Source: Deltaproteobacteria bacterium (lineage in GTDB: Bacteria > Myxococcota > Kuafuiibacteriia > Kuafuiibacteriales > Kuafuiibacteriaceae). Taken from it: a stretch of 64,000 bases of DNA. Each line of letters opens with the position of its first letter. Position 1 is the stretch's first letter. The DNA is taken from the NCBI GenBank assembly GCA_040218735.1, contig JAVJQW010000017.1, positions 1 through 64,000 of the forward strand, in the 5' to 3' direction. Made by a program: the position numbers and the translations under genes. A model generated the notes under the pieces. The model made no database searches and was not told the DNA's origin. It saw only the letters and a list, made by a program, of their open reading frames with translations. Below are positions 1-64,000 of this stretch, piece by piece.

Positions 1-135
1 CTTCTCGACCTGGGGCCTGCTACCCGGCGCTCCGGCGCTTACCGGGACGGAACTCTCATCCGTTGGAGAGGCGTAGCCAGCGCACCGATCCGTCGACGCT
101 TGCGCGTCTCCGGATCCGTCCGCGTCACGACGCAC
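1..135 (-). mobile_element. Probable 5' end (domain I) of a group II intron, continuing past the left edge of the window
   Basis: Minus strand begins GTGCG at 135 (group II 5' consensus GUGYG), followed by a domain-I-like tract CGGATGAGAGTTCCGTCCCGGTAAG...CGCCGGGTAGCAGGCCCCAGGTCG. No credible CDS here. Recognised by memory of intron sequences, not by covariance model. Confidence 0.65.
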
Positions 136-197
136 CATGCGGGCGAAGTTAGCGGGCGACGGGACGTCGATGTGTAAGGCGAGTGTAACGGGCAGGA

Positions 198-224
198 CGC
201 GGGCCGGAAGGACTCCGGCCCGCG
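198..224 (-). terminator. GC-rich hairpin, likely terminator of the S8 protease gene
   Basis: Perfect 11-bp stem CGCGGGCCGGA-aggac-TCCGGCCCGCG, 12 nt past the stop at 237; no strong U-tract. Confidence 0.6.
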
Positions 225-236
225 CTCGTCATCGAA

Positions 237-3200
237 TCAGTGGCTCGCAGGCGTGCAGTGCGTCGTCGCGATCGCGTTGTAGTCGGTGCCGCCGTTGCTC
301 ACCGTCGCGCGCGACACGAGGCTCGCCTCGGCGCCGCAGCGGGCCGCAACCGCCTGGTACTGGAACGTCGCCGTTCCGCCGACCGACACGTTGACCTGTC
401 GATCCGCACCCACCGACGGGGCCGTTCCGACGCCCTCGAAGAACGACGAGGAGCCGACGCTACCGTCTTCGTTCTCCACACCGACCGTAATTCCGCTCGG
501 CGGGTTGGTCGTGCCGACCTGACCGTAAACGAACCAGATGTTCCCGGAGTTTCCGTTCTCCACCCAGATCTGGAACGAGTAGCGGTTCGACGTGTCCCCG
601 AACAGCGGGAGGTTGCTCCACTCGTAGACCGTGAACTGCGACGGCCCGGCGTTGAGCACCGCGACGTACCACTCGGCACCGTCGCCGTCGACGCCCATGT
701 CGAGGTCGGTCCACAGCGGCGCGAGCAGGTTGTTCGGCGTGCCGGCGTCCGGGAGCTCCTGATTCGCGGCGCTGGCCCCGATGCCACTATCGGTCCCCGC
801 CTCCAGCGTACCGTTCACCGACCAGATGACGCTCGTGTACGTCTGACCGTTGTACGTGAACGCCGGAACGTTGAGGCTCACCGCACCGTCGTCGCAGTTG
901 CTCGGGCAACCGAACGGCGCCACGCCGAGGCTCGCGAGCGGGAAGAAGCCGAACGGCGACGCCGACGGCACCGTGCTCAGACCACCTTCGTCGATCTGGC
1001 CGCTCCAGTTTACGGTGTGACTGGCGGCGTCGTACGTGAACGGGCTGCTGGTCGTGCCGCCGCTGACCATCGACGTCAGCGACGAGGGCACGATGTCTGC
1101 CTCCGGCGGAATCGCGATGCTCAGGTCCGTCGTCCCGCCCAGCTGACCGTTCGAGATCTGCATGGCGTAGCTGAGCGTGTCGCCTTCGCGCGCGCCCTGC
1201 ATGTCGACGGTGTGCTCGAGGACTCCGGGGAGCTCGGTGTTCGACGCGAACAGCGCGATCGGCATGTGCAGGTTCGGGCTCTTGTTGCCGCGCGGACGCA
1301 GGTTGAGCGTCGCGAAGTTCCAACCCGGGTTCGCGTAAAGCGTGTGCGCCGTGACGGTGATGGTGCGGGTCTGGTTCTTACCGATCGTCAGCACCTTCGG
1401 CGACACGTCGACCTTCAGGAAGCCCGGGGGCGTGTCGACGTCGAGGTCGTAGCGCCCGCCCTTCCCGACGCGACGCACGGTACGCGTCCAGGTGCAGCTC
1501 TCGATGCACTGGTTGTTCTGCATGCTCGCGATGTTGAGCGTCTTCGGATCGCCGCCCGTCTCCGGGTTCGCGGCCGTGAAGTTCGCGGGCGTCTCGTCGA
1601 GGACCAGGCCCGCGAGCTTGGCCAGACCGAGGTTGATGCGACCGGCGCCGACGTCGAACGGATCGGCCGGCGTCACGCCGTCTTCCTTCTTGTTGAACTC
1701 GGCCCGCTCGGCCGTCATCATCATCGCCGAGCGAATCTCGTACGGCGTCCAGTTGGTCGTGCGCGCGAGGAGCGCACCCGCGCCGGCGTTGTGCGGGCTC
1801 GACATCGAGGTGCCGCTCAGGAACGTGTACTCGTCGGAGGTGCTCCCCGGGAACGTCGCGTAGGGCGCGAAGATGCTCACGCCGGGCGCGCCGATGTCGG
1901 GGACCAGGATCTCGAGCGCGCTGTTCGGCCCGCGCGAGGAGAAGGACGCCATGATGTCGGCGGAGAAGGGATCGTCGACGACGCTCGTCCCGCTGATCGA
2001 CCCCATCGCGCCGGGATTCGACGCGACCCACGCCTTGAGCACATCACCGTTCGTCACGCCGACGTGCACACCGGGGAGGAAGTGCGGATCCGCGACGACC
2101 GAGTCGCCGTTGGCCGCGAGGTTCGCGAGCACGAAGCCGCCCGCGCCGCCCGCGAGGACGTTGGCCCCCTTGTCGACACGCGCGATCTCACCGCGGTCAC
2201 AGATGACGATCTCGCCGCTGAACGTTCCGGCCGGGAACGGCTCGAGGCACTGGTCGGGCGCGGTGTCGTTCGACGAACCGTTGTTGGTCGGGAAGTCACC
2301 GGCGTAGACGATCGGCGCGGGCCCGTAGGCCGCGGTCAGCCCGGCGCCGAGGATGTCCGGCAGCGGGGCGCCGTTGCTGGTCAGCGCGATGAGCGAGTTG
2401 TCGATGCGGCGCGAGTGCGTCATCGCGGCCGTCGTCGCGACCCACGGCGAGTTGTGGCCGGTCGTCGCAGCGCCCGGACCGCTGTTGCCCGCGGAGGCCG
2501 ACACGTAGACGCCAGCGGCCGTCGCGTTGAGGAAGCCGATCTCCACCGCGTCGTTGTAGGGGTCGTTGCCGCCGGAGATGGAGTAGTTGAGCGAGTGGAT
2601 CCCGTGGGGGAGCGCAGCCGCGTCGATCACGACCTGGTTGATCGCCGCCAGCAGGGCCGAGCCCGGGCAGGTGTCGATGCAGACGTCGTAGATGATCAGG
2701 TTGGCGTGCGGAGCCACGCCCGAGACGTCGCGCGTGAACGTCGTCGTCGGTGCGTCGAGGGACGCGTTGAAGACGAAGTTACCCGCGGCGGTGCCAGCGG
2801 TGTGCGTACCGTGACCGTCGGAGTCCTCCGGCGACGTGGGATCGTCCGCGCCCTGCACGAACGTCCAAGCGCCGATGAGCTTGTCGTTGCAGAACGTGGG
2901 GTCGACGACGTCGCAGTAGCTGCCCGGGACGTAGTTGCCCGAGCCGAGCGGGTTTCGGTGGTTGTAGCCGTCGCCGCCGATGTCGGCGAAGGACGGGTGA
3001 TCGTGGTTGATGCCGGTGTCGAGCACCGCGATGACCGCACGTTCACCCTTGGACTTCGGCCCGTTCGGGAAGCCGTACCAGATGCTCGGCGCGCCGATGT
3101 GGAGCGGGCCGACGTCGGTCGTGGGCTTCTCGATGCGCTCGCGGGTCACGCTTACGACGTCGTCGAGGCGACGCAGCTTCTCGGCCTCTTCGAGCGTCAG

Positions 3201-3665
3201 CTCGAGCGCCATACCATTGAAGGCGTGCCGGTAGACGAACTTCGGCTTGACCTCGCGGCCGAGCGTCGCGGCACACGCGCGCGAGAAGGCCGTCTGCTTG
3301 ACCTCGAGGAACGACGCGTACGCGACCGACGCCTTCGACTTCGTGTCGAGACGCTGCGCGCCGGTGATCTTGGGGTTCGTCGCCTTCAGACCGGGGAGTC
3401 CGCCTCGGTAAGCGGCGACCGCGGGATCGCTGAGCTGAACGATGTAGACCGCGGTGTCCGCACCCTGCTTCGATGCCTTCGCGAACGACTTGCGAGCGAC
3501 CTTCGGTCGGTGAGCGCTGTTCGGCTCAACGTCTCCGGAGATATCGGCAGCAAGCCTAGGTTGTACGTGGTTCGGTCCAACGGACACCGAACCGGACTGC
3601 GCTGTTGCGACGGATGATGCGCCGACGATGGAAACCGCCAGCGCGAAACTCGATACACGCGTCAT
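237..3665 (-). CDS. Secreted subtilisin-like S8 serine peptidase (I9 propeptide, PA domain, Fn3-like and C-terminal beta domains)
   Basis: Signal peptide; catalytic motifs VLDTG, HGTHTAGTA, SGTSMSSPH; PA insert (ICDRGEIARVDKG). Confidence 0.95.
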   Translation of the reverse strand: MTRVSSFALAVSIVGASSVATAQSGSVSVGPNHVQPRLAADISGDVEPNSAHRPKVARKSFAKASKQGADTAVYIVQLSDPAVAAYRGGLPGLKATNPKITGAQRLDTKSKASVAYASFLEVKQTAFSRACAATLGREVKPKFVYRHAFNGMALELTLEEAEKLRRLDDVVSVTRERIEKPTTDVGPLHIGAPSIWYGFPNGPKSKGERAVIAVLDTGINHDHPSFADIGGDGYNHRNPLGSGNYVPGSYCDVVDPTFCNDKLIGAWTFVQGADDPTSPEDSDGHGTHTAGTAAGNFVFNASLDAPTTTFTRDVSGVAPHANLIIYDVCIDTCPGSALLAAINQVVIDAAALPHGIHSLNYSISGGNDPYNDAVEIGFLNATAAGVYVSASAGNSGPGAATTGHNSPWVATTAAMTHSRRIDNSLIALTSNGAPLPDILGAGLTAAYGPAPIVYAGDFPTNNGSSNDTAPDQCLEPFPAGTFSGEIVICDRGEIARVDKGANVLAGGAGGFVLANLAANGDSVVADPHFLPGVHVGVTNGDVLKAWVASNPGAMGSISGTSVVDDPFSADIMASFSSRGPNSALEILVPDIGAPGVSIFAPYATFPGSTSDEYTFLSGTSMSSPHNAGAGALLARTTNWTPYEIRSAMMMTAERAEFNKKEDGVTPADPFDVGAGRINLGLAKLAGLVLDETPANFTAANPETGGDPKTLNIASMQNNQCIESCTWTRTVRRVGKGGRYDLDVDTPPGFLKVDVSPKVLTIGKNQTRTITVTAHTLYANPGWNFATLNLRPRGNKSPNLHMPIALFASNTELPGVLEHTVDMQGAREGDTLSYAMQISNGQLGGTTDLSIAIPPEADIVPSSLTSMVSGGTTSSPFTYDAASHTVNWSGQIDEGGLSTVPSASPFGFFPLASLGVAPFGCPSNCDDGAVSLNVPAFTYNGQTYTSVIWSVNGTLEAGTDSGIGASAANQELPDAGTPNNLLAPLWTDLDMGVDGDGAEWYVAVLNAGPSQFTVYEWSNLPLFGDTSNRYSFQIWVENGNSGNIWFVYGQVGTTNPPSGITVGVENEDGSVGSSSFFEGVGTAPSVGADRQVNVSVGGTATFQYQAVAARCGAEASLVSRATVSNGGTDYNAIATTHCTPASH

Positions 3666-3864
3666 CTAGACCTCAGCTTTCTTACGTCCGAACGGAACGG
3701 TCGTCCTCGACGTCCGCCCGGGTTGGGATGGGACTCCGACGTGAGTCACGCGAGCCTTGCTCTCAATTGCGACGGGAACAGTCGAGTACGAATTACGGAT
3801 ACGATCGTTCGATGAGTTCGAATGAACAGTACCGATCAGTTCGTATGTGACACGTACACCAAAC

Positions 3865-4704
3865 TCACCAACGACGTGGGTCGACGATCGACGCGTCGAC
3901 GTCCGCAAAACTCACTTCGATCTCATCGAGGAGTCGCAGTTCGAGCGTTCGACGCATCGCTGTCGCCACACCTGCAAGCTGCGCCGAAGTTTCCACACCG
4001 ACCAGTACGTACTCAGCGCGGCTCGCCTCGCGTGCGTAGGCGATAGCGAGGTCGATCACATCGACCCGGTGCGCATCCGCCAATCGTGACAAAACGCTCA
4101 CCCACCGGTCGGCGCCTTCGACGCGACCGGGCGCCGCGACGAACAAACCTTGGAGCAACGCGCTGCGCGCGAAGGTCTTCAACCCGTCGAGCGATCCCGC
4201 GGACCGCACACGACGATCGAATACATTGAATGGAAACTGAATCGAACCCACGCGTTCGAACGACCGGGCCCGAACGATCTCGTCCGGTTCGTAGACCGAC
4301 ACCCCCACCGTCTCGACGTACTCGGTCACGACGTCGAGCAGCGCATCTCCGTGTCGGAAGAGATCGGCGACGTCGTGCAGGAGCAACACGTCCGGCATAC
4401 CGAGCCGCGCGCACGACGCTTCGATTCCGCGCCGCACCTCACCGGCGTCGAGCACCGCACCGACCGCGCCGACCTTGGTGACGAGCGTGACCCCCTCGGG
4501 CCGCCCGTTCGCCGCGAACCACGCGCCGAGGCGCGCCTCGGCGTCGCCGTACGCCGGTGCCGTGTCGATCGCCCGGACGTCGTGCTCCGAGAACGCAGCA
4601 GTGAGCAGCCGGTCGACCTCCGCGTCCGAAGGTCGCCCCTGGGTGTTGGCGACGCCGTAGTCCAGCCCGAGCTGCGCGGTCCCCAGCGCGAGCTTCGATC
4701 TCAC
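3865..4704 (-). CDS. Aldo/keto reductase (sugar-nucleotide cluster type)
   Basis: KLALGTAQLGLDYG, IDTAPAYG, VTK, LLLH, GVSVY motifs; GTG start at 4704 overlaps the upstream stop (GTGA). Confidence 0.9.
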   Translation of the reverse strand: MRSKLALGTAQLGLDYGVANTQGRPSDAEVDRLLTAAFSEHDVRAIDTAPAYGDAEARLGAWFAANGRPEGVTLVTKVGAVGAVLDAGEVRRGIEASCARLGMPDVLLLHDVADLFRHGDALLDVVTEYVETVGVSVYEPDEIVRARSFERVGSIQFPFNVFDRRVRSAGSLDGLKTFARSALLQGLFVAAPGRVEGADRWVSVLSRLADAHRVDVIDLAIAYAREASRAEYVLVGVETSAQLAGVATAMRRTLELRLLDEIEVSFADVDASIVDPRRW

Positions 4705-5840
4705 GCGGGATCCTCGGGCCACGCGAAGTCCTCGACGAGGAAACCGGGGATCTGCCAGCGCCCGTCGACGCGCTTCCAGATCGTCTCGTTCCGGAAGCGC
4801 TCCACGATCGCGAAGTACGCCTCCTGCGAGATCCCCAGGTAGTCACAGAACACTCGGATGTCGTCCCAGGGGGTCTCGTCCCCCTTCGCGGCGATGCGTT
4901 GGATCGCTTCCTCCCGGGTCATCCGCCCCGCGCGGATCTCCATCGACAGCGTGTCCCACGTTCGCGTGATGCCGAACTTGTGCCACTTCGGGTGGTGGTG
5001 CACGCCGATCATGTCGTCGTCGATGTTGACGAAGTCGTAGTGCCCGACGCGCGCACCCTCCGCGCGCGAAGCAAAGCCGTGGCGCCGTGCGATCTGCACC
5101 GACCGCTGCGGGTCCCACGGAAAGTAGTGCCCCAGGAACACGACGCGGATGTCCTTCGCCGCGAGCACCTCGTCGGAGGGGAAGCGCAGCGAAGCCACCG
5201 CCTTCGCCGGGATGTCCTCGCTCACCCAGTCGTCGGCCGTCGTCCCCTCGGTCACGCCGAAGCGCGCGCGCCACTTCGCGTCCACGCGTGCGCCCATCAA
5301 CGACTCGTCGTCGCTGCCGTACTCGAACGCGGAGTTTTCGCCGTACACCACGAGCGGGATGTCGAACGCCGCCGCGACCTGCACCGGGTACGCGTAGATC
5401 GCCATGTGGCTGAGCAACCCGCTGATGCCGAATCGATCGAACGCCTTCGCGATGAAGCGCCGCTCGACCTGCGGATTCAGACGGAGCTGCACGTGGTCCA
5501 CGCCGATCGCCACGAGGTTGTCGAGGTTCTGCGTCCCGAGCGCCGTGCGGCCCGGGTACGCGTACGTCACGCACAGCGGCGTGAGCCCCTGCTCGAGGCA
5601 CGTCACCACCTGCCAGTAGCTGTCCTTGCCGCCGCTCACCGGGATGACGCAGTCGTGCCCCTTCGCCCGGCGCCGCACGTTCTCGGCGAGCACGGTGAAG
5701 TCGGCCGCGCGCGCGTCCCAGTCGATTGCCGCCTTCTTCTTTGCATTCAGACAGCCGCGGCAGACGCCGTCCGCGTCCAGGTCGACGCCGGGCCGAGTGT
5801 CCGGCAGGACGCAGCGCGAACAGTAGCGAGGCGGGCTCAT
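4701..5840 (-). CDS. N-acetyl sugar amidotransferase (PseA/WbpG family)
   Basis: YCSRCVLPDTRP...GVCRGC N-terminus, PP-loop SGGKDS, C-terminal KFG..R and MTREEA motifs; ATG at 5840. Confidence 0.9.
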   Translation of the reverse strand: MSPPRYCSRCVLPDTRPGVDLDADGVCRGCLNAKKKAAIDWDARAADFTVLAENVRRRAKGHDCVIPVSGGKDSYWQVVTCLEQGLTPLCVTYAYPGRTALGTQNLDNLVAIGVDHVQLRLNPQVERRFIAKAFDRFGISGLLSHMAIYAYPVQVAAAFDIPLVVYGENSAFEYGSDDESLMGARVDAKWRARFGVTEGTTADDWVSEDIPAKAVASLRFPSDEVLAAKDIRVVFLGHYFPWDPQRSVQIARRHGFASRAEGARVGHYDFVNIDDDMIGVHHHPKWHKFGITRTWDTLSMEIRAGRMTREEAIQRIAAKGDETPWDDIRVFCDYLGISQEAYFAIVERFRNETIWKRVDGRWQIPGFLVEDFAWPEDPA

Positions 5841-5904
5841 GCCCCACCGGTACACCGAATGGTTCGCGTTGTCCCGCGAGCGGTGTAGGGTCCCGCTCCG
5901 CGAG

Positions 5905-7227
5905 ATGAGCACCACCGAACACGTCGACGCCGTCATCATCGGGGCGAACACCCGCGGGCTCGTGAGCGCCTACGTCCTCGCGCAGCTCGGCTACCGCGCG
6001 GTCCTGATCGAGCGCACGAACCGCGTCGGCGGGGCGGACGCCTCCTTCGTCTCTGAAGGCGGCGCGCGCTTCGAGCACGGGCTGCACGTCCTCGACGAGA
6101 ACCGCTCCGAGCTCGCGACGCGCCTCTTCAAGAAGGTCGTGAACGGACGCGTGCACCGGCACCGACTGAAGCGCGGGATCGTGCTGCGGGGATCGACGAT
6201 GCCCTACGCCCCGCTCCCCGAGCAGATGCCGGAGGCGCTGCGCGCGATGCTCCCCGGCGACACGATCGTCGACGACCTCGGCGACGCACCCCCCTCGCGC
6301 GAGGCGCTGCGAGAGCACTACGGCGCGTACGCCGACTTCGTCTTCGACGAGGTGCTCCCGTCCTACCCTACGGAGTCGCGGCACCTCGCGTTCGACGTCG
6401 ACGAGTCGAAGCTGATGGCGAACATCTACCCGTGGTTCTTCCCGCGGGCGAGCCGCCCCGAGTCGGAGGACGAGTCGCGTGCCTTCCACGACAAACTCCG
6501 CGCCGGCGTCGAGCAGACGATTCTCTACCCCGAGTCCGGGGGGTTCGGCGGCTTCGCGGAGGCGTTCGCCGCTTCGCTCGAAGGCACCTCCGTCGAGCTG
6601 CTCCGCGGCGCAAAGGACGCGAACATCGAGCTCGAGCCCGGCACTCACCGCGTCCGCGCCGTGACCGCGATGGGGCGGAGGTTCGAAGCGCCGCGGTACC
6701 TGTGGGCGGGGGGGTGGCTGCAGCTCACGAACCTCCTCGGTATGGCGTGGCAGAACCCGGCGACGGACCGCATCGTGCTCGGGAGCTTCACGCTGTCCCG
6801 GGCGCCCGACGTCGAGTACGACGAGCTGCTGTTCGGCGACCCGAACCACGCGATCAATCGGCTCTACTTCCCCGCGCGGTTCCGCAAGAGCGACGAGCCG
6901 CTGATGCAGATCGAGTTTGCGTTCCCCGAGGCGGAGGCGGATCGCCCGCGCGACGCCGAGCACTGGAAGGCGTCGTGGTGGAAGAGCCTGCAGGACGTGG
7001 GCGTGGTGAAGGACGAGACGATCGCGTCGTTCGACTTCCGGAGCTTCGTCCTCCACTTCAACGCCTACGGCGCGGAGGGGCAGCCGCTGCAGGACGCGGA
7101 CCCCTCGGTGCTCGTGGACTCGAACATCCACCCGATCGTCCCGTCGCTCGCGAACCTCAACCTCAACCGCTACGTGCCGCGCGTCGTCCGCGACGTGACC
7201 GCGCTGCTCGCGGCGATGGACGACTGA
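5905..7227 (+). CDS. FAD/NAD(P)-dependent oxidoreductase (protoporphyrinogen oxidase / UDP-galactopyranose mutase-like fold)
   Basis: Variant Rossmann motif VIIGANTRGL..A, ERTNRVGG, FEHGLH, YPESGGFG. Confidence 0.75.
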   Translation: MSTTEHVDAVIIGANTRGLVSAYVLAQLGYRAVLIERTNRVGGADASFVSEGGARFEHGLHVLDENRSELATRLFKKVVNGRVHRHRLKRGIVLRGSTMPYAPLPEQMPEALRAMLPGDTIVDDLGDAPPSREALREHYGAYADFVFDEVLPSYPTESRHLAFDVDESKLMANIYPWFFPRASRPESEDESRAFHDKLRAGVEQTILYPESGGFGGFAEAFAASLEGTSVELLRGAKDANIELEPGTHRVRAVTAMGRRFEAPRYLWAGGWLQLTNLLGMAWQNPATDRIVLGSFTLSRAPDVEYDELLFGDPNHAINRLYFPARFRKSDEPLMQIEFAFPEAEADRPRDAEHWKASWWKSLQDVGVVKDETIASFDFRSFVLHFNAYGAEGQPLQDADPSVLVDSNIHPIVPSLANLNLNRYVPRVVRDVTALLAAMDD

Positions 7228-7228
7228 C

Positions 7229-8281
7229 GTGCCCACGCTCGAATCGCGGCTCGGCAACTGGGAGCTCGACCACCTCCACATGTGGAAGGACCGCGGCTTC
7301 CCGTACGTCGCGGAGCGCGTCCCGCTCATCGAGCCGACGAGCCGCATCGCGACGATCGGGAGCTGCTTTGCAACCGAGCTTGCGCGGGGCCTCGAACGCT
7401 TCGGCCTCGCGGGCGGGCAGCACCCGGCCGGGCTCTTCTACAACACGAAGTCGATCCGGCAGGAGCTGGAGCGCATCGCGGGGACGTGGTCGTCGGCCGA
7501 GCCCTACTGGCCCGTGAACGCGGGCTACGCGCACCCGTTCAAGGACGTGACGAAGCACTTCGCGACGGAGGCGGAGCTCACCGCGTGGAGCGACGCGATC
7601 GATCGCGAGGCGGACGCGCTCTTCCGATCCGCGAACGTGGTCGTGGTGACGCTGGGGCTCATCGAAACTTGGCGGAACCCGGACACGGGCAACACGTTCC
7701 GACAGATCCCCCACCCGGAAGCGTTCGGGCGAACGCCGGCCGAGTTCCACCGGCTGAGCCAGGCGACGATGCGCGAGGACCTCGAAGTGATCCGCCGCGT
7801 GGTCGTCGAAGAGCTCGGCGCGAAACTCGTCGTCACCGTCTCCCCCGTTCCGCTGGTCGCGACGATGACGGCGCTCGACGTCCAGGTCGCCAACACCGAG
7901 TCCAAGTCACGTATCCGCAGCGCCGTCTCCGAATTCGTCGAGGCGCACGACGACGTGCACTACTTCCACTCCTACGAGCTCGTCACGACCGCCGAACGCA
8001 CCGCGGACTTCATGAAGGAGGACGGCCGCCACGTGCAGCGTCGCGCCGTCGAGCTGATCCTCGCCGACTTCCTCCGGGTATTCGCGGCGCCCGGCGTGAC
8101 GGTGCCCGAGGTCGACCGCTCGTGGCTCACCGAGACCACCCAGCGGGCCTCCCCGGCCCAGATGCAGGATGCCTTGCGGAGCACGAAGCCTCCCGCGGCG
8201 AACTCCGTCCGCGCCGACGCACGCGCCCTCGCCCGCAAGGTCGCGCGCCGCGCCCGCGCACGGCTCGCCCGCTTGTGGTGA
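7229..8281 (+). CDS. GSCFA domain-containing protein (SGNH-like)
   Basis: Literal GSCFA motif, TLGLIETW, TVSPVPL, NTESKS..R, YFHSYE, DGRHV. Confidence 0.9.
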   Translation: MPTLESRLGNWELDHLHMWKDRGFPYVAERVPLIEPTSRIATIGSCFATELARGLERFGLAGGQHPAGLFYNTKSIRQELERIAGTWSSAEPYWPVNAGYAHPFKDVTKHFATEAELTAWSDAIDREADALFRSANVVVVTLGLIETWRNPDTGNTFRQIPHPEAFGRTPAEFHRLSQATMREDLEVIRRVVVEELGAKLVVTVSPVPLVATMTALDVQVANTESKSRIRSAVSEFVEAHDDVHYFHSYELVTTAERTADFMKEDGRHVQRRAVELILADFLRVFAAPGVTVPEVDRSWLTETTQRASPAQMQDALRSTKPPAANSVRADARALARKVARRARARLARLW

Positions 8282-8327
8282 CCCTGTCCCTAAACTCCTA
8301 CCCACTTCGTCCGAGATGATCTCCAAG

Positions 8328-8762
8328 ATGAAGTCAGGCTTTGTGATCGCGGCGCTCGTCGGCGCGGCCGGATTCCTCGTGACCTGGGGCTGCAGCAGCA
8401 CCCCGGACGTCGACACGACGCCCCCCGTCGGCGGCTCGCAGATCCAGGTGCTCGTGCTCGACTATCCCCACGGCTCCTACGCAACGGGCGCGCGGATCGA
8501 CGTCGAGTGCCTCAACACCGGCAACCAGGGCAACCACGAGACCGGTGAAGGCTGCAACTGCCTCCACCTGCACAGCGGCTCCGGTATCAGCATCGTCGGC
8601 AGCACCGCGACGACCGCCGACATGGCGCCGTCCGAGTGCGGACACGGCTGCCTCGTGGTGACGTCCTCCATCACGATCGATCTGTACTGCGGCGGCCTCG
8701 ACGTCGACGACCCGAACCACCCGCGCAAGGGCCTCTGCCTGCAGGCCCCCTGCGGGATGTGA
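8328..8762 (+). CDS. Small cysteine-rich lipoprotein, unknown function
   Basis: Signal peptide ending TWGC; eight further Cys including CNCLHLH and CGHGC; typical codon usage. Confidence 0.7.
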   Translation: MKSGFVIAALVGAAGFLVTWGCSSTPDVDTTPPVGGSQIQVLVLDYPHGSYATGARIDVECLNTGNQGNHETGEGCNCLHLHSGSGISIVGSTATTADMAPSECGHGCLVVTSSITIDLYCGGLDVDDPNHPRKGLCLQAPCGM

Positions 8763-10559
8763 CTACTGCAGCGCCTTCGCGCGGCGCGTGAGCCGCGCGA
8801 GGTCCGCGCGTTTCTGCTCGAGCTCGTTCGAGGACTGCGCCACGGTGATGTCGCGTAAGAGCTGAAGGAGCTCCGCCTGCTTCGCCTTCGGCGCGCCCGA
8901 TCTCATCTTCTGCACGCGCCCCTTCAACGCGGTGAGCCGCGCGTCGAGGCGTTCGATCGTGTCGGGCGTCGGCGCCGCGACCTTCTTCTCGGGCGGCGGC
9001 TTCGTTCGTGTCCGACGCGACCGCGGCGGAGGCGCCGCCACCTCGACGGGCGCGACCCGCTCGGGCTCGGTGGGCGGCGGGGGCGCAGGCAGCTCCGCGA
9101 CGCTCGGTCGCGGTGTGCTGACCACCGCGCGGCGCGGTGACGTCGGCGCGTGCACGACCGGCTCCTCGAGCGCGCGCACCGCGATGACCGCGACGATCGC
9201 GCCGACGGCCGTCGCGATGCCGAGGCCCGCCGCGAACACGCCGACCGAGACGCTGCGTTTCTTGGGGGGAGCCCAGTGGGTGTCGCCCTTGATGCTCACG
9301 ATGCTCGACGTCGACGTCGTCATCGGGCGGTCCTTCACGAGCACGCGGGTGTCGGGTGCGAGGCTCGGATCGATCGACGCGAGCTCCGTCGCAGCGGTGC
9401 CCTCCGGGATCTGCGTGACGGGGACGGCCCCGACCGTCGGCTCGCGCGCGGCGGGGAGCGGGCGGCTGGGGTTGGGCCGGTGCTCCGTGGGGACGAGCTC
9501 CGGCGGGAGGATGCCGTCGCGCATCCCGAAGACCCGCGTGGGGCGGACGTCGAACGACTCACCTTCCACGGGGAGCATCATCAGCGCGCGGATCTCTTCC
9601 TCGCGTTGTTGGCGCGTGCTGCCGAAGAGATCTTCGAGGAGCGAGCGCATGCCCCCGCGTGCGTCGGACGGCGGGACGACGCTGCGGAGATCTTCGAGGA
9701 ACGCCTGCGCGGTCGGGTAGCGCTCGTCGCGGTCGATGCGGAGCGCCTTTTCGATCACGGCGTCGAGTCCCGGCGGGACGTCGGGCCGGTACCGTGACGG
9801 CGGGACGAAGGTCGGCGCGGTCGACGCCTTCATCATCGCGGGGAGCGGTCCACGTTTGATGAAGTTCCTGAGCGCGAGCATCTCGAACGCGACGACGCCC
9901 ATCGCGTAGACGTCCGCGCGCGCGTCGACGCGCTCGCCGCGCGCCTGCTCGGGCGGCATGTACCCGACGGAGCCCATCACGACGCCGGTGCGCGTCCGCC
10001 AGCTCTGCGCGTTCGACTTACCGAGGCCGAGATCGATGAGGCGCATCAGGCCGTCCTCGCCGACCATCAGGTTCTTCGGCGACAGATCCCGGTGCACGAT
10101 CTCCAGCGGCTTCTTCGACTTGGGATCCACCGCGGTGTGGAGCGCGTGCAGCCCCGCGAGCCCGCCCGCGATGAGATCGGCGACGGAGGCGACGGAGGCG
10201 TGGTGCCCGGAGTCGAGGATCGCGTCGAGCACCGCGGACAGCGGCCACCCCGCGACGTAGTCCATACAGATGTAGAGCGTTTCGCCGACGGCGCCCACGT
10301 CGTACACCCGCGCGACGTGCGGGCTGTCGACGGCCACGGCGACGGCGGCTTCGTGTTTGAAGCGGCTGACGAAGCCCTTGCGGTTGGCGAGCTCGCCGTG
10401 GAGGCGTTTGACCACGACGGGGCTCGGGATGCCCCGACCGGTGTCGGTGGGACGCGCGAGGTGCACGTCGCCCATGGCACCACGCCCCAGGGCCTTGACC
10501 AGGACGTACCCGCCAAAGATCTGCGGTCGCGGCGTCTCCTCTGACGCCCCGGCGGTCAC
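8763..10559 (-). CDS. Membrane Ser/Thr protein kinase (Pkn type)
   Basis: LGRGAMG, VVKRL, HRDLSPKN, DLG, GYMPPE; TM helix and Pro-rich tail. Confidence 0.95.
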   Translation of the reverse strand: MTAGASEETPRPQIFGGYVLVKALGRGAMGDVHLARPTDTGRGIPSPVVVKRLHGELANRKGFVSRFKHEAAVAVAVDSPHVARVYDVGAVGETLYICMDYVAGWPLSAVLDAILDSGHHASVASVADLIAGGLAGLHALHTAVDPKSKKPLEIVHRDLSPKNLMVGEDGLMRLIDLGLGKSNAQSWRTRTGVVMGSVGYMPPEQARGERVDARADVYAMGVVAFEMLALRNFIKRGPLPAMMKASTAPTFVPPSRYRPDVPPGLDAVIEKALRIDRDERYPTAQAFLEDLRSVVPPSDARGGMRSLLEDLFGSTRQQREEEIRALMMLPVEGESFDVRPTRVFGMRDGILPPELVPTEHRPNPSRPLPAAREPTVGAVPVTQIPEGTAATELASIDPSLAPDTRVLVKDRPMTTSTSSIVSIKGDTHWAPPKKRSVSVGVFAAGLGIATAVGAIVAVIAVRALEEPVVHAPTSPRRAVVSTPRPSVAELPAPPPPTEPERVAPVEVAAPPPRSRRTRTKPPPEKKVAAPTPDTIERLDARLTALKGRVQKMRSGAPKAKQAELLQLLRDITVAQSSNELEQKRADLARLTRRAKALQ

Positions 10560-10752
10560 TGCGGCGAGATTACCGCCGATTCAGCCCCTTCGGCAAAGTC
10601 GGCGCCGGCGTCGGGTTCGTGATCGCGGTCACACGACGCAATGCGTCCAGCCCAAGCCGGTCGAAGCACGGTAGGACACTCAGACGTCACGAAGACTTGA
10701 CCCCAGGGCCTCCCCGCAGGAAAGGAGGCTCGGGGCAATTTCGGGTTCAGGG

Positions 10753-12204
10753 ATGACCGACGCACACTCATACCGACAAAAGCTCATACTGCTGCTGCTC
10801 GACGTCCTGATGTTCGTGACCGCCTTCGTGGCGGCGATGTGGGTTCGTTTCAATGCGAACCTCTCGATCTTCGAGTTCGGGCGGCCACCTTGGGAGCCGA
10901 TGATCAACAGCCTCCCGATCATGTTCGGGATTTGGCTCGTCACGCTCGCCGGCTGCGGGCTGTACCGCCTGGAGCGCAACCGGCTCTTCTTCGAGCTCGC
11001 GCGTCTGGTGCAGGCGCTGCTGATCGTGACCGGTATCCTGGCGTTCGTCGTCTTCTTCTACCGCGGGTTCAGCTACTCCCGTGGTTTTGCGCTCGTCTTC
11101 ATCTCGTTCTTGCTGGTGTCGACCTTCTTCGGTCGCGTCCTGTTCCGTGTGGTGCGGACGCGCCTCGAGCAGCTCGACCGCTCGCGCAATCGTGTCCTGC
11201 TGGTCGGGATGTCGCCGGTCGCGGAGCACCTCGCGTCGACGATCAACGCGCAGGAGCACCTCGGCATGTTCGTGGTGGGCGCGCTCGACGACGAGACCCC
11301 GAAGGGCCACGCGCTCTCCCACGATGTCCAGGTCCTGGGCGGCACCGAAGACCTCGCCGAGGTCGCGGAGGCGCACGACGTCCGCGGCATCGTGATCACC
11401 AACCCGCGCATGGACGACGGCCAGCAGATGGCGCTCCTCGACGTGTGCCTCGCGCGCAACCTCGAGTGGATGGCGGTCCCCTCGGCCTACGAGCTGATGC
11501 TCGACCGCGTCGAGCTCGAAGCGGTGGCCGGTGTCCCGATCCTCTCGCTCCGTCGCTGCAACATCCGCGGCGGTAACCGGCTGATGAAGCGCACGTTCGA
11601 CGTCGTCGTCGCGTCGCTCGGTGTGCTGCTCGTTTCGCCGCTGATGCTGATGGTCGCGGCGCTGATCAAGCTGACCTCGAAGGGGCCGGTGTTCTTCTCG
11701 CAGATGCGCATCGGCGAGAACGCGCAGCCGTTCCGCTTCTACAAGTTCCGCTCGATGCACGTCGACAATGACGACAGCATCCACCGCGCGTACACGAAGA
11801 AGCTGATCGAGGAAGGCGCCGCCGCCGGCAAGGAAGACGACACCGGCGACCTCGTCTACAAGATCCAGGACGACCCGCGCCTCATCCCGATCGGCGCGTT
11901 CATCCGCAAGTACTCGATCGACGAGCTGCCGCAGCTGTTCAACGTCATCCGCGGGGACATGTCGCTCATCGGACCGCGCCCGCCGGTGCCGTACGAGGTC
12001 GACGTCTACCGCGAGTGGCACCGCCGCCGCTTCGAGGGGCCGCCCGGAATCACCGGCCTGTGGCAGGTCTCGGGGCGCAATCGGCTCAGCTTCGACGAGA
12101 TGGTGAAGCTGGACATCGAGTACCTGGAGAACTGGAGCTTCATGCGGGATCTCCAGATCCTCTGGCGCACGATGGGCGTCGTATTGTTCGACAGAGCGTA
12201 CTGA
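10753..12204 (+). CDS. Undecaprenyl-phosphate sugar phosphotransferase (WcaJ/WbaP family)
   Basis: N-terminal TM helices; KRTFD, YKFRSM, DDPR, SIDELPQLFNVIRGDMSLIGPRP, PGITGLWQVSGR. Confidence 0.95.
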   Translation: MTDAHSYRQKLILLLLDVLMFVTAFVAAMWVRFNANLSIFEFGRPPWEPMINSLPIMFGIWLVTLAGCGLYRLERNRLFFELARLVQALLIVTGILAFVVFFYRGFSYSRGFALVFISFLLVSTFFGRVLFRVVRTRLEQLDRSRNRVLLVGMSPVAEHLASTINAQEHLGMFVVGALDDETPKGHALSHDVQVLGGTEDLAEVAEAHDVRGIVITNPRMDDGQQMALLDVCLARNLEWMAVPSAYELMLDRVELEAVAGVPILSLRRCNIRGGNRLMKRTFDVVVASLGVLLVSPLMLMVAALIKLTSKGPVFFSQMRIGENAQPFRFYKFRSMHVDNDDSIHRAYTKKLIEEGAAAGKEDDTGDLVYKIQDDPRLIPIGAFIRKYSIDELPQLFNVIRGDMSLIGPRPPVPYEVDVYREWHRRRFEGPPGITGLWQVSGRNRLSFDEMVKLDIEYLENWSFMRDLQILWRTMGVVLFDRAY

Positions 12205-12241
12205 TCGCGCTCCGCACCGGGACGCGTTAGCATCCCGGGCG

Positions 12242-13564
12242 ATGACCGACGGTCAGACCATCGAACATCGGCCCGCGAGTGTCCCGGTCCAGAGCCTCGC
12301 GGTGGAGGTGATCACGGGGGCAGACGCCGGGCGCGGCAAGACCAACGTCGGTAAGCTCAGCATCGGGACGAGCGAAGCCAACGACCTCGTCCTCACCGAC
12401 GACACCGTCTCGCGCTACCACGTCGAGCTGTCGCACGTGGACGGGCGCATCCAGGTCCGCGACCTCGACTCCACCAACGGCACCGTCATCGGGCGTGCGA
12501 CGCTCGGCACCGCGTTCGTGGAGCCCAACGCCGTCCTCAAGCTCGGCAAGACGGAGATCCGCGTCCTCGACGGCGAGACCGTCCCGATGGAGCTCATCGC
12601 CGGGGAGTCCTTCTCCGGCGTGCGCGGCAAGACGGCCGCGATGCGCGCGCTGATGCACAAGGCGGAGCGCGTCGCGCAGACCGACGCCTCGGTCCTCCTC
12701 CAGGGTGAGACCGGCACCGGCAAGGAGGTCTTCGCGCGTGCGATCCACGAGTCGAGCCTGCGCGCCGGCGGCCCGTTCGAGACCGTCGACTGCGGCTCGT
12801 TGCACTCCTCGCTCATCCAGAGCGAGCTCTTCGGACACGAGCCGGGCGCGTTCACCGGCGCGAACGATCGCTACATCGGCGCGTTCGAGCGCGCGAACGG
12901 CGGGACGATCTTCCTCGACGAGATCGGCGAGCTGTCCTCGCAGCTGCAACCCATGTTGCTCGGTGCGCTCGAGCGGCGTTCGTTCCGGCGCGTCGGCGGC
13001 TCGGAGCAGATCGCCGTCGACGTCCGCGTGATCACCGCGACGAACCGCGAGCTGCGCGAGGCGATCAACAAGGGCACGTTCCGCGAAGACCTCTACTTCC
13101 GCATCGGCGTCGTCACGCTGCACCTCCCGGCGCTCCGCGAACGCGTCGGCGACATCCCGATGCTCATCGAACACTTCGCGCGCTCCGCGGGGCACGACAT
13201 CGCGTTCGATGAGCTCGTCGAGGCCGACGAGGTCGACGACCTGATGCAGTACGCGTGGCCGGGGAACGTGCGCGAGCTGCGGAACTTCGTCGAGGCGACG
13301 CTCGCCATGGGCGAGGCGCCGAAGCTCGAGAGCAACGACGATGGCGAGGTATCGGGGAACAAGGGCTGGTCGAAGCTCGGGTTGGAGAGCCTCATCCGAC
13401 GCCCCTACAAAGAAGCGCGCCGGCTGGTGCTCGACGAGTTCGAAGACCTCTACTTCTCGGCGCACCTCGACCGCGCGGGCGGCAACGTCGCGAAGGCGGC
13501 GCGCAACGCCGAGATGAACCGCTCGTACCTGCTCGACCTCCTCAAGCGCCGCGGCATTCGTTGA
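12242..13564 (+). CDS. FHA-domain sigma54-dependent transcriptional activator
   Basis: FHA (VSRYH, DLDSTNGT), GETGTGKE, GAFTGA, FLDEIGE, WPGNVRELRN, C-terminal Fis-type HTH. Confidence 0.95.
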   Translation: MTDGQTIEHRPASVPVQSLAVEVITGADAGRGKTNVGKLSIGTSEANDLVLTDDTVSRYHVELSHVDGRIQVRDLDSTNGTVIGRATLGTAFVEPNAVLKLGKTEIRVLDGETVPMELIAGESFSGVRGKTAAMRALMHKAERVAQTDASVLLQGETGTGKEVFARAIHESSLRAGGPFETVDCGSLHSSLIQSELFGHEPGAFTGANDRYIGAFERANGGTIFLDEIGELSSQLQPMLLGALERRSFRRVGGSEQIAVDVRVITATNRELREAINKGTFREDLYFRIGVVTLHLPALRERVGDIPMLIEHFARSAGHDIAFDELVEADEVDDLMQYAWPGNVRELRNFVEATLAMGEAPKLESNDDGEVSGNKGWSKLGLESLIRRPYKEARRLVLDEFEDLYFSAHLDRAGGNVAKAARNAEMNRSYLLDLLKRRGIR

Positions 13565-13571
13565 TCGTTTC

Positions 13572-14930
13572 GTGACCCAGCTGACCTACCGGCTCCGGGA
13601 ACGCATCGGCCGCGGGGCGACCGCGGAGGTGTTCGCGGGCGTGGGCGTCGGCGAGCTGGGCTTCGAGAAGGAGGTCGCGATCAAGCGACTCCTCGCGGAG
13701 CACGTCGACGACGAGACTTCGATGGAGCAGTTCGTCGCGGAGGCGCAGCTCGTCAGCCAGCTCCACCACGTGGGCATCGTCGAGGTGATCGACTTCGGCG
13801 TCTGGGACGGCCTCCCGTTCCAGGTGTTGGAGCTCATCGAAGGGCTCAACCTCAAAGAGGCGTTGAAGCGCGCGGGGGATGCGCCGGTGCCGTTGGCGGT
13901 CGCGCTGCACATCGTTCGCGAAGTCGCGATCGCGCTCGACTACGTGCACCACGCGACGAACGAAGCGGGCAAGCCGCTCCGTATCGTCCACCGTGACATC
14001 AACCCCAGCAACGTGATGGTCAGCTGGACCGGGCACGTGAAGGTGACCGACTTCGGGATCGCGCGCGCGTTTCGGCGGCGCCGCTACACCGAGGCGGGCG
14101 TCGTCCGCGGGACGCTTCAGTACATGGCGCCCGAGCAGCTCCGCGCCGAACCCGTCTCGCCGCGCACCGACATCTTTGCGCTGGGGTGTGTGCTCCACGA
14201 GCTCGCAGCGGGGGCGAGCCCGTTGGAGGAGACGATCGCGCGCGAGCACATCGTGGCCGGGCGTAACATCGACCTGTCGACGCTCCCCGAAGCGCTGCAA
14301 CCCATCGTGGATCGCGCCACGCGCGTTCGCCCGGCGGAGCGTTACACACGCGCGATGGAGCTCGCGGAGGCGTGTCAATCTGTCTTGCAGAGCCTCGACG
14401 AGCGCGACGCCCGTCAGCACACGGCGGGTTGGCTCGCGGACCTCACGGAGGACGACACGACGCAGCCCCCCGAGCCCTACGAGATCGGGCTGCTGCCGAC
14501 GTTCGACGGCGAGACACGTCGTTACACCGCAGAGGACCTCGCCAAGCTCGAGGGGCCCACCGTCGGACACGGCGCGGCGGTCGTCCACGACGCGCACCAC
14601 GAGGTGCCGACGCTGCACGAGGAAGAAGAGACGCGCCTGCAACGTAAGTTGCCGATCGCTCGGTCGGTGAGCGAGACCATCCCGACCGCGGACGGCGAGC
14701 AGTCGATCCTCAACCCCGAGACGGTCCCGCTCGATCTGGAGGTCGAGCCGGCGCCCACGCGGTTGCAAACACCGACTTCGGTGCCACCGACGGTGCGGCG
14801 ACGTGGGCCAACCGACCCACTCCCCGCCCAGAGACGTCCGATGCCGGCGTGGGTCTCCTATCTGATCCTGGCGGGGATCGCGGTCGGCACGGCGGGCGTC
14901 GCGTACGTGTTGTTGAACGCGATCCGGTGA
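13572..14930 (+). CDS. Ser/Thr protein kinase with C-terminal TM anchor
   Basis: IGRGATA, VAIK, HRDINPSN, DFG, YMAPE. Confidence 0.95.
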   Translation: MTQLTYRLRERIGRGATAEVFAGVGVGELGFEKEVAIKRLLAEHVDDETSMEQFVAEAQLVSQLHHVGIVEVIDFGVWDGLPFQVLELIEGLNLKEALKRAGDAPVPLAVALHIVREVAIALDYVHHATNEAGKPLRIVHRDINPSNVMVSWTGHVKVTDFGIARAFRRRRYTEAGVVRGTLQYMAPEQLRAEPVSPRTDIFALGCVLHELAAGASPLEETIAREHIVAGRNIDLSTLPEALQPIVDRATRVRPAERYTRAMELAEACQSVLQSLDERDARQHTAGWLADLTEDDTTQPPEPYEIGLLPTFDGETRRYTAEDLAKLEGPTVGHGAAVVHDAHHEVPTLHEEEETRLQRKLPIARSVSETIPTADGEQSILNPETVPLDLEVEPAPTRLQTPTSVPPTVRRRGPTDPLPAQRRPMPAWVSYLILAGIAVGTAGVAYVLLNAIR

Positions 14931-14940
14931 AGCTACGCTG

Positions 14941-16164
14941 ATGGCCGTGAAGCGCGCGGCACTGATCGCGCTCGCCGCGACGGCGTGCGCCCAGGACCCG
15001 CTGCTGATCGCGCCGCCGTGGGACGACGAGGCGCAAGTCGTCTTGCTCGTGGACGGAGAGGTTCGCTCCGTCATCGCCGGTCAGTCGGCGGCGTTCGACT
15101 TCGACGACGTCGTGGATCGCGAGCTCGTCGCCCTCGCCTACCCGTCCACGGCGTCGGGCCTCCCGGACCTGGCGACGTGCGGTGTGACGCTGGACGGCGG
15201 CGACGTGCTGCCGCCCGCGAACGCTGCGTGGCGCGTCGTGGTGCGCGACGACACCGACCGCCCGACCTTCGAGCCGAGCGATGTGCGCCCCGCGCTCGCG
15301 CTCCTTCGCTGCACGTACGACCCCTGCCCCGAGACCACGACGGCGTCCTGGCCGCTGGGGGACGAAGACGACGAGATCCGCGGCCTCACGTTCCTCCCGG
15401 ACGGTGACCTCCTCATCGCGCTCGGCGACGCGGATCGCGGCGGGGAAGTCATCCGGTGGCGCGACGGCGAGCCGGTGTGGCGCCACACGTACGACGACTA
15501 CGTCAAAGGCATCGGGTGGGACGGCGCGGAGAAGATCTACGCCGGCATGGGTCAGTCCCTCGTGGCGCTCGACCTCGAAGGCCGAACCGCGACACCGGCG
15601 CGGACGTTCGACGACGTCGAGCAGGTGCGCAGCGACGGCGTCGGCGGTGTCGCGGTGCGGAGGCAGTCCGGAATCGCGTCGGTGGACGGCGCGTGGCCCG
15701 ACCTCGCCGGCGACTTCCACGCACTCGCGATCGTGCCCGGCGGCACGGGCCTGGCGGCCGACAGCCGCGGGCTCTGGCGGCTCGACGGGGGCTGGCTGCT
15801 CGAGTTCCGCGACGCCGCGTTCGGCAACGTCGGCGGCGACGAACAGACCCTGGTCGCGTTGAACGAAGTGGGCGAGCGCATCACTTTCACGAACGGACGT
15901 TGGGAGGACTTCGAGGGCCCTGACACTCCCGGCCTCCTGGTCGTCCGCGGACGCGGCGACGGGCGCCTCGTGCTCGCCGGCAATCTGGGGCAGCTCCGCT
16001 TCGCGGAGGGTGACGGCTGGTGCGCCGCGCCGACCGGCACGGGTCAACGCATCGAGTCCCTGGCGGTGAGCTACGACGGACGGACGTTCGCGGTCGGCGG
16101 TGCGCCGTCGGAGGAACACCCGGACGAAACCCCCGTGTTAGCGATCGTCAGCGTCCTCGACTGA
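14941..16164 (+). CDS. Lipoprotein, probable beta-propeller
   Basis: Lipobox ATAC; repeated beta-strand units with Trp (LTFLPDGDLLIA, LAVSYDGRTFAVGG). Confidence 0.7.
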   Translation: MAVKRAALIALAATACAQDPLLIAPPWDDEAQVVLLVDGEVRSVIAGQSAAFDFDDVVDRELVALAYPSTASGLPDLATCGVTLDGGDVLPPANAAWRVVVRDDTDRPTFEPSDVRPALALLRCTYDPCPETTTASWPLGDEDDEIRGLTFLPDGDLLIALGDADRGGEVIRWRDGEPVWRHTYDDYVKGIGWDGAEKIYAGMGQSLVALDLEGRTATPARTFDDVEQVRSDGVGGVAVRRQSGIASVDGAWPDLAGDFHALAIVPGGTGLAADSRGLWRLDGGWLLEFRDAAFGNVGGDEQTLVALNEVGERITFTNGRWEDFEGPDTPGLLVVRGRGDGRLVLAGNLGQLRFAEGDGWCAAPTGTGQRIESLAVSYDGRTFAVGGAPSEEHPDETPVLAIVSVLD

Positions 16165-16261
16165 CAAGACAGTTCGTCTTGACACTGCCGCTGGCGCGGC
16201 GGCGCGATCGAGTCATTCAGCGGAGTTGCGGCGTGGATCATGCCTCGCAAAGTGGTGGGGC

Positions 16262-16705
16262 GTGCACGAGGAGACCCGCACGTTGCTGGCCCACGCTTCC
16301 TCCGGCCTCGTCGGCCCGGAGGGTCGGCTCCGCTTCGACCTGCGCGTCCTCGCGTGTGTCGTCGAGCGCGCACGGGCGCAGGTCCTCGATCGACACGCCG
16401 ACCCCGCGCAGCTCAAGGGTCTGCTGAAGCTCGTCGCCGTGTTGCGCGACGGGCGTGGTCCGGTCGCGGCGCAGCAGCTCCAGGACGCGCTCCGTGACTG
16501 CCCGGAGGTGGTCGAGCACCTCCGCGCCCAGCGCGGCACCGGGCGCGCCGCACAGCGACGGCGCCAGGCCGCAGCAGCGCTCGGCGCGGGGCGCTGGCGT
16601 GCGCCGCGCGTCGATGACGCCGCGCCGAAAGGCACGATCCCCCTTCACCGTTTCCGGCCGGCCGTGCAGGCGCGGTCGCCCATGTCCAGGAGGATGACGA
16701 GATGA
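16262..16705 (+). CDS. Hypothetical protein coupled to the LysM-muramidase gene
   Basis: Helical ORF; its stop overlaps the next ATG (ATGA at 16702-16705). Start uncertain (GTG 16262). Confidence 0.55.
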   Translation: MHEETRTLLAHASSGLVGPEGRLRFDLRVLACVVERARAQVLDRHADPAQLKGLLKLVAVLRDGRGPVAAQQLQDALRDCPEVVEHLRAQRGTGRAAQRRRQAAAALGAGRWRAPRVDDAAPKGTIPLHRFRPAVQARSPMSRRMTR

Positions 16706-18309
16706 GTAGTGACACTGGTTCAGTCGGCGGAGGCCCCTCGGGGGCAGGCGGAGCAGGCGGTCCCACCGGTAGCGAGAGCACCGGGAGCGACGACAGCAGC
16801 CCCGGCGCGGAGGCGGGTGCGGCGGCGGGCGAGGCGCCCGATACTTCGGCGGACGACGTCGGCGACACGATCGCGGGCACGGACGGCGTGGACGGCACGG
16901 ACGAACCGTCGTCCGATGACGACAACGCCCAAGCCGCGGCGGACGAAGCGGCCGCGACGGCGGAGATTGCGGCCGAGAAGAAGTCGATGGAGGAGATCGG
17001 ACAGGCCGCCGCAGACGAGGCTGAGACGATCGCCGAGATGACGGCCGAGAAGAAGGCGAAGGACGACGCGCAGGCGGCCGCCGACGAGGCCGCGATGACG
17101 GCGGAGATCGTCGCCGAGAAGGCGTCGATGGAGGAGATCGGGCAGGCCGCCGCAGACGAGGCCGACGCGATCGCGGAGATCGTCGCCGAGAAGAAGGCGA
17201 TGGAGGAGATCGGGCAGGCCGCCGCGGACGAGGACGACGCGATCGCGGAGATGACGGCCGAGAAGAAGGCGAAGGACGACGCGCAGGCCGCGGCCGACGA
17301 GGCGGCGAAGATCGCGGCGATCGCGGCGGACCTCGGTGTGAAGGCCGACGACCTCGCGGCGCTCGTCGACGGCGCGAAGAAGGCGGACGCGCCGGCGAGC
17401 CACACGGTCGTCGCGGGCGACACGCTCGGTCACATCGCGGCGGCGCACGGCGTGTCGCTGTCGGACGTCCTCGCGAAGAACCCCGAGATCACGAACCCGG
17501 ATCGGATCGAGGTCGGCCAGCAGATCGATCTGCCGGCGGGCGCGCAGAAGACGGACGTCGCGGCGGCGCAGTCGGCGCTCGCGGCGGCCGGTTACGCGGT
17601 CGGTCCGATCGACGGGATCGCGGGGCCGAAGACGGAGGCCGCGGTGCGGAGCTTCCAGCGCGCGAACGGGTTGAAGGCGACGGGGCTGATCGACGGGCCC
17701 ACCGCGAAGGCACTCTCCGCGCCGGCGCAGACGCCGACGCCCGCCTCGATCGCCGGGCCCACCGCGATCGCCGCGGCGTCGACGCCGGGCCCGCTCGGCG
17801 CGCTCCTCGATCGGATCGCGCTCGGCGAAGGCACCGGCCAAGCGAAGGCGGCCAAGCACGGCTTCAAGAGCGGGTACGACGTGACGCTGGGGTACGGCGC
17901 GTACACGCCGTCTTCGTTGAAGGGCAAGAATCTCACCGACATGACGCTCGGTGAGGTGAAGCAGCTGCAGGCCGGGATCTTGAACAACCCAAAGAACCCG
18001 CACAACTCGAGCGCGGTCGGGCGGTACCAGATCGTGGGCGAGACGTTGCGTGGGCTGCAGCGCCAGATGGGCATCCCGGACTCGGCGCGGTTCACACCGG
18101 CGCTGCAGGATCAGATGGCGACGCGCCTCGTCGAGGGGCGCGGGCTGAAGTCCTTCCAGTCCGGGCGCCTGTCGGCGCGCGGGTTCCAGGCCAACCTCGC
18201 GAGGGAGTGGGCGTCGATCGCCTCCCCGCGGACGGGCACATCACACTACGGGCAAGCCACGGGCACGAGCACGGCGCAGATCCAGGCGCTCCTCTCGGGT
18301 CTCCGTTGA
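16702..18309 (+). CDS. Peptidoglycan hydrolase: acidic repeat region + LysM + PG-binding domain + lambda-lysozyme-like muramidase
   Basis: LysM HTVVAGDTLGHIA...NPDRIEVGQQIDLP; PG_binding_1 GPIDGIAGPKTEAAVRSFQ; lysozyme IALGEGT, SSAVGRYQI, FTPALQD, EWASI. Confidence 0.85.
   Translation: MSSDTGSVGGGPSGAGGAGGPTGSESTGSDDSSPGAEAGAAAGEAPDTSADDVGDTIAGTDGVDGTDEPSSDDDNAQAAADEAAATAEIAAEKKSMEEIGQAAADEAETIAEMTAEKKAKDDAQAAADEAAMTAEIVAEKASMEEIGQAAADEADAIAEIVAEKKAMEEIGQAAADEDDAIAEMTAEKKAKDDAQAAADEAAKIAAIAADLGVKADDLAALVDGAKKADAPASHTVVAGDTLGHIAAAHGVSLSDVLAKNPEITNPDRIEVGQQIDLPAGAQKTDVAAAQSALAAAGYAVGPIDGIAGPKTEAAVRSFQRANGLKATGLIDGPTAKALSAPAQTPTPASIAGPTAIAAASTPGPLGALLDRIALGEGTGQAKAAKHGFKSGYDVTLGYGAYTPSSLKGKNLTDMTLGEVKQLQAGILNNPKNPHNSSAVGRYQIVGETLRGLQRQMGIPDSARFTPALQDQMATRLVEGRGLKSFQSGRLSARGFQANLAREWASIASPRTGTSHYGQATGTSTAQIQALLSGLR
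16930..17331 (+). repeat. Six in-frame 69-72 bp repeats encoding QAAADE...AE..AEKK units
   Basis: Recurring CAGGCCGCCGC(A/G)GACGAGG; two alternating subtypes ending SMEEIG/AMEEIG or AKDDA. Confidence 0.9.
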
Positions 18310-18332
18310 CGCGGCGCCGCCGCGATCGGTGA

Positions 18333-19121
18333 ATGGCGGCCATGGTCCCGGTCGTCCTCGCACTGGTCGCGGCGGCCCCCGTTCGTATCGGCTACGTGGT
18401 CGAGCTCCCGGCCGAGGCCACGCGCAATGACATCGACGCGACGATGTCCGCGATCGTCGATGCGAGGCACGGCGTCGAGCTGCTCACCCGTACCGTGTTC
18501 GACGCGAGCGAGGCGCGGACCTGCGGCGCCGACGTCGAGTGCCTCGCGCGCGAGCTCCGCTACGACGAAGTGGACCTCGTCGCGATCGTCGTCGGTGCGC
18601 CCGTCGGCGACGGCGTTCGGATCGTGTCGCGGCTGCTGGACACACGGCGGGCCGAGATCGTCGCGCGCGACGCACGCACGGGACGGCCGCCGCTCGACGA
18701 CGCGTTCCGCGCGAGCATCGAACAGCTCCTCGACGTGCACCGGATCCCCAGGCTGGGCCGGCTCACGATCGCACCGGCGCTCGCGGACGCGCGAGTCCTG
18801 GTCGAAGACGACGCCAACGCGTCCGTCGCCGTCGGCTTCGGGCCCCACGTCCTCCCGCCCGGTCGCTACCGCGTCCGCGCCACGCGCGAGGACCACGAGC
18901 CCTTCACGTCGGACGTCGATGTCACAGGCGGCGACGAAGCCCGCGTCGACCTCCGCTTCGCACCGGTCGAGCCGGGGTGGTACGCATCGCCGTGGTTCTG
19001 GGTCGTGACCGCGGGCGTCGTCGTCGGCGGGGCGCTGGTCGGCGTGGCGGTCGCCTCGTCGGGCGGGGACCGGTGTGTCTGCATCGGCCGCGATCCGATG
19101 CAGTGCCCGCCGCCGTGTTGA
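18333..19121 (+). CDS. PEGA domain-containing membrane protein
   Basis: LPPGRYRVRATREDHEPF PEGA-like segment; WYASPWFW followed by a TM helix, typical of myxobacterial PEGA proteins. Confidence 0.8.
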   Translation: MAAMVPVVLALVAAAPVRIGYVVELPAEATRNDIDATMSAIVDARHGVELLTRTVFDASEARTCGADVECLARELRYDEVDLVAIVVGAPVGDGVRIVSRLLDTRRAEIVARDARTGRPPLDDAFRASIEQLLDVHRIPRLGRLTIAPALADARVLVEDDANASVAVGFGPHVLPPGRYRVRATREDHEPFTSDVDVTGGDEARVDLRFAPVEPGWYASPWFWVVTAGVVVGGALVGVAVASSGGDRCVCIGRDPMQCPPPC

Positions 19122-19141
19122 GCGCGCGGACGCAGCAGCAC

Positions 19142-20656
19142 CTACCGTTCCAGAGCCGCCAATCGACGATCGAGCCGAGCGAGCGCGGCGCGCGCTCGTG
19201 CTTCGTCCTTGGCGCGCCTCCACAGCGCGGCGTCGGCGACGATGTCGTCGATCGCCGTCGTGTGTCGCGGGGCGCGTGCGCGCAACGCCTCCGCGCGTGC
19301 TGTGAGCGCGTCGACGAGGCTCGACACGCTCGCCGCCGGGGGCGGCGCGGCCACCGGGACGTCGCGCGGCTTCGACGGTCGGCGCGATGCGACCTTTCGC
19401 TGCGGCTTCGAGTCGACGCGATCGTCCGGAGGCGACGGGTGCGACGCGGGCGGGTCGCGCGCACCGGGTTCGTCGGCGTCGGTCGGCGCGCTCGGATCGC
19501 CGACCCGAACCGCGTCGCGGCGCTCCGCCGTGACCGGCGCCCGCGGCGCGACGGTCGGCGCACGCACGGACGGTGCGGCTCCTGTCGCCGCCTCCCCCGA
19601 CGGCGCCTCGCCGGGCACCAGCGCGGTGTACGTGAAGAACGCGACCGACCCCGCGAGCAGCGAGGCCCCCACCACCGGCCAGACGAACGGCGCCGGCTTG
19701 GCCTCGAACAGAGACTCCGTCGGCCGAAACACCCGCGGCGACACGACGACCTGCGTCGGCGCCGCGTCGTCGAGCGCGAGGTGCGTCTCCGCGTAGCCGA
19801 GCAACGTCTCGCCCTCGCCCGGCCAGTCCTTCGCGAGCGCATCGTGCATCGCGGTCGCGTCCGCGAACCGATCCTCCGGCCGCCGCTCCAGCGCACGCCG
19901 CACGATCACATCCAGCTCGGGCGGAACGTCGGGCCGATGCTTCGACGGCGGAACGAACACCTGCTGGTTCATCCGCCGCACCATCTCCGCCGGTGTGCCG
20001 GGCTCCACGTACGGCTGAAACGTCAACAGCGCGTAGAGCATCACGCCCACCGCATAGACGTCCGCGCGGCGGTCGACGGGCTCCCCCATCGCCTGCTCGG
20101 GGCTGATGTACCCGAGCGTCCCGACGAGCGCGCCGGTCCGCGTCCGCCAGGTCTGCACGTTCGACTTCCCGACGCCGAGATCGATCAGGCACGTGTGCCC
20201 GTCCGGGCGGAGCATCACGTTCGATAGCTTCACGTCGCGGTGCACGGCCTGCATCGGGATGCCGGTCTCCGGGTCCAGAGCTTCGTGGAGCCCGTGCAGT
20301 GCGAGCAGCGCTTCCGCCGCGAGCGCGGTGACACTCGCCACCGAGAACCGCACGTCAGCGCGACGTGCGTGCCCCGCGATCGCCGCGACGTTCCACCCCT
20401 CGATGCGCTCCATGACGAGGTAGTGGAACGCCCCCTCGCTCCCCGACGCGTAGACCTTCGGGAAGCGGTTGCCGCCCACGGCGGCGCCGAGCTTCGACTC
20501 GTGCACGGCGCGCCCCTCGGGCATGCGCGACGCGTGCATCAGCTTGATGACGCGCGGGACGTCGTCGTCCGCGTCGATCGCGTAGATCGCACCGAGGCCC
20601 CCCTCGTCGATCTTGTGCCCGAGGCGGAACCCCGCGACGTGGTCCCCCGGACCCAC
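19142..20656 (-). CDS. Membrane Ser/Thr protein kinase, paralog of 8763-10559
   Basis: EGGLG, VIKL, HRDVKLSN, LIDLGVGKSNVQTWRTRTG, GYISPE; TM helix. Confidence 0.9.
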   Translation of the reverse strand: MGPGDHVAGFRLGHKIDEGGLGAIYAIDADDDVPRVIKLMHASRMPEGRAVHESKLGAAVGGNRFPKVYASGSEGAFHYLVMERIEGWNVAAIAGHARRADVRFSVASVTALAAEALLALHGLHEALDPETGIPMQAVHRDVKLSNVMLRPDGHTCLIDLGVGKSNVQTWRTRTGALVGTLGYISPEQAMGEPVDRRADVYAVGVMLYALLTFQPYVEPGTPAEMVRRMNQQVFVPPSKHRPDVPPELDVIVRRALERRPEDRFADATAMHDALAKDWPGEGETLLGYAETHLALDDAAPTQVVVSPRVFRPTESLFEAKPAPFVWPVVGASLLAGSVAFFTYTALVPGEAPSGEAATGAAPSVRAPTVAPRAPVTAERRDAVRVGDPSAPTDADEPGARDPPASHPSPPDDRVDSKPQRKVASRRPSKPRDVPVAAPPPAASVSSLVDALTARAEALRARAPRHTTAIDDIVADAALWRRAKDEARARAALARLDRRLAALER

Positions 20657-20716
20657 CGCCGGCCATCATCGCCCGAGGGCGCCGAGCTGACCAAGACCTG
20701 GTACGCTGGCGCAGCC

Positions 20717-22408
20717 TTGAGCTTCGACGCCGAGACCACCCGGCACGTGGCGCCCTCGTCGGTCCACGGCGGCGCGCGGCTGAGGCTGGTGTTCGTCGGC
20801 GACGACTTCGTCCGCACCGTGGACCTCACCGGGACGCAGCCGCTGCGCGTCGGCCGCGGCGACGGCAACGACCTGGTCCTCACCGACTCGCGCCTCTCGC
20901 GAAGACACGCGCAGATCGAGCGCGACCCCCTGCGCATCACGGACCTCGGGAGCGCAAACGGCGTCCTGATCGACGGCGAGCGGATCGCACCGCAGCAACC
21001 CACGGAGTTCGCGCCCGGCGCGGCGGTGTCCCTCGGCGGGGTGATGATGCTCGTGCAGGTCGTCGAGCGCCCGAGCGAGCGGGTCCTCTGCACCCACGCC
21101 TACTTCGAGGCCCGCCTCGACGAGGAGGGGCGCCGCCGCACGCGTGATCGCCGAACGCCGTTCGCGGTGCTCGCGGTTCGACTCGAAGGCAAACACTCCG
21201 CCGACGTGCAACGCTCCTTGACGAGCAAACTCGGCCCCCTCGACGCCGTCGCGGCGTACGCTCCGAACGAGTACGAGATCCTGCTCCTCGACGCCGCACC
21301 CTCGCGCGCCGAGGCCGTCGCCGACGAGCTGCGCGAGGACTTCGCGCGCCTCGACCTCGTCGCGCACGTCGGCCTCGCGAGTTTCCCGAGCGACGGGCTC
21401 ACCGCACAGACACTCATCGCCGCGGCGCGCGCTTCACTCGAGGGGCGCGTGGTGCAGGAGCCCGCGCCGGTCGTCGTCGAGGACGAGACGATGAAGGCGC
21501 TCTACACGATGGTGGAGCGCGTCGCGCGCGGGACGATCACCGTGCTCCTCACCGGCGAGACGGGCGCCGGCAAGGAGGTGCTCGCGGAGGCGCTGCACGC
21601 GGCGTCGCCGCGGCGTCGCGGGCCGATGGTTCGCATCAACTGCGCCGCGCTGTCGGAGTCCCTCGTCGAGAGCGAGCTGTTCGGCTACGTGAAGGGGGCG
21701 TTCACCGGCGCCCTCCAGGACAAACGCGGCCTGATCGAAGCCGGCGCGGGTGGCACCGTCCTCCTCGACGAGGTCGGCGAGCTCCCGCCCGCGACGCAAG
21801 CCAAGTTGCTCCGCGTCCTCGAGACCGGGCGGCTTCGACGCATCGGCGGCATCGAGGATCGCGCGGTCGACGTACGCTTCGTGGCCGCGACGAACCGTGA
21901 CCTCGTCGCGGAGATCGAGCGCGGAATGTTCCGCGAGGATCTCTACTACCGCCTCAGCGGCGTCAGCCTCCACGTCCCTCCGCTGCGCGAGCGCCCGTCC
22001 GAGATCGCGCCGCTCGTGGATCGGTTCGTGGTCGACGCGTGTCGCGAGCTCGGCGTGCCTCCGCTGGTCGTCGACGAAGACGCGATGGCGTTGCTCGTCG
22101 AGTACCGCTGGCCCGGCAACATCCGCGAGCTGAAGAACACAATCGATCGCGCTGTGCTCCTCGCGGACCAGCGCATCACGGTCACGCAGCTCCCGGCCGA
22201 GAAGATGACGGCGAAGTGGTCGACGAAACCCATCGATCTGCCGCGAACGTCCAACCCGGAGCGCGACGCCGCACGCAAGCGCATCGAGGACGCCCTGCAA
22301 GCGTGCGCGGGCAATCAAACGCGCGCCGCCGAGAAGCTGGGTGTGTCGCGTCAGACGCTCGCGAACTGGCTCGACCGCTACGGCATCCCGCGTCCGCGCA
22401 GGCGCTGA
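20717..22408 (+). CDS. FHA + degenerate GGDEF-like + sigma54 AAA+ transcriptional activator
   Basis: FHA (GR, LSRRH, DLGSANG), GGDEF-fold segment with AYAPNEY in place of GGDEF, GETGAGKE, GAFTGA, HTH. Start (TTG 20717) approximate. Confidence 0.9.
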   Translation: MSFDAETTRHVAPSSVHGGARLRLVFVGDDFVRTVDLTGTQPLRVGRGDGNDLVLTDSRLSRRHAQIERDPLRITDLGSANGVLIDGERIAPQQPTEFAPGAAVSLGGVMMLVQVVERPSERVLCTHAYFEARLDEEGRRRTRDRRTPFAVLAVRLEGKHSADVQRSLTSKLGPLDAVAAYAPNEYEILLLDAAPSRAEAVADELREDFARLDLVAHVGLASFPSDGLTAQTLIAAARASLEGRVVQEPAPVVVEDETMKALYTMVERVARGTITVLLTGETGAGKEVLAEALHAASPRRRGPMVRINCAALSESLVESELFGYVKGAFTGALQDKRGLIEAGAGGTVLLDEVGELPPATQAKLLRVLETGRLRRIGGIEDRAVDVRFVAATNRDLVAEIERGMFREDLYYRLSGVSLHVPPLRERPSEIAPLVDRFVVDACRELGVPPLVVDEDAMALLVEYRWPGNIRELKNTIDRAVLLADQRITVTQLPAEKMTAKWSTKPIDLPRTSNPERDAARKRIEDALQACAGNQTRAAEKLGVSRQTLANWLDRYGIPRPRRR

Positions 22409-23154
22409 ACGAAGCCGACGATCGCGTCCAACGTCGCGTCGTGCCGATCGCGGTGGGGCGCGTGTCCGCAGTCGTCGAGGACGAGGCGTTCGACCTCTCC
22501 TGAGACGCCCGCCTCGATGCGGTCGAGCTGCTCGAGCGTCCCGTAGGGATCGGTGCGGCCTTGGATCAACAGCGTCGACGCGACGACCGTCGGCAGGTGC
22601 TCCTCGAGGTTCCAGTGCAGGAACTCGGGGTCGAGCCAGGCACCGTTCCAGCCCCAGAACGCGACATCGACGTTCACGTGGTGCCGCGCGAGCCTCGCGC
22701 GCAGGTCAGTCGTCTCGTACGCGACCTTCGCGCGCTCGATCGCCTCGACGCACATCGCTTCGGTGAACACGTGCGGCGCTTCCAGCACGAGGCCGCGAAC
22801 GCGTTGGCGTCCGTGCTCCGTCGATGCGTAGAGCAGCGCGATCGAGCCGCCGTCGCTGTGGCCGATCAACACGACGTCGTCGAGCGCGAGCGCATCGAGG
22901 AGCGGCGGAACGACCTCGAACGCCTCGTTGTGCATGTAGGTGAGCGGCCTCGGCAGCGACACCGGGTCCGAGCTGCCGTACCCGGCGCGGCTGTACACGA
23001 GCACGGCGTGGCCCGTCGCGTCGGCGACCTCACGCGGGAACTCGCGCCAAGACGAGACACTCCCGAGGCCCTCGTGGAGCAGCACCAACGTCGGCGACGT
23101 GCCCGCGTAGCGCACGAACTCCAACTCGAACCCCGCGACGGCGACGCGTTGCAT
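22378..23154 (-). CDS. Alpha/beta hydrolase
   Basis: LLHEGLGS, YSRAGYG, GHSDGG nucleophile elbow, DPYG, CGHAPH; ATG at 23154. Confidence 0.92.
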   Translation of the reverse strand: MQRVAVAGFELEFVRYAGTSPTLVLLHEGLGSVSSWREFPREVADATGHAVLVYSRAGYGSSDPVSLPRPLTYMHNEAFEVVPPLLDALALDDVVLIGHSDGGSIALLYASTEHGRQRVRGLVLEAPHVFTEAMCVEAIERAKVAYETTDLRARLARHHVNVDVAFWGWNGAWLDPEFLHWNLEEHLPTVVASTLLIQGRTDPYGTLEQLDRIEAGVSGEVERLVLDDCGHAPHRDRHDATLDAIVGFVQRLRGRGMP

Positions 23155-23232
23155 GACCCGACCAATGTAGCGCAGAGATCCGACTCGACGCGCCACGGAC
23201 TTGCAGGCTACGTTTCGGGTGTGGCGGAGGGC

Positions 23233-23751
23233 ATGAAGAGCAAGCTGGCTTTCGCCTGGGGCGTCGGCGGCGTCTGCGCTCTGCTCGGCTTCGCCGTCTA
23301 CCGCCTCGTCCCCGTGGCACTCGAGCCCTTGGCGGACGACCTGATGGCGATGCACTACGCCGCGTACGCGGTGAGCATCGTGGTGATGGCGTACAGCGAA
23401 GGGTACAAGGCGTTTCAGCGAGGTTTCGCTCCGCGCGTCGTTGCACGTGCGCTCCACGCCAGCCACGCCCCCACGCCCCTTCGCGTCCTCCTGGCGCCCG
23501 CGTTCTGCATGGGGCTCTTCGACGCGGAGCGGAGGCGCCTGATCGTCTCGTGGTGCACCACGTTCGGTGTGATCGGCCTGGTCCTGCTGGTGTCCGGTCT
23601 GGACCAACCGTGGCGCGGTGCGGTCGACGCCGGCGTCGTCGCAGGGTTGTCGTGGGGTCTCGCCGCGATCGCGTGGTTCACCGCACGGGGCCTCATCGGC
23701 CATCCGCCTACGGTGCCGTCGGACGTGCCGGGCGCCGCGCCGGCGACCTGA
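23233..23751 (+). CDS. Hypothetical integral membrane protein
   Basis: GGAGG RBS before ATG; several TM segments; conserved-looking YSEGYKAFQRGFAPR and QPWRGAVDAGV. Confidence 0.8.
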   Translation: MKSKLAFAWGVGGVCALLGFAVYRLVPVALEPLADDLMAMHYAAYAVSIVVMAYSEGYKAFQRGFAPRVVARALHASHAPTPLRVLLAPAFCMGLFDAERRRLIVSWCTTFGVIGLVLLVSGLDQPWRGAVDAGVVAGLSWGLAAIAWFTARGLIGHPPTVPSDVPGAAPAT

Positions 23752-23816
23752 GCCGCTTGGCCCGATTCGCTCATCGAATGTGACGCAGACCGCGCGACGC
23801 ACCTCGCGCGGGCGTT

Positions 23817-24713
23817 ATGATCTGCGACGACGTGGGTGTCTTCTATCTGCTCGCCTATATCATCGGTGGTGCCATCGTCGCGTTCGCGTCGCACGCCACG
23901 GTCACGAGCCTCGCAGACGGAGACTCCGTCGACGGCGCGCTGACGATCCTCTCGTTCGGCGTCCTGCTGATCCTCTGCGGCGGCGTGCTCCACACCATTC
24001 AGGTCAAAGGGGAGCGGGACGAGGACACGTCCCAGGGCCCGCCGATGGGTCTGGTGTACATCGCCCTGGGGCTGCTCGTGCTCCCGGTGCTCGTCGCGTG
24101 GGTGCAGTTCGAGCTGCACATGAACCCGCTGTGGATGTTCCCCATCACCACGATCGTCGGCGCGACGGGCCTCGTGTACCTCATCGCGTGGCGGCGCACG
24201 CTCCACGACAAGTTCGGCCCGGTGAAGCGCGCGATGGCGACGGCGATGGTCGGCCTGCCGCTGGGATTGTTCGCGATCGGGTTCCCGCTCGTGCACTTCA
24301 AGAACCACCTCACGACCGTGAACCTCGGGTTCTCGGACGAGCCGTCCGAGCCGAGGATCATCGCCATCGAAGCGCCCGATCCGGACCCGCCGATCGCGCC
24401 CATCGATCCGATCGGCGACGAGACGATGGAGTTGGTGAAGGCGATCGCGGAGGCCAAGGAGGTGAACATCGCCGACGAGGTCGCGGCGGGGCGCATCCGG
24501 GTCCTCGAGGACGGCACACTCGTCACCGTCCACGAGGACGGGACGACGACGCCGATCAACCAGGGCTTCGACTTCGACGAGGCGTGGAAAGAGGCGGAGC
24601 GCAACGACCGGGACGCTTCCCGCGAGAAGCGCGAGGCGCAGCTGAAGGCACACGCCGAGGAGGTCGAGCGTCTTCGCGCCGGTGGTCGTCTATTCAGTGG
24701 ACCGGATCACTGA
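23817..24713 (+). CDS. Hypothetical membrane protein (about 5 TM plus soluble tail)
   Basis: Hydrophobic helices, typical codon usage. Confidence 0.75.
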   Translation: MICDDVGVFYLLAYIIGGAIVAFASHATVTSLADGDSVDGALTILSFGVLLILCGGVLHTIQVKGERDEDTSQGPPMGLVYIALGLLVLPVLVAWVQFELHMNPLWMFPITTIVGATGLVYLIAWRRTLHDKFGPVKRAMATAMVGLPLGLFAIGFPLVHFKNHLTTVNLGFSDEPSEPRIIAIEAPDPDPPIAPIDPIGDETMELVKAIAEAKEVNIADEVAAGRIRVLEDGTLVTVHEDGTTTPINQGFDFDEAWKEAERNDRDASREKREAQLKAHAEEVERLRAGGRLFSGPDH

Positions 24714-25357
24714 ATCTCGGGCGGTCGTGGCGCCGACCCCGCGTGGTACCAACCCACCCGGTCACGCGCCGGTGAATTCGCGGAGGCGCCGACCGAGAAG
24801 TACAGCTCGCCCTGCGCGGCGTACACGTAGATGTTCGCGCGGTTGTCGGCGTCCCAGTACTGGTCGATCGGGCGCTGGCCGAACGCGGCGCGCGGCACCC
24901 CGGAGAGGCGCGTCGCGCTCCAGTCGTCGGCGATGCTGGCGCGCACGGCGCTGACCGCGTCGGCGACGAAGTCGGCGTAGGTGCGGGAGTCGGGGAGCCC
25001 CTTGCCGCGGAGGTGGAAGAAGTCCGGGCGAATGTGCTCCGGGAGGTTGCGACCTTCGCGCAGGCTGACGCGCTGGTTCGATCCGGCGATCGCCTCCGCG
25101 GCCTGGGTGACCTCGAGCCCGAGGACGCGCAGCAGCTTCTGCGCGGACACCGTCTTCTGACCGGTGCGGTCGAAGAACGCGAGCGCGTTATCGGCGGCGA
25201 GGCGTCCGGCGTCGTCGCGCTGGAGGATGCGTCGCGCCGAGGCCTCGGAGAGGCGTCCGTCGGCGCCGCCGGCGTCCAGGATCGCGTCGCGGAACTCGTC
25301 GCGCCACGCTTCGCCGAGCTGGTCGGGCGTCGGGGTGATTCCAGTCAGGCGCGTCAC
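24707..25357 (-). CDS. Hypothetical protein
   Basis: 216-aa ORF with normal composition; internal AGGADGRLS / AGSNQRVS repeat. Confidence 0.7.
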   Translation of the reverse strand: MTRLTGITPTPDQLGEAWRDEFRDAILDAGGADGRLSEASARRILQRDDAGRLAADNALAFFDRTGQKTVSAQKLLRVLGLEVTQAAEAIAGSNQRVSLREGRNLPEHIRPDFFHLRGKGLPDSRTYADFVADAVSAVRASIADDWSATRLSGVPRAAFGQRPIDQYWDADNRANIYVYAAQGELYFSVGASANSPARDRVGWYHAGSAPRPPEIQ

Positions 25358-25452
25358 GGCGTGGTTATCGGCGCGGCGCGGCCCGTGGTGTGCGCGATTG
25401 CATCGGACAAAGAGGTTGACCCACCCGGCGCGGGCCTCGATAGAACCGCGGC

Positions 25453-26370
25453 ATGGAGGCCGTTTCGCCGGATCCGCGCCTGTTCGGACGCCCCGACGAG
25501 GACGTCGACGCGCGGCTCTACCGGCGGATGCGCTTCATCCGGCGGTTCGAGGAGAAGCTCCTGTTGCTCTTCGAGGAGGGGATCCTCGCAGGCACCACCC
25601 ACTGCTCGATCGGCCAGGAGGCGGACGCCGTCGCGGTCATGGCGCACGTGCGGCCGGGGGACCACACGTTCAGCAACCACCGCTGCCACGGGCACTACCT
25701 CGCCCGCACCGGTGACGCGCTCGGGCTCTACGCCGAGATCATGGGTAAGGACGCCGGGGTCTGCCGCGGCATCGGCGGGAGCCAGCACATTTGCGCGCCG
25801 GGGTTCAAGTCGAACGGCATCCAGGGCGGCATCGTGCCGACCGCCGCGGGCATCGCGTGGGCGCAGAAGCTCGCCGGCGGCGACGACATCAGCGTGGTCT
25901 TCATCGGCGACGGCACCCTCGGCGAAGGCGCCGTCTACGAGACGCTCAACATCGCGCAGCTGTGGTCGCTGCCGCTGTGGATCGTCCTGGAGGACAACGG
26001 GTGGTCGCAGTCGACCCCGCTGGCCGCGAACTTCGCCGGGGACATGCGGATGCGGTTCGAGGCGTTCGGGCTCCCGGTCTCCGAGATCGACAGCACCGAC
26101 GTGAAGGCGATCGAAACGGTCGTCGCGGCCGACGCCGACCACGTCCGCACCACGCGGACGCCGCACGTGACGATCCTGCACACGTACCGCCTCTGCAATC
26201 ACTCCAAGAGCAGCGATGCGCGCCCCGAGGACGAGGTGAAGGCGCGCTGGGCGACGGAGCCGCTCGTCGTGCACGGGCCTCGTCTGCAAGACAGCTTGCG
26301 CGACACGATCGACGCCGACGTCGAGGCGGCGCTCGACGAGGTCATCGCCCACGCGAGGTCGCTGCCGTGA
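25453..26370 (+). CDS. ThDP-dependent dehydrogenase E1 alpha subunit
   Basis: IRRFEE, HCSIGQEA, NHRCHGH, GIGGSQH, ThDP motif GDG...EDN, TYRLCNHSKS. Confidence 0.93.
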   Translation: MEAVSPDPRLFGRPDEDVDARLYRRMRFIRRFEEKLLLLFEEGILAGTTHCSIGQEADAVAVMAHVRPGDHTFSNHRCHGHYLARTGDALGLYAEIMGKDAGVCRGIGGSQHICAPGFKSNGIQGGIVPTAAGIAWAQKLAGGDDISVVFIGDGTLGEGAVYETLNIAQLWSLPLWIVLEDNGWSQSTPLAANFAGDMRMRFEAFGLPVSEIDSTDVKAIETVVAADADHVRTTRTPHVTILHTYRLCNHSKSSDARPEDEVKARWATEPLVVHGPRLQDSLRDTIDADVEAALDEVIAHARSLP

Positions 26371-27377
26371 TCTACTCGAAGGCCCTCAACGAAGCGCTGC
26401 ACCGCGCGCTCGGTGAAGACAACCGCGTGGTCGTGCTCGGCGAGGACATCTCGGACCCGTACGGCGGCGCGTTCAAGGTGTCGCGAGGGCTGACCACCGC
26501 GTTCCCGGAGCGCGTGAAGACCACGCCGGTGTCCGAGCAGGCGATCGCCGGCATCGCGGCGGGGCTCGCGCTCGGCGGGTATCGGCCGATCGCCGAGGTG
26601 ATGTTCGGTGACTTCCTGTCGCTGTGTTTCGACCAGCTGCTCAACCACATCACGAAGTACAACGCGATGTACGCGGGCCAGACGACGTGCCCGGTGATGT
26701 TCCGCGCGCCGATGGGTGGGCACCGCGGCTACGGGCCGACGCACTCGCAGAGCATCGAGAAACACTTCCTCGGGATGCCGCACCTCAGGGTGCTCGCCGC
26801 GTCGCCGTACCACGCGCCGCACGACGCCTTCGCGGACTTCCTCGCGAAGGACGACCCGGTGCTCTTCGTCGAGCACAAGCTCCTGTACCCGAAGCACCTC
26901 ACGCTCCCCGAAAACGGCGCGGTCGGTGATTTCATGGCGCGCACCGAGTCGAGCCCCGGGGTGCTGCCGAGTGTGTGCCTGTCGCTCGTGCCGCGTGAGG
27001 ACTGCGCGTTGACCGTCGTCGCGTACGGGTACGAGGCGCAGCTCGCGGCGTCGGTGATCGAGAAGCTCGGCATGGAGGAGGAGCTGTTCTGCGAGCTCGT
27101 CGTCCCCGCGCAGATCGCGCCGGTCGACTACGCGCCGATCGAAGCGTCCGTCGCATCGACGCGCCGCCTCCTCACCGTGGAGGAGGGTACCGCCGGCTGG
27201 TCGTGGGGCGTTCAGATTGCGAGCTCGATCCAGCGCACGTTCTTCGGAAAGCTCGCGAAGCCGGTCGAGGTGCTCGCGAGCCAGCCCACCGTCATCCCGG
27301 GCGCGCGGCGACTGGAGCAGGAGATGCTCGTCGGCGCGCACCACATCGAACAGAAGATCCGCGAGGCCCTGTCGTGA
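26367..27377 (+). CDS. ThDP-dependent dehydrogenase E1 beta subunit
   Basis: LGEDI..YGGAFKV, TPVSEQAIAG, EVMFGDF, GPTHSQ, FVEHKLLY, TVEEG; GTG overlaps the alpha-subunit stop. Confidence 0.93.
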   Translation: MIYSKALNEALHRALGEDNRVVVLGEDISDPYGGAFKVSRGLTTAFPERVKTTPVSEQAIAGIAAGLALGGYRPIAEVMFGDFLSLCFDQLLNHITKYNAMYAGQTTCPVMFRAPMGGHRGYGPTHSQSIEKHFLGMPHLRVLAASPYHAPHDAFADFLAKDDPVLFVEHKLLYPKHLTLPENGAVGDFMARTESSPGVLPSVCLSLVPREDCALTVVAYGYEAQLAASVIEKLGMEEELFCELVVPAQIAPVDYAPIEASVASTRRLLTVEEGTAGWSWGVQIASSIQRTFFGKLAKPVEVLASQPTVIPGARRLEQEMLVGAHHIEQKIREALS

Positions 27378-28492
27378 ACGACGTCATCGTCCCGACCTCC
27401 GACGTGAACAGCGAGACCGGCGTCATCGTCGAGTGGAAGATCGCCGACGGCGCGCGCGTCGAGAGCGGTGACATCGTCGCCGACATCGAGACGAGCAAAG
27501 CCGTCATCGAAGTGCCGGTGACCACGAGCGGGTACCTCCTCCACCTCGCCGCGCAGGACGCGGAGGTGTCGTTGGCGACCGCCATCGCGCGCGTCTTCGA
27601 CACACCGGAAGCGCTCGAGGCCTACCGCGCGACGCTCCAGGCGGAGCTCGACGAAGCCGCGGTGCGAAACGCGGCCTCCGGCGTGCGGGCGACGCTCAAG
27701 GCGAAGACCCGCGCCGAGGAGCTCGGCGTGGACCTCACCACGCTCGACACCTCGCGATTGATCACCGTGAAGGAGGTCGAGGCGGCGGTCGCGCAGAACG
27801 TGGACCCGGCGACGCTCCCCGCGCCGCTGAAGGCCCCCGAGGATCAGGAGCGGGTGCTCCTCATCGGCGGCGCGCGCGGCGCGACGCAGGTGATCGACAT
27901 CTTCCGCGGCAACACCACCCAGACCGCGGTGGCGATCGTCGACGACGACCGTTCGAAGTGGGGCACCGAGGTCTACGGCGTCCCGGTGGTCGGCGGCTCG
28001 GACCGGATCGGGCCCTTGTTCGAGGCGGGTGCGTTCGACGCGGTCGTCATCGCGATCAGCACGTCGGTGAAGGCACGTGCGATGTTCCGCGAGCGGTGCG
28101 CCGCCCTCGGCGTCCCGCTGACGAACGCGATCGACGCGACGTCGAAGGTCGCCTCCGAAGTCACGATGGGCCGCGGCAACGTGCTGTGTGCGTTCGTGCA
28201 GATCGGCACGAGCGCGATCGTCGGCGACAACAACTTCATCTCCGCCTACAACTCGTTCGAGCACCACAACGTCCTCGGCTCCGACATCTCGACGGGCCCG
28301 GCGTGTGTGACGTCCAGCCGCGTGAAGGTCGGCGACCGCTGCCGCTTGGGCACGGGCATCTACATCGAGCCGGGCGTGGAGCTCGGCGAGGAAGTGCGGG
28401 TCGCGTCGGGTTCGGTGCTGCTGAAGTCGGTGCCGGCGAAGCACACGGTGAAGGCGAAGGTCGTGACAACGGTGGTCGTGCCGAACCGGTAG
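27374..28492 (+). CDS. Fusion: lipoyl domain + peripheral-subunit-binding domain + PglD/NeuD-type sugar acyltransferase
   Basis: Lipoyl motif IETSKAVIEV; PSBD-like ATLKAKTRAEELGVDL...ITVKEV; PglD_N Rossmann-like LLIGGARG..IVDDD..YGVPVVG; hexapeptide repeats with EHH at the PglD catalytic-His position. Confidence 0.85.
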   Translation: MNDVIVPTSDVNSETGVIVEWKIADGARVESGDIVADIETSKAVIEVPVTTSGYLLHLAAQDAEVSLATAIARVFDTPEALEAYRATLQAELDEAAVRNAASGVRATLKAKTRAEELGVDLTTLDTSRLITVKEVEAAVAQNVDPATLPAPLKAPEDQERVLLIGGARGATQVIDIFRGNTTQTAVAIVDDDRSKWGTEVYGVPVVGGSDRIGPLFEAGAFDAVVIAISTSVKARAMFRERCAALGVPLTNAIDATSKVASEVTMGRGNVLCAFVQIGTSAIVGDNNFISAYNSFEHHNVLGSDISTGPACVTSSRVKVGDRCRLGTGIYIEPGVELGEEVRVASGSVLLKSVPAKHTVKAKVVTTVVVPNR

Positions 28493-28520
28493 CCATCGCC
28501 GATTCGGCGTCGTCGAAAAA

Positions 28521-28615
28521 CAAAGAGACGAAGAGACTGGGAGGGTCAGAAGGCCCGTCCGAAGCCTCTGCGCTTTCCCAAGAATAAGACCTCTCTGTCC
28601 TCTCTGTCTCCCTGT
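28521..28615. repeat. Imperfect long inverted repeat (REP-like or bidirectional terminator) between convergent genes
   Basis: Purine arm CAAAGAGACGAAGAGACTGGGAGGGTC faces pyrimidine arm GACCTCTCTGTCCTCTCTGTCTCCCTGT. Confidence 0.5.
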
Positions 28616-28633
28616 GGATCTTCGAGGATCACT

Positions 28634-29365
28634 TCAGCGGGGACACCTCGCAGTCGCCGGGAGCGTCTGCTGCGACGTCACCCGCCCCACCGTCACGGTG
28701 ACGATCCCCGTGCTCGGGGTGTCACCATCGAACACGACGGTCGCGGTCGGCGCACCCTGGGAGACGATCACGATGTTGCCGGCGTCCGCGTAACAACCCC
28801 CGACCTCACTGTGCAGACCGTTCGCGGCGATCGTCACGTCGTGCTCCGCGTCCGCGTACGTCCCGGCGCCGTCGATCGTGAGCGCGTCGTTCGCGACCAC
28901 GAGCTGTCCGTCGAGCTGCACCTGCGTCGCGCCGTCGACGGTGAGGTCCACGTGGGTCTCCACCGAGCCGGGCGCCACGCCGACGCTGACGTCGCCGGCG
29001 TAGACCACGCCGTCGACCGCGAAGTCGTCGAAGACCACCGACACCATCGCGCCGGTCATCGTGGAGATCACGATCGTGTAGTCACCGGCGTAGACATGCG
29101 CGCCGACTTCACACGAAGCGCCGAAGTCCAAGTTCAACCCCATGGGGACCGCCGTGATGTTCACGCACGACATGTCCGAGACGCCGACCGGCGCGCGCGG
29201 TTCGCGCATGTCCTGAGCTTCGGCGGCGTCGGCGCCGGTGCTCGCGCCCATCGTCAGCGCGGCGGCGCTCTGCCCTGCGATGTACGCCGCGTCCTCGGCG
29301 ACCTGGTCTTCGGGAGAGGCGCCACACGCGGTGAGGAGGGCGAGACCCATGAGCATCTTCTTCAT
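28634..29365 (-). CDS. Beta-rich lipoprotein, unknown function
   Basis: MKKMLMGLALLTAC lipobox; LDFGASC and GCYADAG motifs. Confidence 0.8.
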   Translation of the reverse strand: MKKMLMGLALLTACGASPEDQVAEDAAYIAGQSAAALTMGASTGADAAEAQDMREPRAPVGVSDMSCVNITAVPMGLNLDFGASCEVGAHVYAGDYTIVISTMTGAMVSVVFDDFAVDGVVYAGDVSVGVAPGSVETHVDLTVDGATQVQLDGQLVVANDALTIDGAGTYADAEHDVTIAANGLHSEVGGCYADAGNIVIVSQGAPTATVVFDGDTPSTGIVTVTVGRVTSQQTLPATARCPR

Positions 29366-29416
29366 GCTCGTGGGACCCGCACCTCACCGGGCGGCTGCCA
29401 ACATTTCAGCGGTGTC

Positions 29417-31270
29417 TCAGTCGTGAACGCTCCACGCGCGGAGCGTCCCGGAGTCACCGAACGCGTCGGTGTCGAACAGACAGAACGTCCACGCGCCGGA
29501 CGCCGAGCCGGAGAACCCGCCCACGGCTTCGTCGGTGAACCCGAACGAGCCGCCCTGACGGGGGAACGTCCCGGTGCCGAACACCTCCACCGTGGTGCCG
29601 TTGTGCTCCAAGGTGCCGCGCAGGATCGAGCGCCAGTCGTGGACGCCGTCGAGATCCATGCGGAGGTCCGACGCGTCGCCGCTCGCGGAGACGTTGATCG
29701 TGTCGCAGACCACGCCGTTGTCCTGCGTCGCGAGGTTCGGCGAGCTCGAGCCCGACCACCCCGTGTTCCCGCCGCCGCCGTTGCAGCTCGCGGAGAGCGA
29801 GAAGGACCACGTGTCGAGCGTGCCGACGTCCTGCCCCGCGAGGTCGCGAACCGAGAGGCGCCACGCGCCGGACGCGCTCTCGCCGTCGAACGCGGCGAGG
29901 TCCAGGTCGTTGATCACCACGTCGTCGGCGCTACGGCCTTCGCGGTTGTGCAGCGTGACGGTGGTGCCGGCGGGCGAGGTGAGCTGCACGGTGAGGTCGC
30001 CACGCCAGGTGTGGGTGATCGCGAGTGACACCGTGAAGTCGGTGATGGTGCCGACGCCGTTGACGTTGATCGTCGACACCACGCCGCCCGCGTTGTTGTC
30101 CGGGATGCCGACCGGCGTGTCGATCGAAGTGCGCGTCCCCGACGCGCAGTTGCTGTTGCCGTTGTTCGTGATCACCGAGATGCTCGCGACGTTGCTGACC
30201 GCGCCCGCATCGTCCTGCGCCTGCGCGCTGATCGTGCCCGGGCCATCGCCGGAGCTCGCGCTGTTCCAAGTCACCTCGAAGGGCGCCGAAGTGTCGTCGA
30301 GGCGCGTGCCGTCGGGGAACAGGAACGCGACGCGGGTGACGGTTCCGTCGGCGTCGGACGCGTTCGCACGTACCGTGACGTTTCCGCTGAGGGTGGCGCC
30401 GTTGGACGGCGACACGATGCTCACGGTCGGCGGGACGTTCGGGCTGACGTTGCTCTGAATCCACGCGCTGAACGAAGAGACACGCGCGTACATCCCCGGG
30501 AAGCGTGCGTCGGCGCAGCCGAAGCCCCAGCTCACGACACCCGCGAGGAGACGTCCACCGTTGCCGTCCGGAACGGTGAGCGGGCCGCCGCTGTCGCCCT
30601 GGCACGAGTCACGACCGCCGACGCCGAGCAGGCCCGCGCCGATCTGGTCGGAGGTGATGCCGCCGCCGTAGGCCTGGTTCGCCTGGTCCTGCGAGACGAT
30701 CGGCACGGTGACCTCCTGCAGCGTATCCGGCGAGGAGCCGCCTGAGCGCAGCGTACCCCAGCCGCTGACGATCGCGTTCACGCCGGGGTCGGTGAGGCCG
30801 TTCATGGCGTCGCCGGCGGTGGCGATCGGGATCGCCTGCACGTTGCCGTTGAAGCTGAGCGGCTGCGAGAGGTGGAGCAGCGCGACGTCGCGTCCGCGCT
30901 CCGGCTCGATGTACCCCGGGAAGGGGAGGAGCTGATCGACCGAGCGAACCTGCGCGCTGCCGTTGATCGACGAGCGACGCGTCACACCGGCCGCGATGCG
31001 GAGCGTGGAGACCGACGTCCCCTCGATGCAGTGCTGCGCGGTGAGCACCCAGTCGGGCGCGATGATGGAGCCGCCGCAGAACCAACCGAAGTTGGTCGAC
31101 CCGACGGAGACCTGCCACGGGTGCTGGCTGATGGAGGTGCTCTGTCCGCCGACGATGGCGGACTTACCGACCCCTTCTTCAACGGGCGACTCCTGGGGTG
31201 CCTCCGGGGGAGTAGGCACACACGCTGCGATCGAAGAGACGAGGACAACGGCGAGTCGCTTGTGTTTCAT
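29417..31270 (-). CDS. Secreted trypsin-like S1 protease lipoprotein with Ig-like domain and two proprotein-convertase P-like domains
   Basis: Lipobox IAAC; IVGG, LTAQHC, DVALL, CQGDSGGP; PPTVSIVSP Ig-like domain; ITHTWRGDL...G.W.L P-domain. Confidence 0.95.
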   Translation of the reverse strand: MKHKRLAVVLVSSIAACVPTPPEAPQESPVEEGVGKSAIVGGQSTSISQHPWQVSVGSTNFGWFCGGSIIAPDWVLTAQHCIEGTSVSTLRIAAGVTRRSSINGSAQVRSVDQLLPFPGYIEPERGRDVALLHLSQPLSFNGNVQAIPIATAGDAMNGLTDPGVNAIVSGWGTLRSGGSSPDTLQEVTVPIVSQDQANQAYGGGITSDQIGAGLLGVGGRDSCQGDSGGPLTVPDGNGGRLLAGVVSWGFGCADARFPGMYARVSSFSAWIQSNVSPNVPPTVSIVSPSNGATLSGNVTVRANASDADGTVTRVAFLFPDGTRLDDTSAPFEVTWNSASSGDGPGTISAQAQDDAGAVSNVASISVITNNGNSNCASGTRTSIDTPVGIPDNNAGGVVSTINVNGVGTITDFTVSLAITHTWRGDLTVQLTSPAGTTVTLHNREGRSADDVVINDLDLAAFDGESASGAWRLSVRDLAGQDVGTLDTWSFSLSASCNGGGGNTGWSGSSSPNLATQDNGVVCDTINVSASGDASDLRMDLDGVHDWRSILRGTLEHNGTTVEVFGTGTFPRQGGSFGFTDEAVGGFSGSASGAWTFCLFDTDAFGDSGTLRAWSVHD

Positions 31271-31686
31271 GTCGTGTCTTCAGCAGTCGGCATTCTCTCG
31301 CGGGGCCGTATCCGACGAATGAACGACGGTGAAATCTCGCCCCCAACGGTTTCGAAGCGTTCGTTCGAATGGACCGAACGATTAGTAGGCGTGGCGTCGA
31401 AGTCTCATCGCGATCGGTCTCAGGGCGAAGTCGCGATGCAAGGCGAGTTGACGTGACCACGATCGGTCACGATCCGGTCGCGCCCTACGGTGACATCGAT
31501 GTCTCAGGGGTGGTCGCGGCGCGCGGCGCCTACGACTTGGGCGCCCATTCGTCATCGGTCATCGGTCCATGAAGTTTGTGACGAATGACCCCTTTTCGAT
31601 GCGCTCCAATGTGCACGGCGCTCGTACGCGCGACTACGCAGGCGGTGCTTTCGCGGTGTCGCACCGGGTGGTAGTGGCTCGCCGAC

Positions 31687-32154
31687 ATGCCTTTGAACGA
31701 CGTGAAACTCGGGGAGAACGTCCGGGTCTTCCACCCGGATTTGGTCAACCTCTACGGCTGCCAAATCGGCGACGAGACCAAGATCGGCACCTTCGTCGAG
31801 ATTCAGAAGAACGCCTCCGTCGGCGCCCGCTGCAAGATCTCGTCGCACACGTTTGTGTGTGAGGGCGTAACGATCGAGGACGAGGTCTTCGTAGGACACG
31901 GCGTCATGTTCATCAACGACAAGGTCCCGCGCGCGACCGCCGAGGGCGGCCAGCTCCAGACGGAGGCGGACTGGGCGGTCGTCGAGACCGTCGTGAAGCG
32001 CGGCGCATCGATCGGCAGCGGCGCGACGATCCTCTGCGGCGTCACGATCGGTGAGGGCGCGATGGTCGGCGCGGGCGCCGTGGTCACGAAGGACGTCGCA
32101 CCCAACGCGACGGTCGCCGGCTGCCCGGCGCGCCTCCTCGCACGCCAGCCCTGA
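31687..32154 (+). CDS. Hexapeptide sugar N-acyltransferase (WbpD/FdtC-like)
   Basis: VNLYGC, FVEIQK, SHTFVCEGV, MFIND, VAGCPAR. Confidence 0.92.
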   Translation: MPLNDVKLGENVRVFHPDLVNLYGCQIGDETKIGTFVEIQKNASVGARCKISSHTFVCEGVTIEDEVFVGHGVMFINDKVPRATAEGGQLQTEADWAVVETVVKRGASIGSGATILCGVTIGEGAMVGAGAVVTKDVAPNATVAGCPARLLARQP

Positions 32155-32179
32155 GAACCCGTCCCCAAGAACCCGTTCG

Positions 32180-33259
32180 ATGCGCATTCACGTCATCAGC
32201 CCGATGTGGCCGTCCACCGAGTCGACCCACACGGGGGTGTTCGTGAAGAACCTCTCGACGTCGCTCGCGGCGCTCGGGTTCGACGTCGACAACACCGCGG
32301 TCCTCGCCGGCAAAGGCGCGGGCCGCCGCGGTCGCCTCGAGAAACATGCGACCCTCGGCGCGCGGATCCTCCGGCAGGCAAGACAACCTGCGGACTGCGT
32401 CCTCGTCCACGCACCCACCTGGTTCGCGCCGCTGATCGAAGCGGTGCGCAAGGACAAGAAGCTCGTCGTCCACACCCACGGCGGCGAGGTCTATCCGCAC
32501 TCGCGCATGGAGGCGCGCACGCAGCCCGCGGTGCGGTGGCTGTGCCGCCGCGCGGACCTCGTCGTCACGCCGTCGCGCTACTACCGCGGCGAGGTGCAGC
32601 GCGCGTTCGGCGTCGCCGAGGAGCGGATGTTCGTCTCACCGTCGGGCGGCGTCGACACGGAGCGCTTCGCGCCGCTCGACCAGACCACCGCCCGCGAGGG
32701 GCTCGGGCTGCCGGGCGCCTTCTACGTCGGGTTCATGGGGCGCATCGTCGACGACAAGGGTTGGGACGTCTTCGTCGACACGATCGGCACGCTGGTCCGA
32801 CGCGGGCACGACGTGCGCGGCCTCGTCGTCGGCCAGGGCGAGGCGCGCGAGCTCCTCCTCGAACGCGCCGCCGCGCGGTGTGTCGCGGAGCGAATCCACA
32901 TGCTCGGAACGGTCCCGCAGGCGGAGCTACGGCCCTACCTCGCTTCGCTCGACGTCTTCATGTTCCCCACGCGCCGCGGCGCGGAGGCGCTCGGTCTGGG
33001 GCCGATCGAAGCGCTCGCGACCGGCGTGCCGGTCGTAGGTTCCAACGCCTACGCGGTGCCGGAGTACGTCGTCGACGGTGAGACCGGGTGGCTGGCGCCC
33101 GCGCGCGACGTCGAAGCGTTCGCGGCTGCGGTCGAGCACGTGATCACGCTGGACGCGACGGAGCGCGCCGCGTTGTCCTCGCGCGCGGTCGAGATGGGGC
33201 GGCGCTACGATACGCGTCGCGTGACGGAGGCGCTGGCCGCGCGCCTGTTGGAGCTGTGA
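32180..33259 (+). CDS. Glycosyltransferase family 4
   Basis: HTHGGE, GVDTERF, GRIVDDKG, EALGLGPIEALATG (E-x7-E). Confidence 0.92.
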   Translation: MRIHVISPMWPSTESTHTGVFVKNLSTSLAALGFDVDNTAVLAGKGAGRRGRLEKHATLGARILRQARQPADCVLVHAPTWFAPLIEAVRKDKKLVVHTHGGEVYPHSRMEARTQPAVRWLCRRADLVVTPSRYYRGEVQRAFGVAEERMFVSPSGGVDTERFAPLDQTTAREGLGLPGAFYVGFMGRIVDDKGWDVFVDTIGTLVRRGHDVRGLVVGQGEARELLLERAAARCVAERIHMLGTVPQAELRPYLASLDVFMFPTRRGAEALGLGPIEALATGVPVVGSNAYAVPEYVVDGETGWLAPARDVEAFAAAVEHVITLDATERAALSSRAVEMGRRYDTRRVTEALAARLLEL

Positions 33260-34125
33260 TGGATCGATCGCTGATCATCGACGTCGGGATGCACGTCGGC
33301 CGGGACACGGAGTTCTACCTGAAGAAGGGCTTCCGAGTGGTCGCGGTGGAGGCCGACCCGCGGCACGTCGAGGCCGTGCAAGCTCGCTTGCGGAGCTACA
33401 TCGACGACGGGCGCCTCACGATCCTCAACGTCGCGATCAACACCTTCGACGGCGAGACGGACTTCTTCGTGAACCCCGAGCACGACGACTGGGGGACGGT
33501 GTCGCCCGAGTTCGTGCGACGGAACGTCGAGGTCTACGGCAGCCGCCACGAGACGGTGAAGGTGCGGTGCACGCGCTTCGAGAACGTGCTGAACGAGTTC
33601 GGCGTGCCCTACTACCTCAAGGTCGACATCGAGGGCCTCGACGACCTCTGCCTCGAAGCGCTCGACGGCTTCGACACCGCGCCGCGCTTCGTGTCGATCG
33701 AGCCGGATCAGAAGTCGTTCGAAGGTGCGTTCAACGAGCTGTCGATGTTGTGGCGGCTCGGCTACCGCGCGTTCAAGATCGTGAACCAGGGTCGCAACCG
33801 CGAGCTGCGTTGCCCCGACCCGCCGCGCGAGGGGGTGTACGTGGAGCAGCGCTTCGACGGCGCCTCGAGCGGCCTCTTCGGCGAGGAGTCGCCGGGGCCC
33901 TGGCGCGGCATCGAGGACACCGTGGTCGCGTGGCGCAGCATCCTCGCGCAGCAACGGCGCTTCGGCGACCAGGGCGGCTGGGAAGGCGAGTGGCGCGGCA
34001 CGCTCGCGCACAAACTCTACGAGCGCTACCGCCGCGTGCGGAAACAAGGGCCGCTGGGCTGGTACGACTTCCACGCGCGTCACCTCGACCCGGCGGGGCG
34101 GCGCTCGAACGTCACTTCGGCGTGA
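33259..34125 (+). CDS. FkbM family methyltransferase
   Basis: DVGMHVG, VVAVEADP, YLKVDIEG; ATG overlaps the GT4 stop. Confidence 0.9.
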   Translation: MDRSLIIDVGMHVGRDTEFYLKKGFRVVAVEADPRHVEAVQARLRSYIDDGRLTILNVAINTFDGETDFFVNPEHDDWGTVSPEFVRRNVEVYGSRHETVKVRCTRFENVLNEFGVPYYLKVDIEGLDDLCLEALDGFDTAPRFVSIEPDQKSFEGAFNELSMLWRLGYRAFKIVNQGRNRELRCPDPPREGVYVEQRFDGASSGLFGEESPGPWRGIEDTVVAWRSILAQQRRFGDQGGWEGEWRGTLAHKLYERYRRVRKQGPLGWYDFHARHLDPAGRRSNVTSA

Positions 34126-34167
34126 CGGACGGCATCGATCCCTCACCCGCCGCGAGGGGCACGCGAC

Positions 34168-34356
34168 TTGCTCTTTCATGCACCGAAGGAGCTCGCCTTG
34201 CTGCACCGACTGACACCCGACGGTGGACGGATCGACGACCACGCGCTCGACCGCTGGCGTGCGCTCGCGCCGCGATCTGCGGACGGCGCAAGCCTGCTGC
34301 TCGTGGCGCTCGTGCTGTTCGCGTTCCTGCGGGTCTGCGGCTGCACGATCGGGTGA
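34168..34356 (+). CDS. Possible small membrane protein or gene remnant
   Basis: 62 aa with a C-terminal hydrophobic helix; start unclear. Confidence 0.3.
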   Translation: MLFHAPKELALLHRLTPDGGRIDDHALDRWRALAPRSADGASLLLVALVLFAFLRVCGCTIG

Positions 34357-34465
34357 CGTCGTCACCGCACGGTGACCTCGCGCCCGCCGAGCGTTACCGC
34401 TTCGCTGTCGAACCGACGCAGCGCGAGCCGCAGCGCGTGGCACTCGGCTTGAAGACGCGTCGAGT

Positions 34466-35197
34466 ATGCTCCGAAAGCTGAACCTCGCCGCCCTCGCGCT
34501 CCTCCTCGGCTGCGCGTCCAACAACGCACCCCCACCGGCGTCCGCGCCCGCCACCGCAACCGAGATGGAGCCGCTGCACGCCGTGATGCAGCAGCACTTC
34601 GTGCACCTCGACGATCTCCAGAAGGCCGTCATCGCCGGTGACCTCACGCTCGCGAAGCAGTCGGCGCAGTGGGTGATGGACCATCACGTCGAGGTCCGCA
34701 ACGAAGGCTGGAAACCGCACCTCGCGAAGCTGGAGGAGGCCGCCGCGCACGTCACGCAGGCGCCGGATCTCATGCAGGCCTCGGTCGGCGCCGCGCGCGT
34801 CGCTGGGTCGTGCGGGAGCTGCCACGAAGCGCACGGAATCCGGATGCACTTCGGCGCCGTGCCCGCCGCCGAGGGCGACGACACCCGCGCGCACATGAAG
34901 CGGCACCAGTGGGCGGCCGACCGCCTCTGGGACGCCGTCGTCGGCAACTCGGACGCGGTCTGGAACGAAGCGACCACGGCGCTCTCGGACGCGCCGCTGC
35001 ACCTCGCAGACGGACGCGAAGGACCGACCGACCTCGCGCTCGAGATGATCAACGAAGCCGCGGAGGTCGTGCACCGTGTCGGCGAACAGGGCGAGCAGAC
35101 GAAGGGACGTGACGCCCGCGTCCAGGCGCTCGGTGAGTTCCTCTCCACCTGCGCCGCGTGCCACTCGCAGCTCGGGATCGATCCCGAGGCGCAGTGA
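34466..35197 (+). CDS. Diheme cytochrome c lipoprotein (two cytochrome c'-like helical repeats)
   Basis: Lipobox LLGC; CGSCH and CAACH, each at the end of a helical repeat. Confidence 0.85.
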   Translation: MLRKLNLAALALLLGCASNNAPPPASAPATATEMEPLHAVMQQHFVHLDDLQKAVIAGDLTLAKQSAQWVMDHHVEVRNEGWKPHLAKLEEAAAHVTQAPDLMQASVGAARVAGSCGSCHEAHGIRMHFGAVPAAEGDDTRAHMKRHQWAADRLWDAVVGNSDAVWNEATTALSDAPLHLADGREGPTDLALEMINEAAEVVHRVGEQGEQTKGRDARVQALGEFLSTCAACHSQLGIDPEAQ

Positions 35198-35200
35198 CGT

Positions 35201-35608
35201 TCAGATCGCGAGGCGGTCCGACGTGACCGGCCCGCGGAAGAAGAGCCCGCGCTTCGGTTGATTCGGTACGAGGGCGTCGGGTTTGTACACGACGCGAAGC
35301 TCGGTGGATGGCGGCGCCTTGGTGAAGGCCGTGTCGCCGACGGTGATCGTGTCGCCGTCCTTCGCGAGGTCGAGGGCGAATACCGCCTCCGCGCGTTGGC
35401 CGGCGTCGACCGTTACGAAGTCCTTCTTGCCCGGCAAGCCCATCGGTGTGCCCTCCCCGCCCACGAACTGGCCGCGCGCGTCGAGGAGCTCGACCACGAG
35501 GTAACGCGGGTGCGTGACCAACGTGACCGCGTCGCGGGTTCCGTTCTTGACGTCGACGAGGACACGTTCGCCCTCTCGACGCAGGTGCAGGCTCACCGAC
35601 TGACTCAC
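35201..35608 (-). CDS. Hypothetical beta-sandwich protein
   Basis: Normal composition from GTG at 35608; start uncertain. Confidence 0.6.
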   Translation of the reverse strand: MSQSVSLHLRREGERVLVDVKNGTRDAVTLVTHPRYLVVELLDARGQFVGGEGTPMGLPGKKDFVTVDAGQRAEAVFALDLAKDGDTITVGDTAFTKAPPSTELRVVYKPDALVPNQPKRGLFFRGPVTSDRLAI

Positions 35609-35739
35609 GGGCGCGACCTTCGCACGGCCGTGACCGTTCCGTGACCCGCGGATGCCCGCCATCACCCCGAAACTCCTTGACCGATCGGAACGTCCCTTCG
35701 ATAGAACGCACACGGGCCCACCTCGCCCGAATTCGAGCC

Positions 35740-36789
35740 ATGACGAAGACCAAGCTGGGGATGATCGGTTGCGGCTATTGGGGCCCCAACCTCCTGCGAA
35801 ACTACAACGCCCTCGAGTCGTGCGACGTCGTCCGCGTCGCGGATCGTGTCCCGGAGCGACGCGCGTTCATCGAGAAGAACTACCCGAACGTCGAAGCCGT
35901 CGAGGACGGCGCGCAGGTCCTCGAGGACGCGTCGATCGAGGCGGTGGTCGTCGCCACCCCTGCCGCGACGCACGGCGCGCTCGCGAGGGCGGCGCTCGAA
36001 GCCGGCAAGGACGTCTTCGTCGAGAAGCCGATCGCGATGAGCACCGAGGAGGCGATCGCCCTCGCCCGCCTCGCGGAAGAAAAAGGCCGGGTGCTGATGG
36101 TCGGCCACACCTTCCTGTTCAACGCCGCGGTGCGCGAGGTGAAGCGGCGCATCGACGAGGGGGAGCTCGGGCGCGTCTACTACCTCTACAGTCAGCGCCT
36201 CAACCTCGGCATCGTGCGCGGCGACATCAACGCCGCGTGGAACCTCGCGCCGCACGACGTGTCGATCGCGAACTACCTGATCGGCGCGGATCCGATCCGC
36301 GTCTCCGCGACGTCGGTGCAGGCGCTCCAGCCGGAGGCGCCGCGCCTCGACGACGTCGTGTTCATGTCGCTCACCTACCCGGGCGATGTCGTGATGCACA
36401 CCCACGTGTCGTGGCTCGACCCGCGCAAGGTGCGGACGATGACCGTCGTCGGCGACAAACGCATGATCGTCTACGACGACGTCGCGACCGACAAACTCGC
36501 GATCTACGACAAGGGCATCACCAAGGGTGACCCGGTGCCGGAGGAGCAGGCGACCAGCTTCGCGCGCCACCGCATGATCACCCGCGCGGGTGACCTCACG
36601 ATTCCCAACCTCCGCGTGCCCGAGCCGCTCGCCGTCGAATGCAAACACTTCATCGAGTGTGTGCAGACGCGCGCGACGCCGCTCACCGACGCGTGGTCCG
36701 GCGTCGCCGTGACCGCTGCGCTCGAGGCTGCGGACCGTTCACTCGAAAACGGCGGAGCGCCCGTCGACATCTCCATTCCCAAGCGCTGA
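35740..36789 (+). CDS. Gfo/Idh/MocA oxidoreductase (NDP-sugar dehydrogenase, WbpB-like role)
   Basis: IGCGYWGPN, FVEKP, LMVGHTF, NLAPHD, SWLDPRKVR. Confidence 0.93.
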   Translation: MTKTKLGMIGCGYWGPNLLRNYNALESCDVVRVADRVPERRAFIEKNYPNVEAVEDGAQVLEDASIEAVVVATPAATHGALARAALEAGKDVFVEKPIAMSTEEAIALARLAEEKGRVLMVGHTFLFNAAVREVKRRIDEGELGRVYYLYSQRLNLGIVRGDINAAWNLAPHDVSIANYLIGADPIRVSATSVQALQPEAPRLDDVVFMSLTYPGDVVMHTHVSWLDPRKVRTMTVVGDKRMIVYDDVATDKLAIYDKGITKGDPVPEEQATSFARHRMITRAGDLTIPNLRVPEPLAVECKHFIECVQTRATPLTDAWSGVAVTAALEAADRSLENGGAPVDISIPKR

Positions 36790-36815
36790 GTTTCCTACAC
36801 CGAGGGCAGGCACCC

Positions 36816-37943
36816 ATGACTACGAACGAAACCGTCCCCTTCGTCGACCTCGTCGGCCAGTTCCACCGCTACGAAGACGAGCTGATGACCGCCATCCGCG
36901 GCGTGCTCGAGAGCGCGTCGTTCATCGGCGGCAAACCCGTGAAGGACTTCGAGGCCGCGTGGGCCGAGTACTGCGGCACGAAGAACGCGGTCGGCTGCGG
37001 CAACGGCACCGACGCCATCTACCTCGCGCTCCGCGCGCTCGGCGTGGGCCCGGGTGACGAGGTCATCACGGCGGTCAACACGTTCATCGCGACGTCGGAG
37101 GCGATCACGATGACCGGCGCGAAGCCGGTGTTCGTCGACATCGACGACGCGACCGCGCTGATCGACGCGTCGAAGATCGAGGCGGCGATCACCGAGCGCA
37201 CGAAGGCGATCATCCCCGTGCACCTCTACGGGCAGCTCGTCGACATGAAGCCGATCCTCGCGATCGCCGAGAAACACGGGCTGAAGATCGTCGAGGACAC
37301 CGCGCAGGCGCACGGCGCGATCGACGACGGCAAGCGCGCCGGCACCTTCGGCGACGCGGCGACGTTTTCGTTCTACCCGGGCAAGAACCTCGGCGCGTAC
37401 GGCGACGGCGGCGCGGTCATCACGGACGACGACGCGCTCGCGGAGCAGATCCGCAAGATCGCGAACCACGGCCGCAGCACGAAGTTCGGTCACGAGATCG
37501 AAGGCGTGAACTCGCGCCTCGACGGCCTGCAGGCCGCGATCCTCGGCGTGAAGGTGAAACACCTCGACACGTGGATCGACGAGCGGCGCGCGGCCGCGGC
37601 GCGCTACGACCGCCTCCTCGCGGAGCTGGGCGACGCGATCGTGCTGCCCACGGTGCGGCACGCGACGTCGCACGTGTTCCACCTGTACGTCTGCCGCGTG
37701 CAGGACCGCGACGGGCTGCGCAAACACCTCGGCGAGCAGAACATCCAGAGCGGCATCCACTACCCGACGCCGCTGCACCTCCTCCCCGCGTACAGCCACC
37801 TCGGCCAGGGCGAGGGGACGTTCCCGGTCGCGGAGAAGATGGCGAAAGAGATCGTGTCGCTGCCAATCTCGCCGGAGATCACCGAGGCCCAGCAGGTGCG
37901 CGTCGCGAAGGCCGTCGCCGAGTTCGTGGGTGCGAGCCGATGA
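36816..37943 (+). CDS. DegT/DnrJ/EryC1/StrS sugar aminotransferase
   Basis: NGTDA, PVHLYG, EDTAQAHG, SFYPGKNLGAYGDGG, NSRLD. Confidence 0.95.
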   Translation: MTTNETVPFVDLVGQFHRYEDELMTAIRGVLESASFIGGKPVKDFEAAWAEYCGTKNAVGCGNGTDAIYLALRALGVGPGDEVITAVNTFIATSEAITMTGAKPVFVDIDDATALIDASKIEAAITERTKAIIPVHLYGQLVDMKPILAIAEKHGLKIVEDTAQAHGAIDDGKRAGTFGDAATFSFYPGKNLGAYGDGGAVITDDDALAEQIRKIANHGRSTKFGHEIEGVNSRLDGLQAAILGVKVKHLDTWIDERRAAAARYDRLLAELGDAIVLPTVRHATSHVFHLYVCRVQDRDGLRKHLGEQNIQSGIHYPTPLHLLPAYSHLGQGEGTFPVAEKMAKEIVSLPISPEITEAQQVRVAKAVAEFVGASR

Positions 37944-38953
37944 AGGCCGCGGTCGTCGGCGCCGGTTACTGGGGTCCGAACCTCATCCGCAACCTCCTGT
38001 CGACGCGACGCCTCGACAACGTCGTGGTCTGCGACATGGACGAGGCGCGCCTCGACAACGTGAAGCGTCGCTTCCCGTCGGTCGAGACGACGCGCGACTT
38101 CGACGCGGTCCTCGGCGACGAAGCCATCGAGGCGGTGCTCCTCGCGACGCCGATCTCCACGCACGGTCCGCTCGGCGTGCGCGCGATCGACGCGGGCAAA
38201 CACGTCTTCATCGAGAAGCCGCTCGCGTCGTCGGTGGAGGACGCGAACCAGCTCATCGAGGCGGCGAAGGCGAAGAGCCGCGTGCTGATGGTCGGACACA
38301 CGTTCGAGTACTCGCCGCCGGTGCTGCGCACGAAGCAGATCATCGACAAGGGTGAGCTCGGCGACATCTTCTTCATCTCGGTGATGCGCGTGAACCTGGG
38401 CCTGCACCAGCGCGACGTCTCCGTGATCTGGGACCTCGTTCCGCACGACTTCTCGATCCTGTTCTACTGGCTCGGCGAGTCGCCGTCGTTCATCTCGGCG
38501 TTCGGCCGCGACTGCGTGCAGACCGGCATCCCGGACGTCGCGTTCCTGAACCTGCGCTTCCCGAGCGGCGTCATCGCGAACATCGAGGTCGCGTGGCTCG
38601 CCCCGTCGAAGCTGCGTCGCACGGCGGTCGTCGGTCAGCGCAAGATGCTGGTGTACGACGACACCGAGAACATCGAGAAGGTGAAGATCTACGACCAGGG
38701 CGTCGACTTCCAGGACCCGGAGACGTTCGGCGAGTTCAACCTCTCCTACCGCACGGGTGACATCGTCAGCCCGAAGCTCCCCTCCGCGGAGCCGCTCGCG
38801 AAGGAGATGGAGCACTTCCTCGACTGCATCCAGACCGGCGAGACACCGCGCACGGACGGCATGTCCGGGCTGCGCGTGGTGGAGGCGCTGGAGGCGGCCG
38901 AGAAGTCGCTCGTTACGGGCAAGCCGGTGGAGCTCCCGGGGCGCACGTGGTGA
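37940..38953 (+). CDS. Second Gfo/Idh/MocA oxidoreductase
   Basis: VGAGYWGPN, FIEKP, LMVGHTF, DLVPHD; ATGA overlap with the DegT gene. Confidence 0.93.
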   Translation: MKAAVVGAGYWGPNLIRNLLSTRRLDNVVVCDMDEARLDNVKRRFPSVETTRDFDAVLGDEAIEAVLLATPISTHGPLGVRAIDAGKHVFIEKPLASSVEDANQLIEAAKAKSRVLMVGHTFEYSPPVLRTKQIIDKGELGDIFFISVMRVNLGLHQRDVSVIWDLVPHDFSILFYWLGESPSFISAFGRDCVQTGIPDVAFLNLRFPSGVIANIEVAWLAPSKLRRTAVVGQRKMLVYDDTENIEKVKIYDQGVDFQDPETFGEFNLSYRTGDIVSPKLPSAEPLAKEMEHFLDCIQTGETPRTDGMSGLRVVEALEAAEKSLVTGKPVELPGRTW

Positions 38954-40122
38954 CGCGCTCGGCGCACTACGAGCTCTGGGGCCTCGACCCCACCGTCACG
39001 TTCCTCAACCACGGCTCCTTCGGCAGCGTGCCGAAGGTGATTCGCGAAGCGCAAGCCGACTTGCACCGGCGCGCCGACCGCGAGCCGGTGGACTTCTTCG
39101 TGCGTTACCTCCCGGACGGCTACCGTCGTTCGCGGGAGGCGCTGGGTGCGTTCGTCAACGCGGACCCGGACGACCTCGTGTTCGTCTCGAACGCGACGAG
39201 CGGCGTGAACACGGTGATGAAGTCGCTTTCGTTCGAGCCGGGCGACGAGCTACTGACGACGAGCCAGGCGTACGGGGCGTGCCGGCACACGCTGGACCAC
39301 GTCGCGGACACGACGGGGGCGAAGGTGGTGTCGGCGCAGCTGCCGTTCCCGATCTCGAACCCATCGCAGATCACCGAGGCGATCCTCGCGGCGGTCACCG
39401 ACCGCACGAAGATCGCGATGCTCGATCACATCGCGAGCCCGACGGGGTTGGTGTTCCCGATCGCCGAGATCGTGGCGGCGCTGCACGAGCGCGGCGTCGA
39501 CACGCTGGTGGACGGCGCGCACTCGGTCGGGCAGGTGCCGCTGGATCTCGAAGCGATCGGCGCAGCGTACTTCACGACGAACGCCCACAAGTGGCTGTGC
39601 ACACCGCGCGGCGCGGCGATCCTGCACGTCCGCAAGGACCGGCAGGACCGCATCGTCCCGCTCGTGACGAGCCACGCGTACCACGCGAAACAAGATCGCT
39701 TCCGCGCGCAGTTCGACTGGACCGGCACCGACGACCCCACCGCGCACCTCGTGATCCCGGAGGCGATCTCGTACTTGGGAGGCCTCCTCGAAGGCGGCTG
39801 GCCCGCGCTCTACGCGGCGATCCACGATCGCGCGATGGAGGGTCGCCGCACGATCCTCGAGCGCCTCGGCCTCGAGTCCCCGTCGCCCGACGCCATGCAC
39901 GGCTCGCTCGCGCCCATCCTGCTCCCGGACGGTGACGGCGAGGTCGACTGGATCCTCGACCCCCTGAGCCGTGAGCTCTGGGACGACCACCGCATCGAGG
40001 TCCCGGTGTTCCCGTTCCCCAAGGCCCCGAAGCGGATGCTGCGCGTGTCGGCGCACCTGTACAACGCGCCGGAGGACTACGAGGGGTTGGCCGAGGTGTT
40101 GGCAGACCGCCTGACGAGGTAG
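38947..40122 (+). CDS. PLP-dependent class V aminotransferase fold (isopenicillin N epimerase / EgtE-like)
   Basis: FLNHGSFG, NATSG, DHIASPT, DGAH, NAHKWLCTP, GTDD, RVSAHLYN. Confidence 0.9.
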   Translation: MVTRSAHYELWGLDPTVTFLNHGSFGSVPKVIREAQADLHRRADREPVDFFVRYLPDGYRRSREALGAFVNADPDDLVFVSNATSGVNTVMKSLSFEPGDELLTTSQAYGACRHTLDHVADTTGAKVVSAQLPFPISNPSQITEAILAAVTDRTKIAMLDHIASPTGLVFPIAEIVAALHERGVDTLVDGAHSVGQVPLDLEAIGAAYFTTNAHKWLCTPRGAAILHVRKDRQDRIVPLVTSHAYHAKQDRFRAQFDWTGTDDPTAHLVIPEAISYLGGLLEGGWPALYAAIHDRAMEGRRTILERLGLESPSPDAMHGSLAPILLPDGDGEVDWILDPLSRELWDDHRIEVPVFPFPKAPKRMLRVSAHLYNAPEDYEGLAEVLADRLTR

Positions 40123-40171
40123 TCGCCCGCGGCACTCGCCGAGGACCGTAGGCGGCCGGAGATATTCAACA

Positions 40172-40825
40172 CTATGCCACGGTCCATGCACGCTCAGCGT
40201 CGGCGCCGCGGAAGACCCCGCTAATCATGTTGGTCTCGAGAAGCTTGCTTGCATCGAATCGAGTGACGCCGACGAGTGAGATTCCCGGTCGATGGTTCAC
40301 GTGCGTTCTTCCAAAACATATGGCGCACGCCCCCAGGGTAGCCAGACGAGCAGCCACCCGCTCGTCGAGCACCATCCGCTCTCCAGGAACGGCACGTGGC
40401 CTTCTCTCCTCGAGGCTGCGATCAATAGGCAACCATTCGGTGGACCCGGCGAGGAGAACCTCGGGCGGGACCGCCGGGATCCCGGCGGACTTCGGAAAGG
40501 GCCATACGTCGTCGTACGCAACAGGTTTGGAGGCCGAGATGAATTCCGACGAGTCATTCCGTAGAGTCCATCCCGATATTGTAAGTCTATTCTCGAGGAG
40601 CCTCGACTGCGGCTCTCCAATTCGAGTCCGAGATTTCGACAACATCCACAGTCCATTGAATTCGAATCGCGCCATCAAGCGGACCAGAAGCACACACACA
40701 GGGTGGTCCTCGGGTAGGCCTCGAGGCCCCTCGGCAAAACGCGCTCCTGTCCAAACAAAAGAATGCCTGAACAGTTCAGTGTGCTCCGCAAGTGGCTCAT
40801 CGAGACCTATCGAGAACATGTTCAA
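40172..40825 (-). CDS. Candidate immunity protein for the Rhs toxin
   Basis: Immediately downstream of the Rhs stop; AGGAG RBS overlaps that stop; visibly lower GC. Start is TTG 40825 or ATG 40819. Confidence 0.7.
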   Translation of the reverse strand: MNMFSIGLDEPLAEHTELFRHSFVWTGARFAEGPRGLPEDHPVCVLLVRLMARFEFNGLWMLSKSRTRIGEPQSRLLENRLTISGWTLRNDSSEFISASKPVAYDDVWPFPKSAGIPAVPPEVLLAGSTEWLPIDRSLEERRPRAVPGERMVLDERVAARLATLGACAICFGRTHVNHRPGISLVGVTRFDASKLLETNMISGVFRGADAERAWTVA

Positions 40826-40832
40826 TCTACTC

Positions 40833-43800
40833 CTATCTGTTGGTCAGCGGGTCATGTGTGGTCGGATAAACATGGTGGCGAGTCGGCTTACCAGGAATAT
40901 CTACTCCATAGTGGGGAGGAATCGATGTTCCGTTCGGGAATTTATGGCCAAACTCGTCAAAATGTGCCCCGATGCCCTCCGACGATACCGGATCCCATTC
41001 CAACCTCTCACCCGGCGCACCTGTTGGTGATCGAGATCCAGGTCGAGACGGAACGGACCGAGCTGGGGGTGTGCCGGCCGGGATACCAGCTTGCCGGAGG
41101 GCTGCGCGACGAGCGGCACTCTCCGACGCATGCTCGATAATGATGGTCCCATCGGGGCAAGCGTTGTGGGCCCGCACCGAAGCTTCTCCGACAAGGTACT
41201 CGTGGTCTCCTTCTACCTCCAAGTTATAGACCCGGTGAGCGCCTCGAATCCGCTCCAGCGATTCGATCGCTACCGCGCCCTCGATGGTCTGGAGGCGCTC
41301 GCCGACCTGAAGGTTCCGAACGTGAACCCAAGCTCTCCGATCGAGCGAGTAGAGTGGATGCGACCCGGTCAGCGAGAGGGGCGTTCGGTGTCCGACGACC
41401 CCCAACACGTAGACGTCTTCGCTATCGCGGCTGATCGTCGCTAGGACCACACGCCCATCCTCAGCAGGCTGCCTCGGAGCTTCACGAACCGCGGTAACGA
41501 TCCCCTCGCCCGCCACTCCGAGCTCCTCGATCTCGAGAACGGCGGAGTCCCCGGCCGATTGAACAGCGCGCGCCTCGAACCAGTCGGTGGGCCGAAGGAC
41601 GTCGACGACGATCACGCCACGCTGTCCGGCGAACTCGATGGTCGCGACCGACCAGGTCTCGTCGACCTTCGATTCGGACGATCCGCCGTAGGTCGCGACA
41701 CGATCGCCCACGCGGATTTCTTCGATGGGGACTCGCCCCTCTGCGGTGGCCACCATCGTGCCCGCCACGAAGCACCCATCTCGAAGTTTCGACGCGATCC
41801 TGCGGAGGGCTGCGGAGCCGCGCCGCGCCAGGGACGTGAGACCGCGGATGGCGGTGGCGAGCTCGATCGTCTCCTTCACTCCACTCAGGACATCCGCCGC
41901 ATGTTTCCCTTGCTCGAAGCCCGTGCTGGTCTGCGCCGCCACGAGGGATGCGGCCGTCTGGTTGGTCGGGAGCAGACGCTCGAGCGTCCCTGCGTCCGGG
42001 TCCTGGTCGAGCGCTCGCGTCGGCGTGGGTACGATCGCCTGCACGATCGGCATCGCGATGGGGCCGATGGGCCCGGGCAATGTCAGGTAGGTCATCGGGT
42101 CGTGCGCGACGTGCTGCAACGCGCGGGTCACGTAACCGCCGATGAACTGCGCCGCCTCGGACGCGTGTCCCGTCATGTCGTAGGCGGCGATCGGGTTGTT
42201 CGCAGCGTAGCCGTAGAGGTTGCACTCGGCGGGGCGCGCGGCGCACGCGTCGAGCTGTTCGAAGAGCTTCGGGTCCGGCGTCCAGAACCGCCCGAGGTGC
42301 GGATCGTAGTCGCGAGATCCGAACCGAATGACGCCGAGATCGGCGTCGTAGCCGTGCTCCACGTAGTCGAACGCAGCGAAGGAGGCCGGGCGAGACGAAC
42401 GCTGCCCGTAGGCCGCCACGTCGTTCTGCACGCCAAGACGATCCGCCAGGAGACTGCCCCGCGCGTCCGTGTGCACCAGCTCGAAACGACCGTGCTCGAC
42501 GACACCGATCAGTCGACCCGCGAGCCGCACCGGCTCGACGAACGTCGCGCCGTCGAGGTGACCGCCGAACAGATAGGCGGCCTCCGGGACGCCGTTGCGT
42601 GTCTTGAGGATCCGCTCCCCATTCTCGTCGTACTCGAAGCGGAGGATGTCGGCGCCGCCCCCTACCCGCGGGACCACGGCGCGCTCCACGTGTCCGTGCG
42701 GCCCGTAGGACAGCGTGATGCCATCGCGCTCGATGATCCGACCCGACGCGTCGAACCGGTACGTCGAGCCACCGGCCTGGAGCGTCGAGCCCTGCCGCGT
42801 CAGGACGCGTCGTCCGGCGGCGTCCTCGAGCACATCGATGAGGCCCGTCTCGTCGTAGTGGTAGCGCTCGGGCGCCCCGGCACCGTTCACCTCCTCGAGG
42901 AACCCTCGCGCGTCGTACCGGTAGTCGAGCACGCGCCGATCCGTGCCGACGGTGGTGACTTCTTCGCGAACGTGACCTCGATCGTCGACGTACCAGCCGA
43001 CGCCCGACACCTGGGCGCCGGCGTCGAGCCAGAAGCCGTTCGGTTCCCGTGTCGTCGCGTCGAAGCTGAAGACGAGATCACGGCCCGCGCCGAAGTCCGC
43101 GCGGTACATCCGTCCTTCCGCGTCGTAGTACAGCTCGAATGCGCGTGCGCCGCCGATGTCCACCGCGGCCAATCGCCCGTATGCGTCGTACGTGTAGGCC
43201 TGGTCGACCTTCTCCAGACCGTACCCGGTCGCCGTGTCGCGAACCGTGCGCGTGGTCGTCGCGAGGTCGCCGTTTTCGTAATACGTCGAGACGACCTCGA
43301 CCTCGCGCCAGCCCCCCACGGTCATGGACACGAGGCGGGTGGTGCCGTCGGGGTTGCGGAGCGTCTTCCGCTGGAAGCCGGTGCCGTGCACCTCCGTGAC
43401 GTAGCCACGTTGCCCGGGGGCGCCGGTGCTCCCGCCGTCGTAGATGAATTCGTACGGGACCCTCGCTCCGGTCGCGACGTCGACGTGTTGCTCGCGGACG
43501 ACTCGACCGATCGCATCGACCGTGTAGTCGACGGTCCGTGCGAGCGTCCCCGTCGCGTCGAGGTGGCGTTTGTGCGCGAGGATGCCCGTCGTGGCGTCGT
43601 AGACGTAGGACACGCCCGCGACGCCGACGCGTTTGACCTCTTTGCCGCGACCGTAGTCGTCGTAGCGAATCCTGTGGTCGGTCCCGTCCGCGAGCGTCAC
43701 GCCGACGATACGACCCTGAGCGTCGTACGAGGCACGTGTGTCGTTGCCGAGCTCGTCCGTCCGAATCAGGACCCTGCCCGCCGCGTCCTCGACGATCTTG

Positions 43801-46800
43801 CTGATGTGCGATCCGTTCTCTTCAAACGATCGGACGAGCCTGTCACCAACGATCGCGAGGCTGGTCTCGATGCGTTCGACGTTCGCCCCCTGGGTCACGA
43901 CGGAGTGTTCGGCGGCGTGTCCGAAGCCGGCGGTGCGCGTCGATGCCACGAGCTCCGCTCCGACGTAGAGGTCGCCGTAGAGCAGCGTGCTCAGGCCACC
44001 CGGCGCGATCGGATCACGCACCAACGTCTTGTCGATTCCGAGCGTCCGATCGCGTTGACTCAGCCCGCTGACGGCCCAGCCCTGCGGAATCTCGGTGACG
44101 TCGACCAAAGACGCCCCGTCGGCGGCGATGAGCTGCGCCGTTCGTTGCGTGATGCCCGCCGTGCCATCGACGAGGCGCTCGATCTCCACGACGCCGACCG
44201 AGGTCGCCGTGGGCCACGTGTAGGCGAAGCGCTCGGTCGGTGTCGCTTGCGTCGATCCACCGAAGTCGTCCCACGACCGCTCCAGACGCTCGTACCCGTC
44301 GTACGCGAAGTGCGTCGTGAACCGAGCTCCCGAGCCACGGTCGATTTCTATCGCCCGGATGTTGGTGGTCACCGGATCGAAGTCGACGATGTTCGTCGCA
44401 ACCCCGTCGGGCGCCGTCGTCCCCACGACGATTTCCGTCGCCGGGTCGTAGTCGATCTTGGTCGTCCCGCGACCTGGCGCGGAGACCGACTTCACGCGAT
44501 CGAGTGCGTCGTAGCTGATGTCCTGCTGGACGAGTGGCCCCTGCGACCCCGTGCGTTCGACACGCGTCACGAGCCCGCGAGCGTTGCGCGTGATCGTCTG
44601 CGACTCCGTAAAGTCGAGCGACGCGTCCGCGTGGCTACCCGTCAGGCTGACCCGACTCGGCATGCAGTGGAGCGCATCGACGAGCCCGACCGCCATCGCC
44701 AGATCTCGCGTCTCGGTGAGCGTCCCGTGACGGCTGGTGCTCGAGACGTCGACGGGACACCACTCGCGCTGGTGCGCCATGACCTCTGAGGTCTCCTCGA
44801 CGACCGCTCCGCTCGCGACGTCTTCCCACCCCGTGCGCGTGAGCCGAGAGCGTCGCCAACGAACCCCGAGGTGCGAACGAAGATCGTGTTCGTGCGCCGT
44901 GTAGCGCACCAGATCCGGCGTGCTGGGATCGAAGGTCTGCGACCGGACGACGATCCCCGGGACGTCGTCCTCGTGCACGTACGACAGCTCCTCCGTGCTC
45001 CTCGGTCCGACCGCTCGCACGAGGTCGAAGCCGATGACCTGACGTCCGACGCTGTGGGCGACGGGGCCGTCGTACACGTACTGATGCGCTACGGCGTCGT
45101 ACCCTCCGGACTCCGAGACGACCTCCGTCAGGACGACGCGCCGTCGCGGCACCTCGGGGTGGGCGTGCGCGTAGCCGTAGCCGAAGCGCATGCGGTTGCC
45201 GCGGCCGTCGTCGGCTTGGACCATCAGCCCGGTCGACGCGCTGGACAGGGGCAGCGCCCACGCCTGCCCGCCGGAGACGTACACGAGCTCGACCTCGCCC
45301 GACCCACGAATATCGGCAACGACCGGGTTACTCGTGTTGATCCCCACACCATTCAGCGCCGGGATGACGCGCTCAAGGAAGTGCTCGCCGAAGTTGATGA
45401 AGAGGAAGGCCGCCGAGCTGTGCCATAGGAGGACATCCGTCAGTCCATCGCGGTTCGCATCGAGGAAACTCGCGCCGAACCCCGACAGACCACCGAGCGG
45501 CGTACCGGAGCGCGTGACGAACGAGAGCGGGACGCCCTGCGGTTCGAACTGAAGGTTGCCCCGCCCGTACCAGACGACGAGCGCACCGGGGTGGCGGCCC
45601 ACGAGATCGACGAGACCGTCCCCGTTGATGTCATGGATCCAAGCGGTGTCGGGGTCGAACGCCGGCGAGAGCGCGGTCGTCACGCCGTCCTCGAAGCTCC
45701 ACCCTCCGGTCTCGCTCTGGTTGTGCAGCACCTCGACGCTGCCGTACGTCAGACGGACGAAGTCCGGCTGTCGATCGCGGTCGACGTCGACGAGGCGCGT
45801 AGTCGCATCGAGCTCCCAGACCCCAGGCACGTCGGCCTCGTGCAGCGGGGTTCCGTCCCGATCACACAGGAGGATCGTCGTCACATTCGTCGACGGGATC
45901 CGTTGCGCGTAGACCACCTGCGGCTCCGTCTCGGATGCACGCATGCGAGCGAGTACCCGCGGAGTGTTGTAGAGGCTGTCGTCCGGGCGACAACGCTGGT
46001 CCGCCTGGGCGTTCGGCGCGAGGGGCTCGCTCCTCCAGCCGTCGTCTGTCTGGTGAACCAGCGCAAACGCGAAGTGGTGCTCGAAGTCGACCCGTCCGTC
46101 CTCCTCGACGTCGAGCGTCGCTGAATAGGTCGGCTGCAGCGCTGCCCCTCCCGCCGCCGCGAGATAGCCCTCGATGCCATCCGCCCGTACGAACTCAGCG
46201 TCGTCGATCGTCTGGTCGCCGAAGTCATACGTGAACGTCCGCGGCGGCTCTCCCGCTCCGCCCGCGTAGGTCTTGGTGATCGACTCCAGATAGAACGCGC
46301 GCCCCATCGGGCTGTGGACGTAGTCGAGCGCGTGCGTCCAACGCAGCGCGTACGCTCCCGTCTGCGCGTGTCTGCTGTAGGCCTCGACACGCGCGACACG
46401 CCGGTCGAGCAACGTCGCTTCGCCCGACGCGTAGGACACGTACGGGACCGGGATCGTCTCGTAGATCAGTCGAACCTGCTGCTCGTCCTGGTGCCCCGGG
46501 CCACCGTACGTGACCGTCGACAGGAATCGGGCGCCCGAGGGGGCGACCGTCCAGGCGTAATCGGCGCGATCGCCGCGGTACCCTTCGACCCGCGTGAGGT
46601 ACCACGCGTACGTCCCGAGGGTGCGGTCGAGGCGTTCGAAGAACTCGTAGCGCGTTCCATCGCCCGACTCGACGACCCAGCCCGCCGACGTCTGCGTGAA
46701 ACGCAACCGGTCGCGGAAACCGAGCGTGTACCAGTAGCCGTCGCTCCCCGGCTTCAACTGACCCCACGGCGAAGTGACCTCGTCGGTCGCGTAGTCCAGG

Positions 46801-47147
46801 TCGCCGACGAACCGATAGCGACGGATCGACAGCTCGTTGGACCAGCCCATCCCCCACTCCGACTGTCCAGACTCCGGGGAGTACGACGGTGCGAACATCA
46901 GGTCCGGACCGCCGCGCTCTTCGGGGTGGTCGATACCGCTCGGCAGCGACTGAACACCGCGCGCCAGGTCGCCCGGGCCGAAGGCCTGCTTACTCAGGGC
47001 ACCGGCGATCGAAGCGATCGACGGACCGTTGATCGTCGGTGTCTGAACCAACGCGTCGTTGAAGGACTGCGCCGAAGCCTCGTGGCTCCACAAGGACGCA
47101 GCGGTACACGTCAGCGCGACGAGCGCGCCTCTACGAATGGTCTTCAT
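40833..47147 (-). CDS. Secreted SpvB/FG-GAP (TcB-like)-YD/Rhs (TcC-like) fusion with HINT domain and C-terminal HNH-like toxin
   Basis: Signal peptide (ASA|Q); SpvB-like SYSPESGQSEWGMGW and AWYLTRVE; FG-GAP DVDRDRQPD, DINGDGLVD, DANRDGLTD; YD repeats; Rhs core RDYDPHLGRFWTPDP...NLYGYAANNPIAAYDMTG; HINT CFVAGT...VYNLEVEGDHEYLV...HN; His-rich tip. Confidence 0.92.
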   Translation of the reverse strand: MKTIRRGALVALTCTAASLWSHEASAQSFNDALVQTPTINGPSIASIAGALSKQAFGPGDLARGVQSLPSGIDHPEERGGPDLMFAPSYSPESGQSEWGMGWSNELSIRRYRFVGDLDYATDEVTSPWGQLKPGSDGYWYTLGFRDRLRFTQTSAGWVVESGDGTRYEFFERLDRTLGTYAWYLTRVEGYRGDRADYAWTVAPSGARFLSTVTYGGPGHQDEQQVRLIYETIPVPYVSYASGEATLLDRRVARVEAYSRHAQTGAYALRWTHALDYVHSPMGRAFYLESITKTYAGGAGEPPRTFTYDFGDQTIDDAEFVRADGIEGYLAAAGGAALQPTYSATLDVEEDGRVDFEHHFAFALVHQTDDGWRSEPLAPNAQADQRCRPDDSLYNTPRVLARMRASETEPQVVYAQRIPSTNVTTILLCDRDGTPLHEADVPGVWELDATTRLVDVDRDRQPDFVRLTYGSVEVLHNQSETGGWSFEDGVTTALSPAFDPDTAWIHDINGDGLVDLVGRHPGALVVWYGRGNLQFEPQGVPLSFVTRSGTPLGGLSGFGASFLDANRDGLTDVLLWHSSAAFLFINFGEHFLERVIPALNGVGINTSNPVVADIRGSGEVELVYVSGGQAWALPLSSASTGLMVQADDGRGNRMRFGYGYAHAHPEVPRRRVVLTEVVSESGGYDAVAHQYVYDGPVAHSVGRQVIGFDLVRAVGPRSTEELSYVHEDDVPGIVVRSQTFDPSTPDLVRYTAHEHDLRSHLGVRWRRSRLTRTGWEDVASGAVVEETSEVMAHQREWCPVDVSSTSRHGTLTETRDLAMAVGLVDALHCMPSRVSLTGSHADASLDFTESQTITRNARGLVTRVERTGSQGPLVQQDISYDALDRVKSVSAPGRGTTKIDYDPATEIVVGTTAPDGVATNIVDFDPVTTNIRAIEIDRGSGARFTTHFAYDGYERLERSWDDFGGSTQATPTERFAYTWPTATSVGVVEIERLVDGTAGITQRTAQLIAADGASLVDVTEIPQGWAVSGLSQRDRTLGIDKTLVRDPIAPGGLSTLLYGDLYVGAELVASTRTAGFGHAAEHSVVTQGANVERIETSLAIVGDRLVRSFEENGSHISKIVEDAAGRVLIRTDELGNDTRASYDAQGRIVGVTLADGTDHRIRYDDYGRGKEVKRVGVAGVSYVYDATTGILAHKRHLDATGTLARTVDYTVDAIGRVVREQHVDVATGARVPYEFIYDGGSTGAPGQRGYVTEVHGTGFQRKTLRNPDGTTRLVSMTVGGWREVEVVSTYYENGDLATTTRTVRDTATGYGLEKVDQAYTYDAYGRLAAVDIGGARAFELYYDAEGRMYRADFGAGRDLVFSFDATTREPNGFWLDAGAQVSGVGWYVDDRGHVREEVTTVGTDRRVLDYRYDARGFLEEVNGAGAPERYHYDETGLIDVLEDAAGRRVLTRQGSTLQAGGSTYRFDASGRIIERDGITLSYGPHGHVERAVVPRVGGGADILRFEYDENGERILKTRNGVPEAAYLFGGHLDGATFVEPVRLAGRLIGVVEHGRFELVHTDARGSLLADRLGVQNDVAAYGQRSSRPASFAAFDYVEHGYDADLGVIRFGSRDYDPHLGRFWTPDPKLFEQLDACAARPAECNLYGYAANNPIAAYDMTGHASEAAQFIGGYVTRALQHVAHDPMTYLTLPGPIGPIAMPIVQAIVPTPTRALDQDPDAGTLERLLPTNQTAASLVAAQTSTGFEQGKHAADVLSGVKETIELATAIRGLTSLARRGSAALRRIASKLRDGCFVAGTMVATAEGRVPIEEIRVGDRVATYGGSSESKVDETWSVATIEFAGQRGVIVVDVLRPTDWFEARAVQSAGDSAVLEIEELGVAGEGIVTAVREAPRQPAEDGRVVLATISRDSEDVYVLGVVGHRTPLSLTGSHPLYSLDRRAWVHVRNLQVGERLQTIEGAVAIESLERIRGAHRVYNLEVEGDHEYLVGEASVRAHNACPDGTIIIEHASESAARRAALRQAGIPAGTPPARSVPSRPGSRSPTGAPGERLEWDPVSSEGIGAHFDEFGHKFPNGTSIPPHYGVDIPGKPTRHHVYPTTHDPLTNR

Positions 47148-47162
47148 GTCGGACTCCTCGAA

Positions 47163-50100
47163 TCAGGGGACGCAGCGGTCGATCCACGTGAGTGGCGTGC
47201 TGGAGGTGGTGGTGCTCTCCAACTCCATGACCATCACGACCTCGGTCGCGTCGAGGAGGTCGGCGTGGTCGACTGGGTTGAACAGGAACTCGAACTCGTT
47301 GAAGGGCGACAGGCCGATGACGTTCGTTCGCGGGGCGCCCTGCGGCGTGTAGAGCGCTGCATTCACCACGGCCAAGGGGTTGTCAAAGTTGGTGTAGACG
47401 TACGGCGCTTCGAATGAGAGCCACTGCGCGTTGTCCATCGTGTAGGTGACCGGCCCCCGTTCGCTCGCGAACGTCTGCGTGAAGCCGGCGTAGCCGATCA
47501 GCTTCGTCTGCAACCTATCGAGCGAATGGACGTCCGCGTTCTCCCCGTCTCCTTGTCGAATGACCGCGAGTCCGAGATGTCGAAGGACGGGGAGCTCCTC
47601 GTAACAGGACAGCGTCGCCGTACCGCCGAGCTCGTAGATGTCGCGCGGCGAAACCGAGATGATCGCCTCCGCGCTCTGCTCGATACTCGTCCACAGCGCC
47701 GCCGCGCGCGCCCGATCCACCCGACGGTGCTCCGTCAGCACGCCGGCGCCGAAGTCACCGGGTTCGAAGGCGGTGAAGCCACCCAAGTCGATCGTGTCGT
47801 CTCCGTCGGGGCGCGGGAACGAGAGCGCGACGAGCCGACGAGCCGTTTCGGTGTCGCGATTACGGAGGTCGACGTGCGCGAGCTCATCGCCGATCTTTCG
47901 AGCGAGCGCGACCATGTTGGACGTAACATCACGCATGGGCGCGTTCGGCGACATGTCCAGCAGCGCCAGCACGTCGGGATCGGCGGCGAGCGCGGCAAGG
48001 ACTTCGTGGTACCAGAGGTCCAACACGGGGAGCACGAAGGTCCGCATGTCGTCACCGAGGCGACTCGCAGTGGCGAACACGTAGTCCGCGTCGAGGTTCC
48101 GCAGTCCCCACGTCGGGACGAGCTGCAGGAGGACGTCCGCGGACTGCGCGTGCTGGAGCTCCGCGAGCAGCGCGTTGTGCTCGCGAATCAGGAGCTCGAT
48201 CTCACGATCGATCGAGGCGATACGCACGGCACGCTCGAGGCGGACGAGCTCACGGGAGAGGAAGGCTTCGTACATCGTCCGCAGCGGCGTCGGGTACTCG
48301 GACACGTCGAGCACCGGCCCTCCCACGCCGATGGATTGAATGGCGTAGAGGTTGGCGTCGTTGCGAATGGACGTCAGCTCCGACGGGAGCACTTCCCCTC
48401 GACGAACGAGCTCCGTCTCCCGATCTCGCACGTACTCGAGGACCGCGCTGATCCGGCCGAGGAGCTGTTCGGAGACCGTCTCGGCGCTCTGCAGCACGGC
48501 GGCCCGCACGGTGATTCGGTTCGTGCTGTCCGCCACGCGGCAGCGCCAATCATTCACGACGAAGTACAGGTCGGCGTCGTCGCCGACCGTAATGGTGGTG
48601 TGCGGCGATCGAAGCACGTGAATGTCGCGAACGTCGGAGAGCAACGTCGCTCCGCGTGGCATCTCTACGATGACCAGGCTCCCGACCGGAGCGCTCGAGA
48701 TCGGCATGACGGAGAGGAACAGACCGCTCTCGAAGGAAGCTGCGGTTCGACTCTCGAAGCCAGCGCTATCCGTATGACTCCTCGACTCGGTGATGCTGTT
48801 GTCATTGTAGACGCAGGCCTTCGCCGAGACCCCGAACCAGGCGGTGTCGTTCCCGATGCAGATCTCTCCTCGGAGGCCGATGGTCGCAGACATGGAACGC
48901 GACCTCGCCGCGGTCCCCGCGAGGTAGCGGCTGCCGGTCCACGCGACGGAGTAGCCCTCCGGTCCGACCAGCACACCGTGGCTGTCGACGCTCATCGGGA
49001 GGTAGGTGTCCGGTCTCAGCAAGCGGCGGCGGTTCAGCTCACAAGCGGCCGCGTAGCGCCCCTCGGTCCCGACCGAGAGCACCTGGCCCCGCTCGATGGG
49101 GACCATCGGCCCCGTGCGGAGGGTCGCAATCGAGGTTGCGCCGAGGTCGAGCTCCGAGGCGGAGGCACCGCTGACGTCGAAGGGTGCCAACGACGTGACG
49201 TTGAAGAACTGCCCGCCGTCGTACACCCCCGACGTTCGCTCGAACTGCGAGACGAGCTCGGAGTACGTATCGAGCTCCGCAACGGCTCGTTTGTGCCGCG
49301 TGCTTCGTTCGATGAGGAGATCGATGTCGTCGGCAATGCGACGCCGTCGATCGTCGAGCCGCGCGAGGGTTGCTTCGTTCTGCAGCTCGGCGAGGATGCC
49401 GTGGACGATGCCGACGAGATCGCGGTCGTACGTGGAGAGGCGACCTTCGAGCTCCGCGCGCTTGCTCGCGATGTGGCTCACGATGTCGTCACGTTTGGCG
49501 GCTTCGGCGCTCGTGACGAGCGAGCGATCCGATGCGGTCTCGAAGTAACCGCGGGCCCGGTAGCTCGCAGTTCGCTGGCGCGCCAGGCCCACGCTCTGGA
49601 AGTACCGATGCACCGACACCGGGAGCTGGGTGGAGTCGAGCGCGTCGAACTGGGAGGGGTCGTAACCCGCGAAGACGTCGGAGATCGCACGGACGTTCCA
49701 GGTGTGGGCCGGTCGCACGGCCGCAAACGCCTCGGTCCAGCCGTCGAGATCCACGGAGACCTCCGCGATCTCGCGAGCGAGGAGATCGTCGTGCGTCATC
49801 GCGCCGACCAGTGCCCACGTAGCGGAGACGGGCGTCTCGAGATCGTTCGTGCGGCACTGCGCGAAGCCACACGCAATGTCGTGTCCATGGCCGAGGGTGT
49901 CGAGGCGATCCGTGAGCGCGCCCAGGATCTCGCCGCTGATGGCGAGCAGCGGCCGACCGCGGGCCGAGGGTACGCCGTTGTCGCGCACGGACGTGTGAGC
50001 GGCGATGAACACGTCGCGGTCGATGTCGAGACTCGCCGCGACGTTCCCCTCCAGAGCGCTCGCGAAGACGTCGATGTCCACGTTCTCGCGCTCGACGTTC

Positions 50101-51425
50101 TGCAACCGCTCCTCGAGGGGGCGGTTGGACTCTACCGTCGAAGCCGCGAGGAGCGCGGCCAAGATGTCACCGTTGAGCGATCGGGCCTGTGCGATCTCTC
50201 GCCAGAAGGAGGTCATCACGCGCTCGAGGTGTGCGTCCAACTCGGGGTCGGCTTCGATGACCGAGAGGTCCTCGAACCACATCGACAGCAGGTCGAGCGC
50301 CGTCGCGACCCGGTGAACCCGGGTCTCGGGATCCGCCGTCCGCTGAAGCGAGTCGCCCATGTGACCGAGGATCTTCTCGAGGAGCGTGTCGTTGAGCGCG
50401 AGCGCTTCCTCCACCTCGCTCTCCAGCGTGCACTCCGAGCGGGCGTGAGCGAGCCTCGTCAGGAGATTCGTGCACCGGCCGTACGCGTGACCGTAGTGCG
50501 CATCGAGCAGGCCACCCGAGACGTGCTCTCCCGTCAGGCGAGCACAGAAATCGAAGCGCCAGTGGTGTTGTTCCATCGGCGCGCACGAGGGCTCGAGCGT
50601 CGAGCGCGGGCCGCAGTCGGGGCGGTTCTCGGGGCGGCCCTCGTACAGGCCAAGCGCGGCGGACCGCTGGCTCGACGTGAAGGCCTCGCCCTTCACCTCG
50701 TAGAGGAGCTTCAGGTTCCGCTCGAGCTTCAACACCGTGGCGCCTTCCTCGCGCAGCGCGATCCGATGTCCGTCGATCATGCAGCCGGCTTTCGCTCGCA
50801 CCTCCTCGTCGGTGTCGACGGGGAGCTGGTCGCAGCTGAGACACGTGAGCTCGGTGTCGGGTGGCAGCTCCCCATAGTCCGTAGCCGGGAGCGGAGTGAA
50901 GGGCGGACGGCGCGCGGCGCGGACCTCCGCTTCGGTCATGCCGAGGTAGCGGTAGGTCACCTCCGTGTCGGTGGAACGGCGGAAGCCCTGGTGGACCGTG
51001 CACCTCCGCTGGACGGAGTCCTCCGTGGATCCGCGGTACCAGCCGGTGCAGTTGAGGTGATGTCGCGTGAAGATCGCTGCGTCACCCGCGGCGACGAGGT
51101 CGTTGCGGAGGCCCTCGACGAGTTGATCGACGGCGTCCTGGACGTCGGCCTCATCCGATGGCAAGCAACCGAACTCTTCCCAGCACCACCCGGTCAGCTC
51201 CATCTGCGTTTCGCGGTCCGCGACCTCCTCCGGCGAAGCCCAGTCTTCGTAGCGCCATGCGGTCGAACACGCCTGCGACGGCAACACACGATCCGGATCG
51301 CAGGTCTCGTACTCGACGATGACTTCCGTCGCGGCTTCGTGCGTTGGCGGATCGACCTCGCCTTGGCATGCAAGGGAGATTGCGCCCACGATGAAGACGG
51401 AGATCGTCAGCTTGAATTCGCTCAT
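47163..51425 (-). CDS. Large (~1420 aa) lipoprotein with coiled coils; possible TcA-like partner of the Rhs protein
   Basis: Lipobox SLAC at residue 20 from ATG 51425; Cys-rich N-terminal region; two heptad-rich segments; C-terminal GLSPFNEF...ATEVVMVMELE; 15 nt upstream of the Rhs ATG with a GAGGAG RBS between. Confidence 0.8.
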   Translation of the reverse strand: MSEFKLTISVFIVGAISLACQGEVDPPTHEAATEVIVEYETCDPDRVLPSQACSTAWRYEDWASPEEVADRETQMELTGWCWEEFGCLPSDEADVQDAVDQLVEGLRNDLVAAGDAAIFTRHHLNCTGWYRGSTEDSVQRRCTVHQGFRRSTDTEVTYRYLGMTEAEVRAARRPPFTPLPATDYGELPPDTELTCLSCDQLPVDTDEEVRAKAGCMIDGHRIALREEGATVLKLERNLKLLYEVKGEAFTSSQRSAALGLYEGRPENRPDCGPRSTLEPSCAPMEQHHWRFDFCARLTGEHVSGGLLDAHYGHAYGRCTNLLTRLAHARSECTLESEVEEALALNDTLLEKILGHMGDSLQRTADPETRVHRVATALDLLSMWFEDLSVIEADPELDAHLERVMTSFWREIAQARSLNGDILAALLAASTVESNRPLEERLQNVERENVDIDVFASALEGNVAASLDIDRDVFIAAHTSVRDNGVPSARGRPLLAISGEILGALTDRLDTLGHGHDIACGFAQCRTNDLETPVSATWALVGAMTHDDLLAREIAEVSVDLDGWTEAFAAVRPAHTWNVRAISDVFAGYDPSQFDALDSTQLPVSVHRYFQSVGLARQRTASYRARGYFETASDRSLVTSAEAAKRDDIVSHIASKRAELEGRLSTYDRDLVGIVHGILAELQNEATLARLDDRRRRIADDIDLLIERSTRHKRAVAELDTYSELVSQFERTSGVYDGGQFFNVTSLAPFDVSGASASELDLGATSIATLRTGPMVPIERGQVLSVGTEGRYAAACELNRRRLLRPDTYLPMSVDSHGVLVGPEGYSVAWTGSRYLAGTAARSRSMSATIGLRGEICIGNDTAWFGVSAKACVYNDNSITESRSHTDSAGFESRTAASFESGLFLSVMPISSAPVGSLVIVEMPRGATLLSDVRDIHVLRSPHTTITVGDDADLYFVVNDWRCRVADSTNRITVRAAVLQSAETVSEQLLGRISAVLEYVRDRETELVRRGEVLPSELTSIRNDANLYAIQSIGVGGPVLDVSEYPTPLRTMYEAFLSRELVRLERAVRIASIDREIELLIREHNALLAELQHAQSADVLLQLVPTWGLRNLDADYVFATASRLGDDMRTFVLPVLDLWYHEVLAALAADPDVLALLDMSPNAPMRDVTSNMVALARKIGDELAHVDLRNRDTETARRLVALSFPRPDGDDTIDLGGFTAFEPGDFGAGVLTEHRRVDRARAAALWTSIEQSAEAIISVSPRDIYELGGTATLSCYEELPVLRHLGLAVIRQGDGENADVHSLDRLQTKLIGYAGFTQTFASERGPVTYTMDNAQWLSFEAPYVYTNFDNPLAVVNAALYTPQGAPRTNVIGLSPFNEFEFLFNPVDHADLLDATEVVMVMELESTTTSSTPLTWIDRCVP

Positions 51426-51658
51426 GTCGACGTACGAGTGCACGGGCCGGACCAACCATCATTCGAAGGGTGCACGGCGCTGAGACGACGACGTTCGTTT
51501 CACTGGAACGGTGGAGTCGCGTCGCTCCGACGCGCACGAACAGGCAGCTAGGAGCGCACGCGAGCGCGATCGGTGTTTTGTGACAACGACCCGAGCCTGC
51601 GTCACACCGGCGGATGGGCCGCACGCGACGAGTCAGCCGCAAGCTACGTTGACAGCAA

Positions 51659-52159
51659 TCACTCCCAGAACGGGGAGTCGGCGCCGATCAGGCGCAGCGG
51701 ATACCGCCCCACCCGGCTCTTCGCGTGCGGCGCCTCGAGCGTCACGATCACCGTGACCTCGTCGGGCGCCTCCTCGCTCATGCGGAACGTGTAGCCGAGC
51801 GAGTCTTTGAAGGCGGGCGCCGTGACCTGCTCCTCGTAGAGGACGGAGACGTCGCCGCCCGTGTCGAGCTCGATGCGGAGCCAGCGCGGGCCGGTGCCCT
51901 CGGAGGTGAACTGGAACGCGAGGTCCTGGGGCCGGGGGAGTGAGACGCGGCGGTCGGCGGGGAGCTTCTTCGGCCCGTCCGGCGTCTGGCCGTAGACCTC
52001 GACCGTGCCGATGTCACCGGTCGCCGCCGGGACGGGCGGGCGGGCCACGAAGACGCCCAGGCCCACCAGCGCCGCGACGGCCAGCGCCGCGAAGACCCCC
52101 CAGGCAACCGCGCCCCGCACGCCCCTGGGTCTCGGATAACTGTTGTTGTTTTGCAACAC
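51659..52159 (-). CDS. Hypothetical membrane-anchored protein
   Basis: N-terminal TM helix then a beta domain; true start probably a downstream GTG near 52120. Confidence 0.7.
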   Translation of the reverse strand: MLQNNNSYPRPRGVRGAVAWGVFAALAVAALVGLGVFVARPPVPAATGDIGTVEVYGQTPDGPKKLPADRRVSLPRPQDLAFQFTSEGTGPRWLRIELDTGGDVSVLYEEQVTAPAFKDSLGYTFRMSEEAPDEVTVIVTLEAPHAKSRVGRYPLRLIGADSPFWE

Positions 52160-52241
52160 TCCGACAGCGATGCCCCGGTCACGCGGGTCTGGGTCGTGGG
52201 GCTGTCTCGTAAACTACTGAAATCACGTCTACGAAGGGAAG

Positions 52242-52287
52242 CGCCGGGGCGGTCCGACGTTTGCTCTTCGTCAGACCGGCCCCGGCG
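52242..52287 (-). terminator. Strong hairpin followed by TTCCCTTC on the minus strand
   Basis: CGCCGGGG-CGGTC-GACG pairs with CGTC-GACCG-CCCCGGCG. Confidence 0.55.
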
Positions 52288-52412
52288 TCTCGTACTCCAG
52301 CTCTTATTCGCGCTCTCTCTGTAGTTCTTGCTCTTGCGCCTGTGATGACTCTCTACGGGGCCTTTTCATTCCCTCTCCCCTCTAAAAACGCATAGAAACC
52401 ACGTCGCCCCCC

Positions 52413-54248
52413 ATGTGTGGCTTCGTCGCGCTGTTCCTTCCCGGCCGTCGACCGGTCGATCCACGCGTCCTCGACGCGATGACCGACGCGATGCGCCATC
52501 GCGGCCCGGACGGCCGCGGGGTGCACGCCGGTCCCGGCTTCGGCCTCGGGCACCGCCGCCTCGCCATCATCGACCTCGACGGCGGCGCGCAGCCTCTCCT
52601 CGGCGCCGACGACCGCGTGGCTGTCACGTTCAACGGCGAGATCTACAACTACCGCGCGCTCCGCGACGCGCTCGACGGCCCCTGGCGCACCCACTCCGAC
52701 ACCGAGGTCTTCCTGAGGACCTACGAAACCCACGGCGTCGCCGGGCTCGACCGGCTCGTCGGGATGTGGGGCGCGGCGATCTGGGACGGTCGACACGAGC
52801 GCCTCGTCGTCAGCCGCGACCGCCTCGGCATCAAGCCGGTCTACTACGTCGCCCTCCCCGGCGGCGGCTTCGCGTTCGCTTCCGAAATCCGCGCCCTCCT
52901 CGCCCACCCGGACGTCCGCGCCGAGCTCGACCCGAGCGCGCTCGACGAGCTGCTCACCTACCGCTACGTCCCCGCGCCGCAGACGATCTTCGCCGGCATC
53001 AAGAAGCTCCTCCCCGGGCACTACGCGATCGCCGACGCCAACGGGCTCGAGATCACCCGCTACTGGAACGTGCTCCCCGCGCCGCGTCCGCTCTCGGACG
53101 ATGAAGCCGAGGAGCGCTTCCTCGAAGCCTTCGACCAGTCCGTCGCCTCCCGCATGGTCGCGGACGTCCCCGTCGGCATCTTCCTCTCCGGCGGGATCGA
53201 CTCCAGCGCCGTCCTCGAAGCGATGCACCGGCGCGACGTCGCCGCGTTCACGATCGGCTTCGAGGACAACGAAGAAGACGACGAGATCGTCTACGCGAAG
53301 GAGACCGCAGCGATGTACGGCGCGCAGCACTACGCGCTGACGATCGGCCCGTCCGACTACGCCGCCTACTTCGATCGCTACGTCGAAGCCCTCGAGGAGC
53401 CGGTCCTGAACGACTCCGCGATGGCCACGAACTTCCTGTCCGGGCTCGCGCGCCAACACGTGAAGGTCGTGCTCTCCGGCCAGGGCGCCGACGAACCGCT
53501 CGCGGGGTACGACCGCTTCAAGGGCGAGCTGTTGTCCCCGCTGTTCGCCCGCGTCCCCGGCGTGGGCCACGCCGCGCCGCTCGTGGAGCGTTCGTCCGCG
53601 AGTGAGAAGGTGAAGCGTGCGTTCCGCTCCCTCACCGAGCCGGACGACGTCGCGCGCGCGCTCCGCATCTACGCGGTGTTCCAGGAGGAGGAGAAGGAAG
53701 GCCTGCTCCGCTCGCCGCGCGCCGCCGACGTCGCGTCTCCGATCCGCCGCTGGCACGCCGACGTCGGCCACCTCTCCCCCCTCGGCCGAATGCTCTACAC
53801 CGACACGCGCATGTGGCTCGTCGACGACCTGTTGATGGTCGCCGACAAACTCTCGATGGCACACGGCCTCGAGCTGCGCGTGCCGTTCCTCGACCACCGC
53901 CTCGTCGAGCTCCTCGAGACGATGCCCGACGACCAGAAGATCCGCGTGACGCGGCGGGGCATCGAGACCAAACGCGTCCACCGGCGCGCCATGGCCCGGC
54001 GGCTCCCGGACGCCATCGTGAACCGCAAGAAACGCGGCTTCACGAACCCCATGGACCGCTGGCTGCGCACCGCTCTGGCCGGGCTGGTCGAGGCGCGGCT
54101 CCTCAGCGGCGATACCCCCCTGACGGGCTGGCTCGATCCGGCCGGTATCGAGCGAATCTGGGCCGCCCACCGCGCCGGGCAGGACCGCCGGCGGCAGCTG
54201 TTCCTCCTCCTGACCCTGGACGCCTGGGCGCGGCGTTACTTGGACTGA
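52413..54248 (+). CDS. asnB: Asparagine synthase (glutamine-hydrolysing) family amidotransferase, probably glycan-modifying
   Basis: MCG start, HRGPD, HRRLAIID, FNGEIYN, SRDRLGIKP, LSGGIDSS, SGQGADE, ELRVPFLD. Confidence 0.95.
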   Translation: MCGFVALFLPGRRPVDPRVLDAMTDAMRHRGPDGRGVHAGPGFGLGHRRLAIIDLDGGAQPLLGADDRVAVTFNGEIYNYRALRDALDGPWRTHSDTEVFLRTYETHGVAGLDRLVGMWGAAIWDGRHERLVVSRDRLGIKPVYYVALPGGGFAFASEIRALLAHPDVRAELDPSALDELLTYRYVPAPQTIFAGIKKLLPGHYAIADANGLEITRYWNVLPAPRPLSDDEAEERFLEAFDQSVASRMVADVPVGIFLSGGIDSSAVLEAMHRRDVAAFTIGFEDNEEDDEIVYAKETAAMYGAQHYALTIGPSDYAAYFDRYVEALEEPVLNDSAMATNFLSGLARQHVKVVLSGQGADEPLAGYDRFKGELLSPLFARVPGVGHAAPLVERSSASEKVKRAFRSLTEPDDVARALRIYAVFQEEEKEGLLRSPRAADVASPIRRWHADVGHLSPLGRMLYTDTRMWLVDDLLMVADKLSMAHGLELRVPFLDHRLVELLETMPDDQKIRVTRRGIETKRVHRRAMARRLPDAIVNRKKRGFTNPMDRWLRTALAGLVEARLLSGDTPLTGWLDPAGIERIWAAHRAGQDRRRQLFLLLTLDAWARRYLD

Positions 54249-54278
54249 TCGGGTCGGGCCCGATATTCTCGGGATCCT

Positions 54279-56018
54279 TTGTCCTGGGTCGCTCGTCTCG
54301 GCGCCGCGTTCGCCGCGCTCACGTTGCTCCTCCCCGGCGCTGCGCTGGCGCAGGGGGACGGACCGTACCGCGGTCTGAAGATCGCCATCCCCGAGGCGCG
54401 CGGGCGCGCGTCGTGGGGGCGCGCCGCGCTGTCGAAGTCGCTGCGACGCACGATGGTCGAAGCCGTCGGTCCGCTGGTGTCGTCGCGTGATCTCCGGCGC
54501 GCGCAGCGACAGCTCAAGCAGAACCGCAAACAGCGGCGTTCGCCCAAGGGGCTCGCCGCCGCCGGGAAGAAGGTCGGCGCGAAGTACGTGCTCGACGTGC
54601 AGATCACGAAGAAGAAGTGGCTGTACACGGCGCGCGCGCTGCTGATCGACACCGCGACCGGCAAGGTCGAGATGGACTTCCGCTCCGGCTACTACAAGCC
54701 ACGCAAGGAAGCCGGGGACCGCGGCGAGCGCATCGGCGCCCGCACGATTCAGAAGTTCGAAGAGCTCGGCGTGCGCGTCGGCGGCGGCGGCGCGGTCGCG
54801 TCGACCGGCGGCAACGCGAGCGGAACGGGCTCGAGCGGAATGGGCGCGACCGGGAGCGCGACGAGCGGCTCGGGCACCGCGACGAGCGGGGGCGGCGCGG
54901 TCGCCACGAACGCGACCGACGACGACGACGATCTGCGGCTCGACGACGACGACGACCTCGACAGCACGGCGACCGGGGGCGGCGCCGTCGCGACGAACGA
55001 CTCGGGCTCGATGAACGACTCCGGGTCCATGAACGACTCCGGCTCGATGAACGACAGCGGGTCCATGAACGACTCGGGCTCGATGAACGACTCCGGGTCC
55101 ATGAACGGCGGCGGCGCGACGAACGACGCGAGCGCGGCGAACACGACGACGACGATGAACGACACCTCCTCGGGCGGCTCGAGCACCGCGTCTTCCGGCG
55201 GGTCGTCCTCGGGCGCCTTCGCGAGCGGCGGCAGCGCCACGACGACCGGCACCACGCTCGAGCCCGAGCCGGAGCCGAACGACGACGCCGAGATCATCCG
55301 CGTCACGTTCGGCGCGGGCGCGGGGCTCCTGCGCACTTACGACATCGAGTTCTCGTCGGGCCCCGCACCGAGCCTGTCGCACCAGCTGGCCCCGCTCTCG
55401 CTCTTCGACCTTCGCACCGAGTTCATCGCGCCGGTCGTGCCCGTGTCCCTGAACCTCGACGTCGCGTTCCGGCCCATCCGCTACAACGTCGGCATCGCGG
55501 ACGAGGAGGACGTCAAACCCGCCGGGACGATGCTCGACGCGATCGTCTTCGCCGGCTACCACGTCGGCCTCGCGGGGGAAGGCAAACAAACCTACAAGCT
55601 CATCCCGAAGGTCGGAGCGCGCCTCGGCCTCTCGAACGTCGGCGACCACCAGCCGACCGTCATCCTCTCCAGCAACACAATTGCGGTCCTCGGTGGCCTT
55701 GGGCTGCGGCTCCCGTTCAACGAAGTGCTGGAGGTCTCCTTCGGCGTCGATGGCGGCCTGATCGTCGGCTACAGCGAGAGCCCCGCGCGCTCCGGCGGGG
55801 GCGGCAGCGGCATCACGATCGGCGGCGACCTCAACGTGCGCCTCTGGCTGTCCGACGCCATCGCGGTCGCGATCGACAACCGGTTCACGTTCGAGAGCAT
55901 CGGCTTCGACGGCACGCCGGACCGCCAGCTACCGGAGAGCGAACCCGGGGACGTCCAGGACGCTTCGATCACGACCCAGGATCTGCGCACGTCCGCGGGG
56001 GTCGCCGTGCGGTTCTAG
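54279..56018 (+). CDS. Outer-membrane beta-barrel protein with basic N-domain and long Ser/Gly/Thr/Asp/Asn linker
   Basis: Signal peptide (ALA|Q); low-complexity linker; amphipathic strands ending AGVAVRF (terminal Phe). Confidence 0.8.
   Translation: MSWVARLGAAFAALTLLLPGAALAQGDGPYRGLKIAIPEARGRASWGRAALSKSLRRTMVEAVGPLVSSRDLRRAQRQLKQNRKQRRSPKGLAAAGKKVGAKYVLDVQITKKKWLYTARALLIDTATGKVEMDFRSGYYKPRKEAGDRGERIGARTIQKFEELGVRVGGGGAVASTGGNASGTGSSGMGATGSATSGSGTATSGGGAVATNATDDDDDLRLDDDDDLDSTATGGGAVATNDSGSMNDSGSMNDSGSMNDSGSMNDSGSMNDSGSMNGGGATNDASAANTTTTMNDTSSGGSSTASSGGSSSGAFASGGSATTTGTTLEPEPEPNDDAEIIRVTFGAGAGLLRTYDIEFSSGPAPSLSHQLAPLSLFDLRTEFIAPVVPVSLNLDVAFRPIRYNVGIADEEDVKPAGTMLDAIVFAGYHVGLAGEGKQTYKLIPKVGARLGLSNVGDHQPTVILSSNTIAVLGGLGLRLPFNEVLEVSFGVDGGLIVGYSESPARSGGGGSGITIGGDLNVRLWLSDAIAVAIDNRFTFESIGFDGTPDRQLPESEPGDVQDASITTQDLRTSAGVAVRF
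54996..55103 (+). repeat. Six tandem 18-bp repeats encoding NDSGSM
   Basis: AACGAC(TCG/TCC/AGC)GG(C/G)TC(G/C)ATG x6 with synonymous variation only. Confidence 0.95.
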
Positions 56019-56021
56019 GCG

Positions 56022-58151
56022 ATGCCGCTCGAGGTTCAGAGCGCCCTGATCGGCGCCTTCGTCACGGTCGCCGTGATGACGGCGCTCCTGCTCCGCCGGC
56101 GTCGCCGCCGCACCGACGTCATCTTCTCGATCCTCTGCGTCGCTCTCGTCGTCTGGTTCCTCGCGACCTTCCTGCGCGGCGTCTACGGCAGCGACCCGTG
56201 GCACCGCGTGCAGCTCGCGCTCGCGGCGCTCGTCCCCGCGGCGATGATCCGCCTGTTCTCGGAGCTGATGCCCTGGGGGAACGTCCGCGGCCGCCGACTG
56301 ATGAACGCCGCGTACCCGGCGTCCGTGATCGTCGCCGTCGCCGCGCTCTCTCCGCTCGGCAACCTCCCCGTCGTGCAGGTCATCACCGGCGTGTACATCG
56401 GAACGATCATCCTGATCGCATCGCGCGTGATGATGGACGCCGGCGACGTCGCCAAGGGCACCATCGAGTACGCCCGGCGCCGGTACCTCGCGATCGGGGC
56501 GTCCGTCGTCACCCTCCTCGCGATCGTCGGCGACCTCGAACAGGTCCGCGGCGTCACCACGGCGATCGGGCACCTGGCGGTGATGCTCTACGTCTTCTTC
56601 CTCGCGCAAGTCATCTTGCGCGACCGCCTCCTCGACCTGAACGAGTTCGTCGGACGCATGATGATCCTCGGCGTCCTCGCGATCCTCTTCGCGGCAATCT
56701 CCGCGCTGCTGATCAGCCTCGGCACCAACGCGTCGGCGCGCCTGTTCAACGCGGTCGTCGGCGTCATCATCCTCCTCACGCTCTACGAACCGCTCAAGGA
56801 GCGGCTGGAGGGCAAGGCGATCGAGCTGTTCGCGCGCGAGCGCTTCCGATTCTCGCAGACCCTCGAAGACCTCCGGCGCCGCATGCAGCACGGCGTCCTC
56901 GACCCGGCGAAGATGAGCAGCATCGTCGTCAACTCGCTGTACGACTCGCGCCGCGCGACCCACGTCGCGATCTATCTCCTCGAACCGATGGGCAACGGCT
57001 TCTCGCTGCACGCGCACCGCGGTCCAGAGCCCGAGCCGCGCGTGAACGCCAACGAACACCCGGTGCTGTGGCAGTCCATTCAGCAGAACCGCGCGCCCAT
57101 GCTGACCGAGCAGCTCTCCCGGAACAACAACCCCGACGGCGACGCCGAGCCGAACCGCGACCTGATCGACTCCCTCCGCGCCGTGAGCGCCGACGTCCTC
57201 CTCCCGTTCACCTCTGGCGAAGCCGTGCTCGGCTTCCTCGCGATGCGCGACGACCGCTCCGCCGAGCCCTACTCCACCGCGGAGATCGCGAACCTCATGA
57301 AGATCGCCGAGACCGCCGCGACGGTGATCTGGAACAGCCGCCTCGCCGAGCGCCTCCGTGAACGGGAGCGCCTCGCGGCGATCGGCGCTATGGCCGCGGG
57401 CCTCGCGCACGAGATCCGCAACCCGCTCGGCGCCATCAAGGGTGCCGCAGAGTACCTCGACCCGCAGAGCCTCGATCACGACGAAGAGGGTGAGTTCCTC
57501 CAGGTCATCATCGACGAAACGAACCGCCTCAACTCCGTCGTGTCCCAGTTCCTCGACTACGCGCGCCCCTTCCGCGCGAAGCTGCGAACGACGGACGTGA
57601 ACGCCGTGCTCAAGAAGACGGCGAAGCTCCTCGAAGCGCAGAATGCCGAGTGGGGCGGGCGCATCGTGTTCGAGCTCGACGACGCGCTCCCGACGATCTC
57701 CGCCGACAGCGAACAGCTCAAGCAGGTCATCCTCAACCTCGCGCTCAACGGGCTCGACGCTTCGAAGTCGACCGGCGCACCGATCCGCCTCTTCACCCGC
57801 AACGTGCCAGACCGCGCTTGTATCGAGCTCCGCGTGCGCGACCACGGCGTCGGGATTCCGAAGGAAGACCTCGACCAAATCTTCATCCCGTTCTTCACGA
57901 CGAAGCAGCAGGGCACCGGGCTCGGCCTCGCCGTTTGCCAGCGCATCATCATGAATCACGGCGGCACGATCACGTTCGAGTCGCAGGTCGGCGAGGGCAC
58001 GGAGTGCATCATCCAGCTCCCCATCGAGCAGAAGGAAGCCATCACGAGCACCGGTAGCTTCACCCGTCCGCTGAAACGCGGCGCGACGATCCCGCCGACG
58101 AACACCCCGATCGGTCCGCTGCCCACGACGCCCTCGAAAGAGCCCGTCTGA
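56022..58151 (+). CDS. Membrane sensor histidine kinase (multi-TM, GAF-like, HisKA, HATPase)
   Basis: LAHEIRNPL H-box, QVILNLALN, DHGVGI, PFFTTK, GTGLGL. Confidence 0.95.
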   Translation: MPLEVQSALIGAFVTVAVMTALLLRRRRRRTDVIFSILCVALVVWFLATFLRGVYGSDPWHRVQLALAALVPAAMIRLFSELMPWGNVRGRRLMNAAYPASVIVAVAALSPLGNLPVVQVITGVYIGTIILIASRVMMDAGDVAKGTIEYARRRYLAIGASVVTLLAIVGDLEQVRGVTTAIGHLAVMLYVFFLAQVILRDRLLDLNEFVGRMMILGVLAILFAAISALLISLGTNASARLFNAVVGVIILLTLYEPLKERLEGKAIELFARERFRFSQTLEDLRRRMQHGVLDPAKMSSIVVNSLYDSRRATHVAIYLLEPMGNGFSLHAHRGPEPEPRVNANEHPVLWQSIQQNRAPMLTEQLSRNNNPDGDAEPNRDLIDSLRAVSADVLLPFTSGEAVLGFLAMRDDRSAEPYSTAEIANLMKIAETAATVIWNSRLAERLRERERLAAIGAMAAGLAHEIRNPLGAIKGAAEYLDPQSLDHDEEGEFLQVIIDETNRLNSVVSQFLDYARPFRAKLRTTDVNAVLKKTAKLLEAQNAEWGGRIVFELDDALPTISADSEQLKQVILNLALNGLDASKSTGAPIRLFTRNVPDRACIELRVRDHGVGIPKEDLDQIFIPFFTTKQQGTGLGLAVCQRIIMNHGGTITFESQVGEGTECIIQLPIEQKEAITSTGSFTRPLKRGATIPPTNTPIGPLPTTPSKEPV

Positions 58152-58156
58152 AGACC

Positions 58157-60421
58157 GTGCTGGACGAACCCCCTCGACCCGCGGCGCGCTTCGGCCCGGC
58201 GCTCCTCGTCGCGCTCGCGTTGCTGCCGATCTTCGCGGTCCTCGCGCCCGGCGACGCGACGCTCTACTTCCGTGACCACGCGCTGGTCTTCAGGCGCCAG
58301 CTCTACGCCGCGCTCGATGCGTACGCCCGCTTCGAGCTGCCGCTGTGGAACACGTGGGTGGGTGGCGGCGAGCCGCTCCTCGCGGACTGGAGCTCGATGG
58401 CGTGCACGCCGACGCTCGCCGTCTTCCTCCTCCCGGGGTCGTTCGACTTCCGCTACGACCTCTTCGTCTTCGCGCAGCTCGTCGTCGCCGCGAGCGGCGC
58501 GTGGCGACTCGCACGGACGCTCGACCAGGACCACCTCGGCGCCTCCGTCGCCGCGATCGGCTACGCGCTGGGCGGCGTCGTCGCGAGCACCAACAACCTG
58601 ACCGCGACGATGATCGGCCTCGCGTTCATGCCGTGGGCGTTGGCGGGTGCGCTGCGCGTCATCGCCGCGCCGAGCGCCGGCCGGGTCCTCGGCCTCGCGC
58701 TGCCGCTCGCGTGGCACGCGATGTACGCGGGGCCGATGTTCTTCGTCGTCGACCTGCTGCTGTTCTTCGCGATGGCACCCTCGGTCGTCGCGCGCGCACG
58801 ACCACGCCCCGGCGCGGCGCTCGGTTGGCTCGTCGTCGGAGGCGCGCTGGGCGTCGGAATCGCGTGTTGGCCGCTCCTCGCGACGCTGGACCTCCTCGCC
58901 GACGCCCCGCGCGGCGCCGGGTTCGCCGCGAACCTCCGCGCGACCTCCGCCCTCCACCCGTGGCGTGCGCTCGAAGTCGCCCTCCCCGGGTTCGGCGGCG
59001 ACGACCTCGGCGGCGTGTTCGTCACGCGCAAGGGAGGGGTGCACTACCTGCTGTCGATCTACCTCGGTGCGTCGCTGTTCCCGCTCGCTGCGGTCGGCGC
59101 GCTCGAGCGACGCGGGCGTGCTCTCGTCATCACCGCCGTGCTCGGCGTGTGGGCGGCGCTCGGGCCGGACGGGGGGCTGTTCGATCTCCTGTACGCCATC
59201 CCCGGCGTGTCCTCCGGCCGCTACCCCATCAAGCTGCTCACACTCACCGCGTTGTCGTTACCGCTCCTGGCGGGGTTCGGTGTTCAACGCCTGAAGGCAC
59301 CCGCGGGCGGGGAGCGGAGCGCCGCCGCCGTCGGCGCGCTCCTCGTCGTCGCCGCCGCGGCGCTCGTGTGGTTCTCAGGACCGACCGCCGACACGTCGAC
59401 ACACACACCGGAGGCGCTCGCCGCGATGTTCTCGAGCGCAGCGACCCTCGGCGCGACGTTGGCGATCGTGGGCGCCGGAATCGTCTGGCTCGCCGATCGC
59501 GCGCCGGCGCTCCGCGGCGTGGCCGCCTTCGTCATCGCTGCGGACCTCGCGATGCACTCGCTGTGGCTGTTCCCCGTCGCGAGCGACGTGTTCGACATCT
59601 CGCCGCTCGCCGAGGCGGCGAAGGAGATCGAAGACCCGCGCGTCCTCGTCTACGACGCGTACCGAATGCCGACGCACCTCGAGGACATCTCCCCCGCCGA
59701 CGAAGCGGCCTATGCGTCCGCGCGACTCACCGCCGGGACCGCGCCGATGTCCGGCGTTAGACACGTGTTCGACCAGGACCTCAACGGCTCGCGCAGCGCG
59801 AGGTGGACCGCAGCTTGGCGCCGGTCCCTCGCACTCCCGGAGGCCGCGCGCCTGAAGATGCTCGCGAACCTCGCCGTCACCCACGTCGCGGTCGAGGCCA
59901 ACGTCGACGACCCGCCCGGCCTCCAGCTCGCGGCCGCGACGCAGCCCCTCGGCGGTCCGCGCCTCGCGCTGTTCACAATCGACGGAGCGCGTCGGCGGTT
60001 CTCGTTCGCCCCCGCGTTCGAGGCCGTGCCCAGCTACGAAGACGCCATCGAGCGCGTCGGCACCTCGACGGGTGCGTTCGTGGAGACGGACCGCCCCGGG
60101 TCCAACGTATCCGGAAACGCCGAGCTCGACGTAACACGGGACGAGCCCGGCCACATCGTGCTCACGATCTCCTCGACGGTGGCGGGGTTCGTCATCGTCG
60201 CCGAGCAACCGCGCGACGGGTGGACGGCGACCGTCGACGGCCAGCCGACCATCGTCGCGCCGACGAACGTGTTGCTGTCGGGGGTGTTCGTCGAGCCGGG
60301 ACACCACGAAGTCGAGCTGCACTACGACCCGCCGGCGGCGCGCCTCGGTCTCTCGATCGCCGCGCTGTCCGTCGCGGTGGCGCTCGCACTGTTCGTGCTC
60401 GGACGAAGACGGCGGAGCTGA
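58157..60421 (+). CDS. YfhO-family multi-pass membrane protein (GT-C-like)
   Basis: FRD...PLWN...GGEPLLAD N-terminus, many TM helices, C-terminal GWTATVDG...GVFVEPGHHEVELHYDP. Confidence 0.85.
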   Translation: MLDEPPRPAARFGPALLVALALLPIFAVLAPGDATLYFRDHALVFRRQLYAALDAYARFELPLWNTWVGGGEPLLADWSSMACTPTLAVFLLPGSFDFRYDLFVFAQLVVAASGAWRLARTLDQDHLGASVAAIGYALGGVVASTNNLTATMIGLAFMPWALAGALRVIAAPSAGRVLGLALPLAWHAMYAGPMFFVVDLLLFFAMAPSVVARARPRPGAALGWLVVGGALGVGIACWPLLATLDLLADAPRGAGFAANLRATSALHPWRALEVALPGFGGDDLGGVFVTRKGGVHYLLSIYLGASLFPLAAVGALERRGRALVITAVLGVWAALGPDGGLFDLLYAIPGVSSGRYPIKLLTLTALSLPLLAGFGVQRLKAPAGGERSAAAVGALLVVAAAALVWFSGPTADTSTHTPEALAAMFSSAATLGATLAIVGAGIVWLADRAPALRGVAAFVIAADLAMHSLWLFPVASDVFDISPLAEAAKEIEDPRVLVYDAYRMPTHLEDISPADEAAYASARLTAGTAPMSGVRHVFDQDLNGSRSARWTAAWRRSLALPEAARLKMLANLAVTHVAVEANVDDPPGLQLAAATQPLGGPRLALFTIDGARRRFSFAPAFEAVPSYEDAIERVGTSTGAFVETDRPGSNVSGNAELDVTRDEPGHIVLTISSTVAGFVIVAEQPRDGWTATVDGQPTIVAPTNVLLSGVFVEPGHHEVELHYDPPAARLGLSIAALSVAVALALFVLGRRRRS

Positions 60422-60422
60422 C

Positions 60423-61199
60423 TCACTCGGCGAGCGCCGCGACCACGATCTTCACGCGCCGGTTGCGCTCCCGACCTTCGGCGCTGGCGTTCGACGCGAT
60501 GGGCGCGTCGTCGCCACGCGCGATGACATCGACGCTCTGCGGCGCGACGCCGAACGCGACGAGCGCATCCTTCACGGCCTCCGCGCGATCACGTGACAAG
60601 CGATCGTTCGTCGCCCGCGAACCCTCGCCGTCCGTGTGTCCCACGACGACGATCGCATGCCGCGGCGCCCGCTCGATCAGCGTGCGGGCGAGCTGCGACA
60701 GCTGCGCGCGGACCGGATCGTCGAGGCGCGCCGTGCCGGAGTCGAACTCCACGGTCGCCTCCAAGCGCATCGTCTTCGCGTCGGGGAGCCCCACGGCCCG
60801 CTCGAGGACCTCGAGCTTCTCGCGGACGTCCTCCTCCTGGTCGTGCGGCGACAGGTCCGCGAAGCGCGCGACCCGCGCGCGCTCGCGTCCGTACTGACGG
60901 AGCGTGCGCGCGTGGACCGCGGCGACGCGGTCGCGTTCGACGATCGTCGCCGCGCGCTCCGCTCGCCGCTCTGCGATGTACGCGGCGTGCAGCGCTTCTT
61001 CGGATCCCGGCGCACGCGCGTGGGCCGTCTCGGCGCGCTCGAGCGCGTACTTCGCTTCGTACAGCTCCGTCGTCCCGGGGAGCGCCTCGGTCTGTGCGCG
61101 CTCGTAGATGCGGCGCGCATCGACCAGGCTGGGCGACGGTGACGTCGCACAGGCCACGGTGGCGAACACGACGGATGACAAGAGAAGTCGGTTCTTCAT
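60423..61199 (-). CDS. OmpA-family lipoprotein with DUF4398-like N-domain
   Basis: Lipobox VAC; FDSG, GHTD..G, NDRLSRDRA, ARG, NRRV. Confidence 0.9.
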   Translation of the reverse strand: MKNRLLLSSVVFATVACATSPSPSLVDARRIYERAQTEALPGTTELYEAKYALERAETAHARAPGSEEALHAAYIAERRAERAATIVERDRVAAVHARTLRQYGRERARVARFADLSPHDQEEDVREKLEVLERAVGLPDAKTMRLEATVEFDSGTARLDDPVRAQLSQLARTLIERAPRHAIVVVGHTDGEGSRATNDRLSRDRAEAVKDALVAFGVAPQSVDVIARGDDAPIASNASAEGRERNRRVKIVVAALAE

Positions 61200-61203
61200 G
61201 ACG

Positions 61204-61590
61204 TTACTCCTTCGTGGGGGCGTCGCGCCGCGCGACGATCGTCTGCGCGGCGTGACGTCGCAGGCGAGACAGGCGTGCGGAGGCCTCGGCGGCGCGTCGG
61301 CGCGTCGCGGCGAGCTCGGCGCGCGCCTGGGCGAGGTCGGCGTCGACCGTCGCGCGCTCCAGGACGAGGCGAGCCTCGTCGTACTCGCCGTCGGCGAGGA
61401 GGAGCTGCGCTTCGACGAGTCCGTCGATGGCTCGGTCGAGGTGCCGCTGCGCGAGCGCGTCGTCCTGCGCTCCGGACTGTTCGGCGTAGCCGATCGCCTG
61501 GCGCGTCTGCATCATTTCGACCGCCGGAGGCCGCTCGCTCGCGCAAGCCACCGCCGTGAGGGACAAGATCAGCGTGTAGATCGGTTTCAT
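61204..61590 (-). CDS. DUF4398-like lipoprotein
   Basis: Lipobox AVAC; A..GA...A..HL..A and RATVDADLA motifs; adjacent to OmpA gene. Confidence 0.8.
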   Translation of the reverse strand: MKPIYTLILSLTAVACASERPPAVEMMQTRQAIGYAEQSGAQDDALAQRHLDRAIDGLVEAQLLLADGEYDEARLVLERATVDADLAQARAELAATRRRAAEASARLSRLRRHAAQTIVARRDAPTKE

Positions 61591-61605
61591 GGGTCACTCC
61601 TCGGA

Positions 61606-62130
61606 TCAGAAGTACACGCGGGCGCCGACACCGCCGTCGACGAGCGCAGCCACTTCGGGGAAGACGAGGACGCCCGGGGCGATCTCGAGGAAGACCTCGA
61701 TCGGCACCTCGCGAAACAAGAACCCCAAGCCGAGCGGCACACGCGCGCCGATCGCGACGGGGTCGTCGGATTCACGCAGACCCAGCTTGCCGCCGAGCCC
61801 CACGTACGGCGTCAACAGACCGACGTCCCGCGTCTCTGCCGCAAACACGACGATGTGCGCGAGGTAGTCGAGCATGAACGTCGCGCGCGCACCGTACGGA
61901 TCCGCGAAGCCCCAGCCCGCGTGGAACTGAAGCGCGTTGTTCTCGTCGAAGCGCGTCTTCAGGCCGACCGCGGTGGGGTCGCCGATCATCGCGCCCACGC
62001 CGACGGTGTAGTCGTCGTACGGCGCGTCCACGCGGACGTCCCCGGCGAGGGTGTTGTCGTCCGCGTGGGCGGTCGCAGACACCAGGAGCGCGGCTGCGAC
62101 GAGGGTCACGGTGGGGATTCGGTGGTTCAT
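61606..62130 (-). CDS. Small outer-membrane beta-barrel protein (DUF3996-like)
   Basis: Signal peptide; GxGxxxGDPT, ARVPLG, FLEIAPG, terminal RVYF. Confidence 0.8.
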   Translation of the reverse strand: MNHRIPTVTLVAAALLVSATAHADDNTLAGDVRVDAPYDDYTVGVGAMIGDPTAVGLKTRFDENNALQFHAGWGFADPYGARATFMLDYLAHIVVFAAETRDVGLLTPYVGLGGKLGLRESDDPVAIGARVPLGLGFLFREVPIEVFLEIAPGVLVFPEVAALVDGGVGARVYF

Positions 62131-62143
62131 GGATGGCCTCTTC

Positions 62144-62159
62144 TACAAGGGGCGTGCCG
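62144..62159 (-). promoter_or_regulatory. Putative sigma54 -24/-12 promoter for the barrel-DUF4398-OmpA operon
   Basis: Minus strand CGGCACGCCCCTTGTA (GG-N10-GT), 14 nt before the ATG. Confidence 0.5.
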
Positions 62160-62269
62160 ACGCTCGCGGGCACCGTCCGGGCGCGGCGGCGACGCCCATT
62201 TCGCCTCTGCGCCGCCACAACCGGGGCAAGTCGCCTCACCCCAGGCGCGCGGGTTCAGGTGCGCGGGCG

Positions 62270-62285
62270 TGGCACGTTGACTGCT
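62270..62285 (+). promoter_or_regulatory. Near-consensus sigma54 -24/-12 site
   Basis: TGGCACGTTGACTGCT (GG-N10-GC). Confidence 0.45.
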
Positions 62286-62308
62286 AGTTGCTCCCCCGTG
62301 CGGAGCGC

Positions 62309-62713
62309 TCACACGCAAGCCGACGCCAAGTGCTGCAGGCGATGCGGATCGAAGGGCTTCTCCAGGAGCTCCACGGCGCCGAGCCGATGGACCTCGCGGA
62401 CGAGCCCGACCGAGGGGCCCGTCGTGATGACGATGACCGGGATGCTCCAGTCGCCGTTCCTGAGCTCCGCCAACACGTCGATCCCAGTTCGGCCCGGCAT
62501 GTACACGTCGGTCACGACGAGATCGGGTGCGCGCGGCGCGCGCCGGTCCACGAGCGTGCGGAGCGCATGCGCGAGCGCCTCGCCGTCGAGGAACGACTCG
62601 ACCTGGAAGCCCCGGACCTCGAGGAGGTCCCCGAGCAACGCGAGCATCTCGGGATCGTCGTCCGCGACCCACGCGATCGGTTCATCGATTCCGAATCCAA
62701 TGAATCTACTCAT
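62309..62713 (-). CDS. Single-domain response regulator receiver
   Basis: ADDD, DLVVTDVYMPG, VIVIT, EKPF. Confidence 0.88.
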   Translation of the reverse strand: MSRFIGFGIDEPIAWVADDDPEMLALLGDLLEVRGFQVESFLDGEALAHALRTLVDRRAPRAPDLVVTDVYMPGRTGIDVLAELRNGDWSIPVIVITTGPSVGLVREVHRLGAVELLEKPFDPHRLQHLASACV

Positions 62714-62845
62714 GGCGCCGTGTCAGTGCACCGTGGGTGCCAGGCGTCGATCCCCCTCCACGGCGCCGTGGCTTGTGGTGCGTGCGTCGCATGAGGCACA
62801 TGAGCACGCGCGGCCGAGCCACGCTCGCGCCCAAGGCTTCGCGCC

Positions 62846-64000
62846 ATGAAGATCGCCCAAAGACTCACCGCCGCCCTGGTCCTCGTCGTTACCCTCACGC
62901 TGTGCATCCGCGCGTTCGTCGACATGCGACGCGCGATCGCACGCCACGAAGAGGGCGTGCACCGAACGCAACAACAGCTCGGCGAAGTCCTCGACGTCGC
63001 CATCCGCCAGATCTGGCGCTCCGACGGCTGGGAGCAGGCGCTCGCGTTCCTGCGCGAGGTCGAGAAGAAGCAAGGTGACTTGCGCGTCCGCTGGGTCTGG
63101 CTCGAGAAGAACGAGAACAACGACTACAAGCCGCTGATCCCGGTCTCGACGATTCGGTCCCGCGTTCAGGGGGAGTCGACGATCGCGTTCGAGCGCGAAG
63201 ATCTCTCCGGCTACATCGTCACGTACCGCCCTGTGCGTCTCCCGGAGCTCCCGCTGGGTGCGGTCGAGCTGACGCGCCCGACGGCGGACGACGACGAGCA
63301 GATCAAGACCGAGGCGATCCGACAGATCACCGCCGGGCTCCTCGCCATCCTCGTCTACATGGTCGTCGCGAGCGTCCTCGGACGCCGCTGGATCGGGCAG
63401 CCGATCGACGCGCTCGTCATGCACGCGCGCCGCGTCGCCGAAGGTGACTTCTCGTCGATCTCCCAGGCGATGCGTCGCGACGACCTCGGCCGCCTCGCGG
63501 GCGAGATGAACACCATGTCGCGCCGGCTGATGGAAGCACAGGACCGGGCGAACCAAGAGCGGAGCCTCCGCATCGAAGTGCAGGAGCAGCTCACGCACGC
63601 TGACCGCCTCGCGTCGGTCGGGCGCATCACGGCCGCGCTCATCCACGACCTCGGCACGCCCCTCAACGTGATCTCCGGGCGCGCCACGATGATCGCCGAG
63701 GGCGATGTCACCGGCGAGAAGGCCCAGTCGGGCGCGCGACGCATCGCCGAGCAGGCGCACCGCATCGGCGAGATGATCCGCGAGCTCCTCCGGTTCGCGC
63801 GCCGCGGCGAGCTGGAGCGCGAACCGACCGTCGTCGCGAACCTCGCGCGCGAAGTCGCGAAGATCGTGCAGCCGCTGTCGCAGAAGGCGCGCGTCAAGAT
63901 CGCCATCGAAGACGAGGACACGTCGCTGTCCGCCAACGTGAACCGCACGCAGATCCGTCAGGTCCTGATGAACCTGGTGATGAACGGCGTGCAGGCGATG
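62846..64000 (+). CDS. HAMP-domain sensor histidine kinase (truncated by window end; not in the ORF track)
   Basis: Own translation: MKIAQRLTAALVLV..., second TM, HAMP (QPIDALV...RRDDLGRLAGEMNTM), H-box LIHDLGTPLNVI, N-box QVLMNLVMN. Confidence 0.92.
   Translation, partial: MKIAQRLTAALVLVVTLTLCIRAFVDMRRAIARHEEGVHRTQQQLGEVLDVAIRQIWRSDGWEQALAFLREVEKKQGDLRVRWVWLEKNENNDYKPLIPVSTIRSRVQGESTIAFEREDLSGYIVTYRPVRLPELPLGAVELTRPTADDDEQIKTEAIRQITAGLLAILVYMVVASVLGRRWIGQPIDALVMHARRVAEGDFSSISQAMRRDDLGRLAGEMNTMSRRLMEAQDRANQERSLRIEVQEQLTHADRLASVGRITAALIHDLGTPLNVISGRATMIAEGDVTGEKAQSGARRIAEQAHRIGEMIRELLRFARRGELEREPTVVANLAREVAKIVQPLSQKARVKIAIEDEDTSLSANVNRTQIRQVLMNLVMNGVQAM

Follow-up and report, generated by a model that had tools for sequence, protein, structure and literature searches.

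Which reaction is served by a two-subunit E1 of the 2-oxoacid dehydrogenase type whose neighbouring lipoyl protein carries a sugar-acyltransferase-like fold in place of the usual E2 core? The question is raised by three consecutive genes of a Deltaproteobacteria bacterium (Myxococcota; assembly GCA_040218735.1), located on contig JAVJQW010000017.1, of which positions 1 to 64,000 were analysed and are referred to here as the window. A preliminary description of this DNA had proposed a lipoyl-channelled sugar acylation pathway. The E1 pair, the E2-like scaffold with a PglD/NeuD-class core, the conservation of the lipoyl lysine K42 and of the catalytic histidine, and the enrichment of DegT and GFO genes nearby speak for such a pathway; the identity of the acyl group, the acceptor and the independence of CoA are what we infer.

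The three-gene operon and its E1 subunits

The operon comprises the following genes and, within the third one, the following segments:

25453..26370, + strand: E1 alpha (ThDP-binding subunit), 305 aa; PF00676 E1_dh, E=9e-42
26367..27377, + strand: E1 beta, 336 aa, GTG start in GTGA overlap; Transket_pyr and Transketolase_C (Pfam)
27374..28492, + strand: fusion protein, 372 aa, GTG start; lipoyl, PSBD-like, PglD_N-like and left-handed beta-helix parts
27374..27601, + strand: lipoyl domain, residues 1-76, K42 codon 27497-27499; PF00364 Biotin_lipoyl, residues 6-72, E=2e-8
27677..27796, + strand: PSBD-like helix-loop-helix, residues 102-141; AF2 helices 108-117 and 132-140
27848..28123, + strand: PglD_N-like nucleotide-binding domain, residues 159-250; aligned with the N-terminal domain of PerB
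28124..28432, + strand: left-handed beta-helix, residues 251-353, His297 codon 28262-28264; H297 aligned to the PerB His
28433..28489, + strand: conserved C-terminal tail, residues 354-372; highest conservation of all segments, 70% identity on average

Both gene junctions read GTGA, which bears out the translational coupling described earlier. The whole three-gene stretch is covered gap-free by two independent assemblies, and full-length homologues number in the hundreds and come from several phyla, which rules out the assembly chimera, absent from other genomes, that had been considered. A chance origin of the arrangement is likewise excluded because it is conserved across phyla. All three genes are under purifying selection (dN/dS 0.19-0.22 versus the closest relative). 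A promoter and terminator scan of positions 25200-28800 yielded nothing above shuffled sequences, and the divergently transcribed neighbour (24707-25357, minus strand) has neither a Pfam family nor an Atlas match. As stated in the preliminary description, no homologue of lipoamide dehydrogenase (E3) is encoded in the window; a weak match on the contig falls outside it.

The closest solved relative of E1 alpha is the human PDH E1 alpha, with 132 bits for the single protein and 187 bits for profile A3, which scored 111 bits against the 2-oxoacid dehydrogenase of T. thermophilus and about 90 bits against BCKDH. The pyruvate-specific E1 equivalogs remained under their cut-offs (TIGR03182, 203.6 versus 393.85; NF006667, 178.3 versus 321), and weak matches to transketolase and DXP-synthase models were obtained in addition. 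Within a sample of Actinomycetota, E1 alpha relatives of the triad type were 67% and 51% identical, and those from outside triads at most 41%, with uninformative gene context. The ThDP motif GDG...N and the pair H250-S251, which falls on YRYHGHS of the human protein in the alignment, do not vary among the 19 E1 alpha sequences. The beta subunit has E57 and H126 at the positions of E59 and H128 in human PDH E1 beta, both invariant in all 24 sequences. The available text of PMC2663715 ties beta E59, beta H128 and the outer-loop His to reductive acetylation of lipoate. By these alignments, the E1 keeps the residues needed for acylating a lipoyl arm.

Architecture of the fusion protein

The lipoyl domain with its ETSK motif, noticed earlier in the third gene, was confirmed by Pfam, and its fold resembles the lipoyl domains of PDH and OGDH (TM 0.75-0.82 by target). 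ETSK including K42 is invariant in 61/61 aligned homologues, and 117 of the 119 family representatives, which reach down to 27% identity, have K42. The best NCBIfam match of the lipoyl part is the acetoin dehydrogenase E2 (AcoC, NF011457; E=8e-12, profile positions 5-101), the catalytic parts of the two proteins being unrelated. Some AcoC proteins combine the lipoyl domain with a catalytic domain that is not CAT-like.

Downstream of the lipoyl domain, a subunit-binding domain had been claimed. The two-helix segment is indeed modelled, but Pfam does not recognise it (E3_binding, PF02817; E=0.11 over 16 residues), and we therefore name it only PSBD-like. With a mean identity of 63% among 60 homologues, compared with 25% and 38% for the flanking linkers, this segment is conserved as strongly as the catalytic domains. 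Docking models of two E1 beta chains with fusion residues 96-150 reached ipSAE values of 0.63, 0.62 and 0.64 (best control 0.10), which may reflect memory of the solved E1/PSBD complex of G. stearothermophilus; the partner had a pLDDT of 76, and contacts agreed to at least 85% between runs. Of 80 solved complexes, 58 reach the mark applied to such scores, as do 2 of 110 mismatched pairs. The PSBD-like segment is thus predicted, from modelling, to dock on E1 beta.

The 2-oxoacid dehydrogenase acyltransferase core (PF00198, DHRxxDG) gave no Pfam match in the fusion or elsewhere in the window, in agreement with its absence as first described. The description of a PglD_N domain plus left-handed beta-helix with EHH held in most respects: Pfam Hexapep matched, the motif is present as FEHH and the fold is PerB-like, but Pfam PglD_N found no match in this copy at E<0.01. 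A phmmer comparison with PerB (4ea7) aligned residues 161-355 (E=1e-16), and Foldseek aligned the fusion with whole PerB, including its bilobal fold, over 201-205 columns (E=5e-10 and TM 0.73; TM range 0.71-0.75, all by target). The NCBIfam model NeuD_NnaD (TIGR03570) matched residues 161-360 with E=6e-32 and 110.9 bits, under its cut-off of 160.8.

FEHH, comprising H297 and H298, is invariant in 61/61 aligned homologues. H297 aligns with the histidine mutated in the PerB entries 4eaa and 4eab and is kept in 118/119 representatives, preceded by E or D at position 296 in 113/119. The PglD_N-like domain keeps R160, G165, D190 and R235 in 105 to 118 of the 119 representatives, with D190 in 118. 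According to the available text of PMC9271549, sugar N-acetyltransferases of class I strictly conserve an Asn at the seventh position ahead of the His. In the PerB alignment, which is ungapped from GD to H, this Asn corresponds to S290 of the fusion. All 61 aligned homologues have Ser at this position; the three commonest residues in the 119 representatives are S (95), A (14) and T (5), with N not among them. Because the conserved Asn is replaced by Ser290, chemistry or acceptor may differ from PglD-type N-acetylation. The C-terminal tail is poorly modelled in the monomer (pLDDT <50), and its K/R360 is kept in 111/119 representatives. The available text of the same source lists K206, R170 and R189 as CoA contacts of VioB, Lys206 binding the CoA phosphate. 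It is a guess that K/R360 could match Lys206, a match which, if true, would favour retained CoA binding.

Taken together, these data support a PglD/NeuD-class acyltransferase core on an E2-like scaffold. With the E2 proteins of PDH, OGDH and BCKDH, the fusion shares a lipoyl domain, a PSBD-like helical segment, flexible linkers and a C-terminal catalytic domain in E2 order, as well as translational coupling to E1 alpha and beta of the heterotetrameric type. In contrast to them, it carries a PglD-class nucleotide-binding domain and a left-handed beta-helix for the CAT-like core, its locus has no E3, and the likely acceptor is a sugar and not CoA. The bilobal fold is common to these sugar N-acetyltransferases of class I: PerB (4ea7), PglB acetyltransferase domain (4m98), VioB (7txp) and PglD (3bsy), and the catalytic His and the acidic residue before it align as well. 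The fusion differs from these enzymes in its 158-residue lipoyl/PSBD-like extension, in the Ser at the position of the Asn, in an invariant H298 and an Asn-Asn pair (286-287) specific to its family, in scoring under the TIGR03570 cut-off, and in its donor, which is probably the lipoyl arm and not free acetyl-CoA.

Distribution and gene neighbourhood

The fusion family comprises 197 clusters at 50% identity (E<=1e-30), and several ESM Atlas clusters of 51-339 members include Chloroflexota, Pseudomonadota, Actinomycetota and Planctomycetota. Within three genome samples the module was found in 3/41, 3/401 and 3/301 genomes; the family is broad but rare per genome, as would suit an accessory trait that moves horizontally. 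No fused form between 652 and 2000 aa long was found at E<=1e-20, which is weak evidence. The genome of the window encodes a lipoamide dehydrogenase (497 bits), LipA and one gene of the LipB/LplA family. Furthermore, it has three canonical E2 cores (PF00198), all outside the window, and each of five other carriers has 2 to 5 of them, so that the fusion as a replacement of canonical E2 is ruled out in all 6 carriers examined.

E1 beta lies directly upstream of the fusion gene in 45/45 loci with at least 1100 nt of upstream DNA, and E1 alpha plus beta in 32/33 loci with at least 2100 nt. Downstream of the triad, the window contains the following genes:

31687..32154, + strand: separate small hexapeptide acyltransferase, 155 aa, probable associate; Hexapep E=6e-19
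32051..33259, + strand: GT4 glycosyltransferase; longest-ORF start, true start probably later
33088..34125, + strand: FkbM-family methyltransferase; longest-ORF start
35641..36789, + strand: GFO/IDH/MocA oxidoreductase; best NCBIfam match UDP-GlcNAc 3-dehydrogenase, below cut-off
36639..37943, + strand: DegT/DnrJ/EryC1 sugar aminotransferase; longest-ORF start; PF01041 E=1e-122
37571..38953, + strand: second GFO/IDH/MocA oxidoreductase (Pfam); true start probably near 37940, because the Pfam match begins at residue 125

These sugar genes are located 3-12 kb from the triad, with DegT 8 kb away, and are separated from it by two antisense genes, one for a trypsin-like protease and one whose product is of unknown family. 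The small hexapeptide acetyltransferase gene adjoins the GT4 gene, and its product could serve the product of the window's DegT. Orthologues of it occur near the triad only in loci L001, L002 and L039, and a second LbH-type protein was detected in only 4/87 sources. L002 has the triad followed on one strand by genes for Wzy_C, LbH, GT4, GFO, DegT and GFO, so that the GFO-DegT-GFO order of the window recurs there.

Of the 26 long loci, defined by 4 kb or more outside the triad, 13 carry DegT, the most frequent neighbour, and 10 a GFO-type oxidoreductase; 18 have at least one of the two. DegT has 6 copies in the 11.6 Mb genome of the window, and against this density the module is supported as being enriched beside DegT and GFO genes. 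The amino-sugar context proposed earlier thus holds for these 18 loci, but not for the other 8 with neither gene, several of which lie amid unrelated genes (enolase, Dus, esterase). In a divergent clade (fusion 27%, E1 alpha 51% identical) the three genes stay together in changed order beside Wzz, a MurJ-like flippase and a sulfotransferase, with no DegT in the 19 kb read. The link of the module to glycan genes is therefore strong but not universal. Neither an E3 gene nor an ACP gene recurs near the triad in the loci compared.

A candidate route for sugar acylation and its alternatives

We consider it an even call that the module is a cut-down, self-contained 2-oxoacid-dehydrogenase-type machine serving acyl transfer and not acyl-CoA production. 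A ThDP-dependent alpha2beta2 E1 would decarboxylate a small 2-oxoacid, our guess by default being pyruvate or a near analogue, since E1 alpha is nearest to PDH E1 alpha. Judging from the retained catalytic residues, E1 would reductively acylate the lipoyl group on K42. The beta-helix would form the assembly core, presumably a trimer as in PglD-class enzymes, and E1 may be tethered through the PSBD-like segment, as modelled. The S-acyl-dihydrolipoyl arm would swing into the beta-helix active site and give up its acyl group there to a nucleophile activated by His297. The most probable nucleophile is the amino group of a nucleotide-linked amino sugar, which the PglD_N-like domain would hold. The reduced arm would be re-oxidised by a lipoamide dehydrogenase of the housekeeping kind, whose gene lies elsewhere in the genome. 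The module thus probably puts a keto-acid-derived acyl group onto a cell-surface sugar. More tentatively, and with some reserve, we suggest a direct CoA-free transfer of a 2-oxoacid- or ketose-phosphate-derived acyl group from the lipoyl arm to a nucleotide amino sugar via the PglD-type core, which would yield glycans whose N-acyl groups have no acyl-CoA pool in the cell to draw on.

It is unlikely that the beta-helix is instead a non-homologous E2 core, which passes the lipoyl-bound acyl group to CoA and releases acyl-CoA or uses bound CoA as a relay before sugar acylation. The PglD-class fold binds acetyl-CoA between subunits in the available text of PMC9271549, a His-based site could by microscopic reversibility serve a thiol nucleophile, and the conserved K/R360, the remodelled acceptor side shown by S290 and the 8/26 loci without nearby amino-sugar genes point the same way. 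Against this stand the strong conservation of the nucleotide-binding PglD_N-like domain (R160, G165, D190, R235), the enrichment beside DegT and GFO genes, the canonical E2 cores already present in 6/6 carriers examined and the lack of a recurrent E3 gene beside the triad.

We hold it quite improbable that the E1 acts like QncN/QncL, drawing a C2 unit from a ketose phosphate and not from a 2-oxoacid, with a glycolyl group and N-glycolyl glycans as the outcome. The available text of PMC6335953 gives 305 aa for the ThDP subunit, 338 aa for the pyrimidine-binding/transketolase-C subunit and 386 aa for the lipoyl-acyltransferase of Qnc/SclQ, close to the 305, 336 and 372 aa found here. As described there, QncN/QncL/QncM and SclQ1-4 likewise use a PDH-like ThDP enzyme to load a lipoyl arm for biosynthesis and not for energy metabolism, and the weak transketolase and DXP-synthase matches of E1 alpha would suit this reading. 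Its closest solved relative is, however, a PDH E1 alpha, and the likeness is one of described function and subunit size. Furthermore, the Qnc lipoyl protein described in that text keeps a canonical acyltransferase domain and hands its unit to an ACP, whereas the catalytic domain of the fusion is a beta-helix, and no ACP gene is linked to the triad or recurs near it. The analogy may serve as a lead only.

Little probability is also given to an acceptor other than a nucleotide amino sugar, that is, to O-acylation of a sugar or polymer, as annotated for NeuD-type enzymes, or to acylation of another amine. DegT is the commonest neighbour (13/26 long loci), and N-acetylation of nucleotide amino sugars is the activity of all the nearest solved relatives (PerB, VioB, PglD and the acetyltransferase domain of PglB), although the best NCBIfam model spans O- and N-acetyltransferases, the Asn that N-acetyltransferases of this class conserve is absent, and the stand-alone triads amid unrelated genes and the DegT-free divergent clade would suit such an acceptor. 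That the beta-helix uses free acetyl-CoA like PglD, the lipoyl/PSBD part merely recruiting or regulating, is very improbable: the catalytic His and the PglD-class fold are intact, but the lipoyl lysine is kept in 117/119 representatives, E1 adjacency is near-universal, the E1 retains its lipoate-acylation residues and purifying selection acts on all three genes.

The module of E1 and a lipoyl-PglD-type fusion is widespread but unstudied. Literature searches found no description of such a fusion and nothing tying N-glycolyl sugars to an E1; a candidate paper (PMC4875605) proved irrelevant, as 'lipoyl' denotes lipid chains there. The known uses of lipoate, a very old cofactor, are very few, and only five lipoate-dependent complexes are counted as characterised in the available text of PMC6067878. 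If true, the supply of a sugar acyltransferase by a lipoyl arm would be one more use of this cofactor, a biosynthetic one, and would mean that an unrelated catalytic fold, presumably a trimer, can take the central place in an E2 scaffold. Glycoengineering would also gain a way to make acylated nucleotide sugars out of keto acids. Direct CoA-free transfer, if true, would constitute a further kind of lipoate-dependent enzyme system and give glycans with N-acyl groups such as glycolyl or propionyl. Sugar acylation from the lipoyl arm could explain unusual N-acyl groups on the surface glycans of some bacteria.

Domain architecture and distribution of the fusion family

The triad is encoded by three genes in the window, which has a G+C content of ~69%. 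As the preliminary description had proposed, a GTGA sequence is found at both junctions, so that the stop codon of each gene overlaps the start of the next.

Genes of the triad (coordinates, strand, product)
25453-26370, +, E1 alpha, 305 aa; Pfam E1_dh (E=9e-42)
26367-27377, +, E1 beta, 336 aa, GTG start; Pfam Transket_pyr and Transketolase_C
27374-28492, +, fusion protein, 372 aa, GTG start; Pfam Biotin_lipoyl (residues 6-72) and Hexapep

The reading of the third gene product as a lipoyl domain joined to a PglD/NeuD-type C-terminal half, in place of a 2-oxoacid dehydrogenase acyltransferase domain, was borne out in all three respects. Pfam detected Biotin_lipoyl and no 2-oxoacid_dh core in the fusion protein, and the NCBIfam E2 models match over the first ~100-160 residues only. 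The NCBIfam model NeuD_NnaD matches residues 161-360 (E=6e-32, below the model cut-off). The structure was predicted with AlphaFold2 from 61 homologues (mean pLDDT 80).

Segments of the fusion protein in the AlphaFold2 model (residues)
1-76, lipoyl barrel
78-101, long helix
108-117 and 132-140, two short helices
after the short helices, Pro/Ala-rich linker
159-245, alpha/beta domain
after the alpha/beta domain, beta-helix

In Foldseek comparisons, the N-terminus resembles lipoyl domains (TM 0.75-0.82 by target). The C-terminal 200 residues are most similar to the perosamine N-acetyltransferase PerB (E=5e-10, TM 0.73 by target), followed by the PglB acetyltransferase domain, VioB, and PglD.

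The possibility that the fusion is an assembly chimera absent from other genomes, raised in the preliminary description, was ruled out by full-length homologues and by two contigs from two other studies (15,278 bp with 34 differences and 38,117 bp with 94 differences), which cover all 3040 bases of the triad without gaps. A word-indexed search with the fusion protein yielded 523 proteins at E<=0.001 among 8000 candidates; among the matches listed (120 of 523), lengths are 363-400 aa, query coverage is 96-100%, and identity is 52-100%. Named sources among these include Micromonospora, Actinoplanes, Dactylosporangium, Catellatospora, Allorhizocola, and an Acetobacteraceae MAG, most named matches being annotated merely as ‘biotin/lipoyl-containing protein’. 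An exhaustive phmmer search of 1.84 billion representatives found 197 clusters at E<=1e-30, the majority full length and with identities down to 27%. The expected architecture was also recovered from the ESM Atlas, where several clusters of 51-339 members combine Biotin_lipoyl and Hexapep, with PglD_N in some members. Relative to the closest relative, dN/dS is 0.19-0.22 for every triad gene. No description of a lipoyl/PglD-class fusion was found in the full-text literature searched, which takes in a minority of subscription journals.

Linkage and genomic neighbourhood of the triad

Gene linkage was analyzed in 86 related loci (6 genomic and 80 metagenomic). E1 beta lies immediately upstream of the fusion gene in all 45 loci with at least 1100 nt of upstream sequence, and E1 alpha and E1 beta together precede it in 32 of the 33 loci with at least 2100 nt. 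The exception and sole locus with sufficient upstream DNA that lacks E1 alpha is L006 (5443-6872), in which E1 beta is represented by its final 98 residues only, situated between an unrelated ORF of 840 aa and the fusion; it may represent a decayed copy, a rearranged copy or a mis-join.

In a sample of 401 Actinomycetota genomes, the fusion query at E<=1e-40 returned the centre genome alone (4 candidates per genome scored), and a query with E1 alpha revealed two further carriers, L133 (G431:C4) and L134 (G376:C6). These form a divergent clade with 51% identity in E1 alpha and 27% in the fusion protein, which is still recognized by Pfam as Biotin_lipoyl, PglD_N, and Hexapep. The gene order is altered in both: one has the fusion upstream of E1 alpha, the other downstream on the opposite strand. 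Survival of the linkage through such divergence and rearrangement indicates that the triad genes work together. The L133 module neighbours genes for Wzz, a MurJ/MATE-like flippase, and a PQQ-propeller protein; next to that of L134 are genes for a sulfotransferase, a glycoside hydrolase, and a subtilase. A DegT gene was not found within the 19 kb read around these two modules. Five of the 401 genomes sampled (G163, G061, G282, G361, G217) carry an unpublished flag; they contribute to the E1 alpha tally and to no other result.

For the wider neighbourhood, a GC3-guided ORF picker was used to call genes in 87 sources (the window and the 86 loci), which were then clustered. Calling recovered the fusion gene in 74 of the 87 sources, the other 13, including L002, falling outside the count. 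The preliminary description had proposed an amino sugar made by a DegT aminotransferase as acceptor. Of the 26 sources with 4 kb or more of sequence beyond the triad, 13 contain a DegT gene, 10 a GFO/IDH/MocA oxidoreductase gene, and 18 either of them. The genome to which the window belongs has just 6 DegT genes in its 11.6 Mb, and the association of the triad with DegT genes is therefore far above chance. It is not universal, neither gene being present in 8 of the 26 sources; loci of this kind adjoin genes for enolase, dihydrouridine synthase, an esterase or NHL-repeat proteins. Genes for a polyprenyl-phosphate sugar transferase, NAD-dependent epimerase/dehydratases, and GT2 enzymes also recur near the triad. 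In two loci from Chloroflexota MAGs (L004 3237-5486 and L005 7180-9430), genes for a conserved protein of 219 aa without Pfam family and a COX1-like membrane protein of 493 aa come after the triad.

The related locus L002 (65% identical) carries on one strand, in this order, Wzy_C, the triad, a 471-aa protein without known family, a small hexapeptide transferase, GT4, GFO, DegT, and GFO. In the window, the direct neighbours of the triad have no Pfam family except for a trypsin-like protease on the opposite strand, which, along with a 243-aa protein without a known family, separates the triad from the sugar genes. The related locus L001 (87% identical) also has this protease, whereas L002 lacks it. 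The sugar genes begin 3.2 kb downstream of the triad with a hexapeptide transferase, followed by GT4, an FkbM methyltransferase, GFO, DegT, GFO, and a class V PLP enzyme.

Other features of the window (coordinates, strand where recorded, product)
10753-12204, polyprenyl-phosphate hexose transferase
12242-14930 and 19142-22408, two FHA and sigma54 activator genes, each adjoining a Ser/Thr protein kinase gene
29417-31270, -, trypsin-family protease of secreted type with Big_7 and proprotein-convertase P-domain
31687-32154, hexapeptide transferase, 155 aa, first of the sugar genes
34466-35197, +, 243-aa ORF among the sugar genes with weak cytochrome c-type matches (CXXCH region; Cytochrom_C_2 E=6e-4, below cut-off)
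38947-40122, +, class V PLP enzyme (Aminotran_5) with weak SufS-, PvdN- and EgtE-like matches, last of the sugar gene group
40833-47147, -, 2104-aa protein with FG-GAP, RHS-repeat, TcdB_toxin_midN, YD-shell and pretoxin-HINT matches, a predicted polymorphic RHS/Tc-type toxin architecture
47163-51455, -, 1430-aa ORF without Pfam family, after the gene for the 2104-aa protein

The paired serine/threonine kinase and FHA-sigma54 activator genes are typical of myxobacterial-style signalling. The class V PLP enzyme has no counterpart in the other clustered loci; one may speculate that a protein with this fold might convert an amino acid into a 2-oxoacid. The window and the loci L001, L002, and L039 are the only sources in which a second LbH-type protein was detected near the triad. 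In these four, either acyltransferase may act on the DegT product, and a di-N-acylated sugar is a possible product where two LbH enzymes occur.

Catalytic residues and the PSBD-like segment

In E1 alpha the GDG...N ThDP motif is kept, and H250-S251 align with the YRYHGHS motif of human PDH E1 alpha. In E1 beta, E57 and H126 are kept and match human E1 beta residues E59 and H128 in the alignment; according to PMC2663715, E59 has a role in cofactor activation, and H128 together with the outer-loop His of the alpha subunit in reductive acetylation of lipoate. E1 alpha is closest to PDH E1 alpha at 187 bits, branched-chain types reaching 111 and about 90, and it scores far under the cut-offs of the pyruvate-specific NCBIfam models. 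Because of this proximity, a small E1 substrate is likely. The lipoyl lysine is conserved in 117 of 119 family representatives.

On the acyltransferase side, H297 aligns with the His replaced in PerB mutant structures and is conserved in 118 of the 119 representatives, E/D296 in 113, and H298 in 105. In the nucleotide-binding half, conservation is good (R160, G165, D190, R235). Conservation peaks in the C-terminal tail (70%), where position 360 is K/R in 111 of 119, a candidate counterpart of the VioB lysine that binds the CoA phosphate. In PglD, VioB, Pcryo_0637, and PerB, an Asn seven residues before the catalytic His is strictly conserved, as stated in PMC9271549, whereas the ungapped GD...H stretch aligned to PerB places S290 at this position and the fusion family has Asn-Asn at 286-287 instead. 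Position 290 is Ser in 61/61 close homologues, and S, A, and T occur in 95, 14, and 5 of the 119 representatives. Owing to this replacement, the active site is a remodelled version of the PglD type, which is compatible with a different donor geometry.

The middle segment is not recognized as PSBD by Pfam (E=0.11). Its mean identity is 63% versus 25% and 38% in the flanking linkers, a conservation equal to that of the catalytic domains. Two E1 beta chains were modelled with fusion residues 96-150, alongside three controls. The models scored 0.63, 0.62, and 0.64 (best control 0.10; partner pLDDT 76), and the runs agree in at least 85% of contacts. For comparison, 58 of 80 solved complexes attained this mark, against 2 of 110 mismatched pairs. 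Predicted contacts involve residues 188, 190, 207-208, and 235-239 of E1 beta and 105, 107-110, 128-129, and 131-132 of the fusion. Since a complex of like kind, G. stearothermophilus E1/PSBD, has already been solved, this modelled pass shows likeness rather than binding.

A proposed acyl transfer route

In the best-supported account, E1 would decarboxylate a small 2-oxoacid and acylate the lipoyl group on K42, while the PSBD-like segment would hold E1 on the beta-helix core. The arm would then carry its acyl group into the His297 site for acylation of a nucleotide-linked amino sugar, and a housekeeping E3 would reset the arm. This account builds on the observed architecture, conservation of key residues, obligate gene linkage, and enrichment beside amino-sugar genes; from there we infer every step of the chemistry, which donor and acceptor take part, and that CoA is absent. 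Elsewhere in the genome are genes for a lipoamide dehydrogenase that scores above the curated cut-off, LipA, and one member of the LipB/LplA family. Canonical E2 cores are also present in all six carriers examined; the module is an addition to the canonical complexes and not a substitute for them. By argument rather than evidence, the transferred acyl would more likely be an unusual group than acetyl, because a cell rich in acetyl-CoA has little reason to build such a machine for acetyl.

Follow-up and report, generated by a model that had tools for sequence, protein, structure and literature searches.

A conserved lipoprotein with a possibly TcA-like C-terminal fold accompanies a signal-peptide Rhs toxin with an exchangeable 3' end: a candidate Tc-like antibacterial system

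Three minus-strand genes in the window (the whole 64,000-nucleotide stretch of DNA analysed here) encode a lipoprotein of a large unannotated family, an Rhs polymorphic toxin built as a fused TcB/TcC-type cocoon, and an orphan protein, ORF3. The first two genes are kept together across the phylum and diverge together, the C-terminal part of the lipoprotein has TcA chains as its best, though weakly superposing, fold matches, and the 3' end of the toxin gene has been replaced together with ORF3 between nearly identical strains. The best explanation is, in our opinion, a Tc-like antibacterial system of the A + BC kind, in which the A-like component is anchored by lipid and the tip cassette is exchangeable, a reading to which we give slightly less than an even chance.

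An earlier sequence-only reading had proposed three tightly linked genes at this locus, and the ORF list of the window contains all of them where it had claimed, with the same gaps of 15 nt between the lipoprotein and Rhs genes and 7 nt between the Rhs gene and ORF3, and with GAGGAG and AGGAG motifs ahead of the starts as ribosome-binding sites (Table 1). The second gap becomes 13 nt if ORF3 begins at its ATG, as in the public 215-aa call. The lipoprotein ORF spans 47163-51455, and the public gene call of 1420 aa matches a start at ATG 51425; residue numbers given here for the lipoprotein refer to P0001, whose start is TTG 51455, 10 codons further upstream. A promoter and terminator scan, uninformative in this high-GC organism, gave no promoter-like site and two terminator-like sites, both within the Rhs gene and below the level of shuffled sequence.

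Table 1. Features of the lipoprotein-Rhs-ORF3 locus (positions in the window)
Feature	Position	Strand	Basis and remarks
Lipoprotein gene	47163..51425	-	1420 aa from ATG at 51425; large unannotated family
Lipoprotein signal peptide, lipobox-like end S-L-A-C	51366..51425	-	By eye; Cys is residue 20 from ATG
Lipoprotein N-terminal region, Cys-rich, little conserved	50559..51365	-	P0001 about 31-299
Lipoprotein helical domain, final helix of 76 residues	49206..50558	-	P0001 about 300-750; AF2 model m22392574304c, pLDDT 84.3
Lipoprotein central β-domain	48486..49205	-	P0001 about 750-990; AF2 model
Lipoprotein long β-hairpin	48765..48905	-	P0001 about 851-897; AF2 model and family alignment
Last 452 aa of the lipoprotein, long helices (one with 93 residues) then β-domain	47166..48521	-	AF2 model and Foldseek
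Lipoprotein C-terminal β-domain, candidate dock for the Rhs propeller	47166..47843	-	P0001 about 1205-1430; putative docking role
Rhs polymorphic toxin gene, fused TcB/TcC-type cocoon	40833..47147	-	2104 aa; Pfam, NCBIfam, profile and structure matches
Rhs Sec-type signal peptide	47070..47147	-	Residues 1-26, A-S-A before Q27; by eye
TcB/SpvB-like N-terminal region of Rhs	46158..47045	-	Residues about 35-330; profile A6 against YenB
FG-GAP β-propeller and TcdB middle/N region of Rhs	44928..46160	-	Residues about 330-740; Pfam, profile
YD/RHS repeat shell	42414..44927	-	RHS_repeat, YD_repeat_2x; Pfam, NCBIfam
Rhs-associated core	42165..42413	-	Residues 1579-1661; Rhs_assc_core 2.8e-13
HINT autoprotease domain	41163..41774	-	Residues about 1792-1995, ends His-Asn
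Toxin tip, about 109 aa, matches no family	40836..41162	-	Pfam/NCBIfam negative; tip alignment
ORF3, immunity-like orphan	40172..40825	-	215-217 aa
Exchangeable cassette: pre-HINT linker, HINT, tip, ORF3 and 3' spacer	40096..41856	.	Metagenome contig comparison

The domain plan that had been read from the Rhs protein (FG-GAP, YD shell, Rhs core and HINT) was recovered with Pfam and NCBIfam models, including FG-GAP_3 at residues 506-573 (7.8e-13), TcdB_toxin_midN at 610-721 (25.3 bits, just above the cut-off of 24.8), Hint_2 at 1792-1823 and PT-HINT at 1901-1988, and the protein also matched Teneurin and Rhs structures. The description of its N-terminus as 'SpvB-like' held in part: Pfam SpvB gave no match to residues 1-316 even at E <= 10, whereas a profile of 37 homologous Rhs N-termini (A6) matches residues 38-103 of the TcB subunit YenB (E = 1.3e-10), and PF03534 occurs in three relatives with a shared tip. 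Read by eye, the extreme N-terminus has basic residues, a hydrophobic run and A-S-A followed by Q, and a crude script detected a signal-like N-terminus in 33 of 56 Rhs homologs. A tblastn comparison of the Rhs N-terminus with plasmids returned no match.

This architecture, with the signal peptide as read by eye, is identical to that of the 'TcdB/TcaC' polymorphic toxin class, which appears with signal peptide, SpvB, integrin-like propeller, RHS and HINT in Table 1 of Zhang, de Souza, Anantharaman, Iyer and Aravind (2012; PMC3482391), where δ-proteobacteria are among the lineages. The only associated component listed there is 'TcdB', and the passages on this class describe no conserved partner lipoprotein. 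The earlier reading knew of no characterised system with this combination; the toxin class had been described previously, whereas the lipoprotein partner appears to be new. T6SS Rhs effectors resemble the present locus in their RHS cocoon and Rhs core and in a polymorphic tip with an immunity gene (here immunity-like) behind it, but the N-terminus of this Rhs is signal-peptide-like, and a propeller and TcB-like N-terminus stand where those effectors have a clade or PAAR domain. As already suspected, no PAAR or VgrG domain was found by Pfam in the protein, and a role as T6SS cargo was rejected on its signal-peptide-like N-terminus and the absence of PAAR, VgrG and clade domains.

The 3' end of the locus behaves as an exchangeable toxin/immunity-type cassette. 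In record 1 of metagenome run X2, a contig that matches the window at about 99% identity to the left and right of the cassette carries 1510 other letters in place of positions 40096-41856, Rhs homology to other loci mostly stops at residue ~1660, the end of the Rhs core, and GC at 40500-40999 is only 0.53, with about 0.66-0.70 in the surroundings. The co-replacement and the GC dip agree with the tip and immunity module first suggested, but the tip and ORF3 both match no Pfam or NCBIfam family. The tip is 58-64% identical to the tips of the three PF03534-bearing SpvB-RHS proteins, whose bodies are unrelated; of a conserved pair of adjacent His residues that these relatives share, one is Phe here, so that activity of the tip is not assured. 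A pattern search for related loci with the tip gave 600 matches, none of them a relative, and the P0157 search led to two Polyangiaceae MAG loci with an Rhs of the ~3200-aa type sharing neither the tip nor the lipoprotein (none within 8 kb). ORF3 retrieved only itself among 5.8 billion clusters and one weak hit in 401 genomes; the term 'immunity' therefore derives solely from its position, low GC and co-replacement.

These data also bear on the possibility that the same A + BC architecture has eukaryotic targets, whether grazers or a host (a sponge, for example), like the classical Tc toxins, and that ORF3 is a hitch-hiking gene instead of an immunity gene, which we consider quite improbable. 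It would be in keeping with the failure of ORF3 to match any immunity family or relative, with the TcA-like fold and the glycan-binding modules of lipoprotein relatives discussed below, and with the occurrence of near-identical DNA in sponge, aquaculture and biofloc metagenomes (four runs compared, with long contigs examined in X2). However, joint replacement of tip and downstream ORF between near-identical strains, with a local GC dip, is the pattern of a toxin-immunity cassette, and HINT-released tips on signal-peptide SpvB-RHS proteins are grouped with polymorphic, mostly interbacterial toxins in the relevant portion of Zhang et al. (2012; PMC3482391). Moreover, PMC10433427 reports that Myxococcus xanthus has large Rhs proteins with signal peptides that act in kin discrimination independently of T6SS, by a delivery route described as unknown. 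Two of these, Rhs4 and Rhs5, come from the same phylum and are likewise Sec-dependent, T6SS-independent and equipped with polymorphic C-terminal toxins, but they are about 4000 aa long and lie on Mx-alpha prophages (PMC10433427, same passages).

Regarding the lipoprotein, a profile search with 50% clustering yielded 589 representatives with E <= 1e-3, of which 408 reach E <= 1e-30; this full search was needed to reveal the family, a word-index search having returned 3 proteins only. No Pfam-A (E <= 0.1) or NCBIfam model matches P0001, public records name the members 'hypothetical protein' or 'Lipoprotein', and 54 of the phylum's 401 genomes contain the family. The hydrophobic stretch after ATG 51425 was read by eye as ending in a lipobox-like motif; a script found a lipobox in 39 of 63 homolog ORFs, and inspection of N-termini by eye added 15 more. 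In longer relatives, the position of the N-terminal region is occupied by PA14, GLEYA, FG-GAP, DUF346 or lectin modules (among 28 longer members scanned, PA14 in 6, GLEYA in 4, FG-GAP in 4, DUF346 in 3, and lectins or discoidin in 1 each). Furthermore, the family alignment displays a long β-hairpin conserved in 54 sequences, amphipathic in its alternation of hydrophobic and polar columns, with Ser/Thr-rich flanks, near-invariant Cys 866 and 881 and an aromatic-Gly tip, a segment where AF2 confidence is below 50. No strongly hydrophobic TM-like stretch was seen by eye in the long helices. The ESM Atlas was uninformative, with best scores of 0.76 and no structure of the lipoprotein.

Two further candidates were discarded. 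A SitA-type toxin was rejected for the lipoprotein, which has neither a C-terminal toxin or nuclease family (Pfam, NCBIfam) nor an immunity gene of its own, and a 1946-aa lipoprotein upstream of a paralogous Rhs (contig C39) showed no relation to the family (hhalign 2%).

Pairing of the two genes was surveyed by tblastn in 67 fetched loci of the phylum (20-kb stretches). An Rhs homolog accompanies the lipoprotein homolog in 63, lying directly downstream on the same strand in 51, further downstream on the same strand in 6 and divergently in 4, with a further 2 in which Rhs is present and the partner is too distant for tblastn. The other 4 loci have a lipoprotein without an adjacent Rhs, 2 of them at contig ends. 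In a small-genome lineage, the homologs have no lipobox and GTPase genes lie in between. Co-occurrence of lipoprotein homologs with SpvB/FG-GAP Rhs genes had been set beforehand as a refutation test, and the survey found both this co-occurrence and the anticipated conserved pair with variable tips. The pair is retained across several families of the phylum, at a median identity of 28% for the lipoprotein C-terminus, and the two genes co-diverge (r = 0.92, 49 pairs; 0 of 999 permutations as high), as linked genes do even if their products never touch. No other flanking gene of the window is common to the loci, and no outer-membrane secretion gene is conserved beside the pair. The source genome has one lipoprotein gene, while at least five further SpvB-Rhs paralogs, all of them more distant, lack this partner; the lipoprotein-Rhs link is therefore clade-specific.

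A lipoprotein with no physical role alongside Rhs, either an adhesin of the cell surface that is co-transcribed with the toxin gene or a factor for self-protection or regulation that travels with it, would explain the 4 unpaired loci, and linkage alone yields co-divergence. Nevertheless, adjacency kept over such deep divergence, the clade-specific link and a fold match to precisely the partner of TcB/TcC make this account very improbable indeed.

Tc toxins have a pentameric TcA, built round a central α-helical channel onto which the TcB propeller docks. When the AF2 model of the last 452 aa of the lipoprotein (pLDDT 83.9) was compared with the PDB by Foldseek, the first 18 ranks went exclusively to TcA chains, drawn from Yersinia, Photorhabdus, Xenorhabdus and Morganella (450-520 aligned columns, with E 3.2e-4 to 7.6e-3 and probability 0.63-0.98), and the whole lipoprotein model again placed TcA at the top. 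The same matches superpose weakly (TM-score 0.20-0.28, rmsd 21-28 Å), botulinum neurotoxin follows at ranks 19 and 21, and the similarity could reflect a generic 'long helices plus β-sandwich' shape. The proposal of a TcA analogue gains from the fold ranking and loses from the low TM-scores, and the expected similarity to the TcB-binding domain was found neither by sequence nor by profile. In fact, PF18276 (TcA_TcB_BD) matched nothing in the genome at E <= 10, a canonical TcA was not found there, and the lipoprotein profile found no TcA among PDB sequences. An hhalign comparison of the lipoprotein alignment A5 (47 sequences) with A7 (10 TcA C-termini) gave 1.3% probability, and one with SepA alone 0.05%. 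Likewise, no TcA-type Pfam-A model (PF18276, VRP1, neuraminidase-like, TcA_RBD) matched the lipoprotein at E <= 0.1. A complex prediction for the lipoprotein C-terminal domain with the Rhs propeller scored 0.07 against a mark of 0.32, a result that counts neither way.

The Tc toxins of Photorhabdus, Xenorhabdus, Yersinia and Serratia have much in common with this locus, namely the cocoon plan (TcB-like N-terminus, FG-GAP propeller, RHS shell and Rhs core), a large partner gene immediately upstream (order sepA-sepB-sepC on pADAP) and variable binding modules, found here in relatives of the lipoprotein; TcA chains are also the only leading fold matches, if weakly superposed, of the lipoprotein C-terminal helices and β-domain. 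In contrast, the lipoprotein has 1420 aa, whereas the solved TcA chains matched have about 1,900-2,500 residues unless split in two. It bears a Sec signal and a predicted lipid anchor, carries the conserved β-hairpin and has no detectable sequence relation to TcA. B and C are, in addition, fused in one Rhs with a probable signal peptide, HINT precedes the tip, and an immunity-like gene follows. Regarding release, PMC10847048 states that the Tc of Yersinia entomophaga leaves the cell by lysis.

In the Tc-like antibacterial system that we favor, Sec would export Rhs, which would fold into a TcB/TcC-type cocoon (SpvB-like N-terminus, FG-GAP propeller and YD shell) enclosing its own C-terminus, and the Rhs core protease followed by HINT would release the toxin of ~109 aa. 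The upstream lipoprotein, probably tethered by lipid to the outer membrane and perhaps oligomeric, would bind the target through its variable N-terminal region, where relatives carry lectin or PA14 modules, and would dock the cocoon propeller through its TcA-like C-terminal helices and β-domain. The amphipathic β-hairpin and/or the long helices may then insert in the target envelope, forming a putative pore that would pass the toxin. ORF3 would be the cognate immunity protein, which would make related bacteria the targets. Against this reading count the low TM-scores and missing sequence similarity to TcA, the smaller size of the lipoprotein, the loci with no adjacent Rhs, the homologs that lack a lipobox, the long helices in which no TM-like stretch was seen, the orphan status of ORF3 and the His-to-Phe difference in the tip.

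After Sec export, Rhs would still have to traverse the outer membrane of its producer or be attached to it. Much of the same evidence would also suit an export or anchoring factor on the producer side, whose hairpins would oligomerise to a β-barrel, as in lipoprotein secretion channels, and would export or hold Rhs with no role in target entry: the lipid anchor, Sec signals on both proteins, a conserved amphipathic hairpin, strict pairing with co-divergence and the lack of a dedicated outer-membrane secretion gene conserved beside the pair. We judge this unlikely, since lectin, PA14 and GLEYA modules in relatives point to attachment to a foreign surface more readily than to export, TcA, a toxin translocator, provides the fold matches with no secretion channel among the 50 listed matches of the C-terminal model, the homologs of the small-genome lineage have no lipobox, and the known channels built from hairpins are narrow beside a folded cocoon.

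Anthrax protective antigen-type toxins offer a further parallel, as their Ser/Thr-flanked amphipathic hairpin with a hydrophobic tip is also seen in the lipoprotein, PA14 occurs in its relatives and the cargo gene is adjacent; the likeness is, however, read from the alignment pattern, with no sequence or fold match to the lipoprotein. Rather doubtful is the bolder idea that the lipoprotein family constitutes a second, independently diverged class of Tc-type 'A' translocator, Sec-exported and lipid-anchored on the surface of the producer, that would hold the fused BC cocoon and breach the neighbour envelope by a disulfide-stapled β-hairpin besides an α-helical channel.

In brief, the lipoprotein family, given its size and the lack of a Pfam or NCBIfam model, merits a family definition in any case. 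A conserved, co-diverging partner with a TcA-like C-terminal fold and binding modules in its relatives is a candidate answer to how Rhs toxins that Gram-negative bacteria export by Sec arrive at the target. Under the favored antibacterial system, the Tc principle of an A translocator and a BC cocoon would also cover an A component that is lipid-anchored, much smaller and not recognisably similar in sequence, and it would operate in competition between bacteria. If the family were indeed a novel A translocator, the signal-peptide Rhs toxins of myxobacteria that work independently of T6SS would have found their missing delivery device, and injection of the Tc type would be a weapon among bacteria as well as against insects.

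The three minus-strand ORFs described in the sequence-only reading were borne out by their positions, the gaps between them, purine-rich ribosome-binding sites upstream of the gene starts, and domain matches, on contig C23 of a genome of 11.6 Mb with a GC content of ~68%. Started at the ATG at position 51425, the lipoprotein gene encodes 1420 aa, a length shared by one public gene call, and its first codons specify a hydrophobic stretch that leads into a lipobox-like S-L-A-C. The intergenic gaps measure 15 nt and 7 nt, the second being 13 nt if ORF3, the low-GC immunity-like gene, starts at its ATG. The Rhs protein has a signal-peptide-like N-terminus, and Pfam/NCBIfam identified FG-GAP_3, RHS/YD repeats, an Rhs-associated core, Hint_2 with PT-HINT and, barely above the cut-off, TcdB_toxin_midN, while its PDB sequence matches were a bacterial intein-like domain, an Rhs protein and teneurins. 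The earlier description of the N-terminus as SpvB-like held only in part, since Pfam SpvB was not found in residues 1-316, but a profile of 37 homologous N-termini matched that of the TcB subunit YenB (E = 1.3e-10). This toxin is of an already known kind, its architecture corresponding to the 'TcdB/TcaC' class (Zhang et al. 2012; PMC3482391). Two further minus-strand ORFs precede the lipoprotein gene: one of 166 aa, hydrophobic at its N-terminus, and one of 1098 aa, the latter in high-GC DNA and a putative gene only; neither matched a Pfam family or was conserved at other loci.

Coordinates of the features discussed, in the window unless a locus is named (L numbers are 20-kb stretches around homologs of the lipoprotein or Rhs)
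Feature	Position	Strand	Remark
Lipoprotein ORF	47163-51455	minus	ORF call
Rhs ORF	40833-47147	minus	ORF call, 2104 aa
Rhs-associated core	residues 1579-1661		Pfam/NCBIfam
Toxin tip	40836-41162
ORF3	40172-40825	minus	ORF call
GC dip	40500-40999		GC 0.53
166-aa upstream ORF	51659-52159	minus
1098-aa upstream ORF	52353-55649	minus
Near-identical metagenome DNA	44000-51425
Flank kept in run X2	38500-40095		18 differences
Piece replaced in run X2	40096-41856		1510 other letters
Flank kept in run X2	41857-52500		70 differences
FGE-sulfatase-domain gene	L017:3092-4825		577 aa
GTPase-gene stretch	L070:4307-5878
GTPase-gene stretch	L071:11391-14682
GTPase-gene stretch	L072:5718-8532
GTPase-gene stretch	L074:5099-7738
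RCC1-repeat neighbour gene	L012:1-2406		genome G054, contig C17; divergent
Paralogous Rhs stretch	L093 (C39:362000-381900)		same genome, contig C39

The lipoprotein had no Pfam or NCBIfam match, its profile matched nothing in the PDB, and a word-index search returned two relatives only. When 1.84 billion representatives were searched with the family profile, 589 proteins matched at E <= 1e-3 (408 at E <= 1e-30); among the matches listed, members are of ~900-2050 aa, mostly 1200-1900, and span the whole 1117-position core. Judged by these sequence searches, the lipoprotein belongs to a large family that lacks a name; the public names present among ten looked-up clusters were 'hypothetical protein', 'Uncharacterized protein' and 'Lipoprotein', from Hyalangium, Myxococcus, Sandaracinus and Melittangium where an organism was named. 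The family occurred in 54 of 401 sampled genomes of the phylum (E <= 1e-10), mainly in two families, one with 9-13-Mb genomes (43/172) and one with 1.7-2-Mb genomes (5/21). A lipobox after a hydrophobic stretch was recognized by script in 39 of 63 full-length homolog ORFs, and by eye in the N-termini of 15 more; homologs of the small-genome lineage have ordinary signal peptides and no lipobox. Among 28 longer members scanned, PA14 (6), GLEYA (4), FG-GAP (4), DUF346 (3), and ricin-type lectin, legume lectin and discoidin (one each) modules were detected, located N-terminal of the conserved core in the five proteins where positions were checked. Such variable binding modules on a conserved core would fit a target-binding component.

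The association with Rhs was evaluated in 20-kb stretches around 67 places searched with both proteins, two of which (L038 and L039) overlap. At 51 loci an Rhs homolog lies directly downstream on the same strand, and at six more something intervenes: an FGE-sulfatase gene (L017), GTPase-like genes (three small-genome loci) or a second lipoprotein paralog (L038/L039). Rhs is divergent at four loci, and at two it is present with a lipoprotein detectable by profile only. The lipoprotein occurs without Rhs at four loci, of which two are at contig ends (L011 and L073), one has a divergent neighbour encoding an RCC1-repeat β-propeller protein (L012), and one has an NB-ARC gene downstream (L028). No other gene flanking the pair in the window was conserved across loci.

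Several loci depart from the simple arrangement. Between the lipoprotein homolog and Rhs, the lineage with 1.7-2-Mb genomes has one to three GTPase-like genes (MMR_HSR1, AIG1 and GBP matches); in genome G346 (contig C1; L038/L039) a single Rhs is preceded by two lipoprotein paralogs in tandem, and in G246 (contig C1; L056) the lipoprotein gene is flanked by Rhs genes on both sides. In G006 (contig C1; L013) Rhs is split, with residues ~24-1188 after the lipoprotein gene and ~1160-1660 inverted upstream of it, which looks like a within-gene rearrangement.

In pairwise comparisons, identity at the lipoprotein C-terminus correlated strongly with identity at the Rhs N-terminus (r = 0.92, 49 pairs, none of 999 permutations as high), with faster divergence in the lipoprotein (median identity 28% versus 46%). 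Since linked genes co-diverge with or without contact between their products, this correlation shows inheritance as a unit, not contact, and would also be seen if lipoprotein and Rhs had no physical partnership, a reading to which, beside the conserved adjacency, we give very little weight. The lipoprotein gene occurs once in the genome, which has at least five additional, more distantly related SpvB-Rhs paralogs, so the link is specific to one Rhs clade. One paralogous Rhs, with clear Pfam SpvB and TcdB_midN matches (L093), is preceded by an unrelated 1946-aa lipoprotein of no Pfam family and a 1297-aa secreted PKD protein; this group may be another, different partner set.

An AF2 model of lipoprotein residues 300-1430 (numbered from the ORF start at 51455), from a 54-sequence alignment (pLDDT 84.3), consists of a helical domain, a 76-residue helix, a β-domain with a long low-confidence hairpin, more long helices and a C-terminal β-domain; Foldseek against the PDB placed TcA subunits first, weakly (E 0.02-0.1). 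When the last 452 aa were modelled separately (pLDDT 83.9), TcA chains alone filled ranks 1-18 (YenA2, TcdA1, XptA2, TcdA4 and TcaA-TcaB), with 450-520 aligned columns, E 3.2e-4 to 7.6e-3 and probability 0.63-0.98; botulinum neurotoxin came next, together with jelly-roll proteins of picornaviruses, at E > 0.01. TM-scores of the TcA matches were low (0.20-0.28), as expected if the long helices hinge differently in a monomer model, and the match is not a close superposition. No PF18276 match was found in the genome, and hhalign gave probabilities of 0.05% against SepA alone and 1.3% against ten aligned TcA C-termini from plasmid records. Given these fold matches and negative sequence tests, we call the fold of the modelled C-terminal region TcA-like but leave the protein outside the TcA family. 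The earlier proposal of a TcA analogue is partly supported, by the conserved Rhs pairing and the TcA matches of the predicted fold, but not by sequence similarity.

Across the 54 sequences, hydrophobic and polar columns alternate in the hairpin (residues ~851-897), which has Ser/Thr-rich flanks, two near-invariant Cys (866 and 881) and an aromatic-Gly tip. Hairpins that β-barrel pore formers insert into membranes show this pattern; no tool used matched a β-barrel pore-forming toxin. The lipoprotein might instead be a producer-side export or anchoring channel, which we regard as unlikely, set against the binding modules of its relatives and the TcA-like fold. We tentatively favour, at somewhat below even chances, an A + BC system of Tc type directed at bacteria, for which we infer localisation, oligomerisation, docking, pore formation, toxicity and immunity. 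The cocoon would be exported by Sec and held by the outer-membrane-anchored lipoprotein through its TcA-like C-terminus; the lipoprotein N-terminal region would bind the target and the protein would supply a membrane-inserting element, after which the Rhs core protease and HINT would release the tip, siblings being protected by ORF3.

Rhs alignments to most other loci break off where the Rhs core ends, at residue ~1660; a few extend into the HINT domain and none covers the tip. HINT ends with His-Asn at 1994-1995; the ~109 aa beyond it match no known family and share 58-64% identity with the tips found on three further large SpvB/FG-GAP/RHS proteins, whose bodies are otherwise unrelated. These three have two adjacent His in a conserved motif where the window protein has His-Phe. 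ORF3 had no relatives: a search of 5.8 billion clusters returned ORF3 alone, and 401 genomes gave one weak match. In metagenome run X2, a single 17,751-nt contig retains both flanks and replaces the pre-HINT linker, HINT domain, tip, ORF3 and 3' spacer, an exchange that is the behaviour of toxin-immunity cassettes; such an exchangeable cassette explains the GC dip. The same A + BC machine aimed at eukaryotes is, next to this toxin-immunity-type exchange, a distinctly unlikely alternative. Near-identical DNA was present in sponge, aquaculture, biofloc, biofilm and seawater metagenome runs from seven studies, the sequence comparison covering four of these runs.

Large signal-peptide Rhs proteins of M. 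xanthus mediate T6SS-independent kin discrimination by an unknown route, according to a review (PMC10433427), and the words 'Myxo', 'Deltaproteobacteria' and 'signal peptide' are absent from the available portion of Song et al. (2021; PMC7861908). Our full-text literature search returned no paper describing a conserved lipoprotein partner or TcA-like protein for such toxins, although supplements may list such neighbourhoods. What is new within the Tc/Rhs theme is a partner family that is strictly paired with the toxin and has a TcA-like fold, and this family opens a direct experimental route to the question of Rhs delivery.
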